Positions 1 to 62,851 of a stretch of 62,851 bases of DNA are shown piece after piece; position 1 is the stretch's first letter; every line of letters starts with the position of its first letter. Below the pieces are notes generated by a model. The model ran no database searches. It was not told the DNA's origin and saw only the letters and a program-made list of their open reading frames with translations. Made by a program: the position numbers and the translations under genes. Source of the DNA: an uncultured Bacilli bacterium (GTDB lineage: Bacteria; Bacillota_I; Bacilli_A; RF39; UBA660); contig CANRKU010000004.1 in assembly GCA_947631295.1 (NCBI GenBank), forward strand, positions 1 through 62,851, read 5' to 3'.

Positions 1-172
1 ATGCAACTATTTATATTTTTTGAGTTAAACGCAATCTTTTATAATAAGTGGGTTGCATTTAGAAAAAAATTTGAGGAGATATACATTTTATTACTGAAAA
101 ATAAAAAAATAGTTTCCTTTTTTATAAATCTGTGTTATAATTTTCAGGTAATTGTATAGGAAGTGACTAACT

Positions 173-1987
173 ATGAAAAAAAGAAATATTGCTATTATCG
201 CACACGTAGACCATGGAAAGACTACTTTAGTAGATCAAATATTAAAATCAAGCGGAACTTTTAGAGAAAATGAAGATGTTTCTCAAATATCTATGGATTC
301 TAATCAACTTGAAAAAGAAAGAGGAATAACTATTTTAGCAAAAACAACAGCTATTAATTATAAGGATTATCGTATTAATATAATGGATACCCCAGGACAT
401 GCCGATTTTGGTGGGGAAGTAGAACGTATTATGAATATGGTGGATGGAGTACTTTTAGTAGTTGATGCTTATGAAGGAACAATGCCACAAACTAGATTCG
501 TATTAAAAAAAGCATTGGAAGCTGGAGTAAAGCCTTTAGTTGTTATTAATAAAGTTGATAAGCCAAGTGCTAGAGTAAACCAAGTAGTTGATGAAGTACT
601 AGATTTATTTATTGAACTTGGTGCAGATGATGACCAATTAGATTTTAAAGTAGTCTATGCCTCTGCTATTAATGGTACTTGTAGCTTAGATCCTGATATT
701 AGTACACAAACGCCTGGATTTAATGAATTATTAGATTTAATTATAGAAGAAATACCAGCTCCATCAGGAAATAGTAATGAGAAATTACAATTTCAACCAG
801 CATTGCTAGATTACAATGAATTTGTAGGAAGAATTGGAATTGGTAGAGTTCATAATGGAAAAATAAAAGTTGGACAAATGGTATCTTGCATTCGTTTGGA
901 TGGTAGTGTTAAGAATTTTAGAATTCAAAAATTATTTGGATTTCTTGGTATGAAAAGGCTAGAAATTGAAGAAGCAGAAGCTGGAGATATTATTGCTGTA
1001 GCTGGGCTTGCTGATATTTCGGTTGGAGAAACGATTTGTGATCAAGGAGAGCATTTGCCATTACCTATTTTACATATTGATGAGCCAACATTACAGATGA
1101 CTTTTGCTACAAATAACTCTCCATTTGTTGGAAAAGAAGGAAAATTCTTAACAGCACGTCAAATTGAAGATAGATTAAATCGTGAATTACAAAGAGATGT
1201 TAGTTTAAGAGTAAGCCAAATTGATGGAGAAAGTTTTTTAGTATCTGGTCGTGGTGAGTTACACTTGTCTATTTTAATAGAAAATATGCGTCGTGAAGGT
1301 TATGAATTACAAGTTTCTAAACCACAAGTAATTATTAAAGAAGAAAATGGAATAAAAATGGAACCATTTGAAGATTTACAAATTGAAGTACCAGAAGAGT
1401 CTGTAGGATCTGTTATTGAACAGCTTGGTACACGTGGTGGTATGATGGAAAACATGACTAATTTTGAAAATCAAGTTAGATTAAATTATGTTATTCCTTC
1501 TCGTGGATTAATTGGTTTTACTACTGATTTTATGACAATGACCAAAGGTTATGGTATTATCAATCACTCTTTTAAAGAATACCGTCCTTTAGAAAGTGTA
1601 AATATTGGAGAAAGAAAATTAGGTGTTTTAGTTTCAACAGAAATGGGAAAATCCTCTGCTTATGCATTAGGACAATTAGAGGACCGTGGAATCATGTTTA
1701 TCGAACCTGGTGTTGAAGTTTATGAAGGAATGATTGTTGGTGAATGTAACCGTGATAATGATTTAGCAGTTAATGTTGTAAAAGGAAAACAATTAACAAA
1801 TACTCGTGCTGCTAGTGCTGATAAAACAGTTGTCCTAAAAAGACCTAGACCAATTACACTAGAAGGAGCTCTAGATTATATTAATAGTGATGAATTAGTA
1901 GAAGTTACACCATTAAGTATTCGTCTACGTAAAAGAATTTTGGATACAGAGCAAAGAAAAAAATTTGATGCAAGAAAATCTAATTAA
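173..1987 (+). CDS. typA: Translational GTPase TypA/BipA
   Basis: 604-aa ORF. G-domain motifs AHVDHGKTT (G1), DTPGHADF (G3) and NKVD (G4), followed by EF-G-like domains. A hairpin terminator sits directly after the stop. Confidence 0.95.
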
Positions 1988-2012
1988 AAGTACTTTCAAT
2001 AGTACTTTTTTT
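1986..2012 (+). terminator. Intrinsic terminator after typA
   Basis: AGTACT (1989-1994) / loop TTCAAT / AGTACT (2001-2006), extended by flanking A/T pairs, then a T7 run (2006-2012). Confidence 0.65.
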
Positions 2013-2042
2013 CTGTTATAATTAATCTATAATAATAAGGGG

Positions 2043-3032
2043 ATGAAAAAAATGAATGAAAATCAAATACCAAACAATAATTCAAATGTAAATAATAATA
2101 ATATTGGAAATCAAGGAGTACCACCAATTCAATCTAACCCAATAAATACAACACCACAAAATTTTGCAAATCCAATACCTAATCCAATAAATACAACACC
2201 ACAAAATTTTGCAAATCCGGTACCTACACCTAATGAAACCGCACCAGTTTCTTCTGTATCGAATGGTAATATACCAAATCCTACCATAAACAATATCACG
2301 AACGTGGGAATGCCTACATCTGTTCCACCAATTAATGATGTAAAAATTGAATCATCTAATGCTACAACTAATATAGAAAATTCCAACATAGAAACCGCAT
2401 CAGTATCTAATGCCTCTAATGATAACAAACCACCAAAAAACAATAAAATTTCTACTATTTTGTTAATTCTTTTGTTTATATTTTTATTTGCTTTTGTAAT
2501 GGGAATGCCTAATATACGTGAATTTGTTCAAAAACTAAAGTCTGATACAGGTTTATCAGAAATAGAGCAAGAAGCAAAACAAGAAGAAGATAGACAAAAA
2601 CAAGAGCAAGAAAGTAAGAAACCAACTTCAACTCCAGAAGAGGAAAAGACTACAGAACTTACTTGTACCTCTAGTAGTCAAACTATTGGTAATTACACAT
2701 TAGTAGAGACTCAAACATTCTCTTATAATAATAAAAATCAAATATTAAATAGTAAAATAATTGCTCACTATACTTTTGCAGTTGTAGATGATAATTATAC
2801 AATTTTAAAACAACAATGCGATGAAAACAGTTTAAAATATCTAACACATAAAGGTTATACGATGGCATGTAGTTATGGTGATGCCAATATTGAAATTAGT
2901 CATGAGTTTGACTTAAAAACGTTTACTCCAATTGTAGAAGGTACAACCAATATTCAAGCAAATGCCACTTATCAACAAGATATAAATACAATTAAAGAAA
3001 CTTTAATAGCACAAGGTTATACTTGTCAATGA
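2043..3032 (+). CDS. Hypothetical membrane-anchored protein with an N/P/T-rich low-complexity N-terminus and a Cys-containing C-terminal domain
   Basis: 329-aa ORF with GGGG RBS-like sequence before the ATG. One central TM helix (ISTILLILLFIFLFAFVMGM). The N-terminal half is N/P-rich with a 15-aa tandem duplication. No recognisable catalytic motif. Confidence 0.6.
   Translation: MKKMNENQIPNNNSNVNNNNIGNQGVPPIQSNPINTTPQNFANPIPNPINTTPQNFANPVPTPNETAPVSSVSNGNIPNPTINNITNVGMPTSVPPINDVKIESSNATTNIENSNIETASVSNASNDNKPPKNNKISTILLILLFIFLFAFVMGMPNIREFVQKLKSDTGLSEIEQEAKQEEDRQKQEQESKKPTSTPEEEKTTELTCTSSSQTIGNYTLVETQTFSYNNKNQILNSKIIAHYTFAVVDDNYTILKQQCDENSLKYLTHKGYTMACSYGDANIEISHEFDLKTFTPIVEGTTNIQANATYQQDINTIKETLIAQGYTCQ
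2139..2218 (+). repeat. Perfect 35-nt direct repeat with 45-nt period inside the coding sequence
   Basis: CCAATAAATACAACACCACAAAATTTTGCAAATCC occurs at 2139-2173 and again at 2184-2218. It encodes NPINTTPQNFANP(I/V)P twice. Confidence 0.9.
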
Positions 3033-3054
3033 TGCATAAATATGCATCTTTTTT
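3031..3054 (+). terminator. Intrinsic terminator
   Basis: GATGCA (3031-3036) / TAAATA / TGCATC (3043-3048) followed by T6. Overlaps the stop codon of the preceding ORF. Confidence 0.65.
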
Positions 3055-3085
3055 AGTTTTCATATAAAAACTTTTATGTTATAAT

Positions 3086-3580
3086 ATGTACGAATGGATG
3101 GTGTCTAGATTGAAAAAGAAAATTCTTGCTATAAGTACAAGTATATTAATATTAGACCAAATTTTAAAATTTTTAGTTACCTCCGTCCTTCATTATAAAG
3201 AAACAGTATTCATTATTCCTAATTTTTTTTATTTAGATTATATAAAAAATCAAGGAGGTGCTTTTAGTATCTTCAAAAATCATCCATTATTATTATTGAT
3301 AGTTGGGATGATTAGTATTGTTTTTTTAGGATATTATATTGATAAAAAAAAGAATTTTCATCTAATTGAAATAATCTACTTAAGTTTGATTATGGGAGGT
3401 ATTTTAGGAAATCTAATTGATAGATTATTATATAATGGGGTCATTGACTATCTTGGATTTATTTTTGGAAATTACTATTTTCCAATTTTCAATTTTGCTG
3501 ATATTAGTATTGTAAGCGGGGTTATTCTATTATTCATAGATAGTATAAGGAGGGATAAAAATGGAGTTAGAAGCATGTGA
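3086..3580 (+). CDS. lspA: Lipoprotein signal peptidase (signal peptidase II)
   Basis: 164-aa four-TM protein with conserved LspA blocks: NQGGAFSIF, GGILGNLIDR and FPIFNFADISI (catalytic Asp residues). Canonical lspA-rluD gene pair. Confidence 0.85.
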   Translation: MYEWMVSRLKKKILAISTSILILDQILKFLVTSVLHYKETVFIIPNFFYLDYIKNQGGAFSIFKNHPLLLLIVGMISIVFLGYYIDKKKNFHLIEIIYLSLIMGGILGNLIDRLLYNGVIDYLGFIFGNYYFPIFNFADISIVSGVILLFIDSIRRDKNGVRSM

Positions 3581-4457
3581 AGATAATATAAGGATTGATC
3601 AATATTTAGCTTCTAATTTAAAGATTAGTCGTAGTAAAATTCAAAAATTAATTAAGCAAAATAAAATTTTAGTAAATGGTAAAAATATTAATAGTAGCTA
3701 TTTAGTAAAAGAAAAGGATTCTATTTTAATTGATGATGATTTAGATTTTGAGGTCTCAGTTGATAAAGAAAATATCCCTATTGATGTAGTTTATGAAGAT
3801 GATTATCTACTCATCATTAACAAAAAATCAGGAATGGTAGTTCACCCTGCTCCAGGTAATTATCATGGTACTTTGGTTAATGCTTTACTTTATCGTTTTT
3901 CTTTAAGTAATTTAGATACAGTAAGACCGGGTATTGTTCATCGAATAGATAAAGATACTAGTGGTTTATTAGTAGTTGCGAAAGATGATAAAACACATGA
4001 ATTATTGAGTGATATGATTAAAGAAAAAAAGATTGAAAGAATTTATTATGCATTAGTGGATGGTATCATTCCACATGAAACAGGAACTATCGATGCACCA
4101 ATTGGAAGAGATCCTAATAATCGAGAGAAAATGAAAGTAACAGATATCAATAGTAAAAATGCTATTACCCACTTTAAAGTATTAAAAAGATTTCCAAATG
4201 TTAATCAAACTTTAATTGAATGTAAATTAGAAACTGGTCGTACTCATCAAATACGTGTTCATATGGCATACATTGGATATCCTATTTATAACGATCCTGT
4301 TTATGGAAAAAGAAAAGAAACAACAGAATTTGGCCAATTTCTTCATTCTAAAAAGATTACTTTTATCCATCCAATTACTTTAGAAAGAATAGAAAAAGAA
4401 GTAGGACTTCCTAAAGAATTCCAAGATTATTTAGAAAAAATAAATATACAAGAATAA
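3561..4457 (+). CDS. rluD: 23S rRNA pseudouridine synthase, RluA/RluD family
   Basis: 298 aa. N-terminal S4-like segment, catalytic motif HRIDKDTSGLLVVAK, and C-terminal TGRTHQIRVH motif. Overlaps lspA by 20 nt. Confidence 0.9.
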   Translation: MELEACEDNIRIDQYLASNLKISRSKIQKLIKQNKILVNGKNINSSYLVKEKDSILIDDDLDFEVSVDKENIPIDVVYEDDYLLIINKKSGMVVHPAPGNYHGTLVNALLYRFSLSNLDTVRPGIVHRIDKDTSGLLVVAKDDKTHELLSDMIKEKKIERIYYALVDGIIPHETGTIDAPIGRDPNNREKMKVTDINSKNAITHFKVLKRFPNVNQTLIECKLETGRTHQIRVHMAYIGYPIYNDPVYGKRKETTEFGQFLHSKKITFIHPITLERIEKEVGLPKEFQDYLEKINIQE

Positions 4458-4498
4458 TAAATTAGTATATAATGATAAGAAGAAGGAGAGGTAAAATA

Positions 4499-5635
4499 AT
4501 GAATGAGTCTATTAATAGAAAAGATTTAATCGTTATGAAATTACTTCATTATTTTATAACAGAAAGAAATTACAGCCCTATTATTTTACAAGGAGCAGAA
4601 GATGAAATTTGGTTAGAAAATTTAGATAGTGATTATGAAATAGTACGTATTGTATCAAACTATATTCATAATGATGAACAACTAAATTTTGATTTATTTA
4701 AAACAAAGAGAATTGTTTCTAAAATAAAAAGAAAAACTTTTTCACTCCATATGGATGTTTTGACAATTTATACAGATCTAGGAGAAAATGCTCATTTAGA
4801 TAAAGTCAAAAAAATGAATTGTTTATACTTATATGATGAAACAGATTTACAAAAATATCCATTTTTAAAAAACTATTTTCCAGATATGATAAACAAACTA
4901 AATTTTTCTGAAGAAGGATTGCAGCTTTTTATTAAAATTACGAATGATATTAATGAAAAAAACAAATTAGAAGCAGAAAAAGCAGAATCTGTATTTAAGA
5001 AGAAAACACCAATCATTACTTATGCTATCATTATTCTGAATGTATTATTATATTTATTACCTGTCATTTTTGGTATCTATGCAGATATTGTAAATCGTTT
5101 TTGTCTATATGGACCTTATGTTAGAGAATATCATGAATACTATAGACTTATCACGGGTGCCTTTTTACATGCAGATATTTTCCATTTACTATTTAACTGT
5201 TATGCATTGTATATCATTGGTAGTCAATTGGAAAGTTTTATGGGAAAAGGAAAATATATTATTATTTATCTATTTTCGATGATAATGGGAAGCTTAATGT
5301 CAATTACTTTTGGTGATTATCCTAGTATTGGCGCTAGTGGTGCGATTTTTGGTTTAATGGGAAGCTTATTATATTTTGGTTATCATTATCGTATTTATTT
5401 AGGAAACACCTTAAAAAGTCAGATTATTCCATTAATTATTATTAATTTATTATATGGTGCAGTTGTTAGTGGAATTGATAATTTTGCTCATATTGGTGGA
5501 TTAATTGGTGGTGCTTTAATCACAATGGCACTAGGAATAGAATATAAAAGTAGTAAAAGTGAAAAAATAAATGGTATGATTATTACGATCATATTTACAT
5601 GTTTTATGATTTATATGGCGTTTGTCATGAAATAG
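4499..5635 (+). CDS. Rhomboid-family intramembrane serine protease (GluP/YqgP-like, with N-terminal cytoplasmic domain)
   Basis: Rhomboid core motifs HADIFHLLFNCYALY, GASGAIFGL (catalytic Ser) and AHIGGLIGG (catalytic His). Start moved to ATG 4499, which follows RBS AGGAGAGG (4484-4491). The ORF-track start 4472 lacks an RBS. Confidence 0.85.
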   Translation: MNESINRKDLIVMKLLHYFITERNYSPIILQGAEDEIWLENLDSDYEIVRIVSNYIHNDEQLNFDLFKTKRIVSKIKRKTFSLHMDVLTIYTDLGENAHLDKVKKMNCLYLYDETDLQKYPFLKNYFPDMINKLNFSEEGLQLFIKITNDINEKNKLEAEKAESVFKKKTPIITYAIIILNVLLYLLPVIFGIYADIVNRFCLYGPYVREYHEYYRLITGAFLHADIFHLLFNCYALYIIGSQLESFMGKGKYIIIYLFSMIMGSLMSITFGDYPSIGASGAIFGLMGSLLYFGYHYRIYLGNTLKSQIIPLIIINLLYGAVVSGIDNFAHIGGLIGGALITMALGIEYKSSKSEKINGMIITIIFTCFMIYMAFVMK

Positions 5636-5636
5636 A

Positions 5637-5677
5637 AAAATGAGTAAGAGAAATGCAATCTTTTACTCATTTTCTTT
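5637..5677 (+). terminator. Intrinsic terminator
   Basis: AAAATGAGTAA (5637-5647) pairs with TTACTCATTTT (5663-5673). A T-rich tail follows. Confidence 0.6.
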
Positions 5678-5729
5678 GACACCTATTTTAATTTATATTA
5701 AAATATTATTAGAATAAGAGGCGAATATT

Positions 5730-6155
5730 ATGAATAAATTAAAAGAAGAAGCTTTTACTTTAGTAGAGGTGTTAGTAGTAATCATTATTTTGGGAGTAGT
5801 ACTAGCAATCGCAATTCCCTCTGTATCTAATATTTCTAATAATAACAGAAATAGAATGTACAAAGTATATATGGATGTAGTAGAAGAACAAGTAAAAGTA
5901 CTTATTGATGAACATAAGGGTGAGTTGATAAATGATAATCATAATTGCTTTGTATTAAATTATGAAACTTTAGTAAAGCAAAAAATAGTGATTGAATCTG
6001 ATGTTCATTGTGATGGTAGTATTATCATTAGAAAATCTGGAAATCAAAGAAATTTTTCAAGTGAAAAATATCTAACATGTAAAGATAAAAATGGTGATAT
6101 TATTCACGAAAGTGATAGTGTACCTAGTGGATGTTCTAATTTTTCTATAAACTAA
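5730..6155 (+). CDS. Prepilin-type N-terminal cleavage/methylation domain protein (pseudopilin/ComGC-like)
   Basis: 141 aa. N-terminus KEEA-FTLVEVLVVIIILGVVLAIAIPSV matches the type IV (pseudo)pilin class III signal (FTLxE plus hydrophobic helix), with Ala instead of Gly at -1. Four Cys in the C-terminal globular part. Confidence 0.6.
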   Translation: MNKLKEEAFTLVEVLVVIIILGVVLAIAIPSVSNISNNNRNRMYKVYMDVVEEQVKVLIDEHKGELINDNHNCFVLNYETLVKQKIVIESDVHCDGSIIIRKSGNQRNFSSEKYLTCKDKNGDIIHESDSVPSGCSNFSIN

Positions 6156-6213
6156 TAGGATTGGTTGAAAAAAAGAAAAATTCATGTTAAAATAATTACA
6201 ATGAGGTGATATA

Positions 6214-6459
6214 TTGGACTCAAAAACAACATTATATTCAATAGAAGAATTTGATACTGCTTTAGTAGAAGCAATCTTACAAGAGGTATCGCTATCTCTA
6301 AAAGAAAAAGGATATGATCCAATCAATCAGATGGTTGGATATTTAATGAGTGGAGATCCAGGCTATATTTCCTCTTATCAAGATGCCCGTAAAAAAATTG
6401 TTAGTATTGATCGTAGCAAGATATTAGAATTTTTATTAAAAAAAGGGTTGGGAGATTAA
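6214..6459 (+). CDS. ireB: IreB-family regulatory phosphoprotein (UPF0297, YrzL)
   Basis: 81 aa with TTG start 6 nt after AGGTG. Conserved block KGYDPINQMVGYLMSGDPGYISSYQDAR is typical of UPF0297/IreB. Synteny with ruvX. Confidence 0.8.
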   Translation: MDSKTTLYSIEEFDTALVEAILQEVSLSLKEKGYDPINQMVGYLMSGDPGYISSYQDARKKIVSIDRSKILEFLLKKGLGD

Positions 6460-6461
6460 AA

Positions 6462-6878
6462 TTGAAATATTTAGGACTGGATTTAGGTAGCAAAACTTTA
6501 GGACTTGCTATGTCAGATCCTTTAGGAATGATTGCTAGTAGCTATAAAATTTTAAGACATGAAGAAAACTATGATTCATTAATTCCATTATTAAAAGAAG
6601 AAATAGAGAAAAATCATATAGAGGCACTGGTATTAGGATTTCCTAAAAATATGAATAATTCGATTGGAGAGCGAGGAGAAATTGCTTTAGATTTTCAAAA
6701 AAAGCTGCAGGAAGCATTTTCTTTACCAGTTTATATGCAAGATGAAAGATTAACTACAAAACAAGCGGAAAATTTATTAATTTCTAATGATACAAGTAGA
6801 AAAAAAAGAAAAAAAGTAATTGATAGTTTAGCAGCAACAATTATATTACAGAGTTATTTAGATAGAAAGGAAAAATAA
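6462..6878 (+). CDS. ruvX: Putative pre-16S rRNA nuclease / Holliday junction resolvase-like YqgF
   Basis: 138 aa with TTG start. N-terminal LGLDLGSKTLGLAMSD motif and DERLTT block of the YqgF/RuvX family. Confidence 0.9.
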   Translation: MKYLGLDLGSKTLGLAMSDPLGMIASSYKILRHEENYDSLIPLLKEEIEKNHIEALVLGFPKNMNNSIGERGEIALDFQKKLQEAFSLPVYMQDERLTTKQAENLLISNDTSRKKRKKVIDSLAATIILQSYLDRKEK

Positions 6879-6879
6879 T

Positions 6880-7215
6880 ATGAAAGAAAATACATTTAAG
6901 ATGGTTACAGAAGATGGACAGGAAATTACATGTAACGTCTTATTTACCTTTGATAGTGAAGAAACAAATAAAAGTTATATTGCTTATACGGATAATACAT
7001 ATGAAGCAGATGGAAGCATTAAAGCTTATGCTGCAGTATATCACCCAGAAGATTTAAATAAAGGATTTGAACCAATTGAAACGGAAAAAGAATGGAAAGT
7101 GGTAGAAACCATTCTGGAAACAATTCAAGAGGAAGTACGTAATAAAATGGCTAATGCTAATAACAACGATAACGCAAATGAAAATAATAGTGAAGGTACA
7201 AATAGCGAGCAATAA
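6880..7215 (+). CDS. DUF1292 family protein (YrzB-like)
   Basis: 111 aa. The pattern (D/E)GxE..CxVLFTFDSEETNKSYIAYTD...EWKVVE is typical of DUF1292. Conserved position between ruvX and mltG. Confidence 0.75.
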   Translation: MKENTFKMVTEDGQEITCNVLFTFDSEETNKSYIAYTDNTYEADGSIKAYAAVYHPEDLNKGFEPIETEKEWKVVETILETIQEEVRNKMANANNNDNANENNSEGTNSEQ

Positions 7216-7237
7216 GCTCGTTATTTGTTGGTAATTG

Positions 7238-8305
7238 ATGATGAAGAAGTTTCGAAATATTGCACTAAGTATTTTAATTATTACTACGATTGTTATAGTA
7301 GGATGTTGTCTTTTTTATAAATATCAGTTAACGCCTGTTAGTACCTCAGAAAAAATAGTGGAAATAGAAATTCCTACTAACACCTCGGTTAAACAAATAG
7401 CTACTATTTTAAAGGAAAATCATTTAATTCGCGATGAAAAAATTTTTTTAATATATGTAAAATTAATGAAAGCTCATAATATGAAAGCTGGTTATTATGA
7501 TATTCCTAATAATTTTGACGTAAAAGAAATTGTATCCTTACTACAAGAAGGTTCGAAAAAGAATCCAAATGAAATTTCGATTACCTTTAAAGAGGGAATT
7601 AATATTCGAGAATTTGCAACTATTGTTTCTAAAAATACAGTTAATTCCTATGATAATGTGTTATTACTCTTAAAAGATCAAAACTATTTAGATGAATTAA
7701 TCGAAAAGTATTGGTTTATTACAGAAGATATTAAGAATAGTAAATTATATTATTCTTTAGAGGGTTATTTATTTCCTGATACTTATTATTTTACTAGTAA
7801 AGAAGTTTCTACCAAAGAAATTATAGAGAAAATGTTAAATAAAATGGATGAAGTATTATCTAGTTATCGTACTGATTTAGACAAAAATAATCTTAGTATT
7901 CATCAGATTTTAACATTAGCTTCTGTTATAGAAAAAGAAGGAAAAACAAATGATTTTAAAAATATTTCTTCTGTATTTTATAATCGTATAAATCGTAATA
8001 TGGCACTAGAAAGTTGTGCAACTGCTTATTATGGAGTAGGGCTAGATTTTAATGAATTAGGAATTGCTACTAATGAAGTAATTGCGCCAGTAAATGATTA
8101 TAATACTTATAAAATTAGTGGATTACCAGTAGGACCAATTTCTCTTCCTAGTAAGAATGCAATTGAGGCATCGATCTATCCATCAGATACTAATTATTTT
8201 TATTTTCTTTCTGATAATCAAGGAGTAACTTATTTCTTTGCTACTTATTCGGAACATCAAAACAAACAAAAGGACTTAATTGCAAGTGGTAAATGGTACC
8301 GATAA
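7238..8305 (+). CDS. mltG: Endolytic murein transglycosylase MltG (YceG-like)
   Basis: N-terminal TM anchor plus YceG blocks: LASVIEKE, FYNRI, YNTYKISGLPVGPISLP. Confidence 0.9.
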   Translation: MMKKFRNIALSILIITTIVIVGCCLFYKYQLTPVSTSEKIVEIEIPTNTSVKQIATILKENHLIRDEKIFLIYVKLMKAHNMKAGYYDIPNNFDVKEIVSLLQEGSKKNPNEISITFKEGINIREFATIVSKNTVNSYDNVLLLLKDQNYLDELIEKYWFITEDIKNSKLYYSLEGYLFPDTYYFTSKEVSTKEIIEKMLNKMDEVLSSYRTDLDKNNLSIHQILTLASVIEKEGKTNDFKNISSVFYNRINRNMALESCATAYYGVGLDFNELGIATNEVIAPVNDYNTYKISGLPVGPISLPSKNAIEASIYPSDTNYFYFLSDNQGVTYFFATYSEHQNKQKDLIASGKWYR

Positions 8306-8321
8306 AAAGGAGAAGAGTATT

Positions 8322-8924
8322 ATGAATCAAACAGTATATGCCGATATTAGAGAAATGAAAAAATATGCCTTAGATAACAAAGTTCCTATTATGCAAGATG
8401 AAGGCATTGATTATTTAACTACCTTTGTGGTAAAAAATCAAATTAATAGTGTTTTGGAAATTGGTAGTGCAATTGGTTATTCAGCAATTATGATGGCACT
8501 TGCTAATCCTAATTTAAAAGTTACTACCATTGAAAGAGATAGAGAACGTTATTTAGAAGCAGTTAAAAATATTAAACAGTTTCAACTAGAAGATCGTATT
8601 ACTTTAGTATTTCATGATGCCCTAGATGCTAATATTGAGGGAATGTTTGATATGATTTTTATTGATGCTGCTAAAGGACAGAATATTAAATTTTTTGAAA
8701 AATACGAAAACAATTTAAAAGAAGATGGTTATATCATTACGGATAATATGAATTTTCATGGATTAGTTGATAAATTAGATAATGAAATTGAAAGTAAAAA
8801 TCTAAGAGCTTTAGTCCGTAAAATTAGAGATTATCGTACTTTTTTAATCAATAATCAAAACTATCAAGTAGAATTTTTAAATATTGGTGATGGAATTGCA
8901 GTTGCCAAAAGAGAGGAAAAATAA
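8322..8924 (+). CDS. trmR: SAM-dependent O-methyltransferase, class 3 (tRNA 5-hydroxyuridine methyltransferase TrmR/YrrM-like)
   Basis: SAM-binding VLEIGSAIGYSAIMMA and FIDAAKGQ blocks. Start set to ATG 8322 after AAAGGAGAAG; the ORF-track start 8280 overlaps mltG. Sits in the yrrM position of the conserved yrrL-M-N-O run. Confidence 0.8.
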   Translation: MNQTVYADIREMKKYALDNKVPIMQDEGIDYLTTFVVKNQINSVLEIGSAIGYSAIMMALANPNLKVTTIERDRERYLEAVKNIKQFQLEDRITLVFHDALDANIEGMFDMIFIDAAKGQNIKFFEKYENNLKEDGYIITDNMNFHGLVDKLDNEIESKNLRALVRKIRDYRTFLINNQNYQVEFLNIGDGIAVAKREEK

Positions 8925-8947
8925 TCCATAAAATTACTATTAAAATA

Positions 8948-8977
8948 AACACTCTTATGTTATAATAAGGGTGTTTT
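8948..8977 (+). terminator. Intrinsic terminator (possibly partial) after trmR
   Basis: AACACTCTT (8948-8956) pairs with AAGGGTGTT (8967-8975), with one G-U pair, followed by a short T run. Confidence 0.5.
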
Positions 8978-8995
8978 TAGATGTGAGGTTTTGCT

Positions 8996-9880
8996 ATGAA
9001 ATATGTTATCATTCCCAATGATATTGATGAGTTAGATTTCTATAAAGAAAAAGGAATAGATACCTTTATTATAGGATTAGAACATTATGCTATTAATTAT
9101 CCAACTGCTAGTTTAGAAAAAATTCAAGAATTAAGTCAAAAATATTCTCTTTTTATTAGTGTGAATAAAAATATATTTAATTCCGAATTAGAAGATGTTA
9201 AGAATCAATTAATAGAATTATCGAAATTATCTATTCAGGGAGTTTTATTTTATGATTTAGGTATTTTAAATATGGTTCAGGAAAATAGGATATCAATTGA
9301 TTTAGTATGGCATCAAACTCATATGGTAACCAATTATAATACTTGTAATTATTATTATGAAAAAGGAGTAAAAACTGCTTTCTTAGCTAATGAAATTACG
9401 TTAGAAGAAATGTTAGAAATCAAAAAAAAGAGTAAAATTAAATGTATGGTAGAAGTCTTTGGTTATCCGATTATGTCTCATTCTAGGAGAAAATTACTTA
9501 CCAATTATATGAAATCCATTGGAAAAGAAAAAGAGGCTCGTACTTATTTACTAAAAGAACAGGATAATACTTATCGCTTAAAAGAAACAGAAGATGGGGC
9601 ATCAATCTTATCTGGTAAATTAATCAACGGTACTAAACCTCTTTTTTCACTGATTCCAAATCAAATCGATTACTTAGTATTAGATATGCAGGAAGTGGAT
9701 CGAAAGATTGGAAAGCAAGTTATAGATACTTACTTGTATCTTTTCAAAAATATTGATAAAATAGATAGTCAAGAACAAGAAGAAATTATTCAAAAGATGA
9801 ATGCAATCATTGGCAATCATACAAATTTCTTTTATCAAAAAACAATCTATAAAGTAAAGGGTGATAAGAATGAAAAATAA
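8996..9880 (+). CDS. trhP1: Peptidase U32 family protein (YrrN-like; tRNA U34 hydroxylation TrhP-type)
   Basis: 294 aa, U32-family-like TIM-barrel region. Assigned mainly from its position (yrrN slot) next to trmR and the second U32 gene. Confidence 0.7.
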   Translation: MKYVIIPNDIDELDFYKEKGIDTFIIGLEHYAINYPTASLEKIQELSQKYSLFISVNKNIFNSELEDVKNQLIELSKLSIQGVLFYDLGILNMVQENRISIDLVWHQTHMVTNYNTCNYYYEKGVKTAFLANEITLEEMLEIKKKSKIKCMVEVFGYPIMSHSRRKLLTNYMKSIGKEKEARTYLLKEQDNTYRLKETEDGASILSGKLINGTKPLFSLIPNQIDYLVLDMQEVDRKIGKQVIDTYLYLFKNIDKIDSQEQEEIIQKMNAIIGNHTNFFYQKTIYKVKGDKNEK

Positions 9881-10373
9881 TAATATTAAAAATTTAAAAG
9901 TCGTTGGAGCAAGTTTATGTTTAGGTGCAGTATTACTAACTGGGTGTGGTGATAGTTATAAGGTAAATTACGGTTTATCTTCCATTACTTATCATAAAGA
10001 TAGTGAGGAAATAGATGGGACTATTTCTTATGAAAACTTGGTGAGTCTTGCAAAAATCTGTTCTTTTCAACAAGAAGATGAAAAATTTTATCGATTATGT
10101 GGAGTTAGCAATAGTCGTTATGCTCAATCATATTTTATACAGTATTATGATATGAAAACAGGAACTTGTATTATTGAATATATAGACGAATATGGTGAAA
10201 AAGTTTACACGAGAGGCGAAGACTTAGAAATTGTAGAAGAAATTAACCTAGATAGTTATCTTTTAAAAGAGAACTTTATAAAGAAAGAGTATACCTTTGA
10301 TGAATTTCTTCATTTCTATGAAGAAAAAATTCTTCCTACTTTAGAAGAAGAAAATAAAGAGCTGGTAAAATGA
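9870..10373 (+). CDS. Hypothetical lipoprotein
   Basis: Signal peptide with lipobox LLTG-C (VVGASLCLGAVLLTGCGDS). ATG 9870 lies 9 nt after AAAGG. Overlaps the upstream stop, and its stop forms an ATGA overlap with the next start (10370-10373). Confidence 0.6.
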   Translation: MKNNNIKNLKVVGASLCLGAVLLTGCGDSYKVNYGLSSITYHKDSEEIDGTISYENLVSLAKICSFQQEDEKFYRLCGVSNSRYAQSYFIQYYDMKTGTCIIEYIDEYGEKVYTRGEDLEIVEEINLDSYLLKENFIKKEYTFDEFLHFYEEKILPTLEEENKELVK

Positions 10374-11551
10374 GAAAGAAAATAGAATTATTATCTCCAG
10401 CAGGAGATTTAGGAAGATTAAAAATAGCCTTATTGTATGGGGCTGATGCTGTTTATATCGGCGGACAGAACTATAGTTTAAGAGCGAATGCCACTAATTT
10501 TAGTATCGAAGAAATGAAAGAAGCCTGTGATTTTGCTCATCATTTAGGAAAAAAAGTTTATCAGACTGTCAATATTGTTTTCCACAATGAAGATATTGAT
10601 GGTATTTATGATTATTTAAAACAAGCAGTGGATGCTGGAATTGATGCCTTTATTGTATCTGATCCTTTTATCATTTCTTATATTAAAAAGAACTTTCCAA
10701 AAGTAGAAGTTCATGTTAGTACGCAAAATTCTACTACAAATATCGAAACGGTCAAATTCTTTCAAAAGGAAGGTGTTGATCGAGTTGTTCCTGCTCGTGA
10801 ACTTTCCAAAGAAGAAATCAAAGAAATCATTGATGCAACAGGATTAGATATTGAAGTCTTTATCCATGGCGCAATGTGTACCTTTTATAGTGGAAGATGT
10901 ACCTTATCCAATTATGTAACCAATCGAGATTCTAACCGTGGAGGTTGTAGTCAAGTATGTCGCTTTGCTTTCGATATAGAAAATCAAGATAAGAAATTTA
11001 CAATGGCTACCAAAGATTTAAATTTAGCTCGTTATATTCAAGATATGATTGAAATAGGTGTTGCCAGTTTAAAAGTAGAAGGACGTATGAGAAGCCATTA
11101 TTATTTAGCGACTGTAATGTCTAGTTATCGTAAAATTATCGATGCTTGTTATGATGGTACTTTAACGGAAGAACTGTTAGAACAACAGGAAAAAATCCTA
11201 TCTAGAGTTGCTAACCGTGAAACCAGTACACATTATTTTACTCATATGGCAGATGATACGGATCAATACTATACAGGTAGACAAGAATTATCCAATCAAG
11301 ATTTTTTAGCCTATGTTATCGATTATGATGCTACGAACCAAATTGTAACGATATCCGAAAGAAACTATTTTGAACCTGGTACAGATGTAGAAATCTTTAT
11401 GCCAAGTGGAAAAGTAATTTCCTTTACAATTGATAAAATCTATAACGAAAACATGCATGAAATAGAAAAAGCTTGTCATCCAGAAGAAATTTTAAAACTA
11501 AAAGTAAATTCAGTTGTTGAGAAAGATTCTATGATGCGAATAAAAATATAA
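10370..11551 (+). CDS. trhP2: Peptidase U32 family protein (YrrO-like; TrhP-type)
   Basis: 393 aa containing the U32 signature EVFIHGAMCTFYSGRCTLS and a further Cys cluster (GGCSQVCR). Confidence 0.85.
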   Translation: MRKKIELLSPAGDLGRLKIALLYGADAVYIGGQNYSLRANATNFSIEEMKEACDFAHHLGKKVYQTVNIVFHNEDIDGIYDYLKQAVDAGIDAFIVSDPFIISYIKKNFPKVEVHVSTQNSTTNIETVKFFQKEGVDRVVPARELSKEEIKEIIDATGLDIEVFIHGAMCTFYSGRCTLSNYVTNRDSNRGGCSQVCRFAFDIENQDKKFTMATKDLNLARYIQDMIEIGVASLKVEGRMRSHYYLATVMSSYRKIIDACYDGTLTEELLEQQEKILSRVANRETSTHYFTHMADDTDQYYTGRQELSNQDFLAYVIDYDATNQIVTISERNYFEPGTDVEIFMPSGKVISFTIDKIYNENMHEIEKACHPEEILKLKVNSVVEKDSMMRIKI

Positions 11552-11576
11552 AAAAGTCCATGTAGGACTTTTTTGT
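11551..11576. terminator. Bidirectional intrinsic terminator between convergent genes
   Basis: AAAAAGTCC (11551-11559) / ATGTA / GGACTTTTT (11565-11573). A-run on one side and T-run on the other. Confidence 0.65.
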
Positions 11577-11608
11577 TTAGAGAAAAAGTTTGTGATAATT
11601 AATTCTTG

Positions 11609-11800
11609 TTAACGACAATTATTTCCGCAATTAGAACCTGGTCCTGAGTTATAGCCATTACCCCAGAATAAGAAGAAAATAATAAAGACTACAATAATAA
11701 TTGCCCAAACCCAGCCAGAATTGTTGTTATCACTATTTCCGCCATATCCACCATATACAGGGTAGCCATAAACGGGATAACCATATCCATACATAAACAT
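11609..11800 (-). CDS. Tiny Gly/Tyr/Asn-rich single-TM peptide (YjcZ-like style)
   Basis: 63 aa starting at ATG 11800, preceded by AAAGGAGAA. Sequence: MFMYGYGYPVYGYPVYGGYGGNSDNNNSG, then TM WVWAIIIVVFIIFFLFW, then GNGYNSGPGSNCGNNCR. Composition resembles tiny Gly/Tyr-rich membrane peptides of spore-forming Firmicutes. Confidence 0.45.
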   Translation of the reverse strand: MFMYGYGYPVYGYPVYGGYGGNSDNNNSGWVWAIIIVVFIIFFLFWGNGYNSGPGSNCGNNCR

Positions 11801-11873
11801 CAATTCTCCTTTCAATATATTATATTTTTTTTCTAATAAAAACAATATAATAAATACCTAAAGGAGCATCAAT

Positions 11874-12836
11874 TTAATGGTTACTGGTTTTACTCATCAT
11901 ATCACCATTACTACAACGATTTCCCCATGCATCAATTAATTTTTTATTTTTACTAATACAAATAATTTCGCAATGATTTGGACATTTATTACATTCCACA
12001 CCTCTTGTTTCAAATTGATCTTCGCAAATAGAAAATTTAAAACTTGTTTTTAACGGATTCTTTTTAGATAAAATCGCAACTCCTAAAGCTCCCATTAAAT
12101 GTCCATTTGGATCAACAATTACCTCATTTCCTACTTCTTCTTCAAAAGCTTTTTTCACGCCAATATTTTTACTAACACCACCTTGAAAAATAATAGGTGC
12201 TTTTATTTTTTTTCCTTTTCCCACATTATTTAAATAATTAGAAACGACACTTTGACATAATCCTGCGATAATATCTTCCTTTTTATATCCCATCTGTAAT
12301 TTGTGAACTAAATCACTTTCTGCAAATACAGTACATCTGGCTGCGATTTTGGTTGGTTTCTTACTAGTTAGGGCAATTCTACCAAAATCTTCTACCTGTA
12401 CACCTAAACGATTGGCTTGACTAGATAAAAAAGCTCCTGTTCCAGCTGCACATAAAGTATTCATAGCATAATCTACTACAATTCCATCTTCTATTAAAAT
12501 AATTTTAGAATCTTGTCCTCCGATTTCAAAAATAGTTTTGACATCTGGATATAAAGATAACGTTCCAATAGCATGAGCTGTAATTTCATTTTTAATAATA
12601 TTTGCATTTAACATCGTACCAATTAATTTTCTAGCAGATCCGGTTGTACCAACACCTATAATATTTATTTTCCTTTTTCCTATTTCTTTTTCTAAATGAT
12701 GAATTAACTCTTTTACCGCTTCCATAGGATTACCCTTTGTCCAAATATAACTACTCGCTAAAATATGATTGTCATCATCAATAATGACACCTTTCGTAGA
12801 AATAGATCCAATATCTACCCCTAAATATGCATTCAT
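11874..12836 (-). CDS. BcrA/BadF/HgdC-type ATPase (activase of 2-hydroxyacyl-CoA-dehydratase-like enzymes) with C-terminal Cys-rich tail
   Basis: N-terminal acetate/sugar-kinase-fold motif LGVDIGSISTKGV. Cluster-bridging Cys contexts TLCAAGTGAF and ARCTVFAESD. C-terminal CNKCPNHCEIIC (C-x2-C-x3-C-x3-C). Confidence 0.8.
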   Translation of the reverse strand: MNAYLGVDIGSISTKGVIIDDDNHILASSYIWTKGNPMEAVKELIHHLEKEIGKRKINIIGVGTTGSARKLIGTMLNANIIKNEITAHAIGTLSLYPDVKTIFEIGGQDSKIILIEDGIVVDYAMNTLCAAGTGAFLSSQANRLGVQVEDFGRIALTSKKPTKIAARCTVFAESDLVHKLQMGYKKEDIIAGLCQSVVSNYLNNVGKGKKIKAPIIFQGGVSKNIGVKKAFEEEVGNEVIVDPNGHLMGALGVAILSKKNPLKTSFKFSICEDQFETRGVECNKCPNHCEIICISKNKKLIDAWGNRCSNGDMMSKTSNH

Positions 12837-12840
12837 ACAA

Positions 12841-13908
12841 TCATCCTTTCTTAATTTTTAACATATCATAAAAAGCTTCTAATCGTGTTTTAATTCCTGT
12901 TTCACTAGTTTGTGAATCAAAAGAAAAATAAATAATAGGCATTTTTCCATCTTGACATACTTTCCGAATAATAGGAATTGCGCCAATTTCAGGTGTACAT
13001 CCAAATGGCTTAATATGAATAATTCCATCATATCCTTGATCAATTAAATATTTCGCACGATAAACATTATCTATACCATCTGCACCTATTGTATATTTAC
13101 AGTATTGATTGATATAGCGAAGATTCTTTCTCCTTTGTAATCTTTTTTGATAGAGTAAATAACTAACATTGGTAAATCTTTTAATTTCAATATTCATACT
13201 AGCTAATTCTTTCTCTAAAAAATAACTAGAAAAAGGTTCCATCGAGGTGTATAATTCTCCAATAATTCCTACTTTTAAACAATTATCTGGTTTATTTATA
13301 GCTAAATTTCTAAATTTCTTTTTATATTTTAGATAGCGTTTTGTCAAAGAAAAATAGCCCTTACAGGTAGAAAAAGAAGTTAACATTTCTTTTTTTAGAT
13401 GGATAAAACTATTTTTTTCTACCTCAAATCCAATATTTAGACGAATATAATGATCGATATTATCCATATAACGAATCATGAGTATTGTAAGTAGAGAATA
13501 GTAAACCATTTTATATAATGGAATTCTTTTATCTATTTTTTTAAAGGTATGATAGATGCTTTTTATGGTGATAGAATCATTATCAGATAAAGTTAGTAAC
13601 TCAAAATGATATCCTAAATCTTTTAATATTTTTTCTTGAACTTCAGGATAATAGCCATAGCGACATCCACCACCTGCTTGCATTAAAACGTTAGCACCAT
13701 TTTCTAAAGTTTCAATAAAATTACCTAAGTTGTATTTAAAAGGAACACAGACAAAATCTGGTGAATATTTGCTACCTAATTCAATCGTTTTTTTGGTAAT
13801 AGGAGGTGCTTCTATTACTTTATAATTGGTTAGCTTTGTTAATAAAAATTTGAAGGGAATATGATAGTCTCCTAGATGGGGAAAGCTAATGACTTTTTCT
13901 TTATTCAT
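12841..13908 (-). CDS. 2-hydroxyacyl-CoA dehydratase-like / CoA-enzyme-activase-associated domain protein
   Basis: Conserved Cys contexts GGGCRYGYY and IKPFGCTPE are typical of the dehydratase-like modules fused to activases. Start ATG 13908 follows AAAGGAGAA. 8-nt overlap with the upstream gene. Confidence 0.7.
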   Translation of the reverse strand: MNKEKVISFPHLGDYHIPFKFLLTKLTNYKVIEAPPITKKTIELGSKYSPDFVCVPFKYNLGNFIETLENGANVLMQAGGGCRYGYYPEVQEKILKDLGYHFELLTLSDNDSITIKSIYHTFKKIDKRIPLYKMVYYSLLTILMIRYMDNIDHYIRLNIGFEVEKNSFIHLKKEMLTSFSTCKGYFSLTKRYLKYKKKFRNLAINKPDNCLKVGIIGELYTSMEPFSSYFLEKELASMNIEIKRFTNVSYLLYQKRLQRRKNLRYINQYCKYTIGADGIDNVYRAKYLIDQGYDGIIHIKPFGCTPEIGAIPIIRKVCQDGKMPIIYFSFDSQTSETGIKTRLEAFYDMLKIKKG

Positions 13909-14827
13909 GATTTTTTCTCCTTTCTTCAAGGATATCAATAAAACTTTCAATTCTAGTTAATAAACCAGTGTCAGAATTTCCTTCATCAATGATGAGATTT
14001 GTAATTGGAATTTTAACATTTCGCAAAATCATTTCATTACTTAAAGAATCAGGTCCACAAGGAAAAGAAGTAATTAAAATAATCCCATCCACCACATCTT
14101 GGTAATGACTAATGGCTGCCATAATTTCTTTATTAAAGGTCCAATAATTTTTCTTACTAATTACTTTTACTTCTTCTTCCAAATATTTATCATCATACCG
14201 ATCTGAATAAATGATATCAATATTATTTTCTTCTAAAATCTTTTCTATTTGTTTACCAATAAATTCATCATGGAGATTATAAGGATGTCCAGCTAGTAGA
14301 ATTTTAATTTTAGTACTACTTGCAATAAGAACTTTTTGCTTTGATATTTCGCGTTCTTTTAATAATTTTTCTTTTTGTTTTGCTAATCGATAAGCAGAAA
14401 CAATTTTACGGTAAGAAAAACCAAGAGATAATCCCATAGTAGTAAAAGCATAAAATTCATCTTCTTTATGATCAACATCAATATTATAATGGATTAAATT
14501 TGTATCAAAAACATTACTAACTAAATCATATAATGCAGAAAAATTGGTACATAATTTTTCATGCTTTTTTACACATTTCAATCTTGGTACTAAAATATAA
14601 TCACATTTATCAATTAAATAATAGATATGTCCCATATAGATTTTCATAGCCATACAAGCTTCATCCATACTATATTTAATACCATCCTCTAAAATTTTTT
14701 TACTAGTATTAGGACTTACTATAATTTCGCATCCTAATTCTTCAAAAAAAGTAATCCATAAATTTCCATATTTATAGTAAAGTAAAGCTTTTGGTATTCC
14801 AATCATTATTTTACTCATTATTATCAT
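13901..14827 (-). CDS. CoA-enzyme-activase-associated domain protein (DUF2229-like)
   Basis: 308 aa, first gene of the minus-strand operon. SFPCGPDS motif. Paralogous in style to the following gene. Exact start uncertain (14827 or 14818). Confidence 0.65.
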   Translation of the reverse strand: MIIMSKIMIGIPKALLYYKYGNLWITFFEELGCEIIVSPNTSKKILEDGIKYSMDEACMAMKIYMGHIYYLIDKCDYILVPRLKCVKKHEKLCTNFSALYDLVSNVFDTNLIHYNIDVDHKEDEFYAFTTMGLSLGFSYRKIVSAYRLAKQKEKLLKEREISKQKVLIASSTKIKILLAGHPYNLHDEFIGKQIEKILEENNIDIIYSDRYDDKYLEEEVKVISKKNYWTFNKEIMAAISHYQDVVDGIILITSFPCGPDSLSNEMILRNVKIPITNLIIDEGNSDTGLLTRIESFIDILEERRKNHE

Positions 14828-15068
14828 CTCATTTCATTCTATGAAAATAACTTTTATTTCATTATGGAAAGAAAATACTAAAATTCGACACTAGAAATTT
14901 TAATAAAAATAAAAAAATTTGATGTCTTTATCAGAAATTGATTTTATCTTTATATGGAGTTTTATTGTCGGTTCTTCTTATTTAGTAATCTAAGGAAATA
15001 TTATAAAAATTAGCTAATATTTCTAATTTATTACTAGAAATTAATCTAATTCCTAGTTCGTATTTAGA

Positions 15069-15158
15069 TTATTGTTGCTGTATAGTTTGTAAAAGATGAG
15101 TTAATTCTTTTTGAGTTAAATCATGATCTTCTCTTAGATCTTTTAATCTATTTAATAC
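15069..15158 (-). pseudogene. Decayed N-terminal fragment of an XRE-family helix-turn-helix regulator
   Basis: The minus strand reads VLNRLKDLREDHDLTQKELTHLLQTIQQQ-stop. This matches the canonical XRE N-terminus (LxxLRexxxLTQxELa) but has an in-frame TAG immediately upstream, no start codon, and truncation after helix 2. Confidence 0.4.
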
Positions 15159-15194
15159 CTATTATCACATTCAATAATATTTGTATAAATCAAA

Positions 15195-15223
15195 TTGACA
15201 AGCATTTATTTGAATGCTAAAAT
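15195..15223 (+). promoter_or_regulatory. sigmaA-type promoter for the glycine-rich protein gene
   Basis: TTGACA (15195-15200), 17-nt spacer, extended -10 TGcTAAAAT (15215-15223). GGAGG RBS at 15301-15305. Confidence 0.6.
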
Positions 15224-15311
15224 TACAGTATAATAGGATAGAATTACCCAAAGTAAACTATTATTAATAAAAACAAAGAAATAGCGAAGACTAGTAGTAT
15301 GGAGGTCTAAT

Positions 15312-17930
15312 ATGAAAAATGCTAATTTAAAAAATATAAAGAAAAAGAAAAATGAAAAGAAAGAAATTCTATGGATGTTAGTAGCTTTAGTTAGTTTAGC
15401 AGTAATTACTTTAGGAGTAAGTGTAGCATTTTTTAATTATACAAAAGAGGGAACAACCGAAAATACAGTAACAAGTGGTACTATTACATTTTTGTATACG
15501 GAAATATCAGGAGTAGGAAAAGGGATACAAATTAGTGATGCCTATCCGATGACAGATGAACAAGGAAAGAAGCAAACAGGACAAGGAAGCTATTTTGATT
15601 TTAAGATAACTAGTCAAACAGCAAGTACTATTTCTATTCCCTATGAGGTAACAGCTAGAAAGAGTAGTGATTCTACATTAGATGATCAAGTAGTAAAACT
15701 TTATTTAACAGAATTAAATGGTGATGAGGAAAAAGAAATTTTATTAGAAAACTATAATGAATTAGAAGATACCAGTCAAGAAACAGCTAAAGGATATACA
15801 GAAAAAGTAATTTATACAGGAAAAGTACCAGCAAATCAAAGTAATTATGAAAAGAATTTTAGACTAAGAATGTGGATAGATGAAAAAACAGATTTTAGTG
15901 GAAAAGAAGAAGAAACAGGAAATGTAACTTATCCATATAATGGGAAAACATTTACTCTAACAGTAAATGTATATTCAAATGGTAAAGTAGTAACGAATAA
16001 AGAAGGAGTAATGGAAGGAGATAGTATTTTATCTATTTTAAGTGATAATGAATTTGAAGATGGTTATTATCAATTTGAGGTGAAAGAAGAAACATATCCA
16101 GTGCATATGTATGTATTTGATGGTAATCAACATTGGACAAGTGAAGACGAAACTACATTTGGAGATGCACAAGATGTAGCAACAGCAACGGAAAATGCCA
16201 AGAATATGGTCATTGTAAAAGTAAATGGAAATCTAACTATAGATGAAGAAGTAACAGTAAAACCATATTATACAGAATATGGAGGACCAAAAGGATTCTT
16301 ATTATATGTAGAAGGAACTTTAACTAATAATGGAACGATAGATAATTCTCATGGAGCAAAAGCTGCAGGACAAAATGTATATTTATGGAAAAATTCTAAT
16401 GGAAGTTATGAAACTGTACCTGCTGTTGGAGCAACCGGAGGAACAGCTGTTTCTGGTACTGTAGTTGGAAATCCAGGTAGTGATGGAATAGGAAGACAAA
16501 CTGGTGGCGGTGCATCTGGGAGTGTATATTCTGGAACTTCTAGTGCAGGAGGAGATGGAACAAGTTATTCTGGAGGAACAGGTTCTGGATCTGGAGATAA
16601 AGGAAATGGACAGGCTGGAAATCCAAATGGAGGAGCAGGAGGAAATGCAGGAGGTTCAGGCGGCGGCGGTGGTGGCGGCGCTGGAAATCCTGGTGGATCT
16701 TCAGTAGGGGGAAATGCAACAGGAGGTTTCAATGGAACCGGAGGATTATTAATTATTTATTCTAATAAATTAATTAATAATGGATATGTTACAGCCAAAG
16801 GAGCTGCGGGTGGAACAGGAAATAATTTAGGAGGATCATCTGGAGGCGGTTCCATTAATATTTTTTATCGACAAGATATGAATGATTCTGGTACTATTAT
16901 AGCTCATGGCGGAAATGGAATATTAGGGGGAAATGGAACAAGCCATATGGGAATCATAGAAAAGGGTACTTATATAGAAAAAGAAAATTATCATTATTTA
17001 GTTTGGGAATTTGAATATACTGGTACTGAACAAGAATTTACTGCTTTATACAGTGGAAATTATAAAGTAGAATTATATGGTGCTCAAGGAGGAAGTATAG
17101 ATTCTTATACGGGAGGATTAGGATCTTATACAAAAGGAATTATTAATTTAAAGAAGAATCAAACTTTATATATTTATGTGGGAGAACAAGGATTTAATAA
17201 AGATAATTCTACTAAAACATCGGAATACACATTTAATGGAGGAGCCTCCGGTAATTTAAGGTGTTATGATTATAGAGGTGGAATTGGAACAAGTATTAGT
17301 GGTGGTGGTGCAACTGATGTTAGATTAAAAAATGGTCAATGGGATGATTTTAATAGTTTAAAATCTAGAATTATGGTAGCAGCTGGTGGCGGTGGTGGCT
17401 ATGATCTTGGTACGCATTCTGCTAAAGGTGGAGCAGGAGGTGGATTAGAGGGTTACTCTGGAGCAAAAGATACTGCTGTTTCAAATAATTACGCTGGATA
17501 TGGTGCCACCCAAAATTCAGGAGGAGATATTAACGGTAAATTTGGTAAAGGTGGAGTAGCTTCCCTTAATACATCTTGTAATTATTCTGAAGGAGCAGGA
17601 GGAGGTTCCGGATACTATGGTGGTGGTGGAACAAGGGGAACAGCTGATCTCACGTCTTCTAGTGCAGCAGGAGGCTCATCCTTTATTTCTGGACATGATG
17701 GGTGTGATGCTATTTTAGAAACATCTACCGAAACTAATATTCAGCATTCTAACCAAAGTATTCATTATTCGGGATTGTCCTTTACAAATACATTAATGAT
17801 AGATGGAGAAGGATACCAATGGACAAATGCGAAACAAAATTATATAGGAATGCCTTCTCATGATAGGCAAAGCACTATCACTGGAAATCAGGGAAATGGA
17901 TATGCTAAAATTAGTTATTTAGGAGAATAA
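15312..17930 (+). CDS. Secreted/anchored glycine-rich protein: TasA/SipW-cognate-like N-terminus, central Gly-rich repeat region, C-terminal ALK/LTK-type glycine-rich domain (Pfam Gly_rich-like)
   Basis: 872 aa. The N-terminal TM/signal is followed by AFFNYTKEGTTENTVTSGTITF. Central region has GGxGGxG runs including G7. The C-terminal part carries the hallmarks FEYTGTEQEFTA..GNYKVELYGAQGGS, AAGGGGGY, GGAGGGLEGYSG, GAGGGSGYYGGGG and AAGGSSFISG. Confidence 0.85.
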   Translation: MKNANLKNIKKKKNEKKEILWMLVALVSLAVITLGVSVAFFNYTKEGTTENTVTSGTITFLYTEISGVGKGIQISDAYPMTDEQGKKQTGQGSYFDFKITSQTASTISIPYEVTARKSSDSTLDDQVVKLYLTELNGDEEKEILLENYNELEDTSQETAKGYTEKVIYTGKVPANQSNYEKNFRLRMWIDEKTDFSGKEEETGNVTYPYNGKTFTLTVNVYSNGKVVTNKEGVMEGDSILSILSDNEFEDGYYQFEVKEETYPVHMYVFDGNQHWTSEDETTFGDAQDVATATENAKNMVIVKVNGNLTIDEEVTVKPYYTEYGGPKGFLLYVEGTLTNNGTIDNSHGAKAAGQNVYLWKNSNGSYETVPAVGATGGTAVSGTVVGNPGSDGIGRQTGGGASGSVYSGTSSAGGDGTSYSGGTGSGSGDKGNGQAGNPNGGAGGNAGGSGGGGGGGAGNPGGSSVGGNATGGFNGTGGLLIIYSNKLINNGYVTAKGAAGGTGNNLGGSSGGGSINIFYRQDMNDSGTIIAHGGNGILGGNGTSHMGIIEKGTYIEKENYHYLVWEFEYTGTEQEFTALYSGNYKVELYGAQGGSIDSYTGGLGSYTKGIINLKKNQTLYIYVGEQGFNKDNSTKTSEYTFNGGASGNLRCYDYRGGIGTSISGGGATDVRLKNGQWDDFNSLKSRIMVAAGGGGGYDLGTHSAKGGAGGGLEGYSGAKDTAVSNNYAGYGATQNSGGDINGKFGKGGVASLNTSCNYSEGAGGGSGYYGGGGTRGTADLTSSSAAGGSSFISGHDGCDAILETSTETNIQHSNQSIHYSGLSFTNTLMIDGEGYQWTNAKQNYIGMPSHDRQSTITGNQGNGYAKISYLGE

Positions 17931-18082
17931 AGTGATATCGTTAATGCTTTCATTGATTATCCACATTTAAGAAATTATCATTTTTAACATAATTAATATG
18001 AGTCATTTAGTTAAATTATATCAATGTTTGATTTAAAAATTACATTGGTCATAGTTTCTGATATGGCTCTTTTTTATGAACT

Positions 18083-18122
18083 AAAAATAATGCTAGTAAT
18101 TCTATTTACTAACATTATTTTT
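18083..18122. terminator. Bidirectional intrinsic terminator between convergent genes
   Basis: AAAATAATGcTAGTAA (18084-18099) / TTCTAT / TTACTAaCATTATTTT (18106-18121). 15 bp plus one mismatch, flanked by A and T runs. Confidence 0.55.
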
Positions 18123-18148
18123 GATAGAAACATATTTCAAATTATTGA

Positions 18149-19693
18149 TTATGGTTTAAAATGAAATTCCTTTTCCATTTCTGGATTTTCTTTATTTAAG
18201 TTAACTTTCATTTCATAACTTACATTTTTAACACTATCTTTATTTAATTCATAAACCCACAAATTACTTTTCAAATTAGAAAAATACTGTAAATGATTGA
18301 CACCACTTAAACGTAATTGCATTATATTGATGAAATCATTATTGCTTTGGTATTCACGACTAGCTAAAATATCTTTAAAAATATTATAGAAAGATAAGAT
18401 TTCTTCGGTAGTAAAGTTAGTATCTAGATTATTTGATACTGTTTCTAATATTTCTAAAAGGGTATTCACACTTCTTACTTCTGTCATTTTATTTAATAAA
18501 GCCTTTAATAGTAGTTGTTGATTATATCCACGATCAATATCTCCAAGTTTTAAATCATAACGATTTCTAGCCAATACTAGAGCTTCTTCACCATTTAATG
18601 TTTGAATACCTTGATTGATACATACCTCACCTTGACGATTTGAATTGTCAGTACATAACTTTTTAGGAACATCTACTGTAACTCCACCTAAAGCATCTAC
18701 AATACCAACAACACCTTTAAAATTAACCTTCACATAGTAATTAATATCAATATCAAATACGTTTTCAATCGTTTCCATCATACAATCTGTTCCAAACCAA
18801 CCAGCATGAGTTAGTTTATTTTTGGTATTATTTCTACAACTAATAGGAACATAAGTATCTCTAGGAATAGACATTAATGTGATATTTAAAGTTTGAGGAT
18901 TAAAAGTGATTAACATTAATCCATCACCATTAGCATAAGCATTCTTTTTTAAACCATCTTTTTCAGAATCAACACCCATTAATAAAACTGAAAATGGTTT
19001 CATTTTAGAAGTATTATTTCCTAAGATAGAAAAGGAAGTAGTCTGTTTCTTTATCGTTTTATTTTTTTCTAAAATAACTTTTACATCATTGTTAATATTT
19101 TCAAATCCTTCTGTATTTTGAAACATTACATCAAAATTGCTAGATACAAACATCAAATCAATCTTTTTTTCATATAAATCTTTTAACATTACTAGTAAAT
19201 CATTATAAGAAACAAATTTATTATCATTTTCTAATTTTTGTTCATCAATTATTTCTTTCGCAATAATATAATTATCAACAGATAAAGTATCATCTATTAA
19301 ACCAATTTTATATCCACTAACATCATCAATAGAAGAAATATTGTTACTATTTAGTGTAATTAGGCTAGAAGAATAAACAATTTTGTTTTTATTAATAGAA
19401 TCAATAATTCCATATACTTTACGAATAGAATAACACAATAGAACGTTAACACAAATAAATAAAATCATCATCACTTTCGCAATTTTTTTTGTTTTTTTCT
19501 TTTTAATAATAAAAAATATGAAATTAACAAGAAGAATGACACCAATTATTATATAACGAATAACTGGTTCAATCGGACCTAATAATAAAATATGATAAAT
19601 TAAAAAACAACTGCTAATTAAAACGAGTAGTATCAAGACATTATTAATTTTTAACGTTGTTTTTTTCTTTTTTCTTTTACTCATTACTATCAT
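18149..19693 (-). CDS. LytR-CpsA-Psr (LCP) family glycopolymer-peptidoglycan ligase with extended N-terminal region
   Basis: 514 aa with N-terminal TM helices. LCP core blocks: FSVLLMGVDS, GDGLMLITFNP, LMSIPRDTYV, NKLTHAGWFG and ALVLARNRY. Confidence 0.85.
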   Translation of the reverse strand: MIVMSKRKKKKTTLKINNVLILLVLISSCFLIYHILLLGPIEPVIRYIIIGVILLVNFIFFIIKKKKTKKIAKVMMILFICVNVLLCYSIRKVYGIIDSINKNKIVYSSSLITLNSNNISSIDDVSGYKIGLIDDTLSVDNYIIAKEIIDEQKLENDNKFVSYNDLLVMLKDLYEKKIDLMFVSSNFDVMFQNTEGFENINNDVKVILEKNKTIKKQTTSFSILGNNTSKMKPFSVLLMGVDSEKDGLKKNAYANGDGLMLITFNPQTLNITLMSIPRDTYVPISCRNNTKNKLTHAGWFGTDCMMETIENVFDIDINYYVKVNFKGVVGIVDALGGVTVDVPKKLCTDNSNRQGEVCINQGIQTLNGEEALVLARNRYDLKLGDIDRGYNQQLLLKALLNKMTEVRSVNTLLEILETVSNNLDTNFTTEEILSFYNIFKDILASREYQSNNDFINIMQLRLSGVNHLQYFSNLKSNLWVYELNKDSVKNVSYEMKVNLNKENPEMEKEFHFKP

Positions 19694-19874
19694 CTCTAAT
19701 TTTTATTATAACCAAGTTTATAAAATTATACAATTTGGAATCAGGATAATTTCATTTGTTGACATTAATTAGTATGAAAAATGTAAATAATTTGAAAATA
19801 AAAAGTCGAATTGTATACTTTTCAAAAGCTTATTGATATAATATAGTTGAATAACGTTAGGAAGGAGTGGATTT

Positions 19875-21947
19875 ATGAAAAAAAGATTAATGTATGTTAC
19901 TTGTTTTCTTTTCTTAATGATACCAATTTTTAACGTAAAAGCTTTATCTGCATGGGAAATTACTAGTCGTACAGAATGTCCTAATATTGAACTAGCTGAA
20001 GCAAAAGAAGATGGTTCTTTAGCAAAAATAGAGTGTTATCAAAACTATCAAGATGCTAAAAATGTAATGAATAATACAGATAATGATAATTTAGTTCTAA
20101 TTGAACAGGGAATCATCATCGATGCTAAATATGCAGTAGTTGATTATGATATTGATTATCCTAGCGGACATCAAGGATACATGTGGGTATATGATTCAGC
20201 AACCACGAATAATACAAGTAATCACTATATTAGAGGAGGAACACCTGATGAAGCTGCTATGATAGAAGTCGATTACAATACCAAAAGAGTAAAAATAAAA
20301 GTAGCTGGATTAACAGGTTGGATTAATAAATATGATGGCTCTTTAAAACTATATGATATAGTTCCTCTTAGTTGGGTAAAAACCCCGCAATCTTATACAG
20401 TGACAGATAATACCCTAGTTCATAATTTTCCAGGAAATGTATTTGGTACTAAAGGAGTTTCTTCTCTAGTTATTGATAGAAAACCTAGTATGTTAAATAA
20501 AGGAACTTATTATAGTTATGATGGACATTATTTTTATACAAGTATGAAAACCCTTTTACAAGATTATAAAAATAATAATTATAATCAATCTATAAATAAA
20601 GATAATCCTTATTATAATTATTATCAATATTTATCTTTTCGAACCAAAACTACTTATAATGCAGATAATATTAATCAATATTTAGAAGCTAGAAAATGGA
20701 GCAGTGATTCTAAAATTTTATCAACCGGAAATTATTTTATTAAATACCAAGAAAGTTTTGGTATTAATGCTGGTTTAATGATGGCAATAGGTATTAACGA
20801 ATCTGGTTTTGGAACGAGCAATATTGCGAAACAAAAAAATAATTTATTTGGACTAAATGCAATAGATAGAGATCCTAACCAATCTGCTAATTATTTTAAT
20901 ACAGTAGAGGATTGTATTCGTGATTATAGTTATGCTTGGTTATCTTATGGTTATGTCTATCCAGGTGATCCTCGTTATAAAGGAGCAAATCTAGGAAATA
21001 AAGCACAGGGTCTAAATTATCGTTATGCATCTGATCCATTTTGGGGAGAAAAAGCAGCTCATTACTATTATGATTTAGATAGTATGTATGGATTTCAAGA
21101 TTATAATACTTATCAACTAGCAGCATTAAATGATAACTATGAAAATACGGTTTATGCTAAGAAAACGCCAGGTGGAGTCAATGTATCTAGTAAGTATTAT
21201 CAATATAAAGTAAAAGATTCTGTTGTTGTGGTCTTAGAAGAAACAACAGGTCCTAGTGTAAATGGGAATAATATTTGGTATAAGATTCAAAGTGATCCAA
21301 CTCTAGATAGCAATTTAGAATATATTGGAGATGCTAGTAGTAATCCAAAAATCACCTATGATCCTAAAATATCATATGCCTATGTACCAGCAGCTTATTT
21401 TACCAAAATTAATACTCCAGTAGAAAGTGTACCAAATGTGCCAAATGCTAATCCACAAACACCTAGTAGTCCTAGTATAGAAGAAAATGGGGCTAAACCT
21501 GAAAAAGATACACCAAAAGTAAAACAAGTTTCAGAAATTGTAACAGAGGCTAATTATAAATATGGAGCTGGAACTATTTATGGTATTAAACCAAATACTA
21601 GTATCGCAACATTGAAAAGTAATCTAACTAACACTGGTGGAGTAATTACCATAACAGATTCTAATGGTAATACAAAGGAAACAGGTAATATTGGAACTGG
21701 TGATAAAGTACATATTACATCAGGCACTACAGAAGTATTAACAGTATTAATTTATGGGGATATTAATGGTGATGGAGAAATTAATAAAAGTGATTGCACA
21801 GAAATATTACGCCAATATTATGGATATATAAAATATGAAGATATAAAAAAAGATGTCTCTGATATTAATAAAGATGGGGCAATAGATAAAGTTGATGCTT
21901 CACAAATATTAAGACAATATTATGGATATGCAAATATTTCACAATAG
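19875..21947 (+). CDS. Secreted N-acetylglucosaminidase-domain (GH73-like) peptidoglycan hydrolase with C-terminal type I dockerin
   Basis: 690 aa with a signal peptide. Glucosaminidase block GINAGLMMAIGINESGFGTS..NNLFGLNA. The C-terminus (about 21757-21935) has two dockerin Ca-binding repeats, GDINGDGEINKSDCTEILRQYYGY and SDINKDGAIDKVDASQILRQYYGY. Confidence 0.85.
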   Translation: MKKRLMYVTCFLFLMIPIFNVKALSAWEITSRTECPNIELAEAKEDGSLAKIECYQNYQDAKNVMNNTDNDNLVLIEQGIIIDAKYAVVDYDIDYPSGHQGYMWVYDSATTNNTSNHYIRGGTPDEAAMIEVDYNTKRVKIKVAGLTGWINKYDGSLKLYDIVPLSWVKTPQSYTVTDNTLVHNFPGNVFGTKGVSSLVIDRKPSMLNKGTYYSYDGHYFYTSMKTLLQDYKNNNYNQSINKDNPYYNYYQYLSFRTKTTYNADNINQYLEARKWSSDSKILSTGNYFIKYQESFGINAGLMMAIGINESGFGTSNIAKQKNNLFGLNAIDRDPNQSANYFNTVEDCIRDYSYAWLSYGYVYPGDPRYKGANLGNKAQGLNYRYASDPFWGEKAAHYYYDLDSMYGFQDYNTYQLAALNDNYENTVYAKKTPGGVNVSSKYYQYKVKDSVVVVLEETTGPSVNGNNIWYKIQSDPTLDSNLEYIGDASSNPKITYDPKISYAYVPAAYFTKINTPVESVPNVPNANPQTPSSPSIEENGAKPEKDTPKVKQVSEIVTEANYKYGAGTIYGIKPNTSIATLKSNLTNTGGVITITDSNGNTKETGNIGTGDKVHITSGTTEVLTVLIYGDINGDGEINKSDCTEILRQYYGYIKYEDIKKDVSDINKDGAIDKVDASQILRQYYGYANISQ

Positions 21948-21956
21948 GAGAATAAA

Positions 21957-23360
21957 ATGGGTAAAATAAAATATTTAATTTTTAGTTTAGGATTTTTTAT
22001 ATTACTAACAACAACTGTTGATGCGGCTAGTGCATCAATATCAATAAGTAATGATAATATAACTCCAGGAACTTCAGTTAAGGTAACTAGTACAATTTCA
22101 TCTAGTAATTCAATATTTTTTATTGAAGGAACGCTAAAATGCAGTGGTGCAGGAGTTAATAATCAAATTGATTTAAATTTTGAAACGATGGAAAATAATA
22201 AAAAATCTGATTCTAAATCTCTTACAGTAAAACCAACTTCAGTAGGGACAATTAAATGTACAATAAATGGAAAAATTATGGATTCTAGTAGCTCTAATTG
22301 GGTTAATGTATCCAGTTCCAAAAATATTAATGTGGTAAAACCTCGTGAAAAATCAACAAATAATAATTTGAAAAGCCTATCAGTAGAAGGCTATGAACTT
22401 TCTCCATCTTTTGATAAAAATGTATTAGAATACACTGTAAATTTAGAATCCAATGTGGAAAAAATTACGATTAATGCATCTAAAGAAGATGGATATGCTT
22501 CTTTAAATGGAACTGGTGAAAAAGAAGTACAAGAAGGAGATAATAATTTTGAGATAACTGTAACATCAGAAACAGGAGCTAGTAAAGTCTACAAAATTAA
22601 TGCTATTGTGAAAGATAGTAATCCAATAAAACAAACAATCGATGGTAAAGAATATACAGTTATTAAAAGAGCTAGTACATTAGAAAAACCAGAAAACTTT
22701 GAAGAAACAACTGTTACGATAGAAAATATAGAAATCCCAGCGTTTTATAATGAAAAAGCAAACATTACATTAATAGGATTAAAAGATGAAGAAGGAAATA
22801 ATTACTTATTTCGATACAATAGTAAAGATAATACTTATATCAAATATCAGTTTTTGACATCCATTAGTCAAACAATTGTCTTTGAAGATAGTCAAGAAAA
22901 AATTTCTAACTATGAGAAAAAAGAAGTTACAATTGATAATCAAAAATATACAGTTTATCAAAATTCTAAGGATAAAGATTATTTATTAATTTATGGCATG
23001 AATTTAGAAACAGGTAATAAAAATTGGTACCTATATAATATGAAAGAAAAAAGTATTCAAACTTACATGAAAGATATCATGGATGATATGAATCAATCCT
23101 TTGATAACAAAGTAAAAGAATACAAAGTAGTATTATTAGGAATGGCTGGCTTATCGTTATTCTTACTATGTATTATCATTATCGAAATTATTTCAAAAAA
23201 TAAGATGAAGAAAAAATATCTACAAAAAATTCAAGATATGAAAGAGTCTAAAAAAGAGATAAAAGAAGATAGTAAAGAAGAAAAAACTGAACAGGAAAAG
23301 AAAAAAAAGAAAGAAAAGAAAAAGAATAAAAAACAAAAGATAGACGAAGATTTATGGTAA
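21957..23360 (+). CDS. Membrane-anchored surface protein with Ig-like N-terminal module and cadherin-like beta-sandwich domain
   Basis: 467 aa with a signal peptide. Cadherin-like block: NNLKSLSVEGYELSPSFDKNVLEYTVNLESNVEKITINA...NNFEITVTSETGASKVYKINAIV. C-terminal TM helix plus K/E-rich cytoplasmic tail. Confidence 0.75.
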   Translation: MGKIKYLIFSLGFFILLTTTVDAASASISISNDNITPGTSVKVTSTISSSNSIFFIEGTLKCSGAGVNNQIDLNFETMENNKKSDSKSLTVKPTSVGTIKCTINGKIMDSSSSNWVNVSSSKNINVVKPREKSTNNNLKSLSVEGYELSPSFDKNVLEYTVNLESNVEKITINASKEDGYASLNGTGEKEVQEGDNNFEITVTSETGASKVYKINAIVKDSNPIKQTIDGKEYTVIKRASTLEKPENFEETTVTIENIEIPAFYNEKANITLIGLKDEEGNNYLFRYNSKDNTYIKYQFLTSISQTIVFEDSQEKISNYEKKEVTIDNQKYTVYQNSKDKDYLLIYGMNLETGNKNWYLYNMKEKSIQTYMKDIMDDMNQSFDNKVKEYKVVLLGMAGLSLFLLCIIIIEIISKNKMKKKYLQKIQDMKESKKEIKEDSKEEKTEQEKKKKKEKKKNKKQKIDEDLW

Positions 23361-23377
23361 TCCATAGATCTTTTTTT
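23348..23377 (+). terminator. Intrinsic terminator
   Basis: AGATTTATGG (23348-23357) / TAAT / CCATAGATCT (23362-23371). 10 bp including one G-U pair, then T6. Confidence 0.7.
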
Positions 23378-23426
23378 ATCACATTTTTCTTACTTTTGCC
23401 TATAATATCAAAAAGGAGAATATAGA

Positions 23427-23984
23427 ATGAACAAACAGCAATCTGAAATTTATTTAACAAAATTTTATAATATTTTAGGGAATATGTCCTACCGTATGAT
23501 ATCAGTAGAAATGATTAATAATATTACCATTAATTTTATTAGAACAATGATTCCACATCATCAAGCCGCTATTTATATGTGTCAAAATTTATTAAATTAT
23601 ACCAATAACCAAAAATTAATAACAATAGCCCAAAATATCATTTCGATGCAACAAAGAGGCATCAATCAAATGAAAGAAATACTAGAAACAACACCAGAAT
23701 ATATTAGTAATACAAATCAGATCAACGATTACTTAGATAAGTATTATAGAATATTAAATCGTATGACTGTTAGAATGCGAAAAAGTTTACAATCTCCTAA
23801 TATTGATTTAGACTTTATCTCAGAAATGATTCCTCATCATGAAGGAGCAATAGAAATGTGCCAAAATCTATTAGAATATCCAATTGATAAAAGATTAGAA
23901 AAAGTTGCTCAAAATATTATTGATGAACAGTCAAAGGGAGTAGAAGAATTAAAACAAGTAAGATCTAATTTACAGTCAAAATAA
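23427..23984 (+). CDS. DUF305 family protein (two tandem DUF305 half-repeats)
   Basis: 185 aa containing MIPHHQAAIYMCQNLL and MIPHHEGAIEMCQNLL, the conserved HH..A..M motif of DUF305. Confidence 0.8.
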   Translation: MNKQQSEIYLTKFYNILGNMSYRMISVEMINNITINFIRTMIPHHQAAIYMCQNLLNYTNNQKLITIAQNIISMQQRGINQMKEILETTPEYISNTNQINDYLDKYYRILNRMTVRMRKSLQSPNIDLDFISEMIPHHEGAIEMCQNLLEYPIDKRLEKVAQNIIDEQSKGVEELKQVRSNLQSK

Positions 23985-24003
23985 AAAAAGCTTTTCGCTT
24001 TTT

Positions 24004-25491
24004 TTATTTTCCTAAAGTAACTGTAACAGTAGTATCTGTTGGTACATTACTACCACTTCGCATCGACTGTTTAATAGCAATATTATTTTCTTTATCATCA
24101 TCTTCATAAATAAACTTACAAATAATATTTGCTTTTTTACAACTACTATTTACTTCTTCTTTCGTCATACCAATTAAATTGGGAACAATAGTATTTCCGC
24201 CCTGGGAAATTACTAGTTTAATAGTATCATTGTTTTTAATAATTTGACCTTCTTTATGAGTAGAAGAAATAATCTTTCCTTTTCCAACTGTATCACTATA
24301 TTGATAATCTACAGTATAGGCAATTTCATTTTCATCAGCCCATTTAATAAATTCTTCTAAATCAGTAAATGCAATCATACGAAGAGGACCATTAGATACA
24401 ATCACTTGAATCGTATCTCCTACTTGCACTACATCACCCTTTTTATAATTACTAGAAATCATATGATCTTTCTTAATAGAATCATCATACTCGTAAGAGA
24501 TTTCTACTTTAAGACGATTATTAGTAGTCCAAGTAGTAAGTTCTGCTACACTCATTTTGGTAAGATCTGGAATCGTAATTTCATTTCTTTTTGCAACGGT
24601 AAGGACAAGTTCTTTTCGATCCTTTGGCTGAATAACACTCCATTTTTTAATACTTTGTTTTAAAACTGTTCCTTCTTCTTTTTCTTCATTATAAACATAT
24701 TCTATAGAACAGTTTAAATAATTTCTACCACAGTATACAATAGCATGAAAAGTATCTAATCCTACCAAATTATCTATAGTAACACTTTTTAGTTCAGATT
24801 CTTTTCCTAAAGAAGATACCAAAGTAAGTGGATCATTTCTTTTAATTTCACGAATGATATCCTGACTAATAATGATATCTTTAGGAACACTATCACTAAA
24901 TTCAAAGTGAATAGTAACATTGGTTAAGTGATTATCATCAATAAAATGAATAACATCATCTAATTTCCAACCCACCATATTGGTAACTTCCGCATGAACA
25001 CTAGTATCAATACCATCTGAGACAATAACTGTTATCTTTTTTAAATTTTTAGTAGAAGTACCAGCTTTAATACTTTGACTAATAATCTTATATTGTAGAA
25101 CCGTATCACTAGTTTGAAATTCCTGTTCTACTAAAATATCTCTTTCATTAGCCCAAGCAACAACCTCTTTAATATCTTTTCCTGTAAAATCTAAAACGAA
25201 ATCTTTCGAATTAGTAATTCCAATGATCATTTGAGAAAAGCTATAAAAACTAAGAAGCAGGGAACCAATAATAATAAAAATTTTAACCTTTTTATTTTCA
25301 GCAAACATCCCAACAATCATATATAATACAGAAAAAATAGCTAAAATAATAACTCCTATAATACTAATAATTTGATTCACAAGATTACTACTATTAAGAA
25401 TAGCATATATCATATAAGTTACAGTAGAAACTAAAGATAAAGCTAAACAAAAGTAAGTAAATACTTGAAAAAATTTTTCCTTTTCTTTCAT
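24004..25491 (-). CDS. Membrane protein with six PASTA-like extracellular repeats (no kinase or PBP domain)
   Basis: 495 aa. Three N-terminal TM helices are followed by six modules of about 60-65 aa. An example is VPNLIGMTKEEVNSSCKKANIICKFIYEDD...IKQSMRSGSNVPTDTTVTVTLG. Confidence 0.75.
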   Translation of the reverse strand: MKEKEKFFQVFTYFCLALSLVSTVTYMIYAILNSSNLVNQIISIIGVIILAIFSVLYMIVGMFAENKKVKIFIIIGSLLLSFYSFSQMIIGITNSKDFVLDFTGKDIKEVVAWANERDILVEQEFQTSDTVLQYKIISQSIKAGTSTKNLKKITVIVSDGIDTSVHAEVTNMVGWKLDDVIHFIDDNHLTNVTIHFEFSDSVPKDIIISQDIIREIKRNDPLTLVSSLGKESELKSVTIDNLVGLDTFHAIVYCGRNYLNCSIEYVYNEEKEEGTVLKQSIKKWSVIQPKDRKELVLTVAKRNEITIPDLTKMSVAELTTWTTNNRLKVEISYEYDDSIKKDHMISSNYKKGDVVQVGDTIQVIVSNGPLRMIAFTDLEEFIKWADENEIAYTVDYQYSDTVGKGKIISSTHKEGQIIKNNDTIKLVISQGGNTIVPNLIGMTKEEVNSSCKKANIICKFIYEDDDKENNIAIKQSMRSGSNVPTDTTVTVTLGK

Positions 25492-25657
25492 AACATCACC
25501 CTTATTCTATCTTTATTATATAATAAGAATAAAAAAACATAAACTAGATTTTAAAAAATAATAGAAATATAAAACTTTATAGCCATAACTATAATTACTT
25601 AGTCTATCTTTCTAATCAAGTTCATGATAAAATAGAACTATAGAAAGTTGGGATAAG

Positions 25658-27283
25658 ATGGAAAAATTAAAAGAAACAGGACTATTTTTACTGATGTTGT
25701 TAACAAATATAGTAATTGGTAGTACTTTATTATTTTTTATGAAAATTTCAATTACGAAATTTCATTTACCCATTTTTATTTGCATAACCGGAGTTCTTTA
25801 TTTTTTATTAAGAAAAAATGAAAAGAAGAAAGATATTTTTAGTAGTATTCTCCTTTCCTTAGGAATCCTTTTGCTTAGTATTTTCATATCTACTTTTATG
25901 TTTGATCGATCTAGTGATGGTAACACTTATCATAAAGATGCTATTGGTGTTTTAAAAGAAGGATTTAATCCTGTTTATGAAAGTAGTAGCGATTTTATAA
26001 AAATGAGAAAAGATGATAGTAAAAACTTAACAGAATATAGTATTTGGATTGATCATTATGCAAAAGCAAATTGGATTATTGCCGCTAATTTTTATTCTTT
26101 TACAGAAAATATAGAATCAGGAAAAGCAATGAATTTAATTACTATTTATATTGTATTTACCATCGTATTTACAGGATTAGTAGAAATACTGGATCGAAAA
26201 AAAGCATTTCTTCTTTCTTTATTAACAGTACTAAATCCTATTACAGTATCCCAAATGTTTACCTATTATAACGATCAATTAGTATGTTTATATTTATTCT
26301 TAGCTGTCTTTTATCTTTTAAAGTTAGATCAAAATATAAAAGATAAAGATTCTTGGTTTGGTTATATATTAACTTTTATTCTGCTTGCAAATATGAAATT
26401 TAATGGGTTAGGCTATTTATTAGTATTTAGTTTCCTATTTGTATGTAGATATCTATATAAAGCATATAAAAAGAAAGAATTGGTATTAACCTTTAAAAAA
26501 TTATGTATTCTATTTATTCCTTTATTCGTGATCAGTTTAGTAGTGGTAGGATATCCTACTTATATAAAAAACACAATAGATCATCAAAATCCTTTTTTTC
26601 CTCTATATGACGAAAATGGAGAAGATATTATTACTCTGCAACAACCAAAAAAATTTTTGCATATGAATAACCTTGGAAAATTATTTTATGCTACTTTTTC
26701 GAAAGCGAATAATTTAAGAGACAATGATGATACAAATCTAAAAATTCCTTTTACTATCTATAAAGAAGAATTAACTCCTGCAATGTCTAATGATTTAAGA
26801 ATTAGTGGTTGGGGTATATTCTTTAGTGGTTTACTCATAATTAGTATTGTGATCTTTATAAAAAATTATAAAAATTATAAACAAGATAGTTTTATTCTTT
26901 ATACTTTATTCATCACAACAATTCTGTTATTATTGATGAGTGAATCTTGGTGGGCACGCTATACACCACATTTCTATTTGTTTATTTTATTATCTTTATA
27001 TCTTTTATTCCGATATGGAAAAAGAAAAGCGCTAACAAATTTATATACAATTTTAATTATAATGAATACTTTAATACCATTTTTAGGAAATACTTATTAT
27101 ACTTTTAAAAATAGTATCCAAATTCATCACGATTTAAAACAACTTTCCCATCAAACAATTATAGTAAATATAAAAGGAATGAATGGCGTTTTATATAACT
27201 TAAAAGATTATCATATAAAATATCAGTTACAAGATATAAATGGATCAGAATTATATTATCATTATTTAGAATATCAGGAGTAA
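25658..27283 (+). CDS. Polytopic membrane protein, possible GT-C-type glycosyltransferase
   Basis: 541 aa with more than 10 predicted TM helices and a loop after TM3 (FDRSSDGNTYHKDA). First gene of the glycan locus. Function inferred from context only. Confidence 0.55.
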   Translation: MEKLKETGLFLLMLLTNIVIGSTLLFFMKISITKFHLPIFICITGVLYFLLRKNEKKKDIFSSILLSLGILLLSIFISTFMFDRSSDGNTYHKDAIGVLKEGFNPVYESSSDFIKMRKDDSKNLTEYSIWIDHYAKANWIIAANFYSFTENIESGKAMNLITIYIVFTIVFTGLVEILDRKKAFLLSLLTVLNPITVSQMFTYYNDQLVCLYLFLAVFYLLKLDQNIKDKDSWFGYILTFILLANMKFNGLGYLLVFSFLFVCRYLYKAYKKKELVLTFKKLCILFIPLFVISLVVVGYPTYIKNTIDHQNPFFPLYDENGEDIITLQQPKKFLHMNNLGKLFYATFSKANNLRDNDDTNLKIPFTIYKEELTPAMSNDLRISGWGIFFSGLLIISIVIFIKNYKNYKQDSFILYTLFITTILLLLMSESWWARYTPHFYLFILLSLYLLFRYGKRKALTNLYTILIIMNTLIPFLGNTYYTFKNSIQIHHDLKQLSHQTIIVNIKGMNGVLYNLKDYHIKYQLQDINGSELYYHYLEYQE

Positions 27284-27286
27284 ACT

Positions 27287-28462
27287 ATGAAAAAAGATTA
27301 TTTTGTGCTTATATTTATAATATTAGGACCTATTTTAGATGTTACTAGCTTTTTAGGATTACCATTTAGTCTATTGTTACGAGGATTCTTTTTAGCTTTT
27401 ATGATCCTATCTCTTTTCAAAAATAAAAAAGAATTAAGATTTTTAATACCATTATTGATATTTGGTGTTTTCTATTTTGGATATCAGTATTATTTTCTAC
27501 ATTTTAAAATATTACCATCTTTATCTTCAATCTTAAAATTTCTTTATTTACCAGTATCTATTTTCTACTTTAAGAATTATATATTCCCAATTGAAAAAGA
27601 AAAAATATTTAGTATGGTTTTAATTACTTATGTGAGTATTTATTTATTATCCTATGTATTTGGAATAGGAGCAAATGCCTATTTAGAAACAGATGGTAAA
27701 AGTGGCTTTAAAGGATTATTTTCTTCTATTAATGAATTTAGTGCTATTTTAGTTTGCTTACTACCTGTTGTTGCGATGTATTTTAAAAAGAAAAGAAAAT
27801 ATATGATAGTAGGATTCTTTATATTATCATGTTTTTTATGTAGTTTATTAATTGGTACAAAAGTATTAATGGGTGGCGTTTTATTTACTATTTTCTATTT
27901 ATTATGGCAAGAAAGAAAAAAACTATTTTTAGAAAGAAAAACATCCGTCAAAATAGGAATGGTTATTTCTTTATTGATGATAATAATATTAGGATGTTTT
28001 TTATTTACCAAAACAAGAACGTATCAAAATATGATGGTACAACAAGATTTCTTTCAAGTAGAACATATTGTATCTATAGATTTTGTAAATAGAATTATTT
28101 ATAATGATCGTTTAACCTTCTTAAAAGATAATTTCAAATACTTGCAAAATCAAAGTATTTGGAAAATAGTATTTGGTATTGGGTTAGAGAACTATGATAT
28201 TAAGATGGTAGAAATTGATATTTTTGATCTAATGATTCGATATGGAATCTTAGGAATGGTTCTATTTATAGGAGATAGTATTTTATCAATTAGAAAAATA
28301 AAATTAAAACCAGAAGAAAAAGTATCTATGATCATATTAATATTAGTTTCGTTAACATCAGGTCATGTTTTATTTTATCCAGCAGTCTGTATTTATTTAG
28401 CACTAATGCTATCAAAAGAAAATGTTTTAAAGGAAAAATATGATACAATAAAAAAGAAGTAG
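27287..28462 (+). CDS. O-antigen ligase/polymerase-like (Wzy_C-type) membrane protein
   Basis: 391 aa, polytopic. The characteristic late block IDIFDLMIRYGILGMVLFIGD resembles the Wzy_C consensus (..N.yL..l.e.GiiG..lf). Confidence 0.6.
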   Translation: MKKDYFVLIFIILGPILDVTSFLGLPFSLLLRGFFLAFMILSLFKNKKELRFLIPLLIFGVFYFGYQYYFLHFKILPSLSSILKFLYLPVSIFYFKNYIFPIEKEKIFSMVLITYVSIYLLSYVFGIGANAYLETDGKSGFKGLFSSINEFSAILVCLLPVVAMYFKKKRKYMIVGFFILSCFLCSLLIGTKVLMGGVLFTIFYLLWQERKKLFLERKTSVKIGMVISLLMIIILGCFLFTKTRTYQNMMVQQDFFQVEHIVSIDFVNRIIYNDRLTFLKDNFKYLQNQSIWKIVFGIGLENYDIKMVEIDIFDLMIRYGILGMVLFIGDSILSIRKIKLKPEEKVSMIILILVSLTSGHVLFYPAVCIYLALMLSKENVLKEKYDTIKKK

Positions 28463-28470
28463 GTGATAGA

Positions 28471-29334
28471 ATGAAAACAGGATTAGTAATTGTTCATTAT
28501 AATGATTATGAGTCAGTAGAACACTTGATAGAAAATGTAAAAGATTATTCTGTGATTCATAGAATTGTGATTGTTGATAATCATTCTACAAAAGAAGTAA
28601 AAAATAAATTAAAAACACTTTCTTCTAGAAAAATAAAAGTAATAGAAAATAGGAAAAATGAAGGATTTGCGAAAGCAATTAATATTGGATGTAGGGCATT
28701 AATAAAAGAATTAGGACCCTGTAATTTAATTATTTCGAATTCTGATATTATAATTGATAAAGAGGAGGATATTAAAGATTTAATTAAAGAATTGAATAAA
28801 AAATCAATTGGTGTAATAGCTCCTACTATCATAGAAAATAATCATTTAAATAGGGGATGGAGAAATCCTAGTCCATTATTAGATAGTTTATTAAATATTG
28901 TTTTTATTCATCGTTTTCTTCGCAAAAAATATGTTTTTTATAACGAAGAACATTATCAACATAGAATTAGTGTAGTAGATGTTGTCAGTGGATGTTTCTT
29001 TGTAATGAAATCTAAGACTTTAGAAAGAATTAACTATTTAGATGAAAATACTTTTTTATATTATGAAGAAAATATTTTAGCAAAAAAGATTCAACAAGAA
29101 AGATTATCTTTAGCGGTGTGTAATGATATTTTAGTAATTCATAATCATTCTGTTTCGATTGATAAAAATTTAAAGAAGATAAAAAAATTAAAATTACAAA
29201 AAGAAAGCCAATATTATTTTCAAACAACCTATAACCATGCTAATAAAATAGAGAAAGTATTATTAAAATTCACTGCTTTTACAAGTAGAATGATTTTAAC
29301 AGTTGTTTATTTTGTGAAAGATTTGGGAAAATAG
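28471..29334 (+). CDS. Family 2 glycosyltransferase (rhamnosyltransferase-like)
   Basis: N-terminal GLVIVHYNDYE...IVIVDNHST followed by NEGFAKAIN, typical of GT2. Confidence 0.8.
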   Translation: MKTGLVIVHYNDYESVEHLIENVKDYSVIHRIVIVDNHSTKEVKNKLKTLSSRKIKVIENRKNEGFAKAINIGCRALIKELGPCNLIISNSDIIIDKEEDIKDLIKELNKKSIGVIAPTIIENNHLNRGWRNPSPLLDSLLNIVFIHRFLRKKYVFYNEEHYQHRISVVDVVSGCFFVMKSKTLERINYLDENTFLYYEENILAKKIQQERLSLAVCNDILVIHNHSVSIDKNLKKIKKLKLQKESQYYFQTTYNHANKIEKVLLKFTAFTSRMILTVVYFVKDLGK

Positions 29335-29382
29335 AAATAAAAGAAATTATATTAAAAAAACAAACAAAAAATGCTATATTTC

Positions 29383-29411
29383 TTGAGATGTGTCGTTTTT
29401 TGGGTTATACT
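29383..29411 (+). promoter_or_regulatory. Internal sigmaA-type promoter ahead of the ABC exporter genes
   Basis: TTGAGA (29383-29388), 17-nt spacer, TATACT (29406-29411). Lies in the only sizeable gap of the upstream half of the locus. Confidence 0.5.
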
Positions 29412-29453
29412 AAACATAGTGACATAAATAACATAATAAGAAAGAGTGATAGG

Positions 29454-30203
29454 ATGGTAAAAAAACAAAAAGATACAATCTATGCAATTAAAATAGAAAA
29501 CCTTTCCAAAAAATTTAAAATATTTTATGATAAACACTATACTTTAAAAGAAAAACTAGTTTTCTGGAAAAACAAAAAAACAGATATGAACGAAGTGTTA
29601 AAAAATATCAATTTAGTAATAAAACAAGGAGAATCTATTGCACTAATTGGAGTGAATGGAAGTGGAAAAAGTACTCTACTTAAACTAATGACCAAAATTA
29701 TTTATCCAACAACTGGAAGCATAAAAGTTAATGGGAAATTAACCTCACTACTAGAATTAGGAGCAGGATTTCATCCAGATTTTACGGGAAGAGAAAATAT
29801 CTATTTTAATGCTTCTATTTTTGGATTAACAGCAAAAGAAATAGACGATCGTGTGAATGACATTATATCATTCTCGGAATTAGGAGATTTAATAGATAGT
29901 CCAGTTAGGACCTATTCATCTGGGCAATATATGAGATTAGCATTTTCAATAGCAATTAATGTAGATGCGGAAATTTTGTTGATAGATGAAATTTTAGCAG
30001 TAGGAGATCAACATTTTCAAGAAAAATGTTTTGAAAAATTAGTAGAATTAAAAAATAGTGGAAAAACAATCGTTATTGTTAGCCATAGTTTAGACTCTGT
30101 AAAGAGATTCTGCGATAGAGCAGTTTGGATTAATAATGGAGAAATAGCTATGGATGGAAAAATTGATAATGTTATTGAAGAATACTTAAAGGTGTGTGGA
30201 TAA
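29454..30203 (+). CDS. Polysaccharide/teichoic-acid export ABC transporter ATP-binding protein (Wzt/TagH-type, no C-terminal carbohydrate-binding extension)
   Basis: Walker A GVNGSGKST, signature YSSGQYMRL, Walker B ILLIDEILAVGD. Start set to ATG 29454 because the ORF-track start 29388 lies inside the predicted promoter. Confidence 0.9.
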   Translation: MVKKQKDTIYAIKIENLSKKFKIFYDKHYTLKEKLVFWKNKKTDMNEVLKNINLVIKQGESIALIGVNGSGKSTLLKLMTKIIYPTTGSIKVNGKLTSLLELGAGFHPDFTGRENIYFNASIFGLTAKEIDDRVNDIISFSELGDLIDSPVRTYSSGQYMRLAFSIAINVDAEILLIDEILAVGDQHFQEKCFEKLVELKNSGKTIVIVSHSLDSVKRFCDRAVWINNGEIAMDGKIDNVIEEYLKVCG

Positions 30204-30205
30204 AA

Positions 30206-30985
30206 ATGAAAGATTTACTACTGAATTTGTATAACTATCGACAGTTATTAAAGAGCAATGTAAAAAAGGAAATCCGAGGAAAATATAAAGGATCATTTTT
30301 AGGAATTTTATGGTCATTTGTAAATCCGTTATTAACTGCTCTAATCTATGCAATTGTTTTTCCTATCATTTTAAAAAGTTCAGAGCCTAATTATGTTACA
30401 TTTATTGTAATTGGAATATTACCTTGGACTTATTTCACAACTGTTATTATGCAAGCAACCAGTACTGTTTTAGTGAATGCAGGGATTATTAAAAAAGTAT
30501 ATTTTCCTAGAGAGATTCTTCCAATATCCATTAATACAAGCGGTTTAATCAATTTTTTGATTTCATGTTTAATTATATTTATTTTCTTAATTTTTAGTGG
30601 AATTGGATTTAGTTGGTATATTTTACTCTTACCATTAATTATTATGACACAATATATTTTACAGCAAGGAATTATATTTATTACTAGTGCTGTTAATGTC
30701 TATATAAGAGATGCCGAATATATCATTAATTTTTTTATTAATATGTTATTTTACGCTACACCTATTTTGTATTCAGCGGAGATGTTTAAAAATAGTTCAT
30801 TTAGTTGGATTATTAATTTCAACCCTATGGCTGTAATTATTAATTGCTATCGCGATGTCTTATTTTATAAATCTATGCCGCAAATAAAATCTTTATTGAT
30901 AGTACTATTTTTCAGTTGTATATTATCTTATATAGGATTAATTATCTTTAAAAAATTAGAAAAAGGTTTTGCAGAAGAAATTTAA
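30206..30985 (+). CDS. ABC-2 type polysaccharide/teichoic-acid export permease (Wzm/TagG-type)
   Basis: Six-TM ABC-2 permease with N-terminal KKEIRGKYKGSFLGILWSFVNPLL, the characteristic Wzm/TagG start. Confidence 0.85.
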   Translation: MKDLLLNLYNYRQLLKSNVKKEIRGKYKGSFLGILWSFVNPLLTALIYAIVFPIILKSSEPNYVTFIVIGILPWTYFTTVIMQATSTVLVNAGIIKKVYFPREILPISINTSGLINFLISCLIIFIFLIFSGIGFSWYILLLPLIIMTQYILQQGIIFITSAVNVYIRDAEYIINFFINMLFYATPILYSAEMFKNSSFSWIINFNPMAVIINCYRDVLFYKSMPQIKSLLIVLFFSCILSYIGLIIFKKLEKGFAEEI

Positions 30986-31006
30986 TTTAGAGTAGGAGGT
31001 TTTGAA

Positions 31007-33010
31007 ATGAAAAAATGTGATATTATTATACCAGTCTATAAGTCACCTGAATGGGTAAAATTATGTGTATATGCCTTATTTAAAAATACAAAAGAACAAA
31101 TCATAAATAAAGTATATTTAATTAACGACTGTGATGATGAGTTTACTAAAAATTGTTTGCAGAACTTATCACAAAAATATGGAAATAAAATTTGCATTGA
31201 ACAAAATGATAATAATCTTGGATTTGTCAAATCAACTAATAAAGGTTTGAAATTATCCAAAGCTGATTATGTACTATTGTTAAATACTGATTGTCTAGTT
31301 TCTAAAAATGCAATTGAAAAATTGATCAACCATATGGAAACTGATAAGAAAATTGGATTAATATGTCCGATATCAAGTAATGCTGCAAATTTAACTTTAG
31401 AAATGTTTGAAGGATTTAATTATAATCAAATGAATACATTGTTAGAAACAAAATTTTCTGGTTTATTATTTGATGCCTGTACTGTTGTTGGAAATTGCTT
31501 ATTAATTAGTAGAGATTGCATTAATAATGTTGGCTTTTTAGATGAAAGTTATGGCATGGGATATGGGGAGGAAACTGACTATCAATTTCAAGCAATGTCG
31601 AAAGGATATACAGCAAAAGTAGCTATTGATACTTATGTATTTCACAAATCGGAGGTATCATTTGGAACCTCTAAAGAAAAACAGAAACGATTAAATAAAA
31701 ATAGAGAATTATTTTTTTCTAGATGGGGGAAACAATATAATGAAGAATTAAAAAAATATAATGAAAATAACCCAATTTCATATATTAAAAATCATTTAAC
31801 AGAAAAAGATAGGATGAGTCAAGTAAATACATTATTTTATCTAAATGGAATTGTACAAAATGCTGGCGGAGTACATGTAGTTGTTGATATAGTAAATTAT
31901 TTAGTAATTAATGATATCAGTATCAATATTGTATATGATTTTATGTCCGAATATAAAGAAATTATGTTATTTAACCCAATCCCATCATCAAAAATGGCAG
32001 ACATTAACCCTAAACAAATTATTTCCACAATTTATCAAACGGCATTTACAGCGAAAAAAATTACTAATGAAAAAAATATAAGATTGATATCATTTATTCA
32101 GGGATATGAAAGTTATTTTGAAAATGGTAGTATATATGGAATAGTAGAAACTAGCTATAAACTTGCAGATTCATTATTTACGATTTCAAAATACTTACAA
32201 GATGAATTAAAAAATGTCTTTAATAAAGATTCCTTTTTAATTCCCAATGGAATTAATTATGACTTAATTGGAAAAGAAAATAAAAATAAAAAAATAGAAA
32301 CAATTACCATAGTATTACGAAATAATATAATGAAAGGCGATTGGTTATTACTGGATGTTATAAAGAAAATAAGTAATTTATTTAATAAATTAAAGATTAA
32401 TGTTGTTTATTTTAATGAAAAAATTGAATTTCCACAAATAAAAAATAACACCATAAAATTGAATAAAATTATTGGACCTTTAAGTAGAAATGAAATGTTT
32501 CAACTACTACAGCAATCAGATATTTACATTGACTGTTCATTATCAGAAGGTTTTGGATTAACGGCACTTGAAGCAATGGCAGCAGGCTGTATACCAATTT
32601 CATCTAATTCAAAGGGTGTAAAAGAGTATATAAAAGATGGAATTAATGGTTATATTGTTAATGAGGTAAATGACTCTGATGCTTATATTGAAAAACTAAA
32701 GAAAATTATTGAATCAGATGAATTATATGGAAAATTAAAGAAAAATATTTTAAAAACGGCAAAACAGTTTGATCTAGATAATATTATAAAAAAATATATT
32801 GATTTTTTACAAAATAATGACAACTATTTATTAAAAAAAGAAAAACTAACCCAAGAGGATCAAAGAATCATTGAGAAAATGACATCTATTCAAACTGGAC
32901 AAATAGTAAAACAAAGAAAAATATATAAATTGGCAAAAATAATACCAAAAAGAATGAAAAATAAACTAAAAAAGGTAATTACATTTTTATACTTTTGCTT
33001 TGAGCATTAA
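31007..33010 (+). CDS. Bifunctional glycosyltransferase (N-terminal GT2, C-terminal GT4)
   Basis: 667 aa. GT2 block CDIIIPVYKSPEW...LINDCDDE...YGEETD. GT4 block SLSEGFGLTALEAMAAGCIPISSN. Confidence 0.8.
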   Translation: MKKCDIIIPVYKSPEWVKLCVYALFKNTKEQIINKVYLINDCDDEFTKNCLQNLSQKYGNKICIEQNDNNLGFVKSTNKGLKLSKADYVLLLNTDCLVSKNAIEKLINHMETDKKIGLICPISSNAANLTLEMFEGFNYNQMNTLLETKFSGLLFDACTVVGNCLLISRDCINNVGFLDESYGMGYGEETDYQFQAMSKGYTAKVAIDTYVFHKSEVSFGTSKEKQKRLNKNRELFFSRWGKQYNEELKKYNENNPISYIKNHLTEKDRMSQVNTLFYLNGIVQNAGGVHVVVDIVNYLVINDISINIVYDFMSEYKEIMLFNPIPSSKMADINPKQIISTIYQTAFTAKKITNEKNIRLISFIQGYESYFENGSIYGIVETSYKLADSLFTISKYLQDELKNVFNKDSFLIPNGINYDLIGKENKNKKIETITIVLRNNIMKGDWLLLDVIKKISNLFNKLKINVVYFNEKIEFPQIKNNTIKLNKIIGPLSRNEMFQLLQQSDIYIDCSLSEGFGLTALEAMAAGCIPISSNSKGVKEYIKDGINGYIVNEVNDSDAYIEKLKKIIESDELYGKLKKNILKTAKQFDLDNIIKKYIDFLQNNDNYLLKKEKLTQEDQRIIEKMTSIQTGQIVKQRKIYKLAKIIPKRMKNKLKKVITFLYFCFEH

Positions 33011-33037
33011 TATGTTAATATAGGGGGGAGTAACCAA

Positions 33038-34159
33038 ATGGAAAAAATATATGTAACAAAACCATATTTACCAAGCAAAGAAAAATTTAATGAATACTTA
33101 GATGAAATTTGGAAAACAAAAATTTTAACAAATAATGGACCATTGAGTCAACAATTAATTGAAAAGCTTAAAATGAGAATAGGTAATAATAATATTAATT
33201 TATTCTGCAATGGTCACCAAGCATTAGAAATCACTTTAAAAAGTTTGAATATGAAAGCAGGTGGGGAAATAATCACGACTCCATTTACCTTCGTCTCTAC
33301 TACTCATGCAATTGTGAATTGTGGTTTTAAACCAGTTTTCTGTGATATTAAAATGTCAAATTTTACAATTGATGAAGATCAAATAGAAAGTTTAATTACA
33401 GAAGACACTGTTGCAATTTTAGCTGTACATGTTTATGGATTCCCATGTAATGTAAATAAAATTCAAAAAATAGCAGACAAATATCATTTGAAAGTTATAT
33501 ATGATGCAGCCCATGCTTTTGGCGTAAAATATAATGAAAATAGTTTACTAAATTATGGTGATGCTTCTATAGTATCCTTCCATGCTACTAAACTTTTTAA
33601 TACTATTGAGGGAGGAATGTCTGTTAGTAAAAATTATGATATATATGACAGGCAGAAAAGAATAGAAAATTTTGGAATAACAGACTATGATTGTGTAAAT
33701 TATATAGGGACTAATGCAAAAATGAATGAATTTCAGGCTGCTATGGGATTATCAACAATTGACGATTTAGATGATATCATTAATCGAAGAAAAAAAATTG
33801 TCGAAATGTATAAAGAAGAATTGTCAAATGTAAAAGGAATCATAATGGCTAATTATGAGATAGAGAACACATTATGCAATTATGCGTATTTTCCAATAGT
33901 GATTCTACAAAAAGAGTATGGATTAACACGTGATGAAACAAAACAATTACTGGAAAATCATTATATATATCCTAGAAAATATTTCTATCCAATAACTAGT
34001 GACTTAGATTGTTATAAGCAGGATTATTCATATTTTCAGAAATACGAATTAGATAATGCTCGTTTTGTTTCAAATAACGTACTAACTTTACCACTCTATT
34101 ATGATCTAGAAGAAGAAAATGTCAAGAAAATATGCAAAATACTAAGGAGTAAGAAATAA
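33038..34159 (+). CDS. DegT/DnrJ/EryC1/StrS-family PLP-dependent sugar aminotransferase
   Basis: 373 aa. Contains DAAHAFG and SFHATKLF (PLP-binding Lys), the characteristic sugar aminotransferase layout. Confidence 0.9.
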   Translation: MEKIYVTKPYLPSKEKFNEYLDEIWKTKILTNNGPLSQQLIEKLKMRIGNNNINLFCNGHQALEITLKSLNMKAGGEIITTPFTFVSTTHAIVNCGFKPVFCDIKMSNFTIDEDQIESLITEDTVAILAVHVYGFPCNVNKIQKIADKYHLKVIYDAAHAFGVKYNENSLLNYGDASIVSFHATKLFNTIEGGMSVSKNYDIYDRQKRIENFGITDYDCVNYIGTNAKMNEFQAAMGLSTIDDLDDIINRRKKIVEMYKEELSNVKGIIMANYEIENTLCNYAYFPIVILQKEYGLTRDETKQLLENHYIYPRKYFYPITSDLDCYKQDYSYFQKYELDNARFVSNNVLTLPLYYDLEEENVKKICKILRSKK

Positions 34160-34770
34160 TGAATTATTTAATTGGAGCTGGAGGGCATGCTACTGTTATC
34201 AAGAATATAGCATCTAAGAATAACTTTCATTTAGATGGAGTTTTTTATGACGGAGACGGACAAAATTTAACTATGTTAAAAAAAGTTGGAAATATGCAGG
34301 ATATTAAAAACTATATTTTCAATAATCAGTTTATAATTGCTTTTGGTGATATTGCTAATAGGGTAAAGTTAATAAAAAATTTAGAAAAAGAGAATATACA
34401 GTGGTTTACTTTAATTGATCCAAGCGCTATCATTGGAAATGATGTAGAGATTGGGAAAAATACTGTAATTATGCCTGGCGCAATCATAAATGCGGGTGCT
34501 AAAATTGGAAACCATGTAATTATAAATAGTGGTGCAATTATTGAACATGGTTGCATTATCGAAGATTATGTACATATTTCCCCAGGTAGTACAATTTGCG
34601 GTAATTCAGTTATTAAAGAAGGAAGCTGGGTTGGGGCTAATAGTGTAGTGATAAATGCAATAGAAATTGGCAGAAATGTAACAATTGGCGCTGGATCTGT
34701 AGTAATCAATAATATTGAATCCAATCAAAAGGTCGTTGGAAATCCAGCAAAAATATTAGTAAAAAAATAA
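34159..34770 (+). CDS. NeuD/PglD-family sugar N-acetyltransferase (left-handed beta-helix)
   Basis: 203 aa. N-terminal Rossmann-like LIGAGGHATVI plus hexapeptide repeats (IGKNTVIMPGAIINAGAKIGNHVIINSGAIIEHG...). Start overlaps the aminotransferase stop. Confidence 0.85.
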   Translation: MNYLIGAGGHATVIKNIASKNNFHLDGVFYDGDGQNLTMLKKVGNMQDIKNYIFNNQFIIAFGDIANRVKLIKNLEKENIQWFTLIDPSAIIGNDVEIGKNTVIMPGAIINAGAKIGNHVIINSGAIIEHGCIIEDYVHISPGSTICGNSVIKEGSWVGANSVVINAIEIGRNVTIGAGSVVINNIESNQKVVGNPAKILVKK

Positions 34771-34795
34771 TTCAATTAGGAAATCAGGAGGTAAT

Positions 34796-37261
34796 ATGAA
34801 AAACACTTTAAATTATTCATGGCTAATTCCTTTAGTTGAAACAGAAAATTTTCGAAATGTTTTAATTATTGACAGTAAAAATAAAGAAAATTTTATAGAA
34901 CTATCTGATACAATTTCTAATATTAGCGGTAATTTAATAATTGCTACAGATCATATTGCACCAAAAGATAATTCATCAATTATTCAAACTAATAAAAATA
35001 TAAGAGAAATTATAACAGTTTTGCAATTAAAAAAAATTAAGTTAGATTTATTAGTAATAAATGATAATTTAGAAAATTTATATGAATTACTAAAAAATTT
35101 AGTAGAAAATGATGGGCTAATTTTAATCAATAAAAAAATAAAACTAAATTCTATAAATAAAATAGATGTGTATTGTAATAAAATTTTTAGTACCAATGAT
35201 TATAATATATTTATAATTAAAAAAAATAATAAACATATTAGATACTATCAGGAAATTGATACTAGATTAGAAAATATTGAAAATAAAATTAAAAATAGAG
35301 TTATCAATACTAATGTAGTTGGTGTTGGTGTTTTAACATATAACCACGAAAAATATATTTTAGAATGTTTAAGAGGAATTTTTAAACAAAGAGGTAATTT
35401 TAAAATTAATTTATTAATTATAGATGATTGTTCATCAGATGATACTGCTAATATAATTGAACAATTTTTAAAAGAAACTAAAAATAAACAAATTAAAGTA
35501 AGCTTTATAAAAAATGATCAAAACCAGGGAATGATAGCCAATTTTAAAGTATTAATTGAATATTTTAAGAACACAACATACTTTACTTTTTGCGAAGGTG
35601 ATGACTATTGGATTTCCCCCTTTAGAATAGAAAAGCTTATAAATCACATGCAACAGAATCCTTCTTTATCACTATGTTTTAATAATTTTTATCTATATAA
35701 TGAAAGTAAATATTTAAAAAAATTCGAAGATCAAATGGAAGTAACATTAGATAAAAGATTTTATAATTCTAGAGACTTGATTGAAAAAATTAATTTCATA
35801 GGTAATTTTAGTTGTTGTTTTTATGATTCATACTACTTAAATAAAATAGATGAAGATATTTACGATTTAACAGTATATGATTTTTTATTTAATGTTATAT
35901 ATGCTAATTTTGGATTTATCGGAAATTTATATGAATATTTATCAGTATACAGATATCATGATAATTCAATCTGGTCTTCACAAAAAGATGTCGAAAAAAG
36001 TTTAAAAATGCTGAAATATATCAATGAATATAATTTATATACTAATTTTGTATATGATCCGGAATATAGAAAATATCAAAATATTTTAATGAATCATAAT
36101 ATCCCAGATAACTTTATAGACGTTGATATTATGATTATTGATAATATTTTTCCTAGTGAACTTAGTCAATTTACATACCAGGAAATAACTTCATATTTAA
36201 ACCATTTTAAAAATAGTGTATGCATTTCTACTGGAGAATTTTTAACTTGTTTTAATGATGATAATTTTGATATTGAAATCCAAAAATATAAAATAAAATA
36301 TCCTCTATTACATACAAAAGTTATGGATTATAGTGATAATAAGGTTAGAATATATCGTCCACAATTACTATATTTTATATTTTTCTCAACAGTAAAACTA
36401 AATTGGAGATACATCTCCAAGAAGAAAGTACCATTTATATTTGAACTTTATCCTGGTGGAGGATTCTTCTTTGATGACCCTGATTGTGATTATATGTTAA
36501 AAAAAATTATGTCTTCTAAATATTTTAGAAAAGTTATTGTAACTCAAAGTATTGTAAAAGATTATTTATTGAAGAAAAAATTATGCAAAGAAAATCAAAT
36601 TGAGTTTATTTTTGGTGTAGTTATGCCTTTAAATTCTATAGAACTTAAATATAATCAAAAGAAAAACTACATAATAGATAAACCTAATTTAGATATTGTT
36701 TTTATGGCACACAAATATACTAAATTTGGAATTGATAAAGGTTATGATATTTTTATAGAGGTTGCTAAAAAGCTATCCGATTTACATGATAATATTTTTT
36801 TTCATGTTGTAGGTGGATTTAATGAAGAAGATATTGATGTTTCAAATATATATCATCGAATAAAATTTTATGGTAATTTAACAAAAGAAGATTTTGATAA
36901 ATTTTTTATTGATAAAGATATCATAGTCTCTCCCAATATTCCTAACGTAATTGCTCCAGGTGCTTTTGATGGTTTTCCAACTGCTAGTTGTACTGAAGCT
37001 GGATTAAGAAAGACATCTATATTCTGTACGGATTGTTTATCTATGAATTCTAATAGATATAAAATAGGAACTGAGATAGAAATTATTGATCATAATGCGG
37101 ATAATATTGTAAATAAAATCAATTATTATTATAATCATCCAAAAGAATTAAAACAATTAGGAAATAATGGTTCTATTGCAATTAAAAAATTATATGATTA
37201 TGAACATCAAATAAAGCCCCGTATTGATATTTTAGAAAAGTATATTAGAAAGGATTTATAA
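34796..37261 (+). CDS. Large multidomain glycosyltransferase (unknown N-terminal module, central GT2, C-terminal GT4/GT1-like)
   Basis: 821 aa. Central VGVGVLTYNHEKYILECL...LLIIDDCSSDDT...EGDDYW block (GT2). C-terminal DIVFMAHKYTKFGIDKGYD...FHVVGG...DGFPTASCTEAGL block (GT-B-like). Confidence 0.7.
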   Translation: MKNTLNYSWLIPLVETENFRNVLIIDSKNKENFIELSDTISNISGNLIIATDHIAPKDNSSIIQTNKNIREIITVLQLKKIKLDLLVINDNLENLYELLKNLVENDGLILINKKIKLNSINKIDVYCNKIFSTNDYNIFIIKKNNKHIRYYQEIDTRLENIENKIKNRVINTNVVGVGVLTYNHEKYILECLRGIFKQRGNFKINLLIIDDCSSDDTANIIEQFLKETKNKQIKVSFIKNDQNQGMIANFKVLIEYFKNTTYFTFCEGDDYWISPFRIEKLINHMQQNPSLSLCFNNFYLYNESKYLKKFEDQMEVTLDKRFYNSRDLIEKINFIGNFSCCFYDSYYLNKIDEDIYDLTVYDFLFNVIYANFGFIGNLYEYLSVYRYHDNSIWSSQKDVEKSLKMLKYINEYNLYTNFVYDPEYRKYQNILMNHNIPDNFIDVDIMIIDNIFPSELSQFTYQEITSYLNHFKNSVCISTGEFLTCFNDDNFDIEIQKYKIKYPLLHTKVMDYSDNKVRIYRPQLLYFIFFSTVKLNWRYISKKKVPFIFELYPGGGFFFDDPDCDYMLKKIMSSKYFRKVIVTQSIVKDYLLKKKLCKENQIEFIFGVVMPLNSIELKYNQKKNYIIDKPNLDIVFMAHKYTKFGIDKGYDIFIEVAKKLSDLHDNIFFHVVGGFNEEDIDVSNIYHRIKFYGNLTKEDFDKFFIDKDIIVSPNIPNVIAPGAFDGFPTASCTEAGLRKTSIFCTDCLSMNSNRYKIGTEIEIIDHNADNIVNKINYYYNHPKELKQLGNNGSIAIKKLYDYEHQIKPRIDILEKYIRKDL

Positions 37262-37263
37262 AA

Positions 37264-38364
37264 ATGGAAAAAGTAAAAATTAGCGTATTAATTCCCTCAT
37301 ATAATCATGGAAAATTTATAAAACAATGTATTGATAGTGTAATCAATCAAACATATAAAAATATTGAAATATTAATAGGTGATGATTTTTCAACGGATAA
37401 TTCTAAAAGTATTATCAATTCCTATGATGATTCAAGAATAAAAAAATTTTTTTATATGAAGAACAGTGGTGGATCAGAAAATTTAAATAAGCTAATTGAT
37501 ATGGCTAATGGCGAATATATTGCTATTCTCAATTCTGATGATTATTGGGAAAAAGATAAATTAGAGAAACAACTAAATTTTATGGAACAAAATAAAAAAT
37601 ATGCAGCATGTTTTACTTGGGTACAATATATTAATAAGTCTGGAGAAAAAATATTTCCAGAAAATATATTTATCCAAGATAATAAAACTCAGGCAGAATG
37701 GCTAAAGTATTTTTTTGAAAAAGGTAATTGTTTGTGTCACCCTAGTATCCTAATTAGAAAAAAAATTTATGATGAAATTGGAAAATATAATGTTAGGTGT
37801 AGACAAATTCCAGATTTTACATTATGGCTTAAAATTATTCAAAAGTACCCAATTTATGTTATGCCCGAATTGTTAGTAAATTTTAGGTGGTTTGGTGATG
37901 AAAGAAATACATCAGGATTTTCAATTGAAAATATGAATAGAACATATCATGAATACCACATGTTAGCTGAAGAAATATTAAATGATACTTCTTTAGAATT
38001 ATTGCATGATGCTTTTGATATTGATAAAGAAAAATGCTTAAAAAATGATATTTTATATCAATATGAAAAAAATATGATTTTATTCGACAGCCCTATATTA
38101 GGAAATATGGGAAAATTGGTAGCTTATTCTAATATAGGAAAATTATTAGAAGTAGAAAAAAACAGGGATATGTTAGAAAAAGAATATGGATTTGATATAA
38201 ATACCTATTATAAAATGGGAGAAGATTTAAATTTTGAAGAAATTAAAATTACTAATACTATTGAAAAAGTGCCAGATGCAATAGCCTATTCAAGAGGATA
38301 TAGGTTTCTCAATAGAGTTTACAACTCACGATTGTATGCAATAATAAGAAAAAAAAGAATTTAA
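37264..38364 (+). CDS. Family 2 glycosyltransferase
   Basis: ISVLIPSYNHGKFIKQCIDSVINQTY...ILIGDDFSTDNS...LNSDDYW. Confidence 0.8.
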   Translation: MEKVKISVLIPSYNHGKFIKQCIDSVINQTYKNIEILIGDDFSTDNSKSIINSYDDSRIKKFFYMKNSGGSENLNKLIDMANGEYIAILNSDDYWEKDKLEKQLNFMEQNKKYAACFTWVQYINKSGEKIFPENIFIQDNKTQAEWLKYFFEKGNCLCHPSILIRKKIYDEIGKYNVRCRQIPDFTLWLKIIQKYPIYVMPELLVNFRWFGDERNTSGFSIENMNRTYHEYHMLAEEILNDTSLELLHDAFDIDKEKCLKNDILYQYEKNMILFDSPILGNMGKLVAYSNIGKLLEVEKNRDMLEKEYGFDINTYYKMGEDLNFEEIKITNTIEKVPDAIAYSRGYRFLNRVYNSRLYAIIRKKRI

Positions 38365-38386
38365 TTTTTTGTAGAAGGATGCTAGA

Positions 38387-39961
38387 ATGAAAAAGAAAGA
38401 ATGGATTTATTTAGGATTACTGTTACTATTATTTATATACTATTTTGTAATACCAATGAATATTTTTTGGGATACTGGTCATTACATGTCATATGTCTCT
38501 ATTTTAGAAGGAAATATGCCATGGAGTAGTTGGGATATTGTAAGAGGAATAATTTTTCCATTAATTCTTTACTTAAATAATTTGTTTTTTGGAAAAACAA
38601 CCCAAGGAGTTTTGATATTAAGCTTTATCTTTTATCTTTCTATGTTAATAATAGTAAAAACAGTTTTAGATAAGTTACTGGAAAAAGAAAGTAAAAAAGT
38701 AAAAAGAAATATTAATATTGGATTATTTACATTTATTATCCTTGATCCTATTATCTATGGATATTATCATGCACTATTAACAGAATTTATTGCTATGACC
38801 ATTTCTTTATTAATGTGTTATTTATCTTGGAAATGGATTTCTATAAAATTTGATACTAATAAGAAAAAATATATTATTTATAGTATTGCATTTATCATGA
38901 TGACAATTCTATCATGGCACTTAAAACAACCTTATGTTACGATATCCATTTTTCCAATCATTATTTCTGCTATCATATCCTGTATTTCGAATAGAAAAAT
39001 CAGTAATATTTTACCTAGAATGATAACTACCTTTTCTTGTATCATTGGACTAGTAATCAGTATAGTAGTATGGAATCAATTTTTAGTAAATAAAGGTATT
39101 GATCTAAATACGGATAGAAACGTTACAGCATCATTTGGTAATCAATTATTAACTGGTCTTAATAATTATGAAGTAATTGCTACTGTTAATTCAGAAAATA
39201 TAAATGATAATAAATATCTAACACAAGAAGAAAAAGAATTACTCAAGACAAATTCTAAAAAATACAATTTAATTAATATTAAAAATTTACATCACCAAGT
39301 AATAGATCAAGCTATAATACCATTAAATGATAAAAATAACATTTCTACTTTTAATTCAATTTTATTTATAGGAAATCAAATGTTTCAACATCCTTTGTTA
39401 GTCTTAGAATCTTATACTTCTAATTATTTGGCAATTGCTAATCTTTACCCCAAAAAAACAAATGATAGTGTAGCATATTGGATAGAAAAAGATTTGACAC
39501 TTGATTATTGTCATGAAAATTGTTCAATAGCAGTTAGTGTAGCTACCAAAAAATCAAATCTTTCTTATATGCCAGAGGAGTCATTAAATCGAGTCATCGA
39601 CTATGAACAATATAATAATTCACCAGTATTTTTAAGATATTTGTTAAAAGCAATTTCATGGATTACTACTAATTTGTACAAAGTATTGATTGTAATACTA
39701 CCTATTTTGGTAATCGTATCTACAATATCTTTGATAAAGCAAAAACAAAAACAATACTTAAAATTACTAGAGATGATTGTTATTTTATCAGGCTATAGTT
39801 TATTACATATTTTAGTCCATGTCGCAACCGGTGCATGTATTGATCGATATGCTGCACCCGCTTATATACCAATCATTCTATCATTATGTTTATATGGATA
39901 TTATGTGATAAAAATAAAAAATAAGAAAAGTAGTGGTAAATATGAAAGAACAGAAAAATAA
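38387..39961 (+). CDS. Polytopic membrane protein, candidate GT-C-type extracytoplasmic glycosyltransferase
   Basis: 524 aa with about 10-12 TM helices and a large loop at about residues 240-420. Lies immediately upstream of a GtrB-like GT2, a DUF2304 protein and a small 4-TM protein. Confidence 0.55.
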   Translation: MKKKEWIYLGLLLLLFIYYFVIPMNIFWDTGHYMSYVSILEGNMPWSSWDIVRGIIFPLILYLNNLFFGKTTQGVLILSFIFYLSMLIIVKTVLDKLLEKESKKVKRNINIGLFTFIILDPIIYGYYHALLTEFIAMTISLLMCYLSWKWISIKFDTNKKKYIIYSIAFIMMTILSWHLKQPYVTISIFPIIISAIISCISNRKISNILPRMITTFSCIIGLVISIVVWNQFLVNKGIDLNTDRNVTASFGNQLLTGLNNYEVIATVNSENINDNKYLTQEEKELLKTNSKKYNLINIKNLHHQVIDQAIIPLNDKNNISTFNSILFIGNQMFQHPLLVLESYTSNYLAIANLYPKKTNDSVAYWIEKDLTLDYCHENCSIAVSVATKKSNLSYMPEESLNRVIDYEQYNNSPVFLRYLLKAISWITTNLYKVLIVILPILVIVSTISLIKQKQKQYLKLLEMIVILSGYSLLHILVHVATGACIDRYAAPAYIPIILSLCLYGYYVIKIKNKKSSGKYERTEK

Positions 39962-40676
39962 GGATAAAGTATTGTTTGTAATACCAGCTTATAATGAACA
40001 AGACAATATTGAAAAAGTATTAAAAGAAATCAAAGAAAATGCACCTTTTGCTGATATATTGGTTATAAATGATTGTTCTACAGATAATACGAAGCAGGTT
40101 GTGGAACAAAACAATGTTACATGTATAACAGGAGTATTTAATTTAAAATATGCTATGGCAGTACAAACTGGGCTTAAATATGCAATGAAAAATGATTATG
40201 ATTATGTAATTCAATTTGATGCTGATGGCCAGCATATTGCAAAAGAAGCTATCAGATTATTAGAAGAGGCTCAAAAAGGAAATTACGATATTATCATAGG
40301 ATCAAGATATCTAGAAGATATGGGATATCCATGTCCATATTTTCGAAAAATTGGTACAAAAATATTTTCTTTTATCATAAAATGCCTCTGTAAACAAAAA
40401 ATAAAGGATCCATTGTCTGGTTTTCAATGTTTAAATAAAAAAGTAATTCAAAGATATGCAAAAATGGGCAATTATCCAGAATTTCCAGATGCTAATTTAA
40501 TAATAGAAATGCTACTATTAGGATATAAAATTAAAGAAGTACCAGTAAAAATGAGGATAAGAGAATCTGGAGAAAGTATGCATTCTGGAATTATTAAGCC
40601 GATAAAATATATGATTAATGTATTATATGAAATAGTCTTTATTGTGATTCAAAATCCAAGAAAGAAGGTTAAATGA
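39942..40676 (+). CDS. GT2 polyprenyl-phosphate sugar synthase-like glycosyltransferase (GtrB/DPM1-like, soluble form)
   Basis: VLFVIPAYNEQDNIEKVL...LVINDCSTDNT...QFDADGQH. Start set at ATG 39942 (MKEQKNK); overlaps the preceding gene. Confidence 0.8.
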   Translation: MKEQKNKDKVLFVIPAYNEQDNIEKVLKEIKENAPFADILVINDCSTDNTKQVVEQNNVTCITGVFNLKYAMAVQTGLKYAMKNDYDYVIQFDADGQHIAKEAIRLLEEAQKGNYDIIIGSRYLEDMGYPCPYFRKIGTKIFSFIIKCLCKQKIKDPLSGFQCLNKKVIQRYAKMGNYPEFPDANLIIEMLLLGYKIKEVPVKMRIRESGESMHSGIIKPIKYMINVLYEIVFIVIQNPRKKVK

Positions 40677-40677
40677 T

Positions 40678-41019
40678 ATGAAAAAAATTTATTTTATAAT
40701 ACTAGCTTTTTTATCCATTTTTTATGTAATATATGAAGTAAGAAAAAAGAAATTTTCAATTAAAGAAAGTTTTTGGTGGATTACTGCATGCATATTAATG
40801 TTAGTGCTAGCTATTTTTCCATATTCTATTGATAAATTAGCCCAATTTTTGAATATAGAATATCCTCCATCATTATTATTTGTAATATGTATTATCTTTT
40901 TATTATTTATAAATTTTAGAAATAGTAAACAAATATCAGGACATCAAGAAAAAATAATTGAACTAGCGCAACATATAGCATTGTTAGAAGAAGAACTTCA
41001 AGAGAAAGGAAAGAAGTAA
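40678..41019 (+). CDS. DUF2304-like small membrane protein
   Basis: 113 aa with three TM helices plus a C-terminal amphipathic/coiled segment (IELAQHIALLEEELQEK). Typical partner of GtrB-like GT2 genes. Confidence 0.6.
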   Translation: MKKIYFIILAFLSIFYVIYEVRKKKFSIKESFWWITACILMLVLAIFPYSIDKLAQFLNIEYPPSLLFVICIIFLLFINFRNSKQISGHQEKIIELAQHIALLEEELQEKGKK

Positions 41020-41020
41020 A

Positions 41021-41371
41021 ATGAAAATTATTTTAACAGTCATTTATATTTGCTTAACTACTTTAGGATTATTCTTGATGAAATTGGGTGGTAATTCAAT
41101 ATCTTTAACATTCCAAAATGGAATTAGTTTTAAAATTGGTTTTATCACATTATTAGGTTTCTTATCTTATATTTGTAGTTTCTTATTATGGCAAAAATTA
41201 CTAGTAACTTTTGATTTGAGTTATATCGTGCCAATTACAACAGGAATTGTCCAATTAATTATTTTATTATTAGGTATTTTATTTTTTAAAGAACAGATTA
41301 ATGTAATAGGAATACTAGGTGCTTTTTTAGTCATTATAGGACTTGTTTTATTAGTAATAGGAAAAAGATAA
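41021..41371 (+). CDS. Small four-TM SMR/EamA-like protein, candidate lipid-linked sugar flippase (ArnE/F-like)
   Basis: 116 aa with four TM helices and no soluble domain. Its position in the GtrB-like module suggests a flippase role. Confidence 0.5.
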   Translation: MKIILTVIYICLTTLGLFLMKLGGNSISLTFQNGISFKIGFITLLGFLSYICSFLLWQKLLVTFDLSYIVPITTGIVQLIILLLGILFFKEQINVIGILGAFLVIIGLVLLVIGKR

Positions 41372-42147
41372 TGAAGATATCGATTATAACAGTTTGTTAC
41401 AATTCAGAGAAGACAATTAAAGATACAATAGAGTCTGTATTAAACCAATCTTATCAAAACTATGAATATATTATTATTGATGGAAAAAGTAAAGATAATA
41501 CATTAGAAATTATTAAGAGATATGAGAAAAAGTTTAATGGAAAATTAAAGTGGATATCAGAAAAAGATAATGGATTATATGATGCAATGAACAAAGGAAT
41601 TAAAATCGCAACAGGTGATATTATTGGTATGATTAACTCTGATGATGTATTAGCAACACCAGATACTTTTCAAATAATTGTATCTTCTTTTCAACAAGAA
41701 GAATGTGATGGTACTTATTCTAATTTAGAAATCTTAGATAATAAATTAGAAAATAAAATAAGAGTTTTTCATCCTAAAAATGGAAATTATAAACTAGGAT
41801 GGTACCCACCACATCCAACATTATATTTAAAAAAAACAGTATATGATAAACATGGATTTTATAATCAAAAATATAAGATTGCAGCAGATTATGATATGAT
41901 GCTAAGAATTATGAAAGATAAAAAGTTAAGATTTCGTTATATTCCAAAAACTTTAGTATATATGAGAAGTGGTGGAGTTAGTACTAACGGATTAAAAGGA
42001 TATTATCGTAGTTTTCAAGAATCATATCAAGTATTAAAAAAGAATAAAATAAAATTTCCATTTATAGTTAATATAATTAGAAGCGTAAAAATTTTTTTGC
42101 AGATATTAAAATCGAAAATAAATAATTCAGAAAAGGAGAATTTTTAA
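41371..42147 (+). CDS. Family 2 glycosyltransferase
   Basis: ISIITVCYNSEKTIKDTIESVLNQSY...IIIDGKSKDNT...INSDD. Confidence 0.8.
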   Translation: MKISIITVCYNSEKTIKDTIESVLNQSYQNYEYIIIDGKSKDNTLEIIKRYEKKFNGKLKWISEKDNGLYDAMNKGIKIATGDIIGMINSDDVLATPDTFQIIVSSFQQEECDGTYSNLEILDNKLENKIRVFHPKNGNYKLGWYPPHPTLYLKKTVYDKHGFYNQKYKIAADYDMMLRIMKDKKLRFRYIPKTLVYMRSGGVSTNGLKGYYRSFQESYQVLKKNKIKFPFIVNIIRSVKIFLQILKSKINNSEKENF

Positions 42148-42225
42148 AAAAGTTCTTTTTTTTTAAGTCATTTCCAAAGTTTTTTAAATAATACTATTGA
42201 GACCAAAAAGATAGGGAGGAAAAAT

Positions 42226-44478
42226 ATGAATAAAAAACTAATGGTTTTCATTGTATTATTGTTATTGATAATTCCAAGTATAAAAACTTATGCATTGTCT
42301 GATAGTTTTTATGAGGCTGAATATATTCCAGGAGAATATATAAAAAAATTTAGAGGAGATTCTGGAAAATATGAGCAACTACGATTTTTCAGAAGAACGA
42401 GTGATAATCAGCCCGTATATTGTATTGAATTATGGGAAACATTATCTAGTTATAAAAACCTAACTGGTTATGATACAAATCAATATGATAAAGCAAATAT
42501 TAGCTATCATACATGGGAAAGAATTATGCTAATTGCCTACTATGGATATGGATACGAAAATCATACTGACAGTAAATGGTATGCCATTACACAATATATG
42601 ATTTGGAAAGAAACATCACCAGATACGAATCTTTACTTTACAGATACATTAAATGGCAAAAAAATTACTAAATATGAAGAAGAAATGAATGAAATCAATG
42701 AATTAATTCAAAAGTATTTAAAATTGCCATCTTTTAATAATGCAAATTATGAATTAAGATATAACGAAAGTATTACGATAGAAGATACAAATCATGTTTT
42801 AGAACAATTTGAAATTACCTATGATGGTGGTGCTGAACTAATAAAAGAAGGAGATTTTCTAACAATTAAAACAAAAGAAGTAGGAAAATCTAAACTCTAT
42901 TTTGCAAATGATGGTAAAAGATTTGAAACAGCACCTATCATATATGTAGATCCTACTGGACAAGATGTATTAGCAGCAGGTAAGCATTATCCTATTTATA
43001 TGATAGTAACATTAAATATGCCTACATCCAGTATCACTATAAATAAATGGGATAAAGATAATCAAAATAATATTCCACAAGGAGAAGCGAAACTTTCCGG
43101 AAGCAAATTTCAATTATTAGATATGGAAAACCAAGTAGTAGCAGAAAAAGAAATAGATAGAAATGGAATACTTACTTTTGAAAATATTGGATATGGAAAT
43201 TATAATTTAAAAGAAATATTTCCAGGTGAAGGATATGTACTAAACCATGAAATATTACCCATAAATGTTAATGAAAAAATTAAAAATATTACATTCTATA
43301 ATCAAGTAATTAAAAATAAAATTTCTTTTCAAAAATATTTAAAAAATCCTTTAACCGGTAAAATTAAACAAGAAGAAGGAGCAACTTTTTCTATCTATAA
43401 TAAAGATAATCAAAAGATAAAAACCTTTACTACGGATAATAATGGATATTATGAATTAGAATTGCCTTATGGTCATTATATAATAAGACAAGATAGTGGA
43501 ACTAAAAATCATTATCACATTGAAGAATTTGAATTTCAAATAACAGAAGATGGTCTCATTCAAAATTTTGACATGTATAATGAAGAATTAACAGCTAATA
43601 TAAAAGTAATAAATACTGATTTTGATTCTAATTTACCACTATTAGAAAGCGGAGCAACTTTCCGAATCAAAAATTTAGATACCAATCAATATATTTTAGA
43701 TCAAAATAATAATATACTTTTATTAGAAACCAATGATTTTGGAAATACTAGTGTATTAAAATTATCCAGTGGTAGATATCAAATAGAACAGATAGATGCT
43801 ATATACGGTTATTTAGTAAATGATCATGTTTTTGATTTTGAAATTAGTGATGATAGTGAATTTCTATTAGATAAGAATAATCAAAAATATGTAGAAATTA
43901 CAGTTCCTAATAGAAAACAAAAAAGTAGAATTGAAATAGAAAAATATATAGAATATTACTTAGATGATGAGCTACAAAAAAAAGAAAAAGATGACTCTAT
44001 TATAATTACTATTTATGCAAAAGAAGATATTTATTCAAAGGATGGTATTAAAATATATGAAAAAGATGAGGAAATAGAGAAAGTAAAATATAAAAATGGA
44101 AAAATGATGACATCGCCTTTAGTATTTGGAACATATTATCTACAAAATCCAATAAATAATAAACAGGTAGAATTGGTACTGGATTCTATTCAAAATAAAA
44201 AAGTAGAGCTTTTAGAACAAGTTTTTGAATATACTGAAAAAATACCTGAAACAGATCCAGAAGATAACAACCCAAAAGATAATACACAAGAACAAATACC
44301 AGAAGAAAAGAAAGATATAGAGGATATTCCTGATATAAAGGATGAAAATAGTATGGAAATAATTGTTCCTAATACTTTAAACGATGAAAAATTTTCTATA
44401 AATAAATTAGGAATATTAATGATCTTTCTTGGACTATTATTCTGGAAAAAGGAAAAAAAGTATGAAAAAAAGAACTAA
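42226..44478 (+). CDS. Cell-surface adhesin with N-terminal Cys-Gln thioester domain and about four CnaB/SpaA-type (prealbumin-like) repeats
   Basis: 750 aa with a signal peptide. Thioester motifs: YCIE (Cys codon 42421-42423) and TQYMIW (Gln codon 42592-42594). Repeats such as GSKFQLLD...NGILTFENIGYGNYNLKEIFPGEGY. C-terminal VPNTL, hydrophobic helix and KKEKKYEKKN tail. Confidence 0.8.
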   Translation: MNKKLMVFIVLLLLIIPSIKTYALSDSFYEAEYIPGEYIKKFRGDSGKYEQLRFFRRTSDNQPVYCIELWETLSSYKNLTGYDTNQYDKANISYHTWERIMLIAYYGYGYENHTDSKWYAITQYMIWKETSPDTNLYFTDTLNGKKITKYEEEMNEINELIQKYLKLPSFNNANYELRYNESITIEDTNHVLEQFEITYDGGAELIKEGDFLTIKTKEVGKSKLYFANDGKRFETAPIIYVDPTGQDVLAAGKHYPIYMIVTLNMPTSSITINKWDKDNQNNIPQGEAKLSGSKFQLLDMENQVVAEKEIDRNGILTFENIGYGNYNLKEIFPGEGYVLNHEILPINVNEKIKNITFYNQVIKNKISFQKYLKNPLTGKIKQEEGATFSIYNKDNQKIKTFTTDNNGYYELELPYGHYIIRQDSGTKNHYHIEEFEFQITEDGLIQNFDMYNEELTANIKVINTDFDSNLPLLESGATFRIKNLDTNQYILDQNNNILLLETNDFGNTSVLKLSSGRYQIEQIDAIYGYLVNDHVFDFEISDDSEFLLDKNNQKYVEITVPNRKQKSRIEIEKYIEYYLDDELQKKEKDDSIIITIYAKEDIYSKDGIKIYEKDEEIEKVKYKNGKMMTSPLVFGTYYLQNPINNKQVELVLDSIQNKKVELLEQVFEYTEKIPETDPEDNNPKDNTQEQIPEEKKDIEDIPDIKDENSMEIIVPNTLNDEKFSINKLGILMIFLGLLFWKKEKKYEKKN

Positions 44479-45034
44479 AGGATTGATTCTATTAATATTA
44501 GGAACCTTTTTATTTAGTTATCAACACATATCAGAAAGAAAAGAAATAATAACCGAGAAAAATAAAGTAGAATATACTATCCAGAAACAAGTAGGATACC
44601 TTAAAAAAGACAATATTGATATTTATGATGCTATCTTATCCATACCACAGATTAAACTCAAAAAGGGAATTTATAAGAAAGAGGATAAGCGAAATAATAT
44701 TGAGGAAAATGTCACCATTCACGAAAAATCAGATTATCCTGATCAAGAAAATTCGAATGTTATTTTAATGGCTCATTCTGGTAATAGTAAAAAATCTTTT
44801 TTCAAAGATTTGAATCAATTAAATAGTGATAGTCTAGTCGAGTTATATTATAATAATACAAAATATGTTTATAAAATAGAAAAGTATATTACTCAAGAAA
44901 AAAGTGGAATTTTATCTATTGATAAGAAATCAAATACAAAAACGATTACATTAATTACTTGTAGTCAAATAGATAAATCAAAACAACTTATCTATATTGG
45001 CAATATTATTGATGAAATCAAATATACATCATAA
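44462..45034 (+). CDS. Sortase-family transpeptidase-like protein (small, class uncertain)
   Basis: 190 aa from ATG 44462, overlapping the adhesin gene by 17 nt. N-terminal TM anchor, His motif VILMAHSG, Cys motif TITLITCS. No Arg codon downstream of the Cys. Confidence 0.7.
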   Translation: MKKRTKGLILLILGTFLFSYQHISERKEIITEKNKVEYTIQKQVGYLKKDNIDIYDAILSIPQIKLKKGIYKKEDKRNNIEENVTIHEKSDYPDQENSNVILMAHSGNSKKSFFKDLNQLNSDSLVELYYNNTKYVYKIEKYITQEKSGILSIDKKSNTKTITLITCSQIDKSKQLIYIGNIIDEIKYTS

Positions 45035-45105
45035 ATTTAAAAAGTCTTATTTAAACAGTCTATTTTTTCCTGACTAGTTCAATTTAAGGCTTTTTTTTAC
45101 TTTAC

Positions 45106-45134
45106 TTGAGTTTTTAACCATTATTGATTATAAT
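45106..45134 (+). promoter_or_regulatory. sigmaA-type promoter for the distal part of the glycan locus
   Basis: TTGAGT (45106-45111), 17-nt spacer, TATAAT (45129-45134). The ORF-track TTG start at 45124 falls inside it. Confidence 0.55.
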
Positions 45135-45150
45135 AATAATAGGTGATAAC

Positions 45151-46296
45151 ATGAAAAAAATAACGATTTTTTCTCTTCATCTAGGATATGGGGGAATAGA
45201 AAGATGTGTAGCTAATTTAGCAAACTTATTATGTAATGAATATCAAGTAGAAATTGTTTCTACCTATAAATTAGCAGATACACCAGCATTTGAAATTGAT
45301 GAAAAAGTAAAAGTTACTTACTTAATAGAAAAATATAAACCAAATCGTGAAGAATGGAAAAAAGCAGTAAAAAAAGTGAAGCCAATTAAATTTCTAAAAG
45401 AATCCTATAAGTCAATAGCTGTTTTATTTTTAAGAAGAAAAAAAACAGTAAAGGCAATGAAAGAATGTGATAGTGATATTCTAATTTCTACTAGAGTTCT
45501 TTTTAATCAATGGTTAGGAATGTATGGAAGAAAAAAAGCTTATAAAATAGGATGGGAACATAATCACCATCATCAAGATATGGAATATGTGAAAGGAGTC
45601 ATTCACTCTTGTAATAATTTAGATGCTCTAGTATTAGTGTCTGATTCCTTACGTAATTTTTATAAAAAGAAAATGAAAGAAAAAAAATTAAAATGCAGAT
45701 GCATATTTATTCCAAATATGCTAGAAGAAATACCAGATATTCCTTCTAAGTTAACAGAAAAAAGAATCATTTCAGTAGGAAGATTTTCAAAAGAAAAAGG
45801 TTATGTAGATTTAATTGAAATATTTAAAAAATTTCATGAAATTTGTCCAGATTGGCACTTGGATTTAGTAGGTGATGGACCTGAAAAAAATAAAATAGTA
45901 GATCATATTTATGAATATCAATTAACAGATTCAATTACCGTTCACGGATATTTAAAAAAGAAAGAAATTAATAAATTATTGAGTAAATCTTCTTTTTATA
46001 TCATGACATCTTATACAGAATCCTTTGGAATTGTATTAATTGAAGCAATGGCTTATGGTATTCCATGTCTATCTTTTACATCAGCAGAAGGAGCTAATGA
46101 TTTAATCAAAAATGATGAGAATGGATATTTAATTGAAAATAGGGACTTTGATGCAATGGTTGAAAAAATGCAAGACTTAGCAACCGATAAGAAAAAAAGA
46201 GTAAGATTAGGAAAAAATGCTAGAGAGTTTAGTTTAAATTATAGTAGTGATATCGTCAAAAAAGAATGGTTAGAATTATTAAAAAGAAAGGCTTAG
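45151..46296 (+). CDS. Family 4 (GT-B) glycosyltransferase
   Basis: N-terminal ITIFSLHLGYGGIERCV and C-terminal TESFGIVLIEAMAYGIPCLS (E-x7-E region). Confidence 0.85.
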   Translation: MKKITIFSLHLGYGGIERCVANLANLLCNEYQVEIVSTYKLADTPAFEIDEKVKVTYLIEKYKPNREEWKKAVKKVKPIKFLKESYKSIAVLFLRRKKTVKAMKECDSDILISTRVLFNQWLGMYGRKKAYKIGWEHNHHHQDMEYVKGVIHSCNNLDALVLVSDSLRNFYKKKMKEKKLKCRCIFIPNMLEEIPDIPSKLTEKRIISVGRFSKEKGYVDLIEIFKKFHEICPDWHLDLVGDGPEKNKIVDHIYEYQLTDSITVHGYLKKKEINKLLSKSSFYIMTSYTESFGIVLIEAMAYGIPCLSFTSAEGANDLIKNDENGYLIENRDFDAMVEKMQDLATDKKKRVRLGKNAREFSLNYSSDIVKKEWLELLKRKA

Positions 46297-46297
46297 T

Positions 46298-46768
46298 ATG
46301 AAAAAAGTATTATTTGTTGCTAGTACAGGTGGGCATTTATCAGAATTAATGATGTTAAATGACTTATTTAAAAAATATGATTATCATATTATTACGGAGA
46401 AAACGAAAACCACAATTGGACTAAAAGAAAAATATGGTAAAAGAATTGATTACTTAATTTATGGTACAAAAGACCATCCTTTTTCTTATCCTTTTAAATT
46501 ATTTGGAAATTGTATCAAAAGTATCTATTTCTATTTTAAAATAAAGCCAGAATTTATTGTTACGACAGGGGCACACACAGCAGGACCAATTTGTTGTTTA
46601 GGAAAAATTTTTGGTACTAGAATCATTTATATTGAAACGTTTGCCAATATGCACACCAAAACCATTACTGGAAGATTATTGTATAAATTTGCAGATCTAT
46701 TTATTGTACAGTGGAAAAGTATGTTAAAGTTATATCCGAAAGCTACTTATGGTGGATGGATTTATTAG
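46298..46768 (+). CDS. Alg14-like glycosyltransferase membrane/accessory subunit (Cps14F/PssD-like)
   Basis: 156 aa, VLFVASTGGHLSELMML and TGAHTAGP blocks typical of Alg14-like proteins. Confidence 0.75.
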   Translation: MKKVLFVASTGGHLSELMMLNDLFKKYDYHIITEKTKTTIGLKEKYGKRIDYLIYGTKDHPFSYPFKLFGNCIKSIYFYFKIKPEFIVTTGAHTAGPICCLGKIFGTRIIYIETFANMHTKTITGRLLYKFADLFIVQWKSMLKLYPKATYGGWIY

Positions 46769-46776
46769 GAGAGAAT

Positions 46777-47685
46777 ATGATATTAATTACATTAGGAACA
46801 CAAGATAAGAGTTTTGTAAGAATATTAAAAAAAGTAGAAGAACTAATTGATAAAAAAGTAATCAATGAAGAAGTAATTGTTCAAGCCGGGTATACAAAAT
46901 ATGAATCGAAAAAGATGAAAATATTTGATTATGTAGAAAAGAAAAAGCTGGAAGAGTATATCGAAAAAAGTAGTTTTATAATTACGCATGCTGGTGTTGG
47001 TACTATTTTTGATTGTTTAAAGAAAAATAAAAAGATTATTGCTGTACCAAGACTTTCTAAATATCATGAACATAATAATGATCACCAATTACAGATTGTA
47101 GAAGAATTTAGTAAAGAAAATTTTATCATACCTGTCTACGAAATGGATGAATTAGAGGATGCTATTCAAAAAATAAAGACTTTTCAACCAAACAAGTATC
47201 AAAGTAATAATCAAAATATGATCCACTTAGTTAGTAATTATATTGATCAAAATGAAAAAGAGAGTATCATGACAAATATCAAAAAATTCTTTACTACGTA
47301 TAGAGAAATTATCATGTACCTAATTTTTGGAGTTTTAACGACTATAGTCAGTTTAGTAGTTTATTATTTATTAGTGTATACGTTATTAAATCCTAATGAA
47401 CCAATTCAACTACAGATTGCCAATATTCTTTCCTGGATAGCAAGTGTTACTTTTGCCTATGTAACAAATCGTAGTTTTGTTTTCCAAAGTAAAAGTAAAA
47501 ATAGACTAAAAGAAGCAAGTAGTTTTTTCTTATCTAGGGGAATAACTTTAATTATGGATATGGTTATTATGTTTGTAGGAGTGACATTATTTCATGGAAA
47601 TGATAAAATATTAAAACTACTTTCTCAAGTAATAGTAATTATGTCTAATTATGTATTTTCTAAGTTATTTGTATTTAAAAAATAA
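46777..47685 (+). CDS. Alg13-like glycosyltransferase catalytic subunit (Glyco_tran_28_C) fused to a C-terminal GtrA-like four-TM domain
   Basis: Start at ATG 46777 (MILITLGTQ). N-terminal part has ITHAGVGTIFDCL...AVPR...NDHQLQIVEEF. The C-terminal 130 aa has the GtrA pattern: YLIFGVLTTIVS...ANILSWIASVTFAYVTNRSFVF...VIVIMSNYVFSKLFVF. Confidence 0.75.
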   Translation: MILITLGTQDKSFVRILKKVEELIDKKVINEEVIVQAGYTKYESKKMKIFDYVEKKKLEEYIEKSSFIITHAGVGTIFDCLKKNKKIIAVPRLSKYHEHNNDHQLQIVEEFSKENFIIPVYEMDELEDAIQKIKTFQPNKYQSNNQNMIHLVSNYIDQNEKESIMTNIKKFFTTYREIIMYLIFGVLTTIVSLVVYYLLVYTLLNPNEPIQLQIANILSWIASVTFAYVTNRSFVFQSKSKNRLKEASSFFLSRGITLIMDMVIMFVGVTLFHGNDKILKLLSQVIVIMSNYVFSKLFVFKK

Positions 47686-47723
47686 TTATCATATGTTAAA
47701 CTGTTGGTAAGAAGGTGTAGAAA

Positions 47724-48665
47724 ATGAAAAAGATTTCTATTGTTGTTCCTTGTTATAATGAAGAAGAATCATTACCTTTATTTTATGAAGAAGTAAATAA
47801 AGTATCCAAAAAAATGGAACAAAAAGCAGATTTTGAATTTGTATTTGTAAATGATGGTAGTAAAGATAAAACATTAGAAAAGTTAAGAGAATTAGCCAAA
47901 AAAGATAAAAGAGTAAGATATATTTCTTTTTCTAGAAACTTTGGAAAAGAAGCAGGAATATTAGCAGGATTAGAGCATGCAACAGGAGATTATATTACAA
48001 CCATGGATGCTGATTTACAAGATCCTCCTATGTTATTAGTAGAAATGTTTGATACGTTAGAAGAAACAGAATATGATTGCTGTGCTACAAAAAGTACTAA
48101 TCGCAAAGGATACTCTTTTTTAAGAAAAATATTTACCAAATGGTTTTATTCAATTATTGGAAAAATATCCAAAACAGAAATGGTACCAGGTGCTAGAGAT
48201 TTTCGATTGATGACAAGACAAATGGTAGATGCTATTCTTTCCATGAAGGAGTATAACCGTTATTCCAAAGGTTTATTTAGTTTTGTAGGTTTTCAAACAA
48301 AATGGATTGAATTTGATATTGAAGATCGAAAGGTAGGTACTTCAAAATTTAATTTCTGGAAATTATTCTCTTATGCCATTGAGGGGATTGTTGCTTTTTC
48401 AACAACACCATTAGTATTTGCAGCGCTAGTAGGAGTATTATTCTGTGTGATTGCCTTTATCTTAATTATTTTTATTATCGTAAAAACGTTAATTTGGGGA
48501 GATCCTGTTGGTGGTTGGCCAAGTATGGTATGTATTATGTTTTTTGTTGGTGGAGTTCAATTATTCTGTACTGGAATTATTGGAGAGTATCTAGCTAAAA
48601 CTTACTTAGAAACAAAACATAGGCCAGTATATATTATTAAAGAAACAGAAAAAGATTTAAAGTAG
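47724..48665 (+). CDS. Polyprenyl-phosphate sugar synthase GT2 with two C-terminal TM helices (GtrB/CsbB-type)
   Basis: ISIVVPCYNEEESL...VFVNDGSKDKT...DADLQDPP, plus C-terminal TM pair (PLVFAALVGVLFCVIAFILIIFII, MVCIMFFVGGVQLFCTGIIGEY). Confidence 0.85.
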   Translation: MKKISIVVPCYNEEESLPLFYEEVNKVSKKMEQKADFEFVFVNDGSKDKTLEKLRELAKKDKRVRYISFSRNFGKEAGILAGLEHATGDYITTMDADLQDPPMLLVEMFDTLEETEYDCCATKSTNRKGYSFLRKIFTKWFYSIIGKISKTEMVPGARDFRLMTRQMVDAILSMKEYNRYSKGLFSFVGFQTKWIEFDIEDRKVGTSKFNFWKLFSYAIEGIVAFSTTPLVFAALVGVLFCVIAFILIIFIIVKTLIWGDPVGGWPSMVCIMFFVGGVQLFCTGIIGEYLAKTYLETKHRPVYIIKETEKDLK

Positions 48666-48684
48666 TCTAGTACTACTTTTTTTC
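48661..48684 (+). terminator. Intrinsic terminator closing the glycan locus
   Basis: AGTAGT (48661-48666) / CTAGT / ACTACT (48672-48677) followed by T7. Confidence 0.6.
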
Positions 48685-48763
48685 ATGCCTATTTCTGTAA
48701 AGTAAGTTAAAAATAATGTCAAATTATAAGCAAACAATGGTATGATAAATTATGGTGATAATT

Positions 48764-49309
48764 ATGGAATTAATCGATGTATTAGATGAAAATGGAAATC
48801 CAACTGGAGAGGTAGAAACGAAAGAAGAAATCTATAAAAGAGGTTTATGGCATCGTTCTAGTCATATCTGGATAGAAAATGATAATAAAGAATTATTAGT
48901 ACAAAAAAGAAACCCTAATAAAAAGACTTTTCCTAATCTATGGGCTATTTCTGTAGCAGGTCATGTAGATAGTGGAGAAACAAGTAGACAAGCAGCTGTT
49001 CGTGAATTAAAAGAGGAAGTAGATCTAGATATTGAAGAAAAGGAATTAGAATACTTATTTACAATTAAAAGAATTCAACCATATCATGATTCTTATATTC
49101 GTGTTTTTGATGATGTCTATCTTTTACATAAAAATATCGATGTTGAAAAAACAAAACTACAAGTAGAGGAATTAACAGATATCAAATATGTGTATTATCA
49201 ATATTTAGAAAATATTTTTAAAGAAGGAGATAAGGACTATGTTCCTTATACGGAAGAGCATAAAAAATTATTTTCTCTTTTAAAAGACCGATATATAGAA
49301 ATTATATAA
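48764..49309 (+). CDS. Nudix hydrolase
   Basis: Nudix box GHVDSGETSRQAAVRELKEEVDL. Start taken at ATG 48764 (MELIDVL). Confidence 0.8.
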   Translation: MELIDVLDENGNPTGEVETKEEIYKRGLWHRSSHIWIENDNKELLVQKRNPNKKTFPNLWAISVAGHVDSGETSRQAAVRELKEEVDLDIEEKELEYLFTIKRIQPYHDSYIRVFDDVYLLHKNIDVEKTKLQVEELTDIKYVYYQYLENIFKEGDKDYVPYTEEHKKLFSLLKDRYIEII

Positions 49310-49322
49310 CAATATATTTTTC

Positions 49323-49351
49323 TTTACAAAGTTAACAAAATGTGATATAAT
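49323..49351 (+). promoter_or_regulatory. sigmaA-type promoter with extended -10
   Basis: TTTACA (49323-49328), 17-nt spacer, TGaTATAAT (49343-49351). Confidence 0.6.
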
Positions 49352-49400
49352 AGCAACAATTTCAAGCAGTATCAGAGATTAGAAAGATGAGGAATATATT

Positions 49401-51218
49401 ATGGATGAAAACAAATTAAAACAATCTTTATATAGAAGTACTCCAATCAGAAATTTTGATTTAAATCAAACTCTATACGATACTATAGTATCAGTAAATA
49501 AGGATAATATGAATTTTAACGCAATAGAGTTTTTGGGCACTCATATAAGTTATAAGAATTTATTGGAAAACGTGGATAGATTGGCTGATGCCTATGTAAA
49601 AGCTGGAATTCAAGAAGGCGATACAGTAGCAATTTGTACAATAAATATGCCAATTGTTCAAGAAAATTTATTAGCATTAAGTAAAATTGGAGCAACATCA
49701 AAATGGATTGATTTAAGAATTAAAGAAAAAGATTTAATTAAAAATTTAAATGAAAGCAATTGTAAAATTGCAGTTGTATTTGAAGATGTTACACCAATGA
49801 TGGAAAAAATTATTAATGAAACAGATATTTCACAAGTATTAATTGCATCTCCAAAAGATTATTTAAATCCTATTGTTCATATTTTAGCAAATATGAAAGA
49901 TAAAAAAAATGGAAAACAAATTGTTATACCTAAGGATAAAAGATTTAAAAAATATAATGATTTCTTAAAAAGCGGAAGTAAAATAAGTAATTTAAAATCA
50001 GTAACATTTGAAAAAGATAGACCTTCATTAATTGTTCAATCTAGTGGTAGTACAGGTAAAGCAAAATCAATAATACATACAGAATATAATTTTAATTCCT
50101 CTATGCAAAAAGAGGCATATTCTGATTTACCACTATATGCAGGAAAGACTATGCATATAGCCATTCCACCATTTATAATTTATGGCTTAAATAACTCTAT
50201 TTATGCATCACTAGCATTTGGATTGAATGCACAGCTAACACCATTTGTTTCAGAAACTACTGTTTATGATGATTTAGGAAAATACAATGTTGCTTGTGCT
50301 GCGCCTCTTCATTATAGATTTCTTTATAATCAAATTATGGAATTAAAAGAAAAAATATTGGAATTAGAAAAAGAAAATTCCATTTCAGCTAAAATAGAAT
50401 TAAAAAAATGTCTAAATCGTTTATCTTTTATTATGAAAAATCTTCAAAAAATTGATGTACTTGTATCAGGCGGTGATAAAATTACTGTGCAAGAATTATT
50501 AAAAATGGAACATCTTTTTGGAGTACCAATTATTAATGGATATGGTAATAATGAAGTAAATGGTGCAGCTATAATATCGCCTTGTTTTGCAACTAAACCA
50601 GATTCTATAGGAATTCCTATGAAAGATATCACGGTAGCAACATTTGATCCAGAAACAAATACAAGATTAGAAGACGGAATTGAAGGTGAAATTTGTATCA
50701 AAGCAGATAATGTTTTTGTAGAATATCTTAATAATCAAGAAGAAACAAAAAGAATTAAACAAAAACATTCTGATGGAGACGAATGGATTCATACAGGAGA
50801 TTTAGGAACAATTGATGCAGATGGTTATGTCTATATTAATGGTAGAAGCAAAAGATTAATTAAAAGGGAGGCCTTTAAAATATCGCCAGACACTATTGAA
50901 AATGTTCTATTGAACATAAATGCTGTGAAAGATTGTGTTGTCGTTGGTGTACCAGATATTGATAAAGATAATTCTTTTGTACCAATGGCTTTTGTAGAAT
51001 TATATCCTGATTATTGTGATTCGTTTGATTCTATAAAAAAACAACTTGAAAAATTATGTGATGATGAATTACCAGAATATGAACATCCTAAGTATATTAT
51101 CAATATAGATAAAATTCCATATAATAATAATAAACATGCTTTTAAAGTTTTGGAACAGCTTGGTGAAGAATATGTAAAATCTTTAAGCACATCATCTGAA
51201 AAAATTAAGAAAATATAA
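49401..51218 (+). CDS. AMP-dependent synthetase/ligase (acyl-CoA/acyl-carrier ligase family)
   Basis: 605 aa. Adenylation core motifs SSGSTGKAKS, NGYGNNE, HTGDLG and GRSKRLIKREAFKISP. Confidence 0.85.
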   Translation: MDENKLKQSLYRSTPIRNFDLNQTLYDTIVSVNKDNMNFNAIEFLGTHISYKNLLENVDRLADAYVKAGIQEGDTVAICTINMPIVQENLLALSKIGATSKWIDLRIKEKDLIKNLNESNCKIAVVFEDVTPMMEKIINETDISQVLIASPKDYLNPIVHILANMKDKKNGKQIVIPKDKRFKKYNDFLKSGSKISNLKSVTFEKDRPSLIVQSSGSTGKAKSIIHTEYNFNSSMQKEAYSDLPLYAGKTMHIAIPPFIIYGLNNSIYASLAFGLNAQLTPFVSETTVYDDLGKYNVACAAPLHYRFLYNQIMELKEKILELEKENSISAKIELKKCLNRLSFIMKNLQKIDVLVSGGDKITVQELLKMEHLFGVPIINGYGNNEVNGAAIISPCFATKPDSIGIPMKDITVATFDPETNTRLEDGIEGEICIKADNVFVEYLNNQEETKRIKQKHSDGDEWIHTGDLGTIDADGYVYINGRSKRLIKREAFKISPDTIENVLLNINAVKDCVVVGVPDIDKDNSFVPMAFVELYPDYCDSFDSIKKQLEKLCDDELPEYEHPKYIINIDKIPYNNNKHAFKVLEQLGEEYVKSLSTSSEKIKKI

Positions 51219-51233
51219 AATTAATATTTCGAC

Positions 51234-51262
51234 AAACTACATAAAATTTATGTAGTTTTTTA
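51234..51262 (+). terminator. Intrinsic terminator
   Basis: AAACTACATAAA (51234-51245) pairs with TTTATGTAGTTT (51247-51258), then a T run. Confidence 0.6.
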
Positions 51263-51314
51263 TATAAAAAAAAAGGACCATATGTTATACTATAATAATA
51301 GGATGTGAAAGCAT

Positions 51315-53699
51315 ATGACAATTTTTTTATCAGTAGCTGGATTAATATATACAGTATCTTTAGCAATTATATTTTTTCGTAAGAAAAGAATACATTCCCA
51401 TGAAATTCAAGTGTATAGCGTATTGATAATGGCTACAATTATATCTCTATGTTCAGAACTTTTAATTATAGTAACAAATCATCTAGGAATACAATGGCTA
51501 TTAAATATCAATTTAAAATTATATTTAATCTGTATTTTATTTTGGACAATGACATTTACAAAATATGTATATTCACTTTCGCATACTAAATTTAGTAAAA
51601 CTGTTTCTGCAATATATTGGCTTATCAATATATTGTTAGCAATTATGATATTTATTTTGCCTATCTATTTAAAAGAAGAAGGCATAAAAATATACTCATA
51701 CGGCCCAAGTGTAGATTTATTATTAAATATTTCCAAAATATATTTATTAATAATTTTAGCTTTGATGATTATAGATATAAAAAATATTATTAATAAAAAA
51801 TATCTTCCTGTAATTACCTTATCATTATTATTACCATTAGCAGCAATCGTTCAATCTATATATCCTGAAGTTCTATTGGTAAATTTTGTATACTCATTTA
51901 CTATATTTATCATGTATCATACTATCGAAAATCCCGATCTTAAAATGATTGCTGAGTTAAATATGGCTAAAGAAAATGCTGAAAAAGCCAATCATGCTAA
52001 GAGTGATTTCTTATCCAGTATGTCTCATGAAATTAGAACACCATTAAATGCTATTGTTGGTTTATCAGAGGATATGGAATCTCGTAATAATTGTCCAGAA
52101 GATATGAAAGAAGATCTAAAAGATATTGTTTCTGCTTCTCATACATTACTAGAAATAGTTGGTAATATTATGGACATTAGTAAAATCGAAAGTGATAAGA
52201 TGGAAATTATTCAAATACCGTATAATTTTAAAGAAGAAATATCTACACTTGCTAGAGTAACTGGAACTAGAATTGGAGATAAACAAATTGAATATAAAAT
52301 TAATTTAGCAGAAGATATCCCTTATGAATTAATAGGGGATCGTGGTCATGTAAAAGAAATTGTCAATAACTTACTTTCGAATGCTATTAAATATACGGAA
52401 AAAGGTTTTATTGAGCTAAAGGTGAACTGTATTAATGAAAATGGTATCTGTACTTTATTTATTGCAGTAAAAGATTCTGGCCGTGGAATTAAAGCAGAAA
52501 ATATTAATAAATTATTTACTAAATTTGAAAGACTAGATATTGAAAGAAATACAACAACAGAAGGAACAGGTTTAGGACTTGCCATTACTAAAAAATTAGT
52601 AGAAATGATGGGTGGAAAAATCAATGTTGAAAGTACTTATGGACAAGGTTCTATCTTCATGGTTACCATTCCACAAAAAATAAGTAAAATGAATCCTGAT
52701 TTAACGAATACTCAAATTATAAATACTGCTGAAGTCAATTTAAAAAATAAAGAATTAGATTTAAAATCTAAGAAAATATTAATTGTCGATGATAATAAAT
52801 TAAATATTAAAGTAGCAAGACGTAGTTTAGAACCATTTTCTTTTGAAATAATTGATGAATGTTATAATGGAGAAGAATGTCTAAATTTAATCCAAAGTGG
52901 TAAGAATTATGATTTAATTTTAATGGATATTATGATGCCCGTCATGAGTGGAGAAACAGCTATGTTAAAACTAAAGGAAATAGAAAACTTTCATACACCA
53001 GTCATTGCTTTAACAGCAGATGCCATTGCAGGTGCGAAAGAAAAATATCTAAGTGAAGGATTTATCGATTATATTGCGAAACCGTTTAATAAAGATCAAA
53101 TTAAAATAAAATTAGATGCTATTTTTACATCACAAAAAGAAGAAATAAATAATACAAAAGTATCTGCAATTTCTGATAATAATAACAATGAAATGATAAC
53201 AGAGAATACAAATAATCCTGAATCTTCTAATATTAAACCAGGAGAAAGATTTGAAGAATTACCAAAAGAATTCTATGAAATAGGTAATCAAGTAGATGTT
53301 CAAGAAATGATAAGTCAACAAGATACATTTCTTAATGATACTGATTTTTTAAAACAAAAAGGAATTGATGTCGATCATGGAATTTCCTTATTAGGAGATA
53401 AAGAAATGTATTTAGAAACTTTTAAAGATTTTTATCAAAATTTAGATTCAAGGATACAAAAAATTACCTCTTTAAAAGAAGCAAAAGATATGCCAAATTA
53501 TGCAATTGAAGTTCATTCTTTAAAAAGTGATTCAAAATATTTAGGTCTTACGAAATTAGCAGAGATTGCTCTTAATCATGAACTAAAAAGTAAAGAAAAT
53601 GATATCAATTATGTAGAAGAACATTATCAAGAATTAATAGAGGAAATAAGTAAGAAAAAAGAAATTATCAAAGAATACTTAGAAAAGATAAAATCATGA
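51315..53699 (+). CDS. Hybrid sensor histidine kinase (multi-TM sensor, HisKA, HATPase_c, REC, Hpt)
   Basis: 794 aa with about 6 N-terminal TM helices. H-box [12 protein letters not shown]-box [11 protein letters not shown]-boxes DSGRGI and GTGLGLAI. Receiver region [10 protein letters not shown]...[10 protein letters not shown]...AKPF. C-terminal Hpt [11 protein letters not shown]. Confidence 0.9.
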
Positions 53700-53778
53700 G
53701 TAACAAAGAAAACTGTCAAAAAAACTAAAGAGATGGACAGTTGCAAATAATAAAAAAATTATCTGAAAAGATAACAAT

Positions 53779-55635
53779 ATGCAAGCAATAATAAATAAAA
53801 ATTTTAGAAAGTTGGGTGTTAATATGTTTTTTGTTATTTATACTGATTTAAAAAATAAAATTACACGTTACTACTATTTAAAAAATAATGATATTTATTA
53901 TAATGAATATATAAACAATGTATATAAAGTATTGAAACAAAATTCATTATATGATTTTTATAAATTGTTTAGGATTTCTAATAAGGCAAAGTTTTTAGAA
54001 AATAATAACCAATATACAATTTATCTTGATGAAAACGGGTACAAACATTATATCAAAGATTTTAAAGAAGATTTTCTACAATTCTTTTTAAACAACGGTC
54101 AAGAATGTATTATGTACTCTAACAATAACAGTAATCAAAACCAAAAAGTTAAAAAATTTCTTTTTAAGAGTGCTCTACTTTCTGTTTCCATAATCTGTTC
54201 TATTGAATTATTTAAACTTATGGAAAATAATAATTATTTTAATAAAGATATAAAAGCTGAAATTTCTTATGAAGCCATAAATACAGAAATTAACTACTCT
54301 GATATTTTTAACATAATTAGTAAATTAGAAAATATACCTGTTGAATATAGAAATAAAATTTTAAATAGTGGTATTATTGAAAGTATTCTTCCATACTATG
54401 ATGATATAGAATTATCCATTTTAATGAATAGTAAATTAGATAATTTATCTATTGAATATTATGATGATAAAGATATTCAAGAACTATTTATCGAAGGCTA
54501 TTATTCCCCTTTAATACCAAATGTTATTTATCTTAAACATGGTACAAATGGAAAAGCTTTTACTCATGAATTTATACATCTTCTTCAACATCATAAATAT
54601 TCACTTGAATATTTAGTTGAACCAACAGCTGCATTAATGGATATGGAATTTTTTGAAAGTGATAATGTATGCTATAAAGATGAAATAAGCAACTTAAAAT
54701 TATTAATTTGCACAATTGGTCCTGAACCTATTTTACGTTGTAATTTTAGTGGTGATGAAAGCATGATATTAGACATCTTGGAAAATAATTTAGAAAAAGA
54801 AGATTATGAAAAAATGGTTTCCTATCTAACAGATAGTAGTGCAACTAATAAAACTGAACAAAATCAAGAAATCAGAAAATTAATAGAAACATTATATAAA
54901 AATATGTATAAAACTGAAATGAAAGATACTTTACCTGGCTATGACCTAATTACAAACCAAAATATTTACTCAAATATAGTAGATAATAGATATTACTTAA
55001 ATAAAAATGAATTAGAACTGTCAGGAGAAATTTCTTTTGAAATTAACTCTGAATTTTATGATCTAATACCAAAAAACATTAATCTTATTAGCACAAAAGA
55101 AATAAATTACTATAGAAAAGAAATAACTGAAGAAGAATATAATCAACTAGATTCTAATAACAATCAAAAGGATTACGAAATTAAAATAGAATATAGTGAT
55201 GAAGTGAAAGAAATAAGAAATTCTGAATATGGAATGGAAGTAGTCGTTTCTGAAGATGATAGATTGTATCAGTATAATCATACAACAGCTATTGAAAAAG
55301 GGTACATAAAATATATTTATATTACCAGTGAAGATAAAATTGATTTAGAAGATAATACTTGGATATTTGATCATCAAAATAAAAAAATAACTGCCACTTT
55401 ACCACCAATCACAGCCTCAAATTCATTAAATGAAAATTTAGAAATCCAAGTCGAGCAAATGCTCACAGGTATGATCAATGGTACAATGGATACAAATGGT
55501 AATTTTATTAAAGACAATCAAAATTCTAATAATAACAAATTAAGGGGATTTTCCTATATTTCACTAATTGGTATTATTTCAATTATTACATCCTTAGGCA
55601 TTTTATTAATCGGAACATATATTTGTATGAAATAA
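53779..55635 (+). CDS. Hypothetical N-rich membrane protein with HExxH zincin-like motif
   Basis: 618 aa, start uncertain (53779 or 53824). Internal TM (SALLSVSIICSIELF), FTHEFIHLLQHH motif with downstream Glu residues, and a C-terminal TM anchor (ISLIGIISIITSLGILLIGTYI). Confidence 0.55.
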   Translation: MQAIINKNFRKLGVNMFFVIYTDLKNKITRYYYLKNNDIYYNEYINNVYKVLKQNSLYDFYKLFRISNKAKFLENNNQYTIYLDENGYKHYIKDFKEDFLQFFLNNGQECIMYSNNNSNQNQKVKKFLFKSALLSVSIICSIELFKLMENNNYFNKDIKAEISYEAINTEINYSDIFNIISKLENIPVEYRNKILNSGIIESILPYYDDIELSILMNSKLDNLSIEYYDDKDIQELFIEGYYSPLIPNVIYLKHGTNGKAFTHEFIHLLQHHKYSLEYLVEPTAALMDMEFFESDNVCYKDEISNLKLLICTIGPEPILRCNFSGDESMILDILENNLEKEDYEKMVSYLTDSSATNKTEQNQEIRKLIETLYKNMYKTEMKDTLPGYDLITNQNIYSNIVDNRYYLNKNELELSGEISFEINSEFYDLIPKNINLISTKEINYYRKEITEEEYNQLDSNNNQKDYEIKIEYSDEVKEIRNSEYGMEVVVSEDDRLYQYNHTTAIEKGYIKYIYITSEDKIDLEDNTWIFDHQNKKITATLPPITASNSLNENLEIQVEQMLTGMINGTMDTNGNFIKDNQNSNNNKLRGFSYISLIGIISIITSLGILLIGTYICMK

Positions 55636-55662
55636 ATTATTCTAATTTAATAGAAAAAATAA

Positions 55663-55920
55663 TTAAATAAACTTAACACAATTAATAGTCATGATGTAGC
55701 ACAATTTGATGATTTATATGATTATGATATTTGGACTGACACTATCAAATTAACTAGAAAAACTCTAAATGTTGTGATTGGTTTTAATATTTCTGATAGA
55801 GCTAATGCAATCGCTATGAATGTAAAAACACAAGAAGTAACTTCTACTTTAGACGGAAATCCTGAAGATATTATGGTAGATATCTCCCCATTTTCTTATA
55901 TGATCCCTTTAATTTGGTGA
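55663..55920 (+). pseudogene. Start-less ORF remnant (about 85 codons)
   Basis: Open frame from the stop at 55660-55662 to TGA 55918-55920. It reads ...NSHDVAQFDDLYDYDIWTDTIKLTRKTLNVVIGFNISDRANAIAMNV... with no ATG/GTG/TTG plus RBS at its 5' end. Likely the C-terminal fragment of a decayed gene. Confidence 0.3.
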
Positions 55921-56065
55921 TAGATTTATGCATGCTGTTAAATTTGAACTTGATGATGAAGAAAAGGAATATAATTAATCTTATGTAAAAAAATACCCTG
56001 TAAAGAAATAAATAAAAATCTACAGAAAAATATGTAAGCTAAAAAATTTATATTAAACTGTGACT

Positions 56066-56089
56066 AAGCAAGAATTTCTTGCTTTTTTT
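56066..56089 (+). terminator. Intrinsic terminator upstream of the large RNA locus
   Basis: AAGCAAG (56066-56072) / AATTT / CTTGCTT (56078-56084), with T run to 56089. Confidence 0.7.
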
Positions 56090-56223
56090 CATGAAACATA
56101 GTATAACTAGGAACAATTGAATGGGGATTACGTTGAATATAAGTGTATAACCAAAAGAATGAAAAATACAGATTTTATACCAGCAAGATATCTTAAAAAT
56201 GTAAAATGCATTTAATAATCATA

Positions 56224-56252
56224 TTGAAAAATAGAAACAAATATAATATAAT
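56224..56252 (+). promoter_or_regulatory. Near-consensus sigmaA promoter driving the large non-coding RNA
   Basis: TTGAAA (56224-56229), exactly 17-nt spacer, TATAAT (56247-56252). The GC-rich segment starts about 7-10 nt downstream. Confidence 0.65.
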
Positions 56253-56258
56253 AAAAAT

Positions 56259-56830
56259 AAGAATTGGTGCATTATTCTAGTCACAATCAGTTGTTACGAA
56301 GACGAGCCTAAAAATTCGTTAAAGGGCACATCTATGAAGCATCTGGTGCTTGCTTAGTACGCCCAGTATTGGGTGGGTGCTGGATGGAAAGAGACTATGG
56401 GCGCTTATAATGGCATATGAGGAACGACCCATTTTCTCACGGAGACCTAATCTTGTGGAACATTGTTTTACGACTTAGGATTAAACCTATCTTGTGGAGA
56501 AATCTATGGATAGTGTAGCTTGGCTTGCGTGGTGTGTGGGGATAGAGACAACTTTTGAAGAGGTGTACATCTTTTCATTAAGTATTGCTCCTTGAAACAC
56601 ATACTGCAAAAAAGCATAGTAATAACACCGAAAGTGCTTGAGGAAAACTCCTAGAATGTACTGTTAATATAGGATTGCAGTGTATACTAAGTGGTAATCA
56701 AGTCATAGAATTGGTAACAATCTATTGCTTCCTTTCAAGGGGAACCGCTTACTGGTAACGGTAAGTAGGAAGTAGGGAAATCCAACTTGACCTAAGATAC
56801 AAAGTTTACTATATTAATGACCATTTCTTA
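56259..56830 (+). ncRNA. Large structured non-coding RNA of about 570 nt, candidate OLE (ornate, large, extremophilic) RNA or analogous large RNA; ends approximate
   Basis: No ORF of 60 aa or more on either strand across 55636-56860. 56261-56800 is about 41% G+C by hand count (219/540), against visibly AT-rich flanks. It has its own promoter. Several plus-strand-specific hairpins contain G-U pairs, including a GNRA (GAAA)-capped helix at 56487-56513. It runs without a terminator into a four-TM DxxxD protein gene, as OLE does with oapA. Confidence 0.6.
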
Positions 56831-56860
56831 TTTTTTTATGCAAAAGTTGAGGAAAAATAA

Positions 56861-57448
56861 ATGAAACTAAAAAAGTTTAAAGAAAAATATTCAAAAAAAG
56901 CTTTAAAAAAGCCTGTAAAAAATAGAAAATTAGTAGATTATAAATGGATATCAATAGTCACCATTTTAGCCTTTTTTATTTCCCTAATCTTTTCTCTTTT
57001 TTCAGAAATTATTATTCCAAATGCCAATAGTATCATTGCGATAATCGTTATTTTACTATTTATTGGAATTGGAATTTTATTTGACATGGTTGGAATTGCG
57101 ATTACAGTAGCAGATATCAAAACTTTTAATTCAATGGCTACCAAGCAAGTAAGAGGAGCACGCCTAGCGGTTAAACTCATTCAAAATAATGAAAAAGCAT
57201 CTAGTTTTTGTAATGATGTGATAGGTGATATTTGTGGAATTATTAGTGGTTCAGCAGGAGTTGCCTTATCCAGCATTTTAGCAACAACCTTTCATTTAAA
57301 TCTTTTTGTAATTAGTTTATTAATCACTGCTATTATAGCAGCTTTAACAATTGGTGGAAAAGCAGTAGGTAAAGCAACGGCTATTAATAAAAGCACACCA
57401 ATACTCTTTGAATTTTCTAAAATAGTAGCTTGTTTTTACCGAAAATAA
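56861..57448 (+). CDS. oapA: Four-TM membrane protein with DxxxD motif, candidate OLE-associated protein A
   Basis: 195 aa (about 21 kDa) with a basic N-terminus and four predicted TM helices. The motif D-V-I-G-D (Asp codons 57215-57217 and 57227-57229) sits at the start of TM3. RBS GAGGA lies 8 nt upstream of the ATG, directly 3' of the structured RNA. Confidence 0.55.
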   Translation: MKLKKFKEKYSKKALKKPVKNRKLVDYKWISIVTILAFFISLIFSLFSEIIIPNANSIIAIIVILLFIGIGILFDMVGIAITVADIKTFNSMATKQVRGARLAVKLIQNNEKASSFCNDVIGDICGIISGSAGVALSSILATTFHLNLFVISLLITAIIAALTIGGKAVGKATAINKSTPILFEFSKIVACFYRK

Positions 57449-57519
57449 GTATCATATAATTATAAAATATAAGTCTCAAAAGGAAAAAAACTTTTTCATT
57501 AGAAAAGGTTTCTTTTTTA

Positions 57520-57549
57520 TTAGACAAAATTCTATTTTTTTGATATACT
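57520..57549 (+). promoter_or_regulatory. sigmaA-type promoter with extended -10
   Basis: TTAGAC (57520-57525), 18-nt spacer, TGaTATACT (57541-57549). Confidence 0.45.
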
Positions 57550-57573
57550 GTCATAAGAATAGGAGAATTGCAA

Positions 57574-58131
57574 ATGAAAAACAAAAAATTAGCAATGGTT
57601 GTTTTAATTGTTGGACTCATTTTCATTATTATGGGAATTACAATAGGTACTTACCTTTATATTGATAATCAAAATAAAGAAGATCAAAAGACAGAGGATA
57701 ATATTTTAAATAGTTATGATGTTTTTAAAAACAATATTGATATTTTTAATAATGAAAGAGCTACTTATTATGATAGTGTAGATAAAAACTTATTTCCAGA
57801 GTCTGTAGAAGAAGAATATGAAAATTGGATAGCAGTTTTAAATACTTATACGAATGCTATTGATGTAGTGGAAGAATCTTCTAAAGAATTAAAAGAACAG
57901 TGTGTAAATAAATACCATTCTAATGAAGATGTAAAAAATAAATGTGAATCTTTTGTGATTGCCTATGAAACAGTAGTAAATTATTATACAAAAGACATTA
58001 ATACTTTTAATCAAACAATCGAAAATTATTTAAATAGTAAATCAGAGGTCAAAGAAGGTATTAGTTTATATCAATTAAAATATGATTATACTGATATTAA
58101 CCTAGATGGAAAATTTATTGGTAAAGATTAA
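57574..58131 (+). CDS. Hypothetical N-terminally anchored extracellular protein
   Basis: ATG 57574 lies 7 nt after AGGAGA. One TM helix (LAMVVLIVGLIFIIMGITIGTYLYI) followed by a helical, Cys-containing ectodomain. No recognisable motif. Confidence 0.55.
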   Translation: MKNKKLAMVVLIVGLIFIIMGITIGTYLYIDNQNKEDQKTEDNILNSYDVFKNNIDIFNNERATYYDSVDKNLFPESVEEEYENWIAVLNTYTNAIDVVEESSKELKEQCVNKYHSNEDVKNKCESFVIAYETVVNYYTKDINTFNQTIENYLNSKSEVKEGISLYQLKYDYTDINLDGKFIGKD

Positions 58132-58143
58132 TGAGAGGTAATT

Positions 58144-59208
58144 ATGACAAATAAAAATAAAAAGAAGAAATTAAAAATGAATTTAAAATTAAAAAGAGTA
58201 TTTCTATTATTGTTTTCTTTAGGAATTATTGGCCTATCAACAGGATTATTTCTATTATATGGACCATTTACTTGGGTAAGAAATACTTTAATTACTACTG
58301 CTATGACTACTATGAGTCATCAATATTTAGCACAGTGGTTTTATTCGGATGAATATATTAATAAAATTTTAGCTGATAATTATATTTTAGAAACTAATGA
58401 AAATACAAATCCCAATTTAATTGATATGCCAGATTTTGATAGCAATACAAAATATGCTTCAAAGTATGAAAAAGATATTTTTGAAGGAGTAGATGAAAAT
58501 ACCATTTATAAGAAAATAGAAGTAAATGGTTCTGGATATGATGGGTATGTTATAGCTATTTATAAACCAGAAAAAGTAAAATTAGCAGTAAGTTCAAAAT
58601 TAGGAACAGAAGGAGAAACCCTAAAAACGATGGCTCAAAAAAATAATGCATTAATTACGATGAATGGTGGCGGTTTCTTTGATCCAACTTGGGCTGGAAA
58701 TGGTGGTATTCCTCATGGTACTGTCATTAAAGATGGTAGAATTTTATATGATTATACAGATGCTCAAGTAGGCGGAGGATTTATTGGCTTTGATAAAGAT
58801 AATAAACTAATTCTAGGTAGAATGACAAAAGAACAAGCAATAGCCAAAGGAATGCGTGATGGAATAGAATTTGGTCCATTCTTAATTGTAAATGGAAAAC
58901 CATCCTTTATTAAAGGTGATGGTGGTTGGGGAATTGCTCCACGTAGTGCCATTGGTCAAAGAGCAGATGGAATTGTTTTATTTGTTGTCATTAATGGTAG
59001 AAATTATAAAAAAGGAATTTTAGGAATTGATATGGTTGGATTAACCGAATTAATGCAAAACTATGGTGCTGTTAATGCTGCTAACTTAGATGGTGGTACT
59101 TCATCTGCTTTACTAGAAGGACAAGAATTAATTAATAATCCAATTTCCTCATCTGGTAATCAAGGAGTTTTAAGAAGAATACCTACTGCATGGATTGTAA
59201 CAGAGTAA
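58144..59208 (+). CDS. Phosphodiester glycosidase family protein (DUF2233/NAGPA-like)
   Basis: 354 aa with an N-terminal TM anchor. Conserved blocks: MNGGGF, GFIGFD, EFGPFLIVNG, PRSAIGQRADG and AANLDGGTSS. Confidence 0.8.
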   Translation: MTNKNKKKKLKMNLKLKRVFLLLFSLGIIGLSTGLFLLYGPFTWVRNTLITTAMTTMSHQYLAQWFYSDEYINKILADNYILETNENTNPNLIDMPDFDSNTKYASKYEKDIFEGVDENTIYKKIEVNGSGYDGYVIAIYKPEKVKLAVSSKLGTEGETLKTMAQKNNALITMNGGGFFDPTWAGNGGIPHGTVIKDGRILYDYTDAQVGGGFIGFDKDNKLILGRMTKEQAIAKGMRDGIEFGPFLIVNGKPSFIKGDGGWGIAPRSAIGQRADGIVLFVVINGRNYKKGILGIDMVGLTELMQNYGAVNAANLDGGTSSALLEGQELINNPISSSGNQGVLRRIPTAWIVTE

Positions 59209-59210
59209 TA

Positions 59211-59245
59211 AAAGAAAAATACAAAAGTTATTTTTCTTTTTTTTT
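59211..59245 (+). terminator. AU-rich intrinsic terminator
   Basis: AAAGAAAAATA (59211-59221) / CAAAAGT / TATTTTTCTTT (59229-59239) followed by a T run. Confidence 0.45.
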
Positions 59246-59305
59246 CGTTATTTTTGGTATATAATGAAAGTATAATATAAAGATCATTAAAGGAATGTGA
59301 TAAAT

Positions 59306-62300
59306 ATGAAATATAAAATCATGGATGGTAATGAAGCATGTAGTCATGTTTCCTATAATTTTACAGAAGTAGCAGGAATTTATCCTATTACTCCTTCTTC
59401 ACCTATGGCAGAACTAACAGATCAGTGGGCATCTAATGGAAAATTAAATTATTTTGGTAGTCCTGTTCGTGTTGTAGAAATGCAATCAGAAGCAGGAGCT
59501 GCAGGAATGATACATGGATCTTTACAGGAAGGATGTCTAACAACTACTTATACAGCTAGTCAAGGATTATTATTAATGATTCCCAATATGTATAAAATAG
59601 CAGGAGAACTATTACCATGTGTAATTAACGTAGCAGCTAGAAGTATTGCAACTCATGCTTTATCCATTTTAGGAGATCACCAAGATATATATGCAACCCG
59701 TATGACAGGTTTTGCTCTTCTGGCATCATCTTCTGTACAACAAGTAATGGATTTAACAGGAATAGCACATTTAAGTGCTATTAAAGGACGAGTACCATTT
59801 ATTAATTTTTTTGATGGCTTTCGAACAAGTCATGAACTTCAAAAAGTTAGATTAATAGATACCGATAAACTAAAAGATTTAATTGATATGGATGCATTAG
59901 AGAAATTTAGAAATAAAGCTTTAAATCCAGATCATCCTAAAACTAGAGGAACAACTCAAAATGATGATATCTATTTTCAAATGACAGAGGTAAGGAATCG
60001 TTATTATGAAAACCTTCCTGATATTGTTAATGACTATATGAAAGAAATTAATAAAATCACAAATGAAGATTATAAACCATTTAACTATTATGGAAGTAAA
60101 ACCGCAACACGTATTATAGTAGCAATGGGTTCTGTTTGTGAAACAATTCGTGAAGTAGTAGATACTTTAAATGAACAAAAAGAAGACGTAGGATTAATAG
60201 AAGTTCATTTATATCGTCCTTTTTCAGAAAAATATCTATTAGATGTTCTACCAGTAAGTGTAGAAAAAATCGCAGTACTAGATAGAACCAAAGAACCTGG
60301 AAGTCAGGGAGAACCTCTTTATTTAGATGTAGTTAGTGTTGTGAACCATAGTAATCGTAATATTCAAGTTATTGGTGGTAGATATGGATTATCAAGTAAG
60401 AATACTACACCAAGTGATATTAAAGCTGTTTATGACTATTTAAATCAAAAAAACTGTGAACATGATTTTACGATTGGAATAGAAGATGATGTTACTAATA
60501 AAAGCTTAAAACCATCCCCAATTACTATGAAAAATAGCCCAATTGAATTTTTAATATATGGATATGGTTCTGATGGTATGGTAAGTGCTTGTAAAGATGT
60601 TATGAAAATAACTGGAAATTATACCAATGCTTATGTACAAGGATATTTTCAATATGATTCTAAAAAATCAGGAGGAGTTACCAAATCTCATTTAAGATTT
60701 AGTAAAGAAAAAATTCATTCTACTTATTATGTAGAACATCCAAGTCTAGTAATGTGTACCAAAGAATCCTACTTAAAGAATTTTAAGATGTTAGATGGAA
60801 TAAAGAAAAATGGCATTTTTATTTTAAATACAGAAAAAAATGAAGAAGAAATATTAACAGAATTAAATCCACATGACTACAATATTTTAGTAGAAAGAAA
60901 TATTAAGTTTTATACGATTGATGCTTTCAAATTAGCAAAAGAGGTTGGGTTAGATCATAAGATTAGCTCTATTATGGAAACAGTATTATTTTCCGTTGGT
61001 CATATCATGGACTTTGACTTTGCGATTGGAAAAATGAAAGAGGATTTAGAAAAGAAATTTGCGAATAAAGGAAATGATATTGCAGGTAAAAATATCGAAG
61101 CCATGGAAAAAGCCTTAGAATATCTAAAATTAATAGATTTACCACAAGTAGAACAAGAAGAAAATGAAATAGAAACGGATCAAAATATTTTTGGGGTTAT
61201 CTCTAGTGGTAGAGGAGATAGTCTAAAAGTAAGTGATTTCTTAGCTTATGAAGATGGTACCTTTGATCCAGGATTATCCAGAGAAGAAAAAAGAAATATA
61301 TCAGATATTGGACCAAAATATATTCCTGAAAATTGTATTCAATGTAATATGTGTTCCTTTGTTTGTCCACATGCTGTTATCCGTCCATTTTTATTAAATG
61401 AGGAAGAAGTAAAGAATGCACCAGAATCTTTAAAAGAAGATTTATTAGATGCTAATATCAAAGGAGAAAACTTAAAATATACAATCGGAATTAGTTTACC
61501 AGATTGTACTGGATGTAAATTATGTGTAAATATTTGTCCAGGCAAAAAAGGTCAAAAAGCTCTATTTGTAGAAAAAATGGATGAATTAAAGAAGAAAAAA
61601 GGAGATGCTTACGAATATTTATTTCAAAAAGTATCAGAGAAAAAAGTAATGCCAATAACGACTGTAAAGGGTAGTCAATTTGTAAGACCTAAATTCGAGT
61701 TTTCAGGAGCATGTGCTGGTTGTGGAGAAACACCTTATTTAAAACTTTTAACACAATTATTTCAGGATCGTTTAATGATTAGTAATGCAACAGGATGTTC
61801 TTCCATCTATTCAGCATCACTACCAACAACAGCTTATTCTGTACCATGGGCTAATTCTTTATTTGAAGATAATGCAGAATATGGTTATGGAATGAAAATA
61901 GCAGATAAAACCATGAAAACAAGAATACTAAAAATCATTGAAGAAAATCTAGAACAAGTAACAGAAGAAGAAAAAGAAATCTATGAAAACTATTTAAAAG
62001 AAATTACGAAAGATTCAGCAGAAGCTTTATATCAAGTAATAGATCATACGAATATTTCTGAATTAAAACCATTAAAAGATTACATAAAACCAAAATCTAT
62101 CTGGATTGTTGGTGGAGATGGTTGGGCTTATGATATTGGTTTTTCAGGTATTGACCATGTTTTATCTAATTATGAAAATATTAATATTTTAGTTTTGGAT
62201 ACAGAAGTATATTCTAATACAGGAGGTCAATCTTCGAAATCTAGTAAGGTGGGAAGTATTGCGAAATTTACTGCCAAAGGAAAAGAAGTAGCTAAAAAAG

Positions 62301-62755
62301 ATTTAGCGAAAATGGCTTTAACTTATCCACATGTATATGTAGGAAGTGTAGCTTTAGGAGCCAATATGCAACATACCTTAAATATTTTAAAAGAAGCCGA
62401 AAGTTATAATGGACCATCCATTGTTTTAGCTTATGCTCCATGTATTAGCCAAGGAATTTTAACAGGAATGGAATCAACCATTCAAGAGGAGAAAAAAGCG
62501 GTAGAAACGGGATACTATCCATTATTCCACTATAATCCAGAAACAAAAGAGTTTAAACTAGATGCTAAACCTGATTTTAGTAGGTATTTTGAATTTATTG
62601 CTGGTGAAGATCGTTATCGCATGTTAAAAAAGATTAATCCAGAAAAATATCATGAATTATTAGAACAGAATCGAATCAATGCCATTGAACGTTATAATTA
62701 CTATGTACAATTAGAAGAACAATATGAAAATAGAAAAAAGGAAGAAAGTGATTAA
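59306..62755 (+). CDS. nifJ: Pyruvate:ferredoxin (flavodoxin) oxidoreductase
   Basis: About 1150 aa single-chain PFOR. Two ferredoxin-type motifs, CIQCNMCSFVCP and CTGCKLCVNICP. TPP-binding GGDGWAYDIG...LDTEVYSNTGGQ. Start taken at ATG 59306. Confidence 0.95.
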   Translation: MKYKIMDGNEACSHVSYNFTEVAGIYPITPSSPMAELTDQWASNGKLNYFGSPVRVVEMQSEAGAAGMIHGSLQEGCLTTTYTASQGLLLMIPNMYKIAGELLPCVINVAARSIATHALSILGDHQDIYATRMTGFALLASSSVQQVMDLTGIAHLSAIKGRVPFINFFDGFRTSHELQKVRLIDTDKLKDLIDMDALEKFRNKALNPDHPKTRGTTQNDDIYFQMTEVRNRYYENLPDIVNDYMKEINKITNEDYKPFNYYGSKTATRIIVAMGSVCETIREVVDTLNEQKEDVGLIEVHLYRPFSEKYLLDVLPVSVEKIAVLDRTKEPGSQGEPLYLDVVSVVNHSNRNIQVIGGRYGLSSKNTTPSDIKAVYDYLNQKNCEHDFTIGIEDDVTNKSLKPSPITMKNSPIEFLIYGYGSDGMVSACKDVMKITGNYTNAYVQGYFQYDSKKSGGVTKSHLRFSKEKIHSTYYVEHPSLVMCTKESYLKNFKMLDGIKKNGIFILNTEKNEEEILTELNPHDYNILVERNIKFYTIDAFKLAKEVGLDHKISSIMETVLFSVGHIMDFDFAIGKMKEDLEKKFANKGNDIAGKNIEAMEKALEYLKLIDLPQVEQEENEIETDQNIFGVISSGRGDSLKVSDFLAYEDGTFDPGLSREEKRNISDIGPKYIPENCIQCNMCSFVCPHAVIRPFLLNEEEVKNAPESLKEDLLDANIKGENLKYTIGISLPDCTGCKLCVNICPGKKGQKALFVEKMDELKKKKGDAYEYLFQKVSEKKVMPITTVKGSQFVRPKFEFSGACAGCGETPYLKLLTQLFQDRLMISNATGCSSIYSASLPTTAYSVPWANSLFEDNAEYGYGMKIADKTMKTRILKIIEENLEQVTEEEKEIYENYLKEITKDSAEALYQVIDHTNISELKPLKDYIKPKSIWIVGGDGWAYDIGFSGIDHVLSNYENINILVLDTEVYSNTGGQSSKSSKVGSIAKFTAKGKEVAKKDLAKMALTYPHVYVGSVALGANMQHTLNILKEAESYNGPSIVLAYAPCISQGILTGMESTIQEEKKAVETGYYPLFHYNPETKEFKLDAKPDFSRYFEFIAGEDRYRMLKKINPEKYHELLEQNRINAIERYNYYVQLEEQYENRKKEESD

Positions 62756-62768
62756 TTCTTCCTTTTTG
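62738..62768 (+). terminator. Intrinsic terminator after nifJ
   Basis: AAGGAAGAA (62738-62746) pairs with TTCTTCCTT (62756-62764), then TTT. Overlaps the stop codon. Confidence 0.5.
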
Positions 62769-62851
62769 TGTTTTTAGGTTCAATGTCAAGTAGTGTTGGT
62801 GAAACCAAAAACTAATGATAAATGAACTATATAGAGAGCTAAAAATTTTAG

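Follow-up and report, generated by a model that had tools for sequence, protein, structure and literature searches.

The 62,851-nt stretch of DNA analyzed here in its entirety (the window) almost certainly carries an ole-oapA unit, in which a gene for a full-length OLE (ornate, large, extremophilic) RNA is followed by one encoding OapA, the membrane partner of that RNA. It comes from an anaerobic gut bacterium of the Bacillota that is uncultured and AT-rich; the closest proteins and genome records came from gut MAGs named Bacilli, Tenericutes, or Mollicutes, and PFOR, sortase, LCP, and PASTA proteins, which are typical of walled anaerobic Firmicutes, are encoded in the window. A first-pass annotation of this DNA had offered two readings, a bona fide OLE RNA/OapA locus outside its usual gene cluster or a distinct, OLE-analogous system. 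The first is upheld by a full-length Rfam match and by OapA homology. To the second, a large RNA and membrane protein merely analogous to OLE/OapA, we give next to no credence: nothing except the differing gene neighborhood speaks for it, and it is refuted by sequence-and-structure homology to RF01071 across the whole model and by the homology of the protein to OapA from canonical clusters, with no other Rfam family matching the RNA at E <= 1 in a scan of 55300-58300. The locus is another member of an already described class and not a new kind of system.

The RNA gene was delimited as follows.

56248-56840, plus strand: OLE RNA gene (ole), full-length type, from the Rfam RF01071 match and covariation

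The Rfam OLE model (RF01071; gathering score 50) matched this RNA with 420.4 bits (E 4.5e-120) over model positions 1-616 of 616. The match is 593 nt long, close to the ~600 nt expected of the OLE family, and the RNA itself, previously put at about 570 nt, measures about 580-593 nt. OLE was the sole Rfam family to reach its gathering threshold in the whole window, and a permissive scan (E <= 1) of positions 55300-58300 returned, besides OLE, one chance CRISPR-repeat match (E 0.63). The other large-RNA families named at first pass as candidates for comparison, ROOL, GOLLD, HEARO, raiA, RNase P, and tmRNA, gave no match at E <= 1 in that interval and none at gathering score window-wide.

The stretch 55636-56860 (1225 nt) is, as first described, the largest in the window free of ORFs of at least 60 aa in any frame, the runner-up measuring 484 nt. 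A protein-coding reading of the RNA region was rejected: ORFs there reach only 40-42 aa, indels in the alignment of relatives are not multiples of three, and substitutions keep pairing, not codons. The hand count of G+C for 56261-56800 proved exact (219/540, or 40.6%, against 26.9% for the whole window). Just 0.9% of 540-nt segments are as G+C-rich as the OLE segment, and the one other comparably G+C-rich region falls within the gene of a glycine-rich protein (~16.1-18.0 kb). The first conserved nucleotides of the OLE RNA, GGUGCA, stand at 56266. Many alignment columns are invariant across 64 homologous RNAs, and the window has the consensus residue in all of them, examples being UAUYCUAGU, CUAAAA, GCCCA, AAUGGCAU, CUAAGUGG, and GGGAAAUCC...ACCUAAG.

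Folding of the 64-RNA alignment with RNAalifold gave 24 helices and 140 pairs, to be set beside the OLE family yardstick of an ornate structure of about 25 helices with covariation support. The covariation among relatives that had been proposed as a test is present, with double compensatory changes in 104/140 pairs. In this alignment 96.7% of cells were paired; shuffles reached 77% and slid controls 37-47%. Covariation scored 0.588 versus 0.21, and 0/500 shuffles attained the observed values. Along its whole length the RNA of this locus is a member of RF01071, with helices that compensatory evolution has preserved.

All consensus helices are present bar one 4-bp hairpin (Rfam model positions 424-435). 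This hairpin is missing from all ‘Bacilli’-type relatives, and its absence is therefore a clade trait and not decay. Of the five hairpins drawn at first pass, three fit the family consensus (56487-56513, 56557-56576, and 56747-56766, the last being actually 8 bp with a GUAA loop). Two conflict with it: at 56361-56374, GCCCA is the conserved loop of a long hairpin (P5 as assigned here) and not a stem, and at 56729-56744, the partner of UUCC is GGAA at ~56770 and UUUCAAGGGGAACC forms an internal loop that is conserved. The hairpins assigned here as P7 and P8 (Rfam positions 198-241 and 249-277) align at about 56446-56514, their placement on Rfam positions 198-277 being inferred from text descriptions. 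A further hairpin concerns a protein-binding site.

56705-56725, plus strand: P13 hairpin (AUAGA, bulged A, UUG, GUAA loop, CAA, UCUAU), from the Rfam consensus alignment

The determinant for OapB binding is a GNRA tetraloop plus a single-nucleotide bulge (PMC7936274). P13 retains both, as a GUAA loop and the one-nucleotide bulge A56710, and 7/7 pairs of its helix covary.

Signals for transcription and translation frame the RNA and the gene that follows it.

56066-56091, plus strand: intrinsic terminator closing the decayed upstream unit (8-bp stem at 56066-56084 plus a T-run)
56224-56252, plus strand: ole promoter, sigma-70-type (-35 TTGAAA at 56224-56229, 17-nt spacer, -10 TATAAT at 56247-56252)
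56823-56839, plus strand: U-rich tail (AUUUCUUAUUUUUUUAU) directly 3' of the closing helix of the 3' domain, from the sequence (U7 run)
56849-56853, plus strand: ribosome-binding site GAGGA, 7 nt 5' of the oapA start codon, from the sequence
57473-57525, plus strand: terminator after oapA, a hairpin between an A-tract and a U-tract, from folding

The promoter had been called near-consensus; it agrees with the consensus at 11/12 positions and is the best site of the region, with a predicted transcription start at ~56259-56260, 6-7 nt 5' of GGUGCA. An equivalent promoter at the same distance was found in 44/66 related loci versus 1.5% of random 60-nt windows, and a proximal promoter also occurs at canonical-context OLE loci among those examined. 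In B. halodurans the proximal OLE promoter was demonstrated experimentally (Wallace 2012, PMC3413148). Independent transcription from a proximal promoter is an already known, general property of ole genes.

The upstream terminator noticed earlier was recovered by the terminator scan (fold of -10.2 kcal/mol, z = -2.9), and the ribosome-binding site was found upstream of the ATG at 56861 as described. Between ole and this ATG, neither the terminator scan nor folding (z = +0.3) gave a hairpin terminator, in agreement with the earlier statement that nothing of this kind separates the RNA from the next gene. The terminator after oapA is stable (-14.7 kcal/mol, z = -3.9; equally stable shuffles, 0/200); its G-C pairs are too few for the simple terminator scanner, which passed over it. 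Given a near-consensus promoter, a terminator after oapA, and no hairpin terminator ahead of it, ole and oapA are probably one transcription unit. We infer their co-transcription solely from the missing hairpin terminator, and the U-rich tail could be a site of partial termination or processing, its U7 tract ending some transcripts.

It is conceivable, if somewhat unlikely, that the two genes are adjacent and not fused, the OLE RNA ending at 56823-56839 and oapA being expressed from a weak promoter of its own or by rare read-through. In many relatives a true hairpin terminator stands between the two genes, often with a second -10-like element after it; the window has its U7 run immediately after the closing helix and a promoter-like site (TTGACC-17-TATATT) at 56787-56815; and in B. 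halodurans OLE exceeds typical mRNAs in abundance by far. Against two units, the ole/oapA junction has no hairpin terminator in the window or in L003 and L004, and the gap to the ATG is just 38 nt with a good ribosome-binding site. The internal site is probably a by-product of RNA conservation, since it coincides in part with the closing helix and with OLE nucleotides that are conserved universally (CCAACUUGACCUAAG). A single ole-oapA unit remains our preferred reading of the junction.

The protein gene begins 21 nt 3' of the Rfam match.

56861-57448, plus strand: oapA, 195 aa, from the ORF, homology, synteny, an AF2 model, and fold matches
57215-57229, plus strand: codons of the DxxxD motif (D119-V-I-G-D123) near the start of TM3, from the HMMER alignment

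The four transmembrane helices read from the translation reappeared in the AF2 model (pLDDT 92.5; helices at residues 27-54, 57-83, 110-144, and 148-176), and a hydropathy scan concurs. The D-V-I-G-D motif was likewise confirmed in place. In a HMMER-derived alignment of 50 diverse homologues, gathered without using the motif, D119 and D123 are invariant, as are D75, G122, G130, K167, and K171; universality of DxxxD among the fetched loci is circular, as the genome scan used the motif as its search pattern. The OapA of the window carries every invariant residue, and its gene is intact. Its first 28 residues hold 13 K/R and 2 D/E, and the N-terminal segment has a median net charge of +6.5 in 76 homologues; with the invariant K167 and K171 this makes a positive-charge cluster, whose side of the membrane is probably the cytoplasmic one.

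Identity to OapA from canonical clusters was 43% over 190 aa (E 3e-48, L076) and 45% over 176 aa (E 2e-52, L049), these references being defined as OapA by canonical synteny and distinct from the biochemically studied H. halodurans BH2780. Curated libraries gave no direct identification of the 195-aa protein (NCBIfam has no model for it, none of the Pfam families passed its cut-off, and a sequence match to a solved structure was not found), and membership of OapA was therefore set by synteny, homology, and fold. Among loci fetched via the protein alone, OLE lay upstream on the same strand in 77/82; four of the other 5 are cut at a contig end. Pfam CNNM (PF01595) scored 18.8 bits with a cut-off of 28.4, with no other domains, and published work knows OapA to give such a sub-threshold CNNM match. 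The five best PDB fold matches are all CNNM domains of CorB/CorC (7M1T with two chains, 7M1U, 7CFF, and 7CFG), with modest Foldseek values (E 9.6e-3 to 0.93; TM-score about 0.47), and the same relationship has been reported for H. halodurans OapA. We assign the protein to the OapA family; its predicted fold is CNNM/CorB-like, with neither CBS nor CorC domains.

Three neighboring genes bear on the history of the locus.

55678-56002, plus strand: PgeF/YfiH-like (Cu-oxidase_4) pseudogene remnant, from tblastn with the L004 ortholog
57568-58131, plus strand: 187-aa N-terminally anchored protein (g7), a conserved downstream gene in the sub-clade
58144-59208, plus strand: NAGPA-type phosphodiester glycosidase (Pfam PF09992), second gene of the conserved pair

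The closest relatives, L003 and L004, have an intact PgeF/YfiH-like gene immediately upstream of OLE, and the L003 ortholog matches Pfam PF02578. In the window, residues 77-173 and 252-278 of the 279-aa L004 ortholog align at 55-63% identity, and the remainder is missing. A pseudogene next door, one small hairpin lost, some stems shortened, and published reports of reduced gut lineages that trim OLE and are without OapB and OapC might together suggest a decaying, non-functional OLE relic in a reduced genome. We consider this extremely unlikely: the RNA matches at full length with 420 bits and has the consensus residue at all columns invariant across the 64 RNAs, the promoter is strong, oapA is intact with every invariant residue, and the missing hairpin is absent from all ‘Bacilli’-type relatives.

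Downstream, 8 loci of relatives show the same order, ole-oapA-g7-NAGPA, a count that excludes the window and its own two contigs (L001 and L002); L012 is a ninth locus with the pair, in which the g7 and NAGPA ORF calls overlap by 113 nt. Across the g7-NAGPA loci, OapA identity ranges from 51% to 89% and the upstream genes differ; PFOR comes next after NAGPA in 5 of the 8. The pair is taken here as genomic context; it may or may not form part of the ole-oapA system.

At Clostridia loci the same protein cluster sits in the order xseA-xseB-ispA-OLE-[oapA]-dxs-tlyA-nadK-argR-recN. A Pfam scan of the ORFs of at least 100 aa in the 62.8-kb window, all except the 263-aa ORF at 30194-30985, found none of the eight neighbor domains (xseA, xseB, ispA, dxs, tlyA, nadK, argR, and recN), which supports the placement outside the canonical cluster. 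The six shorter stand-alone ORFs (45-99 aa) were inspected by eye, one of them (48 aa, 55774-55920) also being put through Pfam. The scanned ORFs likewise contained no OapB (KOW) or OapC (L7Ae) domain, and no resemblance to either was seen by eye among the six small ORFs, which says little about the whole genome. Reduced gut lineages are, according to published work, largely without OapB and OapC, and OLE RNAs have already been recorded in them.

Every canonical neighbor is absent from 48/80 related loci. Within this clade, made up of uncultured gut ‘Bacilli/Tenericutes’ MAGs, a non-canonical context is the norm and therefore no sign of recent relocation. The first-pass description of a relocated, independently transcribed OLE locus stands as regards OLE and OapA outside their usual cluster, and overstated both the independence and the context as special. 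A recent relocation or horizontal acquisition would account for the odd neighbors and the G+C contrast, and it could draw on the absence of canonical neighbors from the whole window, on an RNA of 38-41% G+C within a 27% G+C genome, and on the decayed gene immediately upstream. We nevertheless regard it as very unlikely, considering the frequency of the same absence among relatives and the retention of the order oapA, 187-aa protein, NAGPA in 8 relatives' loci with OapA identity down to 51%. In addition, any structured RNA is expected to show a G+C excess where the genome is AT-rich, oapA shares the AT-richness of its surroundings, and the vicinity of the locus showed no signature of an integrase, transposase, or repeat.

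The functional steps proposed for this unit are transferred from model species, namely Halalkalibacterium halodurans and Clostridium RNAs (PMC12265935, PMC3413148, PMC7936274, PMC11332333). By analogy, the ole promoter would yield an abundant, stable RNA of ~580 nt, and some read-through or processing would supply oapA mRNA. The OLE RNA would fold and dimerize, and OapA dimers would bind it cooperatively and carry it to, possibly through, the cell membrane; PMC12265935 cites Block et al. 2011 for cooperative OLE RNA binding and membrane recruitment by OapA. The resulting OLE RNP would aid in coping with short-chain alcohols, cold, excess Mg2+, and poor carbon sources, and a possible route may be modulation of divalent-cation flux through the CNNM-like OapA.

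A more speculative idea, which we hold to be improbable, is that in one sub-clade ole-oapA was uncoupled from the isoprenoid/DNA-repair cluster and became tied functionally to cell-envelope glycopolymer metabolism. Behind it stand the downstream pair, a small N-terminally anchored extracytoplasmic protein without known domain and the NAGPA-type glycosidase, and the TagO/WecA-like, Alg13/14-like, GT1, and GT2 glycosyltransferases that precede ole-oapA in related lineages. Such envelope-gene neighbors might serve the OLE RNP as lineage-specific partners or be its clients. If true, the link would bear on a recent proposal that places OLE domain 2 outside the membrane, near the cell wall.

OLE is among the largest and best conserved bacterial non-coding RNAs, and with its biochemical role still being sought, comparative work gains from each well-annotated member. 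The locus adds little new overall. It bears out the persistence of full-length OLE and OapA in uncultured gut Bacilli that are AT-rich, shows the proximal promoter to be conserved across the OLE family, and places the unit, in this clade, beside envelope-glycan genes and not in the ispA/dxs/recN cluster. The practical gain is an annotation as an RNA gene plus oapA in place of ‘intergenic’ and ‘hypothetical protein’, and a modest comparative lead is which neighbors OLE function can dispense with.

Compared with known systems, the protein shares with OapA of H. halodurans (BH2780) and C. botulinum (CLB_RS09010) a size of ~21 kDa, four transmembrane helices, DxxxD in TM3, a basic cytoplasmic N-terminus, and a gene directly 3' of ole. 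The best structural matches of its predicted fold are the CNNM/CorB/CorC/MpfA Mg2+ transporters (PF01595). That family has three transmembrane helices, a CBS pair, and a CorC/HlyC domain, whereas OapA has four helices, the DxxxD motif that CNNM domains lack, and neither domain; membership was rejected on the Pfam score (18.8 bits, below 28.4), and the resemblance is at the level of the fold only. OLE variant 1 (TANB77-type) and variant 2 (RF39-type) occur in the same kind of host, uncultured gut Bacillota with reduced genomes. P7 and P8 are entirely absent from variant 2, an architecture seen in the relatives L011, L032, and L034, and the tip of P9 is missing in L033, L066, and L037. The window RNA is neither variant, having P7, P8, and the OapB site in P13. 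Relative to the OLE consensus it is about 23 nt shorter, without the 4-bp hairpin at model positions 424-435, with P7 shorter by 10 nt and P8 and P9 trimmed by 2-4 nt. The present locus lies outside the ispA/dxs/recN cluster, a setting typical of OLE though not strictly defining for it, and its host is an uncultured gut MAG lineage and not an extremophile. The closest counterpart is the full-length OLE type (Fernando & Breaker 2024): the window RNA matches its whole 616-position model, shares its conserved nucleotides, long-range pairings, and hairpins assigned as P5-P9 and P12-P15, and keeps the GNRA loops of P13 and P14.1, with a proximal promoter, oapA immediately downstream, and an anaerobic Bacillota host in common.

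Judged by its gene content, the window is chromosomal DNA from a walled, anaerobic Firmicute. It encodes BipA, LspA, RluD, RuvX and MltG, an LCP ligase, a glucosaminidase, a PASTA protein, a sortase with a SpaA pilin, a hybrid histidine kinase and PFOR, together with a 23-kb glycan-biosynthesis cluster. The pilin/sortase, LCP, PASTA and MltG genes show that this lineage, labelled 'Tenericutes', possesses a cell wall. The locus analyzed here and its surroundings comprise the following features.

42226-45034, SpaA-type pilin with a thioester domain, then a sortase
45124-48665, envelope glycosyltransferases
53779-55635, species-specific 618-aa HExxH protein with no Pfam family
55678-56002, pseudogene, residue of a PgeF/YfiH-like (Cu-oxidase_4) gene
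56066-56084, terminator hairpin, followed by a T-run
56224-56252, plus strand, promoter TTGAAA-17-TATAAT
56248-56840, plus strand, OLE RNA gene (ole)
56861-57448, plus strand, 195-aa ORF (oapA)
57473-57525, stable hairpin between an A-tract and a U-tract
57568-58131, 187-aa N-terminally anchored protein (g7)
58144-59208, phosphodiester glycosidase (NAGPA)

Searched at gathering thresholds, Rfam 15 gave one match in the entire window, to the OLE family (RF01071). It scores 420.4 bits (E = 4.5e-120), where the gathering score is 50, and takes in all of model positions 1-616. Together with the OapA homology of the downstream protein, this match confirmed the OLE/OapA locus that the first-pass annotation had recognized from raw sequence. 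A permissive Rfam scan of 55300-58300 gave nothing credible beyond OLE. The footprint of the RNA also held up: the longest stretch free of ORFs of at least 60 aa in any frame is 55636-56860 (1,225 nt; the runner-up is 484 nt), and the G+C count for 56261-56800 was exactly 219/540 (40.6%), against 26.9% for the whole window. Only 0.9% of 540-nt windows are equally G+C-rich, and all others lie inside a glycine-rich protein gene at ~16-18 kb. That gene, the window's only other G+C-rich stretch, encodes an 872-aa protein with an ALK/LTK-type glycine-rich domain (15312-17930) and follows the second-largest ORF-free gap (14828-15311), in which Rfam had no match.

Five hairpins had been proposed within the RNA, and comparison with the OLE consensus alignment upheld three and contradicted two. 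Those at 56487-56513, 56557-56576 and 56747-56766 are family helices, the last being really an 8-bp stem capped by GUAA. In the hairpin proposed at 56361-56374, GCCCA is no stem strand but forms the invariant loop of a long hairpin that we read as P5, and at 56729-56744 the partner of UUCC is a GGAA further downstream, UUUCAAGGGGAACC being a conserved internal loop. Conservation of the fold was assessed in 80 genomic loci obtained through the protein alone, in which OLE was located by nhmmer. The alignment of 64 full-length OLE RNAs contains many invariant columns, all of them common to the window. RNAalifold derived 140 pairs from this alignment, with pairing kept through two-sided changes in 104. 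Standard pairs made up 96.7% of the cells on this structure, against 77% in column shuffles and 37-47% when partners were slid by 1-3 columns, a control that is generous because the structure was derived from the same alignment. The covariation score was 0.588 versus 0.21, a value that none of 500 shuffles reached. Covariation support for the OLE fold is unambiguous despite the generous control, in keeping with the independent Rfam model. The P13 hairpin (56705-56725) retains its GNRA loop and single-nucleotide bulge, which are the OapB-binding determinants according to the OapB co-crystal structure (PMC7936274). One related RNA (L067) carries a 43-nt insertion within the P13 loop, at the OapB site.

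The downstream ORF is as first described, with 195 codons, a GAGGA ribosome-binding site (56849-56853) and the D-V-I-G-D codons at 57215-57229. Curated libraries do not name OapA: neither NCBIfam nor the PDB searched by sequence gave a match, and the sole Pfam match was a sub-threshold one to CNNM (18.8 bits). This is the behavior reported by Fernando & Breaker, in whose search with a CNNM HMM OapA ranked next after MpfA. The window protein shares 43% identity over 190 aa with the Candidatus Petromonas tenebris OapA (E = 3e-48) and 45% over 176 aa with its counterpart from an Agathobaculum MAG (E = 2e-52). The protein family comprises 5,162 relatives (90% clusters) and 1,095 representative clusters at 50% identity, mostly of 185-215 aa. 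D75, D119, G122, D123, G130, K167 and K171 were invariant among 50 diverse aligned members, D119 and D123 forming the OapA-specific DxxxD motif. The N terminus is strongly basic (13 K/R among 28 residues). OLE lies upstream on the same strand in 77 of 82 protein-fetched loci, and four of the five exceptions end at a contig edge. The only OLE-less case among loci with enough flanking sequence was L040, where neither nhmmer nor Rfam found OLE despite 5.5 kb of DNA upstream of an OapA homologue (5519-6079) that is 51% identical to the window protein.

Modelling with AlphaFold2 from the family alignment gave a confident structure (pLDDT 92.5) with four long helices (27-54, 57-83, 110-144 and 148-176), the third of which has DxxxD near its start. 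The five top matches of this model in the PDB were all CNNM domains, from archaeal CorB (7M1T, two chains, and 7M1U) and bacterial CorC (7CFF and 7CFG), with probabilities of 0.94-1.0 and modest E-values; the predicted fold thus reproduces the published resemblance of OapA to CorB. On its homology, OLE synteny, DxxxD motif, predicted fold and basic N terminus, we identify the 195-aa protein as OapA.

The proposed ole promoter is the best in the region, matching at 11 of 12 positions. From the end of its -10 box it is 13 nt to the first conserved nucleotides (GGUGCA, 56266), a spacing that predicts transcription start at ~56259-56260. Among 66 loci with enough upstream sequence, 44 had a match of at least 10/12 within 60 nt, compared with 1.5% of 60-nt windows drawn at random from these loci, and -10 boxes ended 10-19 nt from the anchor; canonical-cluster loci were among those with a proximal promoter. 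A proximal OLE promoter was established experimentally in B. halodurans in 2012 (PMC3413148), in agreement with the survey, so that an own promoter is a family trait rather than a peculiarity of the window locus. The predicted upstream terminator was found as well; shuffled sequences fold less stably (z = -2.9).

As the first-pass annotation had stated, the G+C-rich segment is not followed by a hairpin terminator ahead of the oapA start codon (ATG, 56861): neither terminator scanning nor folding detected one. In the window and in L003 and L004, its closest relatives, the closing helix is followed only by a U-rich tail (AUUUCUUAUUUUUUUAU), whereas many relatives (L020, L021, L022, L027, L030, L034, L035, L048, L054, L076 and others) have a clear hairpin terminator there, often followed by a second -10-like box. 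Coupling of ole and oapA therefore differs between species. Some window transcripts may end at the U-tract, but with no hairpin terminator, oapA only 38 nt further on and a good RBS, the simplest reading is read-through from ole into oapA. The hairpin at 57473-57525 (z = -3.9) ends the ole-oapA unit.

Clustering of neighboring ORFs across all fetched loci, with Pfam used to identify their order, revealed a fixed arrangement in Clostridia-labelled loci: xseA, xseB, ispA, [OLE], the OapA-like protein, dxs, an FtsJ/S4 methyltransferase (tlyA-like), nadK, argR and recN. This is the canonical OLE cluster. No scanned ORF of the window encodes any of these neighbors, the scan covering every ORF of at least 100 aa except 30194-30985 (263 aa). 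At least one canonical neighbor is kept in 32 of 80 related loci, essentially all Clostridia-labelled plus one Bacilli MAG, and none was present within the fetched DNA (up to ~8 kb each side) of the other 48, nearly all from the 'Bacilli/Tenericutes/Mollicutes' MAGs closest to the window. The non-canonical context noted in the first-pass annotation is therefore real, but not special to this contig.

Within this non-canonical group, glycosyltransferase genes occur upstream of OLE in 15 related loci and the window, and include an Alg13/14-like (GT28_C) pair, GT2, GT1 and a TagO/WecA-like Glycos_transf_4; examples of these envelope glycosyltransferases are found in L008, L009, L015, L016, L023, L026, L028, L029, L035, L041 and the window. 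A LysM protein also recurs upstream of OLE in uncultured Bacilli MAGs, and with the glycosyltransferases stands in place of xseAB-ispA. Directly upstream of OLE in L003 and L004 is an intact PgeF/YfiH-like gene, of which the window keeps the residue previously noted as a gene remnant; the HExxH protein gene lies just upstream of that residue. Downstream, in the window's own sub-clade, the order ole-oapA-g7-NAGPA recurs in eight relatives' loci (among them L003, L005, L007, L014, L017, L019 and L038), beside the window and its own contigs L001 and L002, with OapA identity down to 51% and differing upstream genes. The pair is also listed for a ninth locus, L012, but there the g7 call is 212 aa long and shares 113 nt with the NAGPA ORF. 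The g7 proteins (185-202 aa) are N-terminally anchored, with two conserved Cys and a C-terminal D(I/V)NxDGxFxGK motif, and matched no Pfam family. Gaps from oapA to the next gene range from -4 to 119 nt in loci with the pair. In published summaries, cell-wall biosynthesis already figures as one of the processes with genes clustered around ole.

OLE RNAs are known from uncultured, reduced-genome gut clades. Nine loci (L005, L009, L010, L018, L026, L027, L030, L037 and L040) were deposited as 'uncultured Muribaculaceae' or 'Bacteroidaceae' MAGs, while their genes resemble Bacilli loci; these labels probably reflect mis-binning or mislabelling, echoing a published remark that non-Bacillota OLE matches look like Bacillota DNA. 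The window RNA lacks one 4-bp hairpin (model positions 424-435), missing likewise in all 'Bacilli'-type relatives, and the tip of one hairpin is shorter than the consensus. RF39-associated 'variant 2' OLE RNAs lack P7 and P8, which we place at model positions 198-241 and 249-277 from the published P5 and P6 positions. Both are absent from L011, L032 and L034, which score lower (275-312 bits), and partly from L028, whereas the window keeps both and is thus of the 'full-length' type. The P9 tip is missing in L033, L037 and L066.

Family membership of RNA and protein, conservation of the structure, and the promoter and terminator architecture are established here. In other hosts, OLE RNA is abundant and stable (PMC3413148) and forms dimers; OapA binds it cooperatively and is required for its membrane localization, and OLE may span the bilayer. 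Loss of the RNP renders H. halodurans sensitive to alcohols, cold, Mg2+ and poor carbon sources, and OapA resembles the transmembrane module of CNNM/MpfA Mg2+ transporters. By analogy with this literature, the window locus would most likely produce an OLE-OapA RNP that is bound to the membrane and, under stress, adjusts ion flux or envelope physiology. Set against known OLE systems, the features presented as unusual are either already known or typical of the host clade, and the only lead beyond them is the conserved envelope-related neighborhood of ole-oapA.
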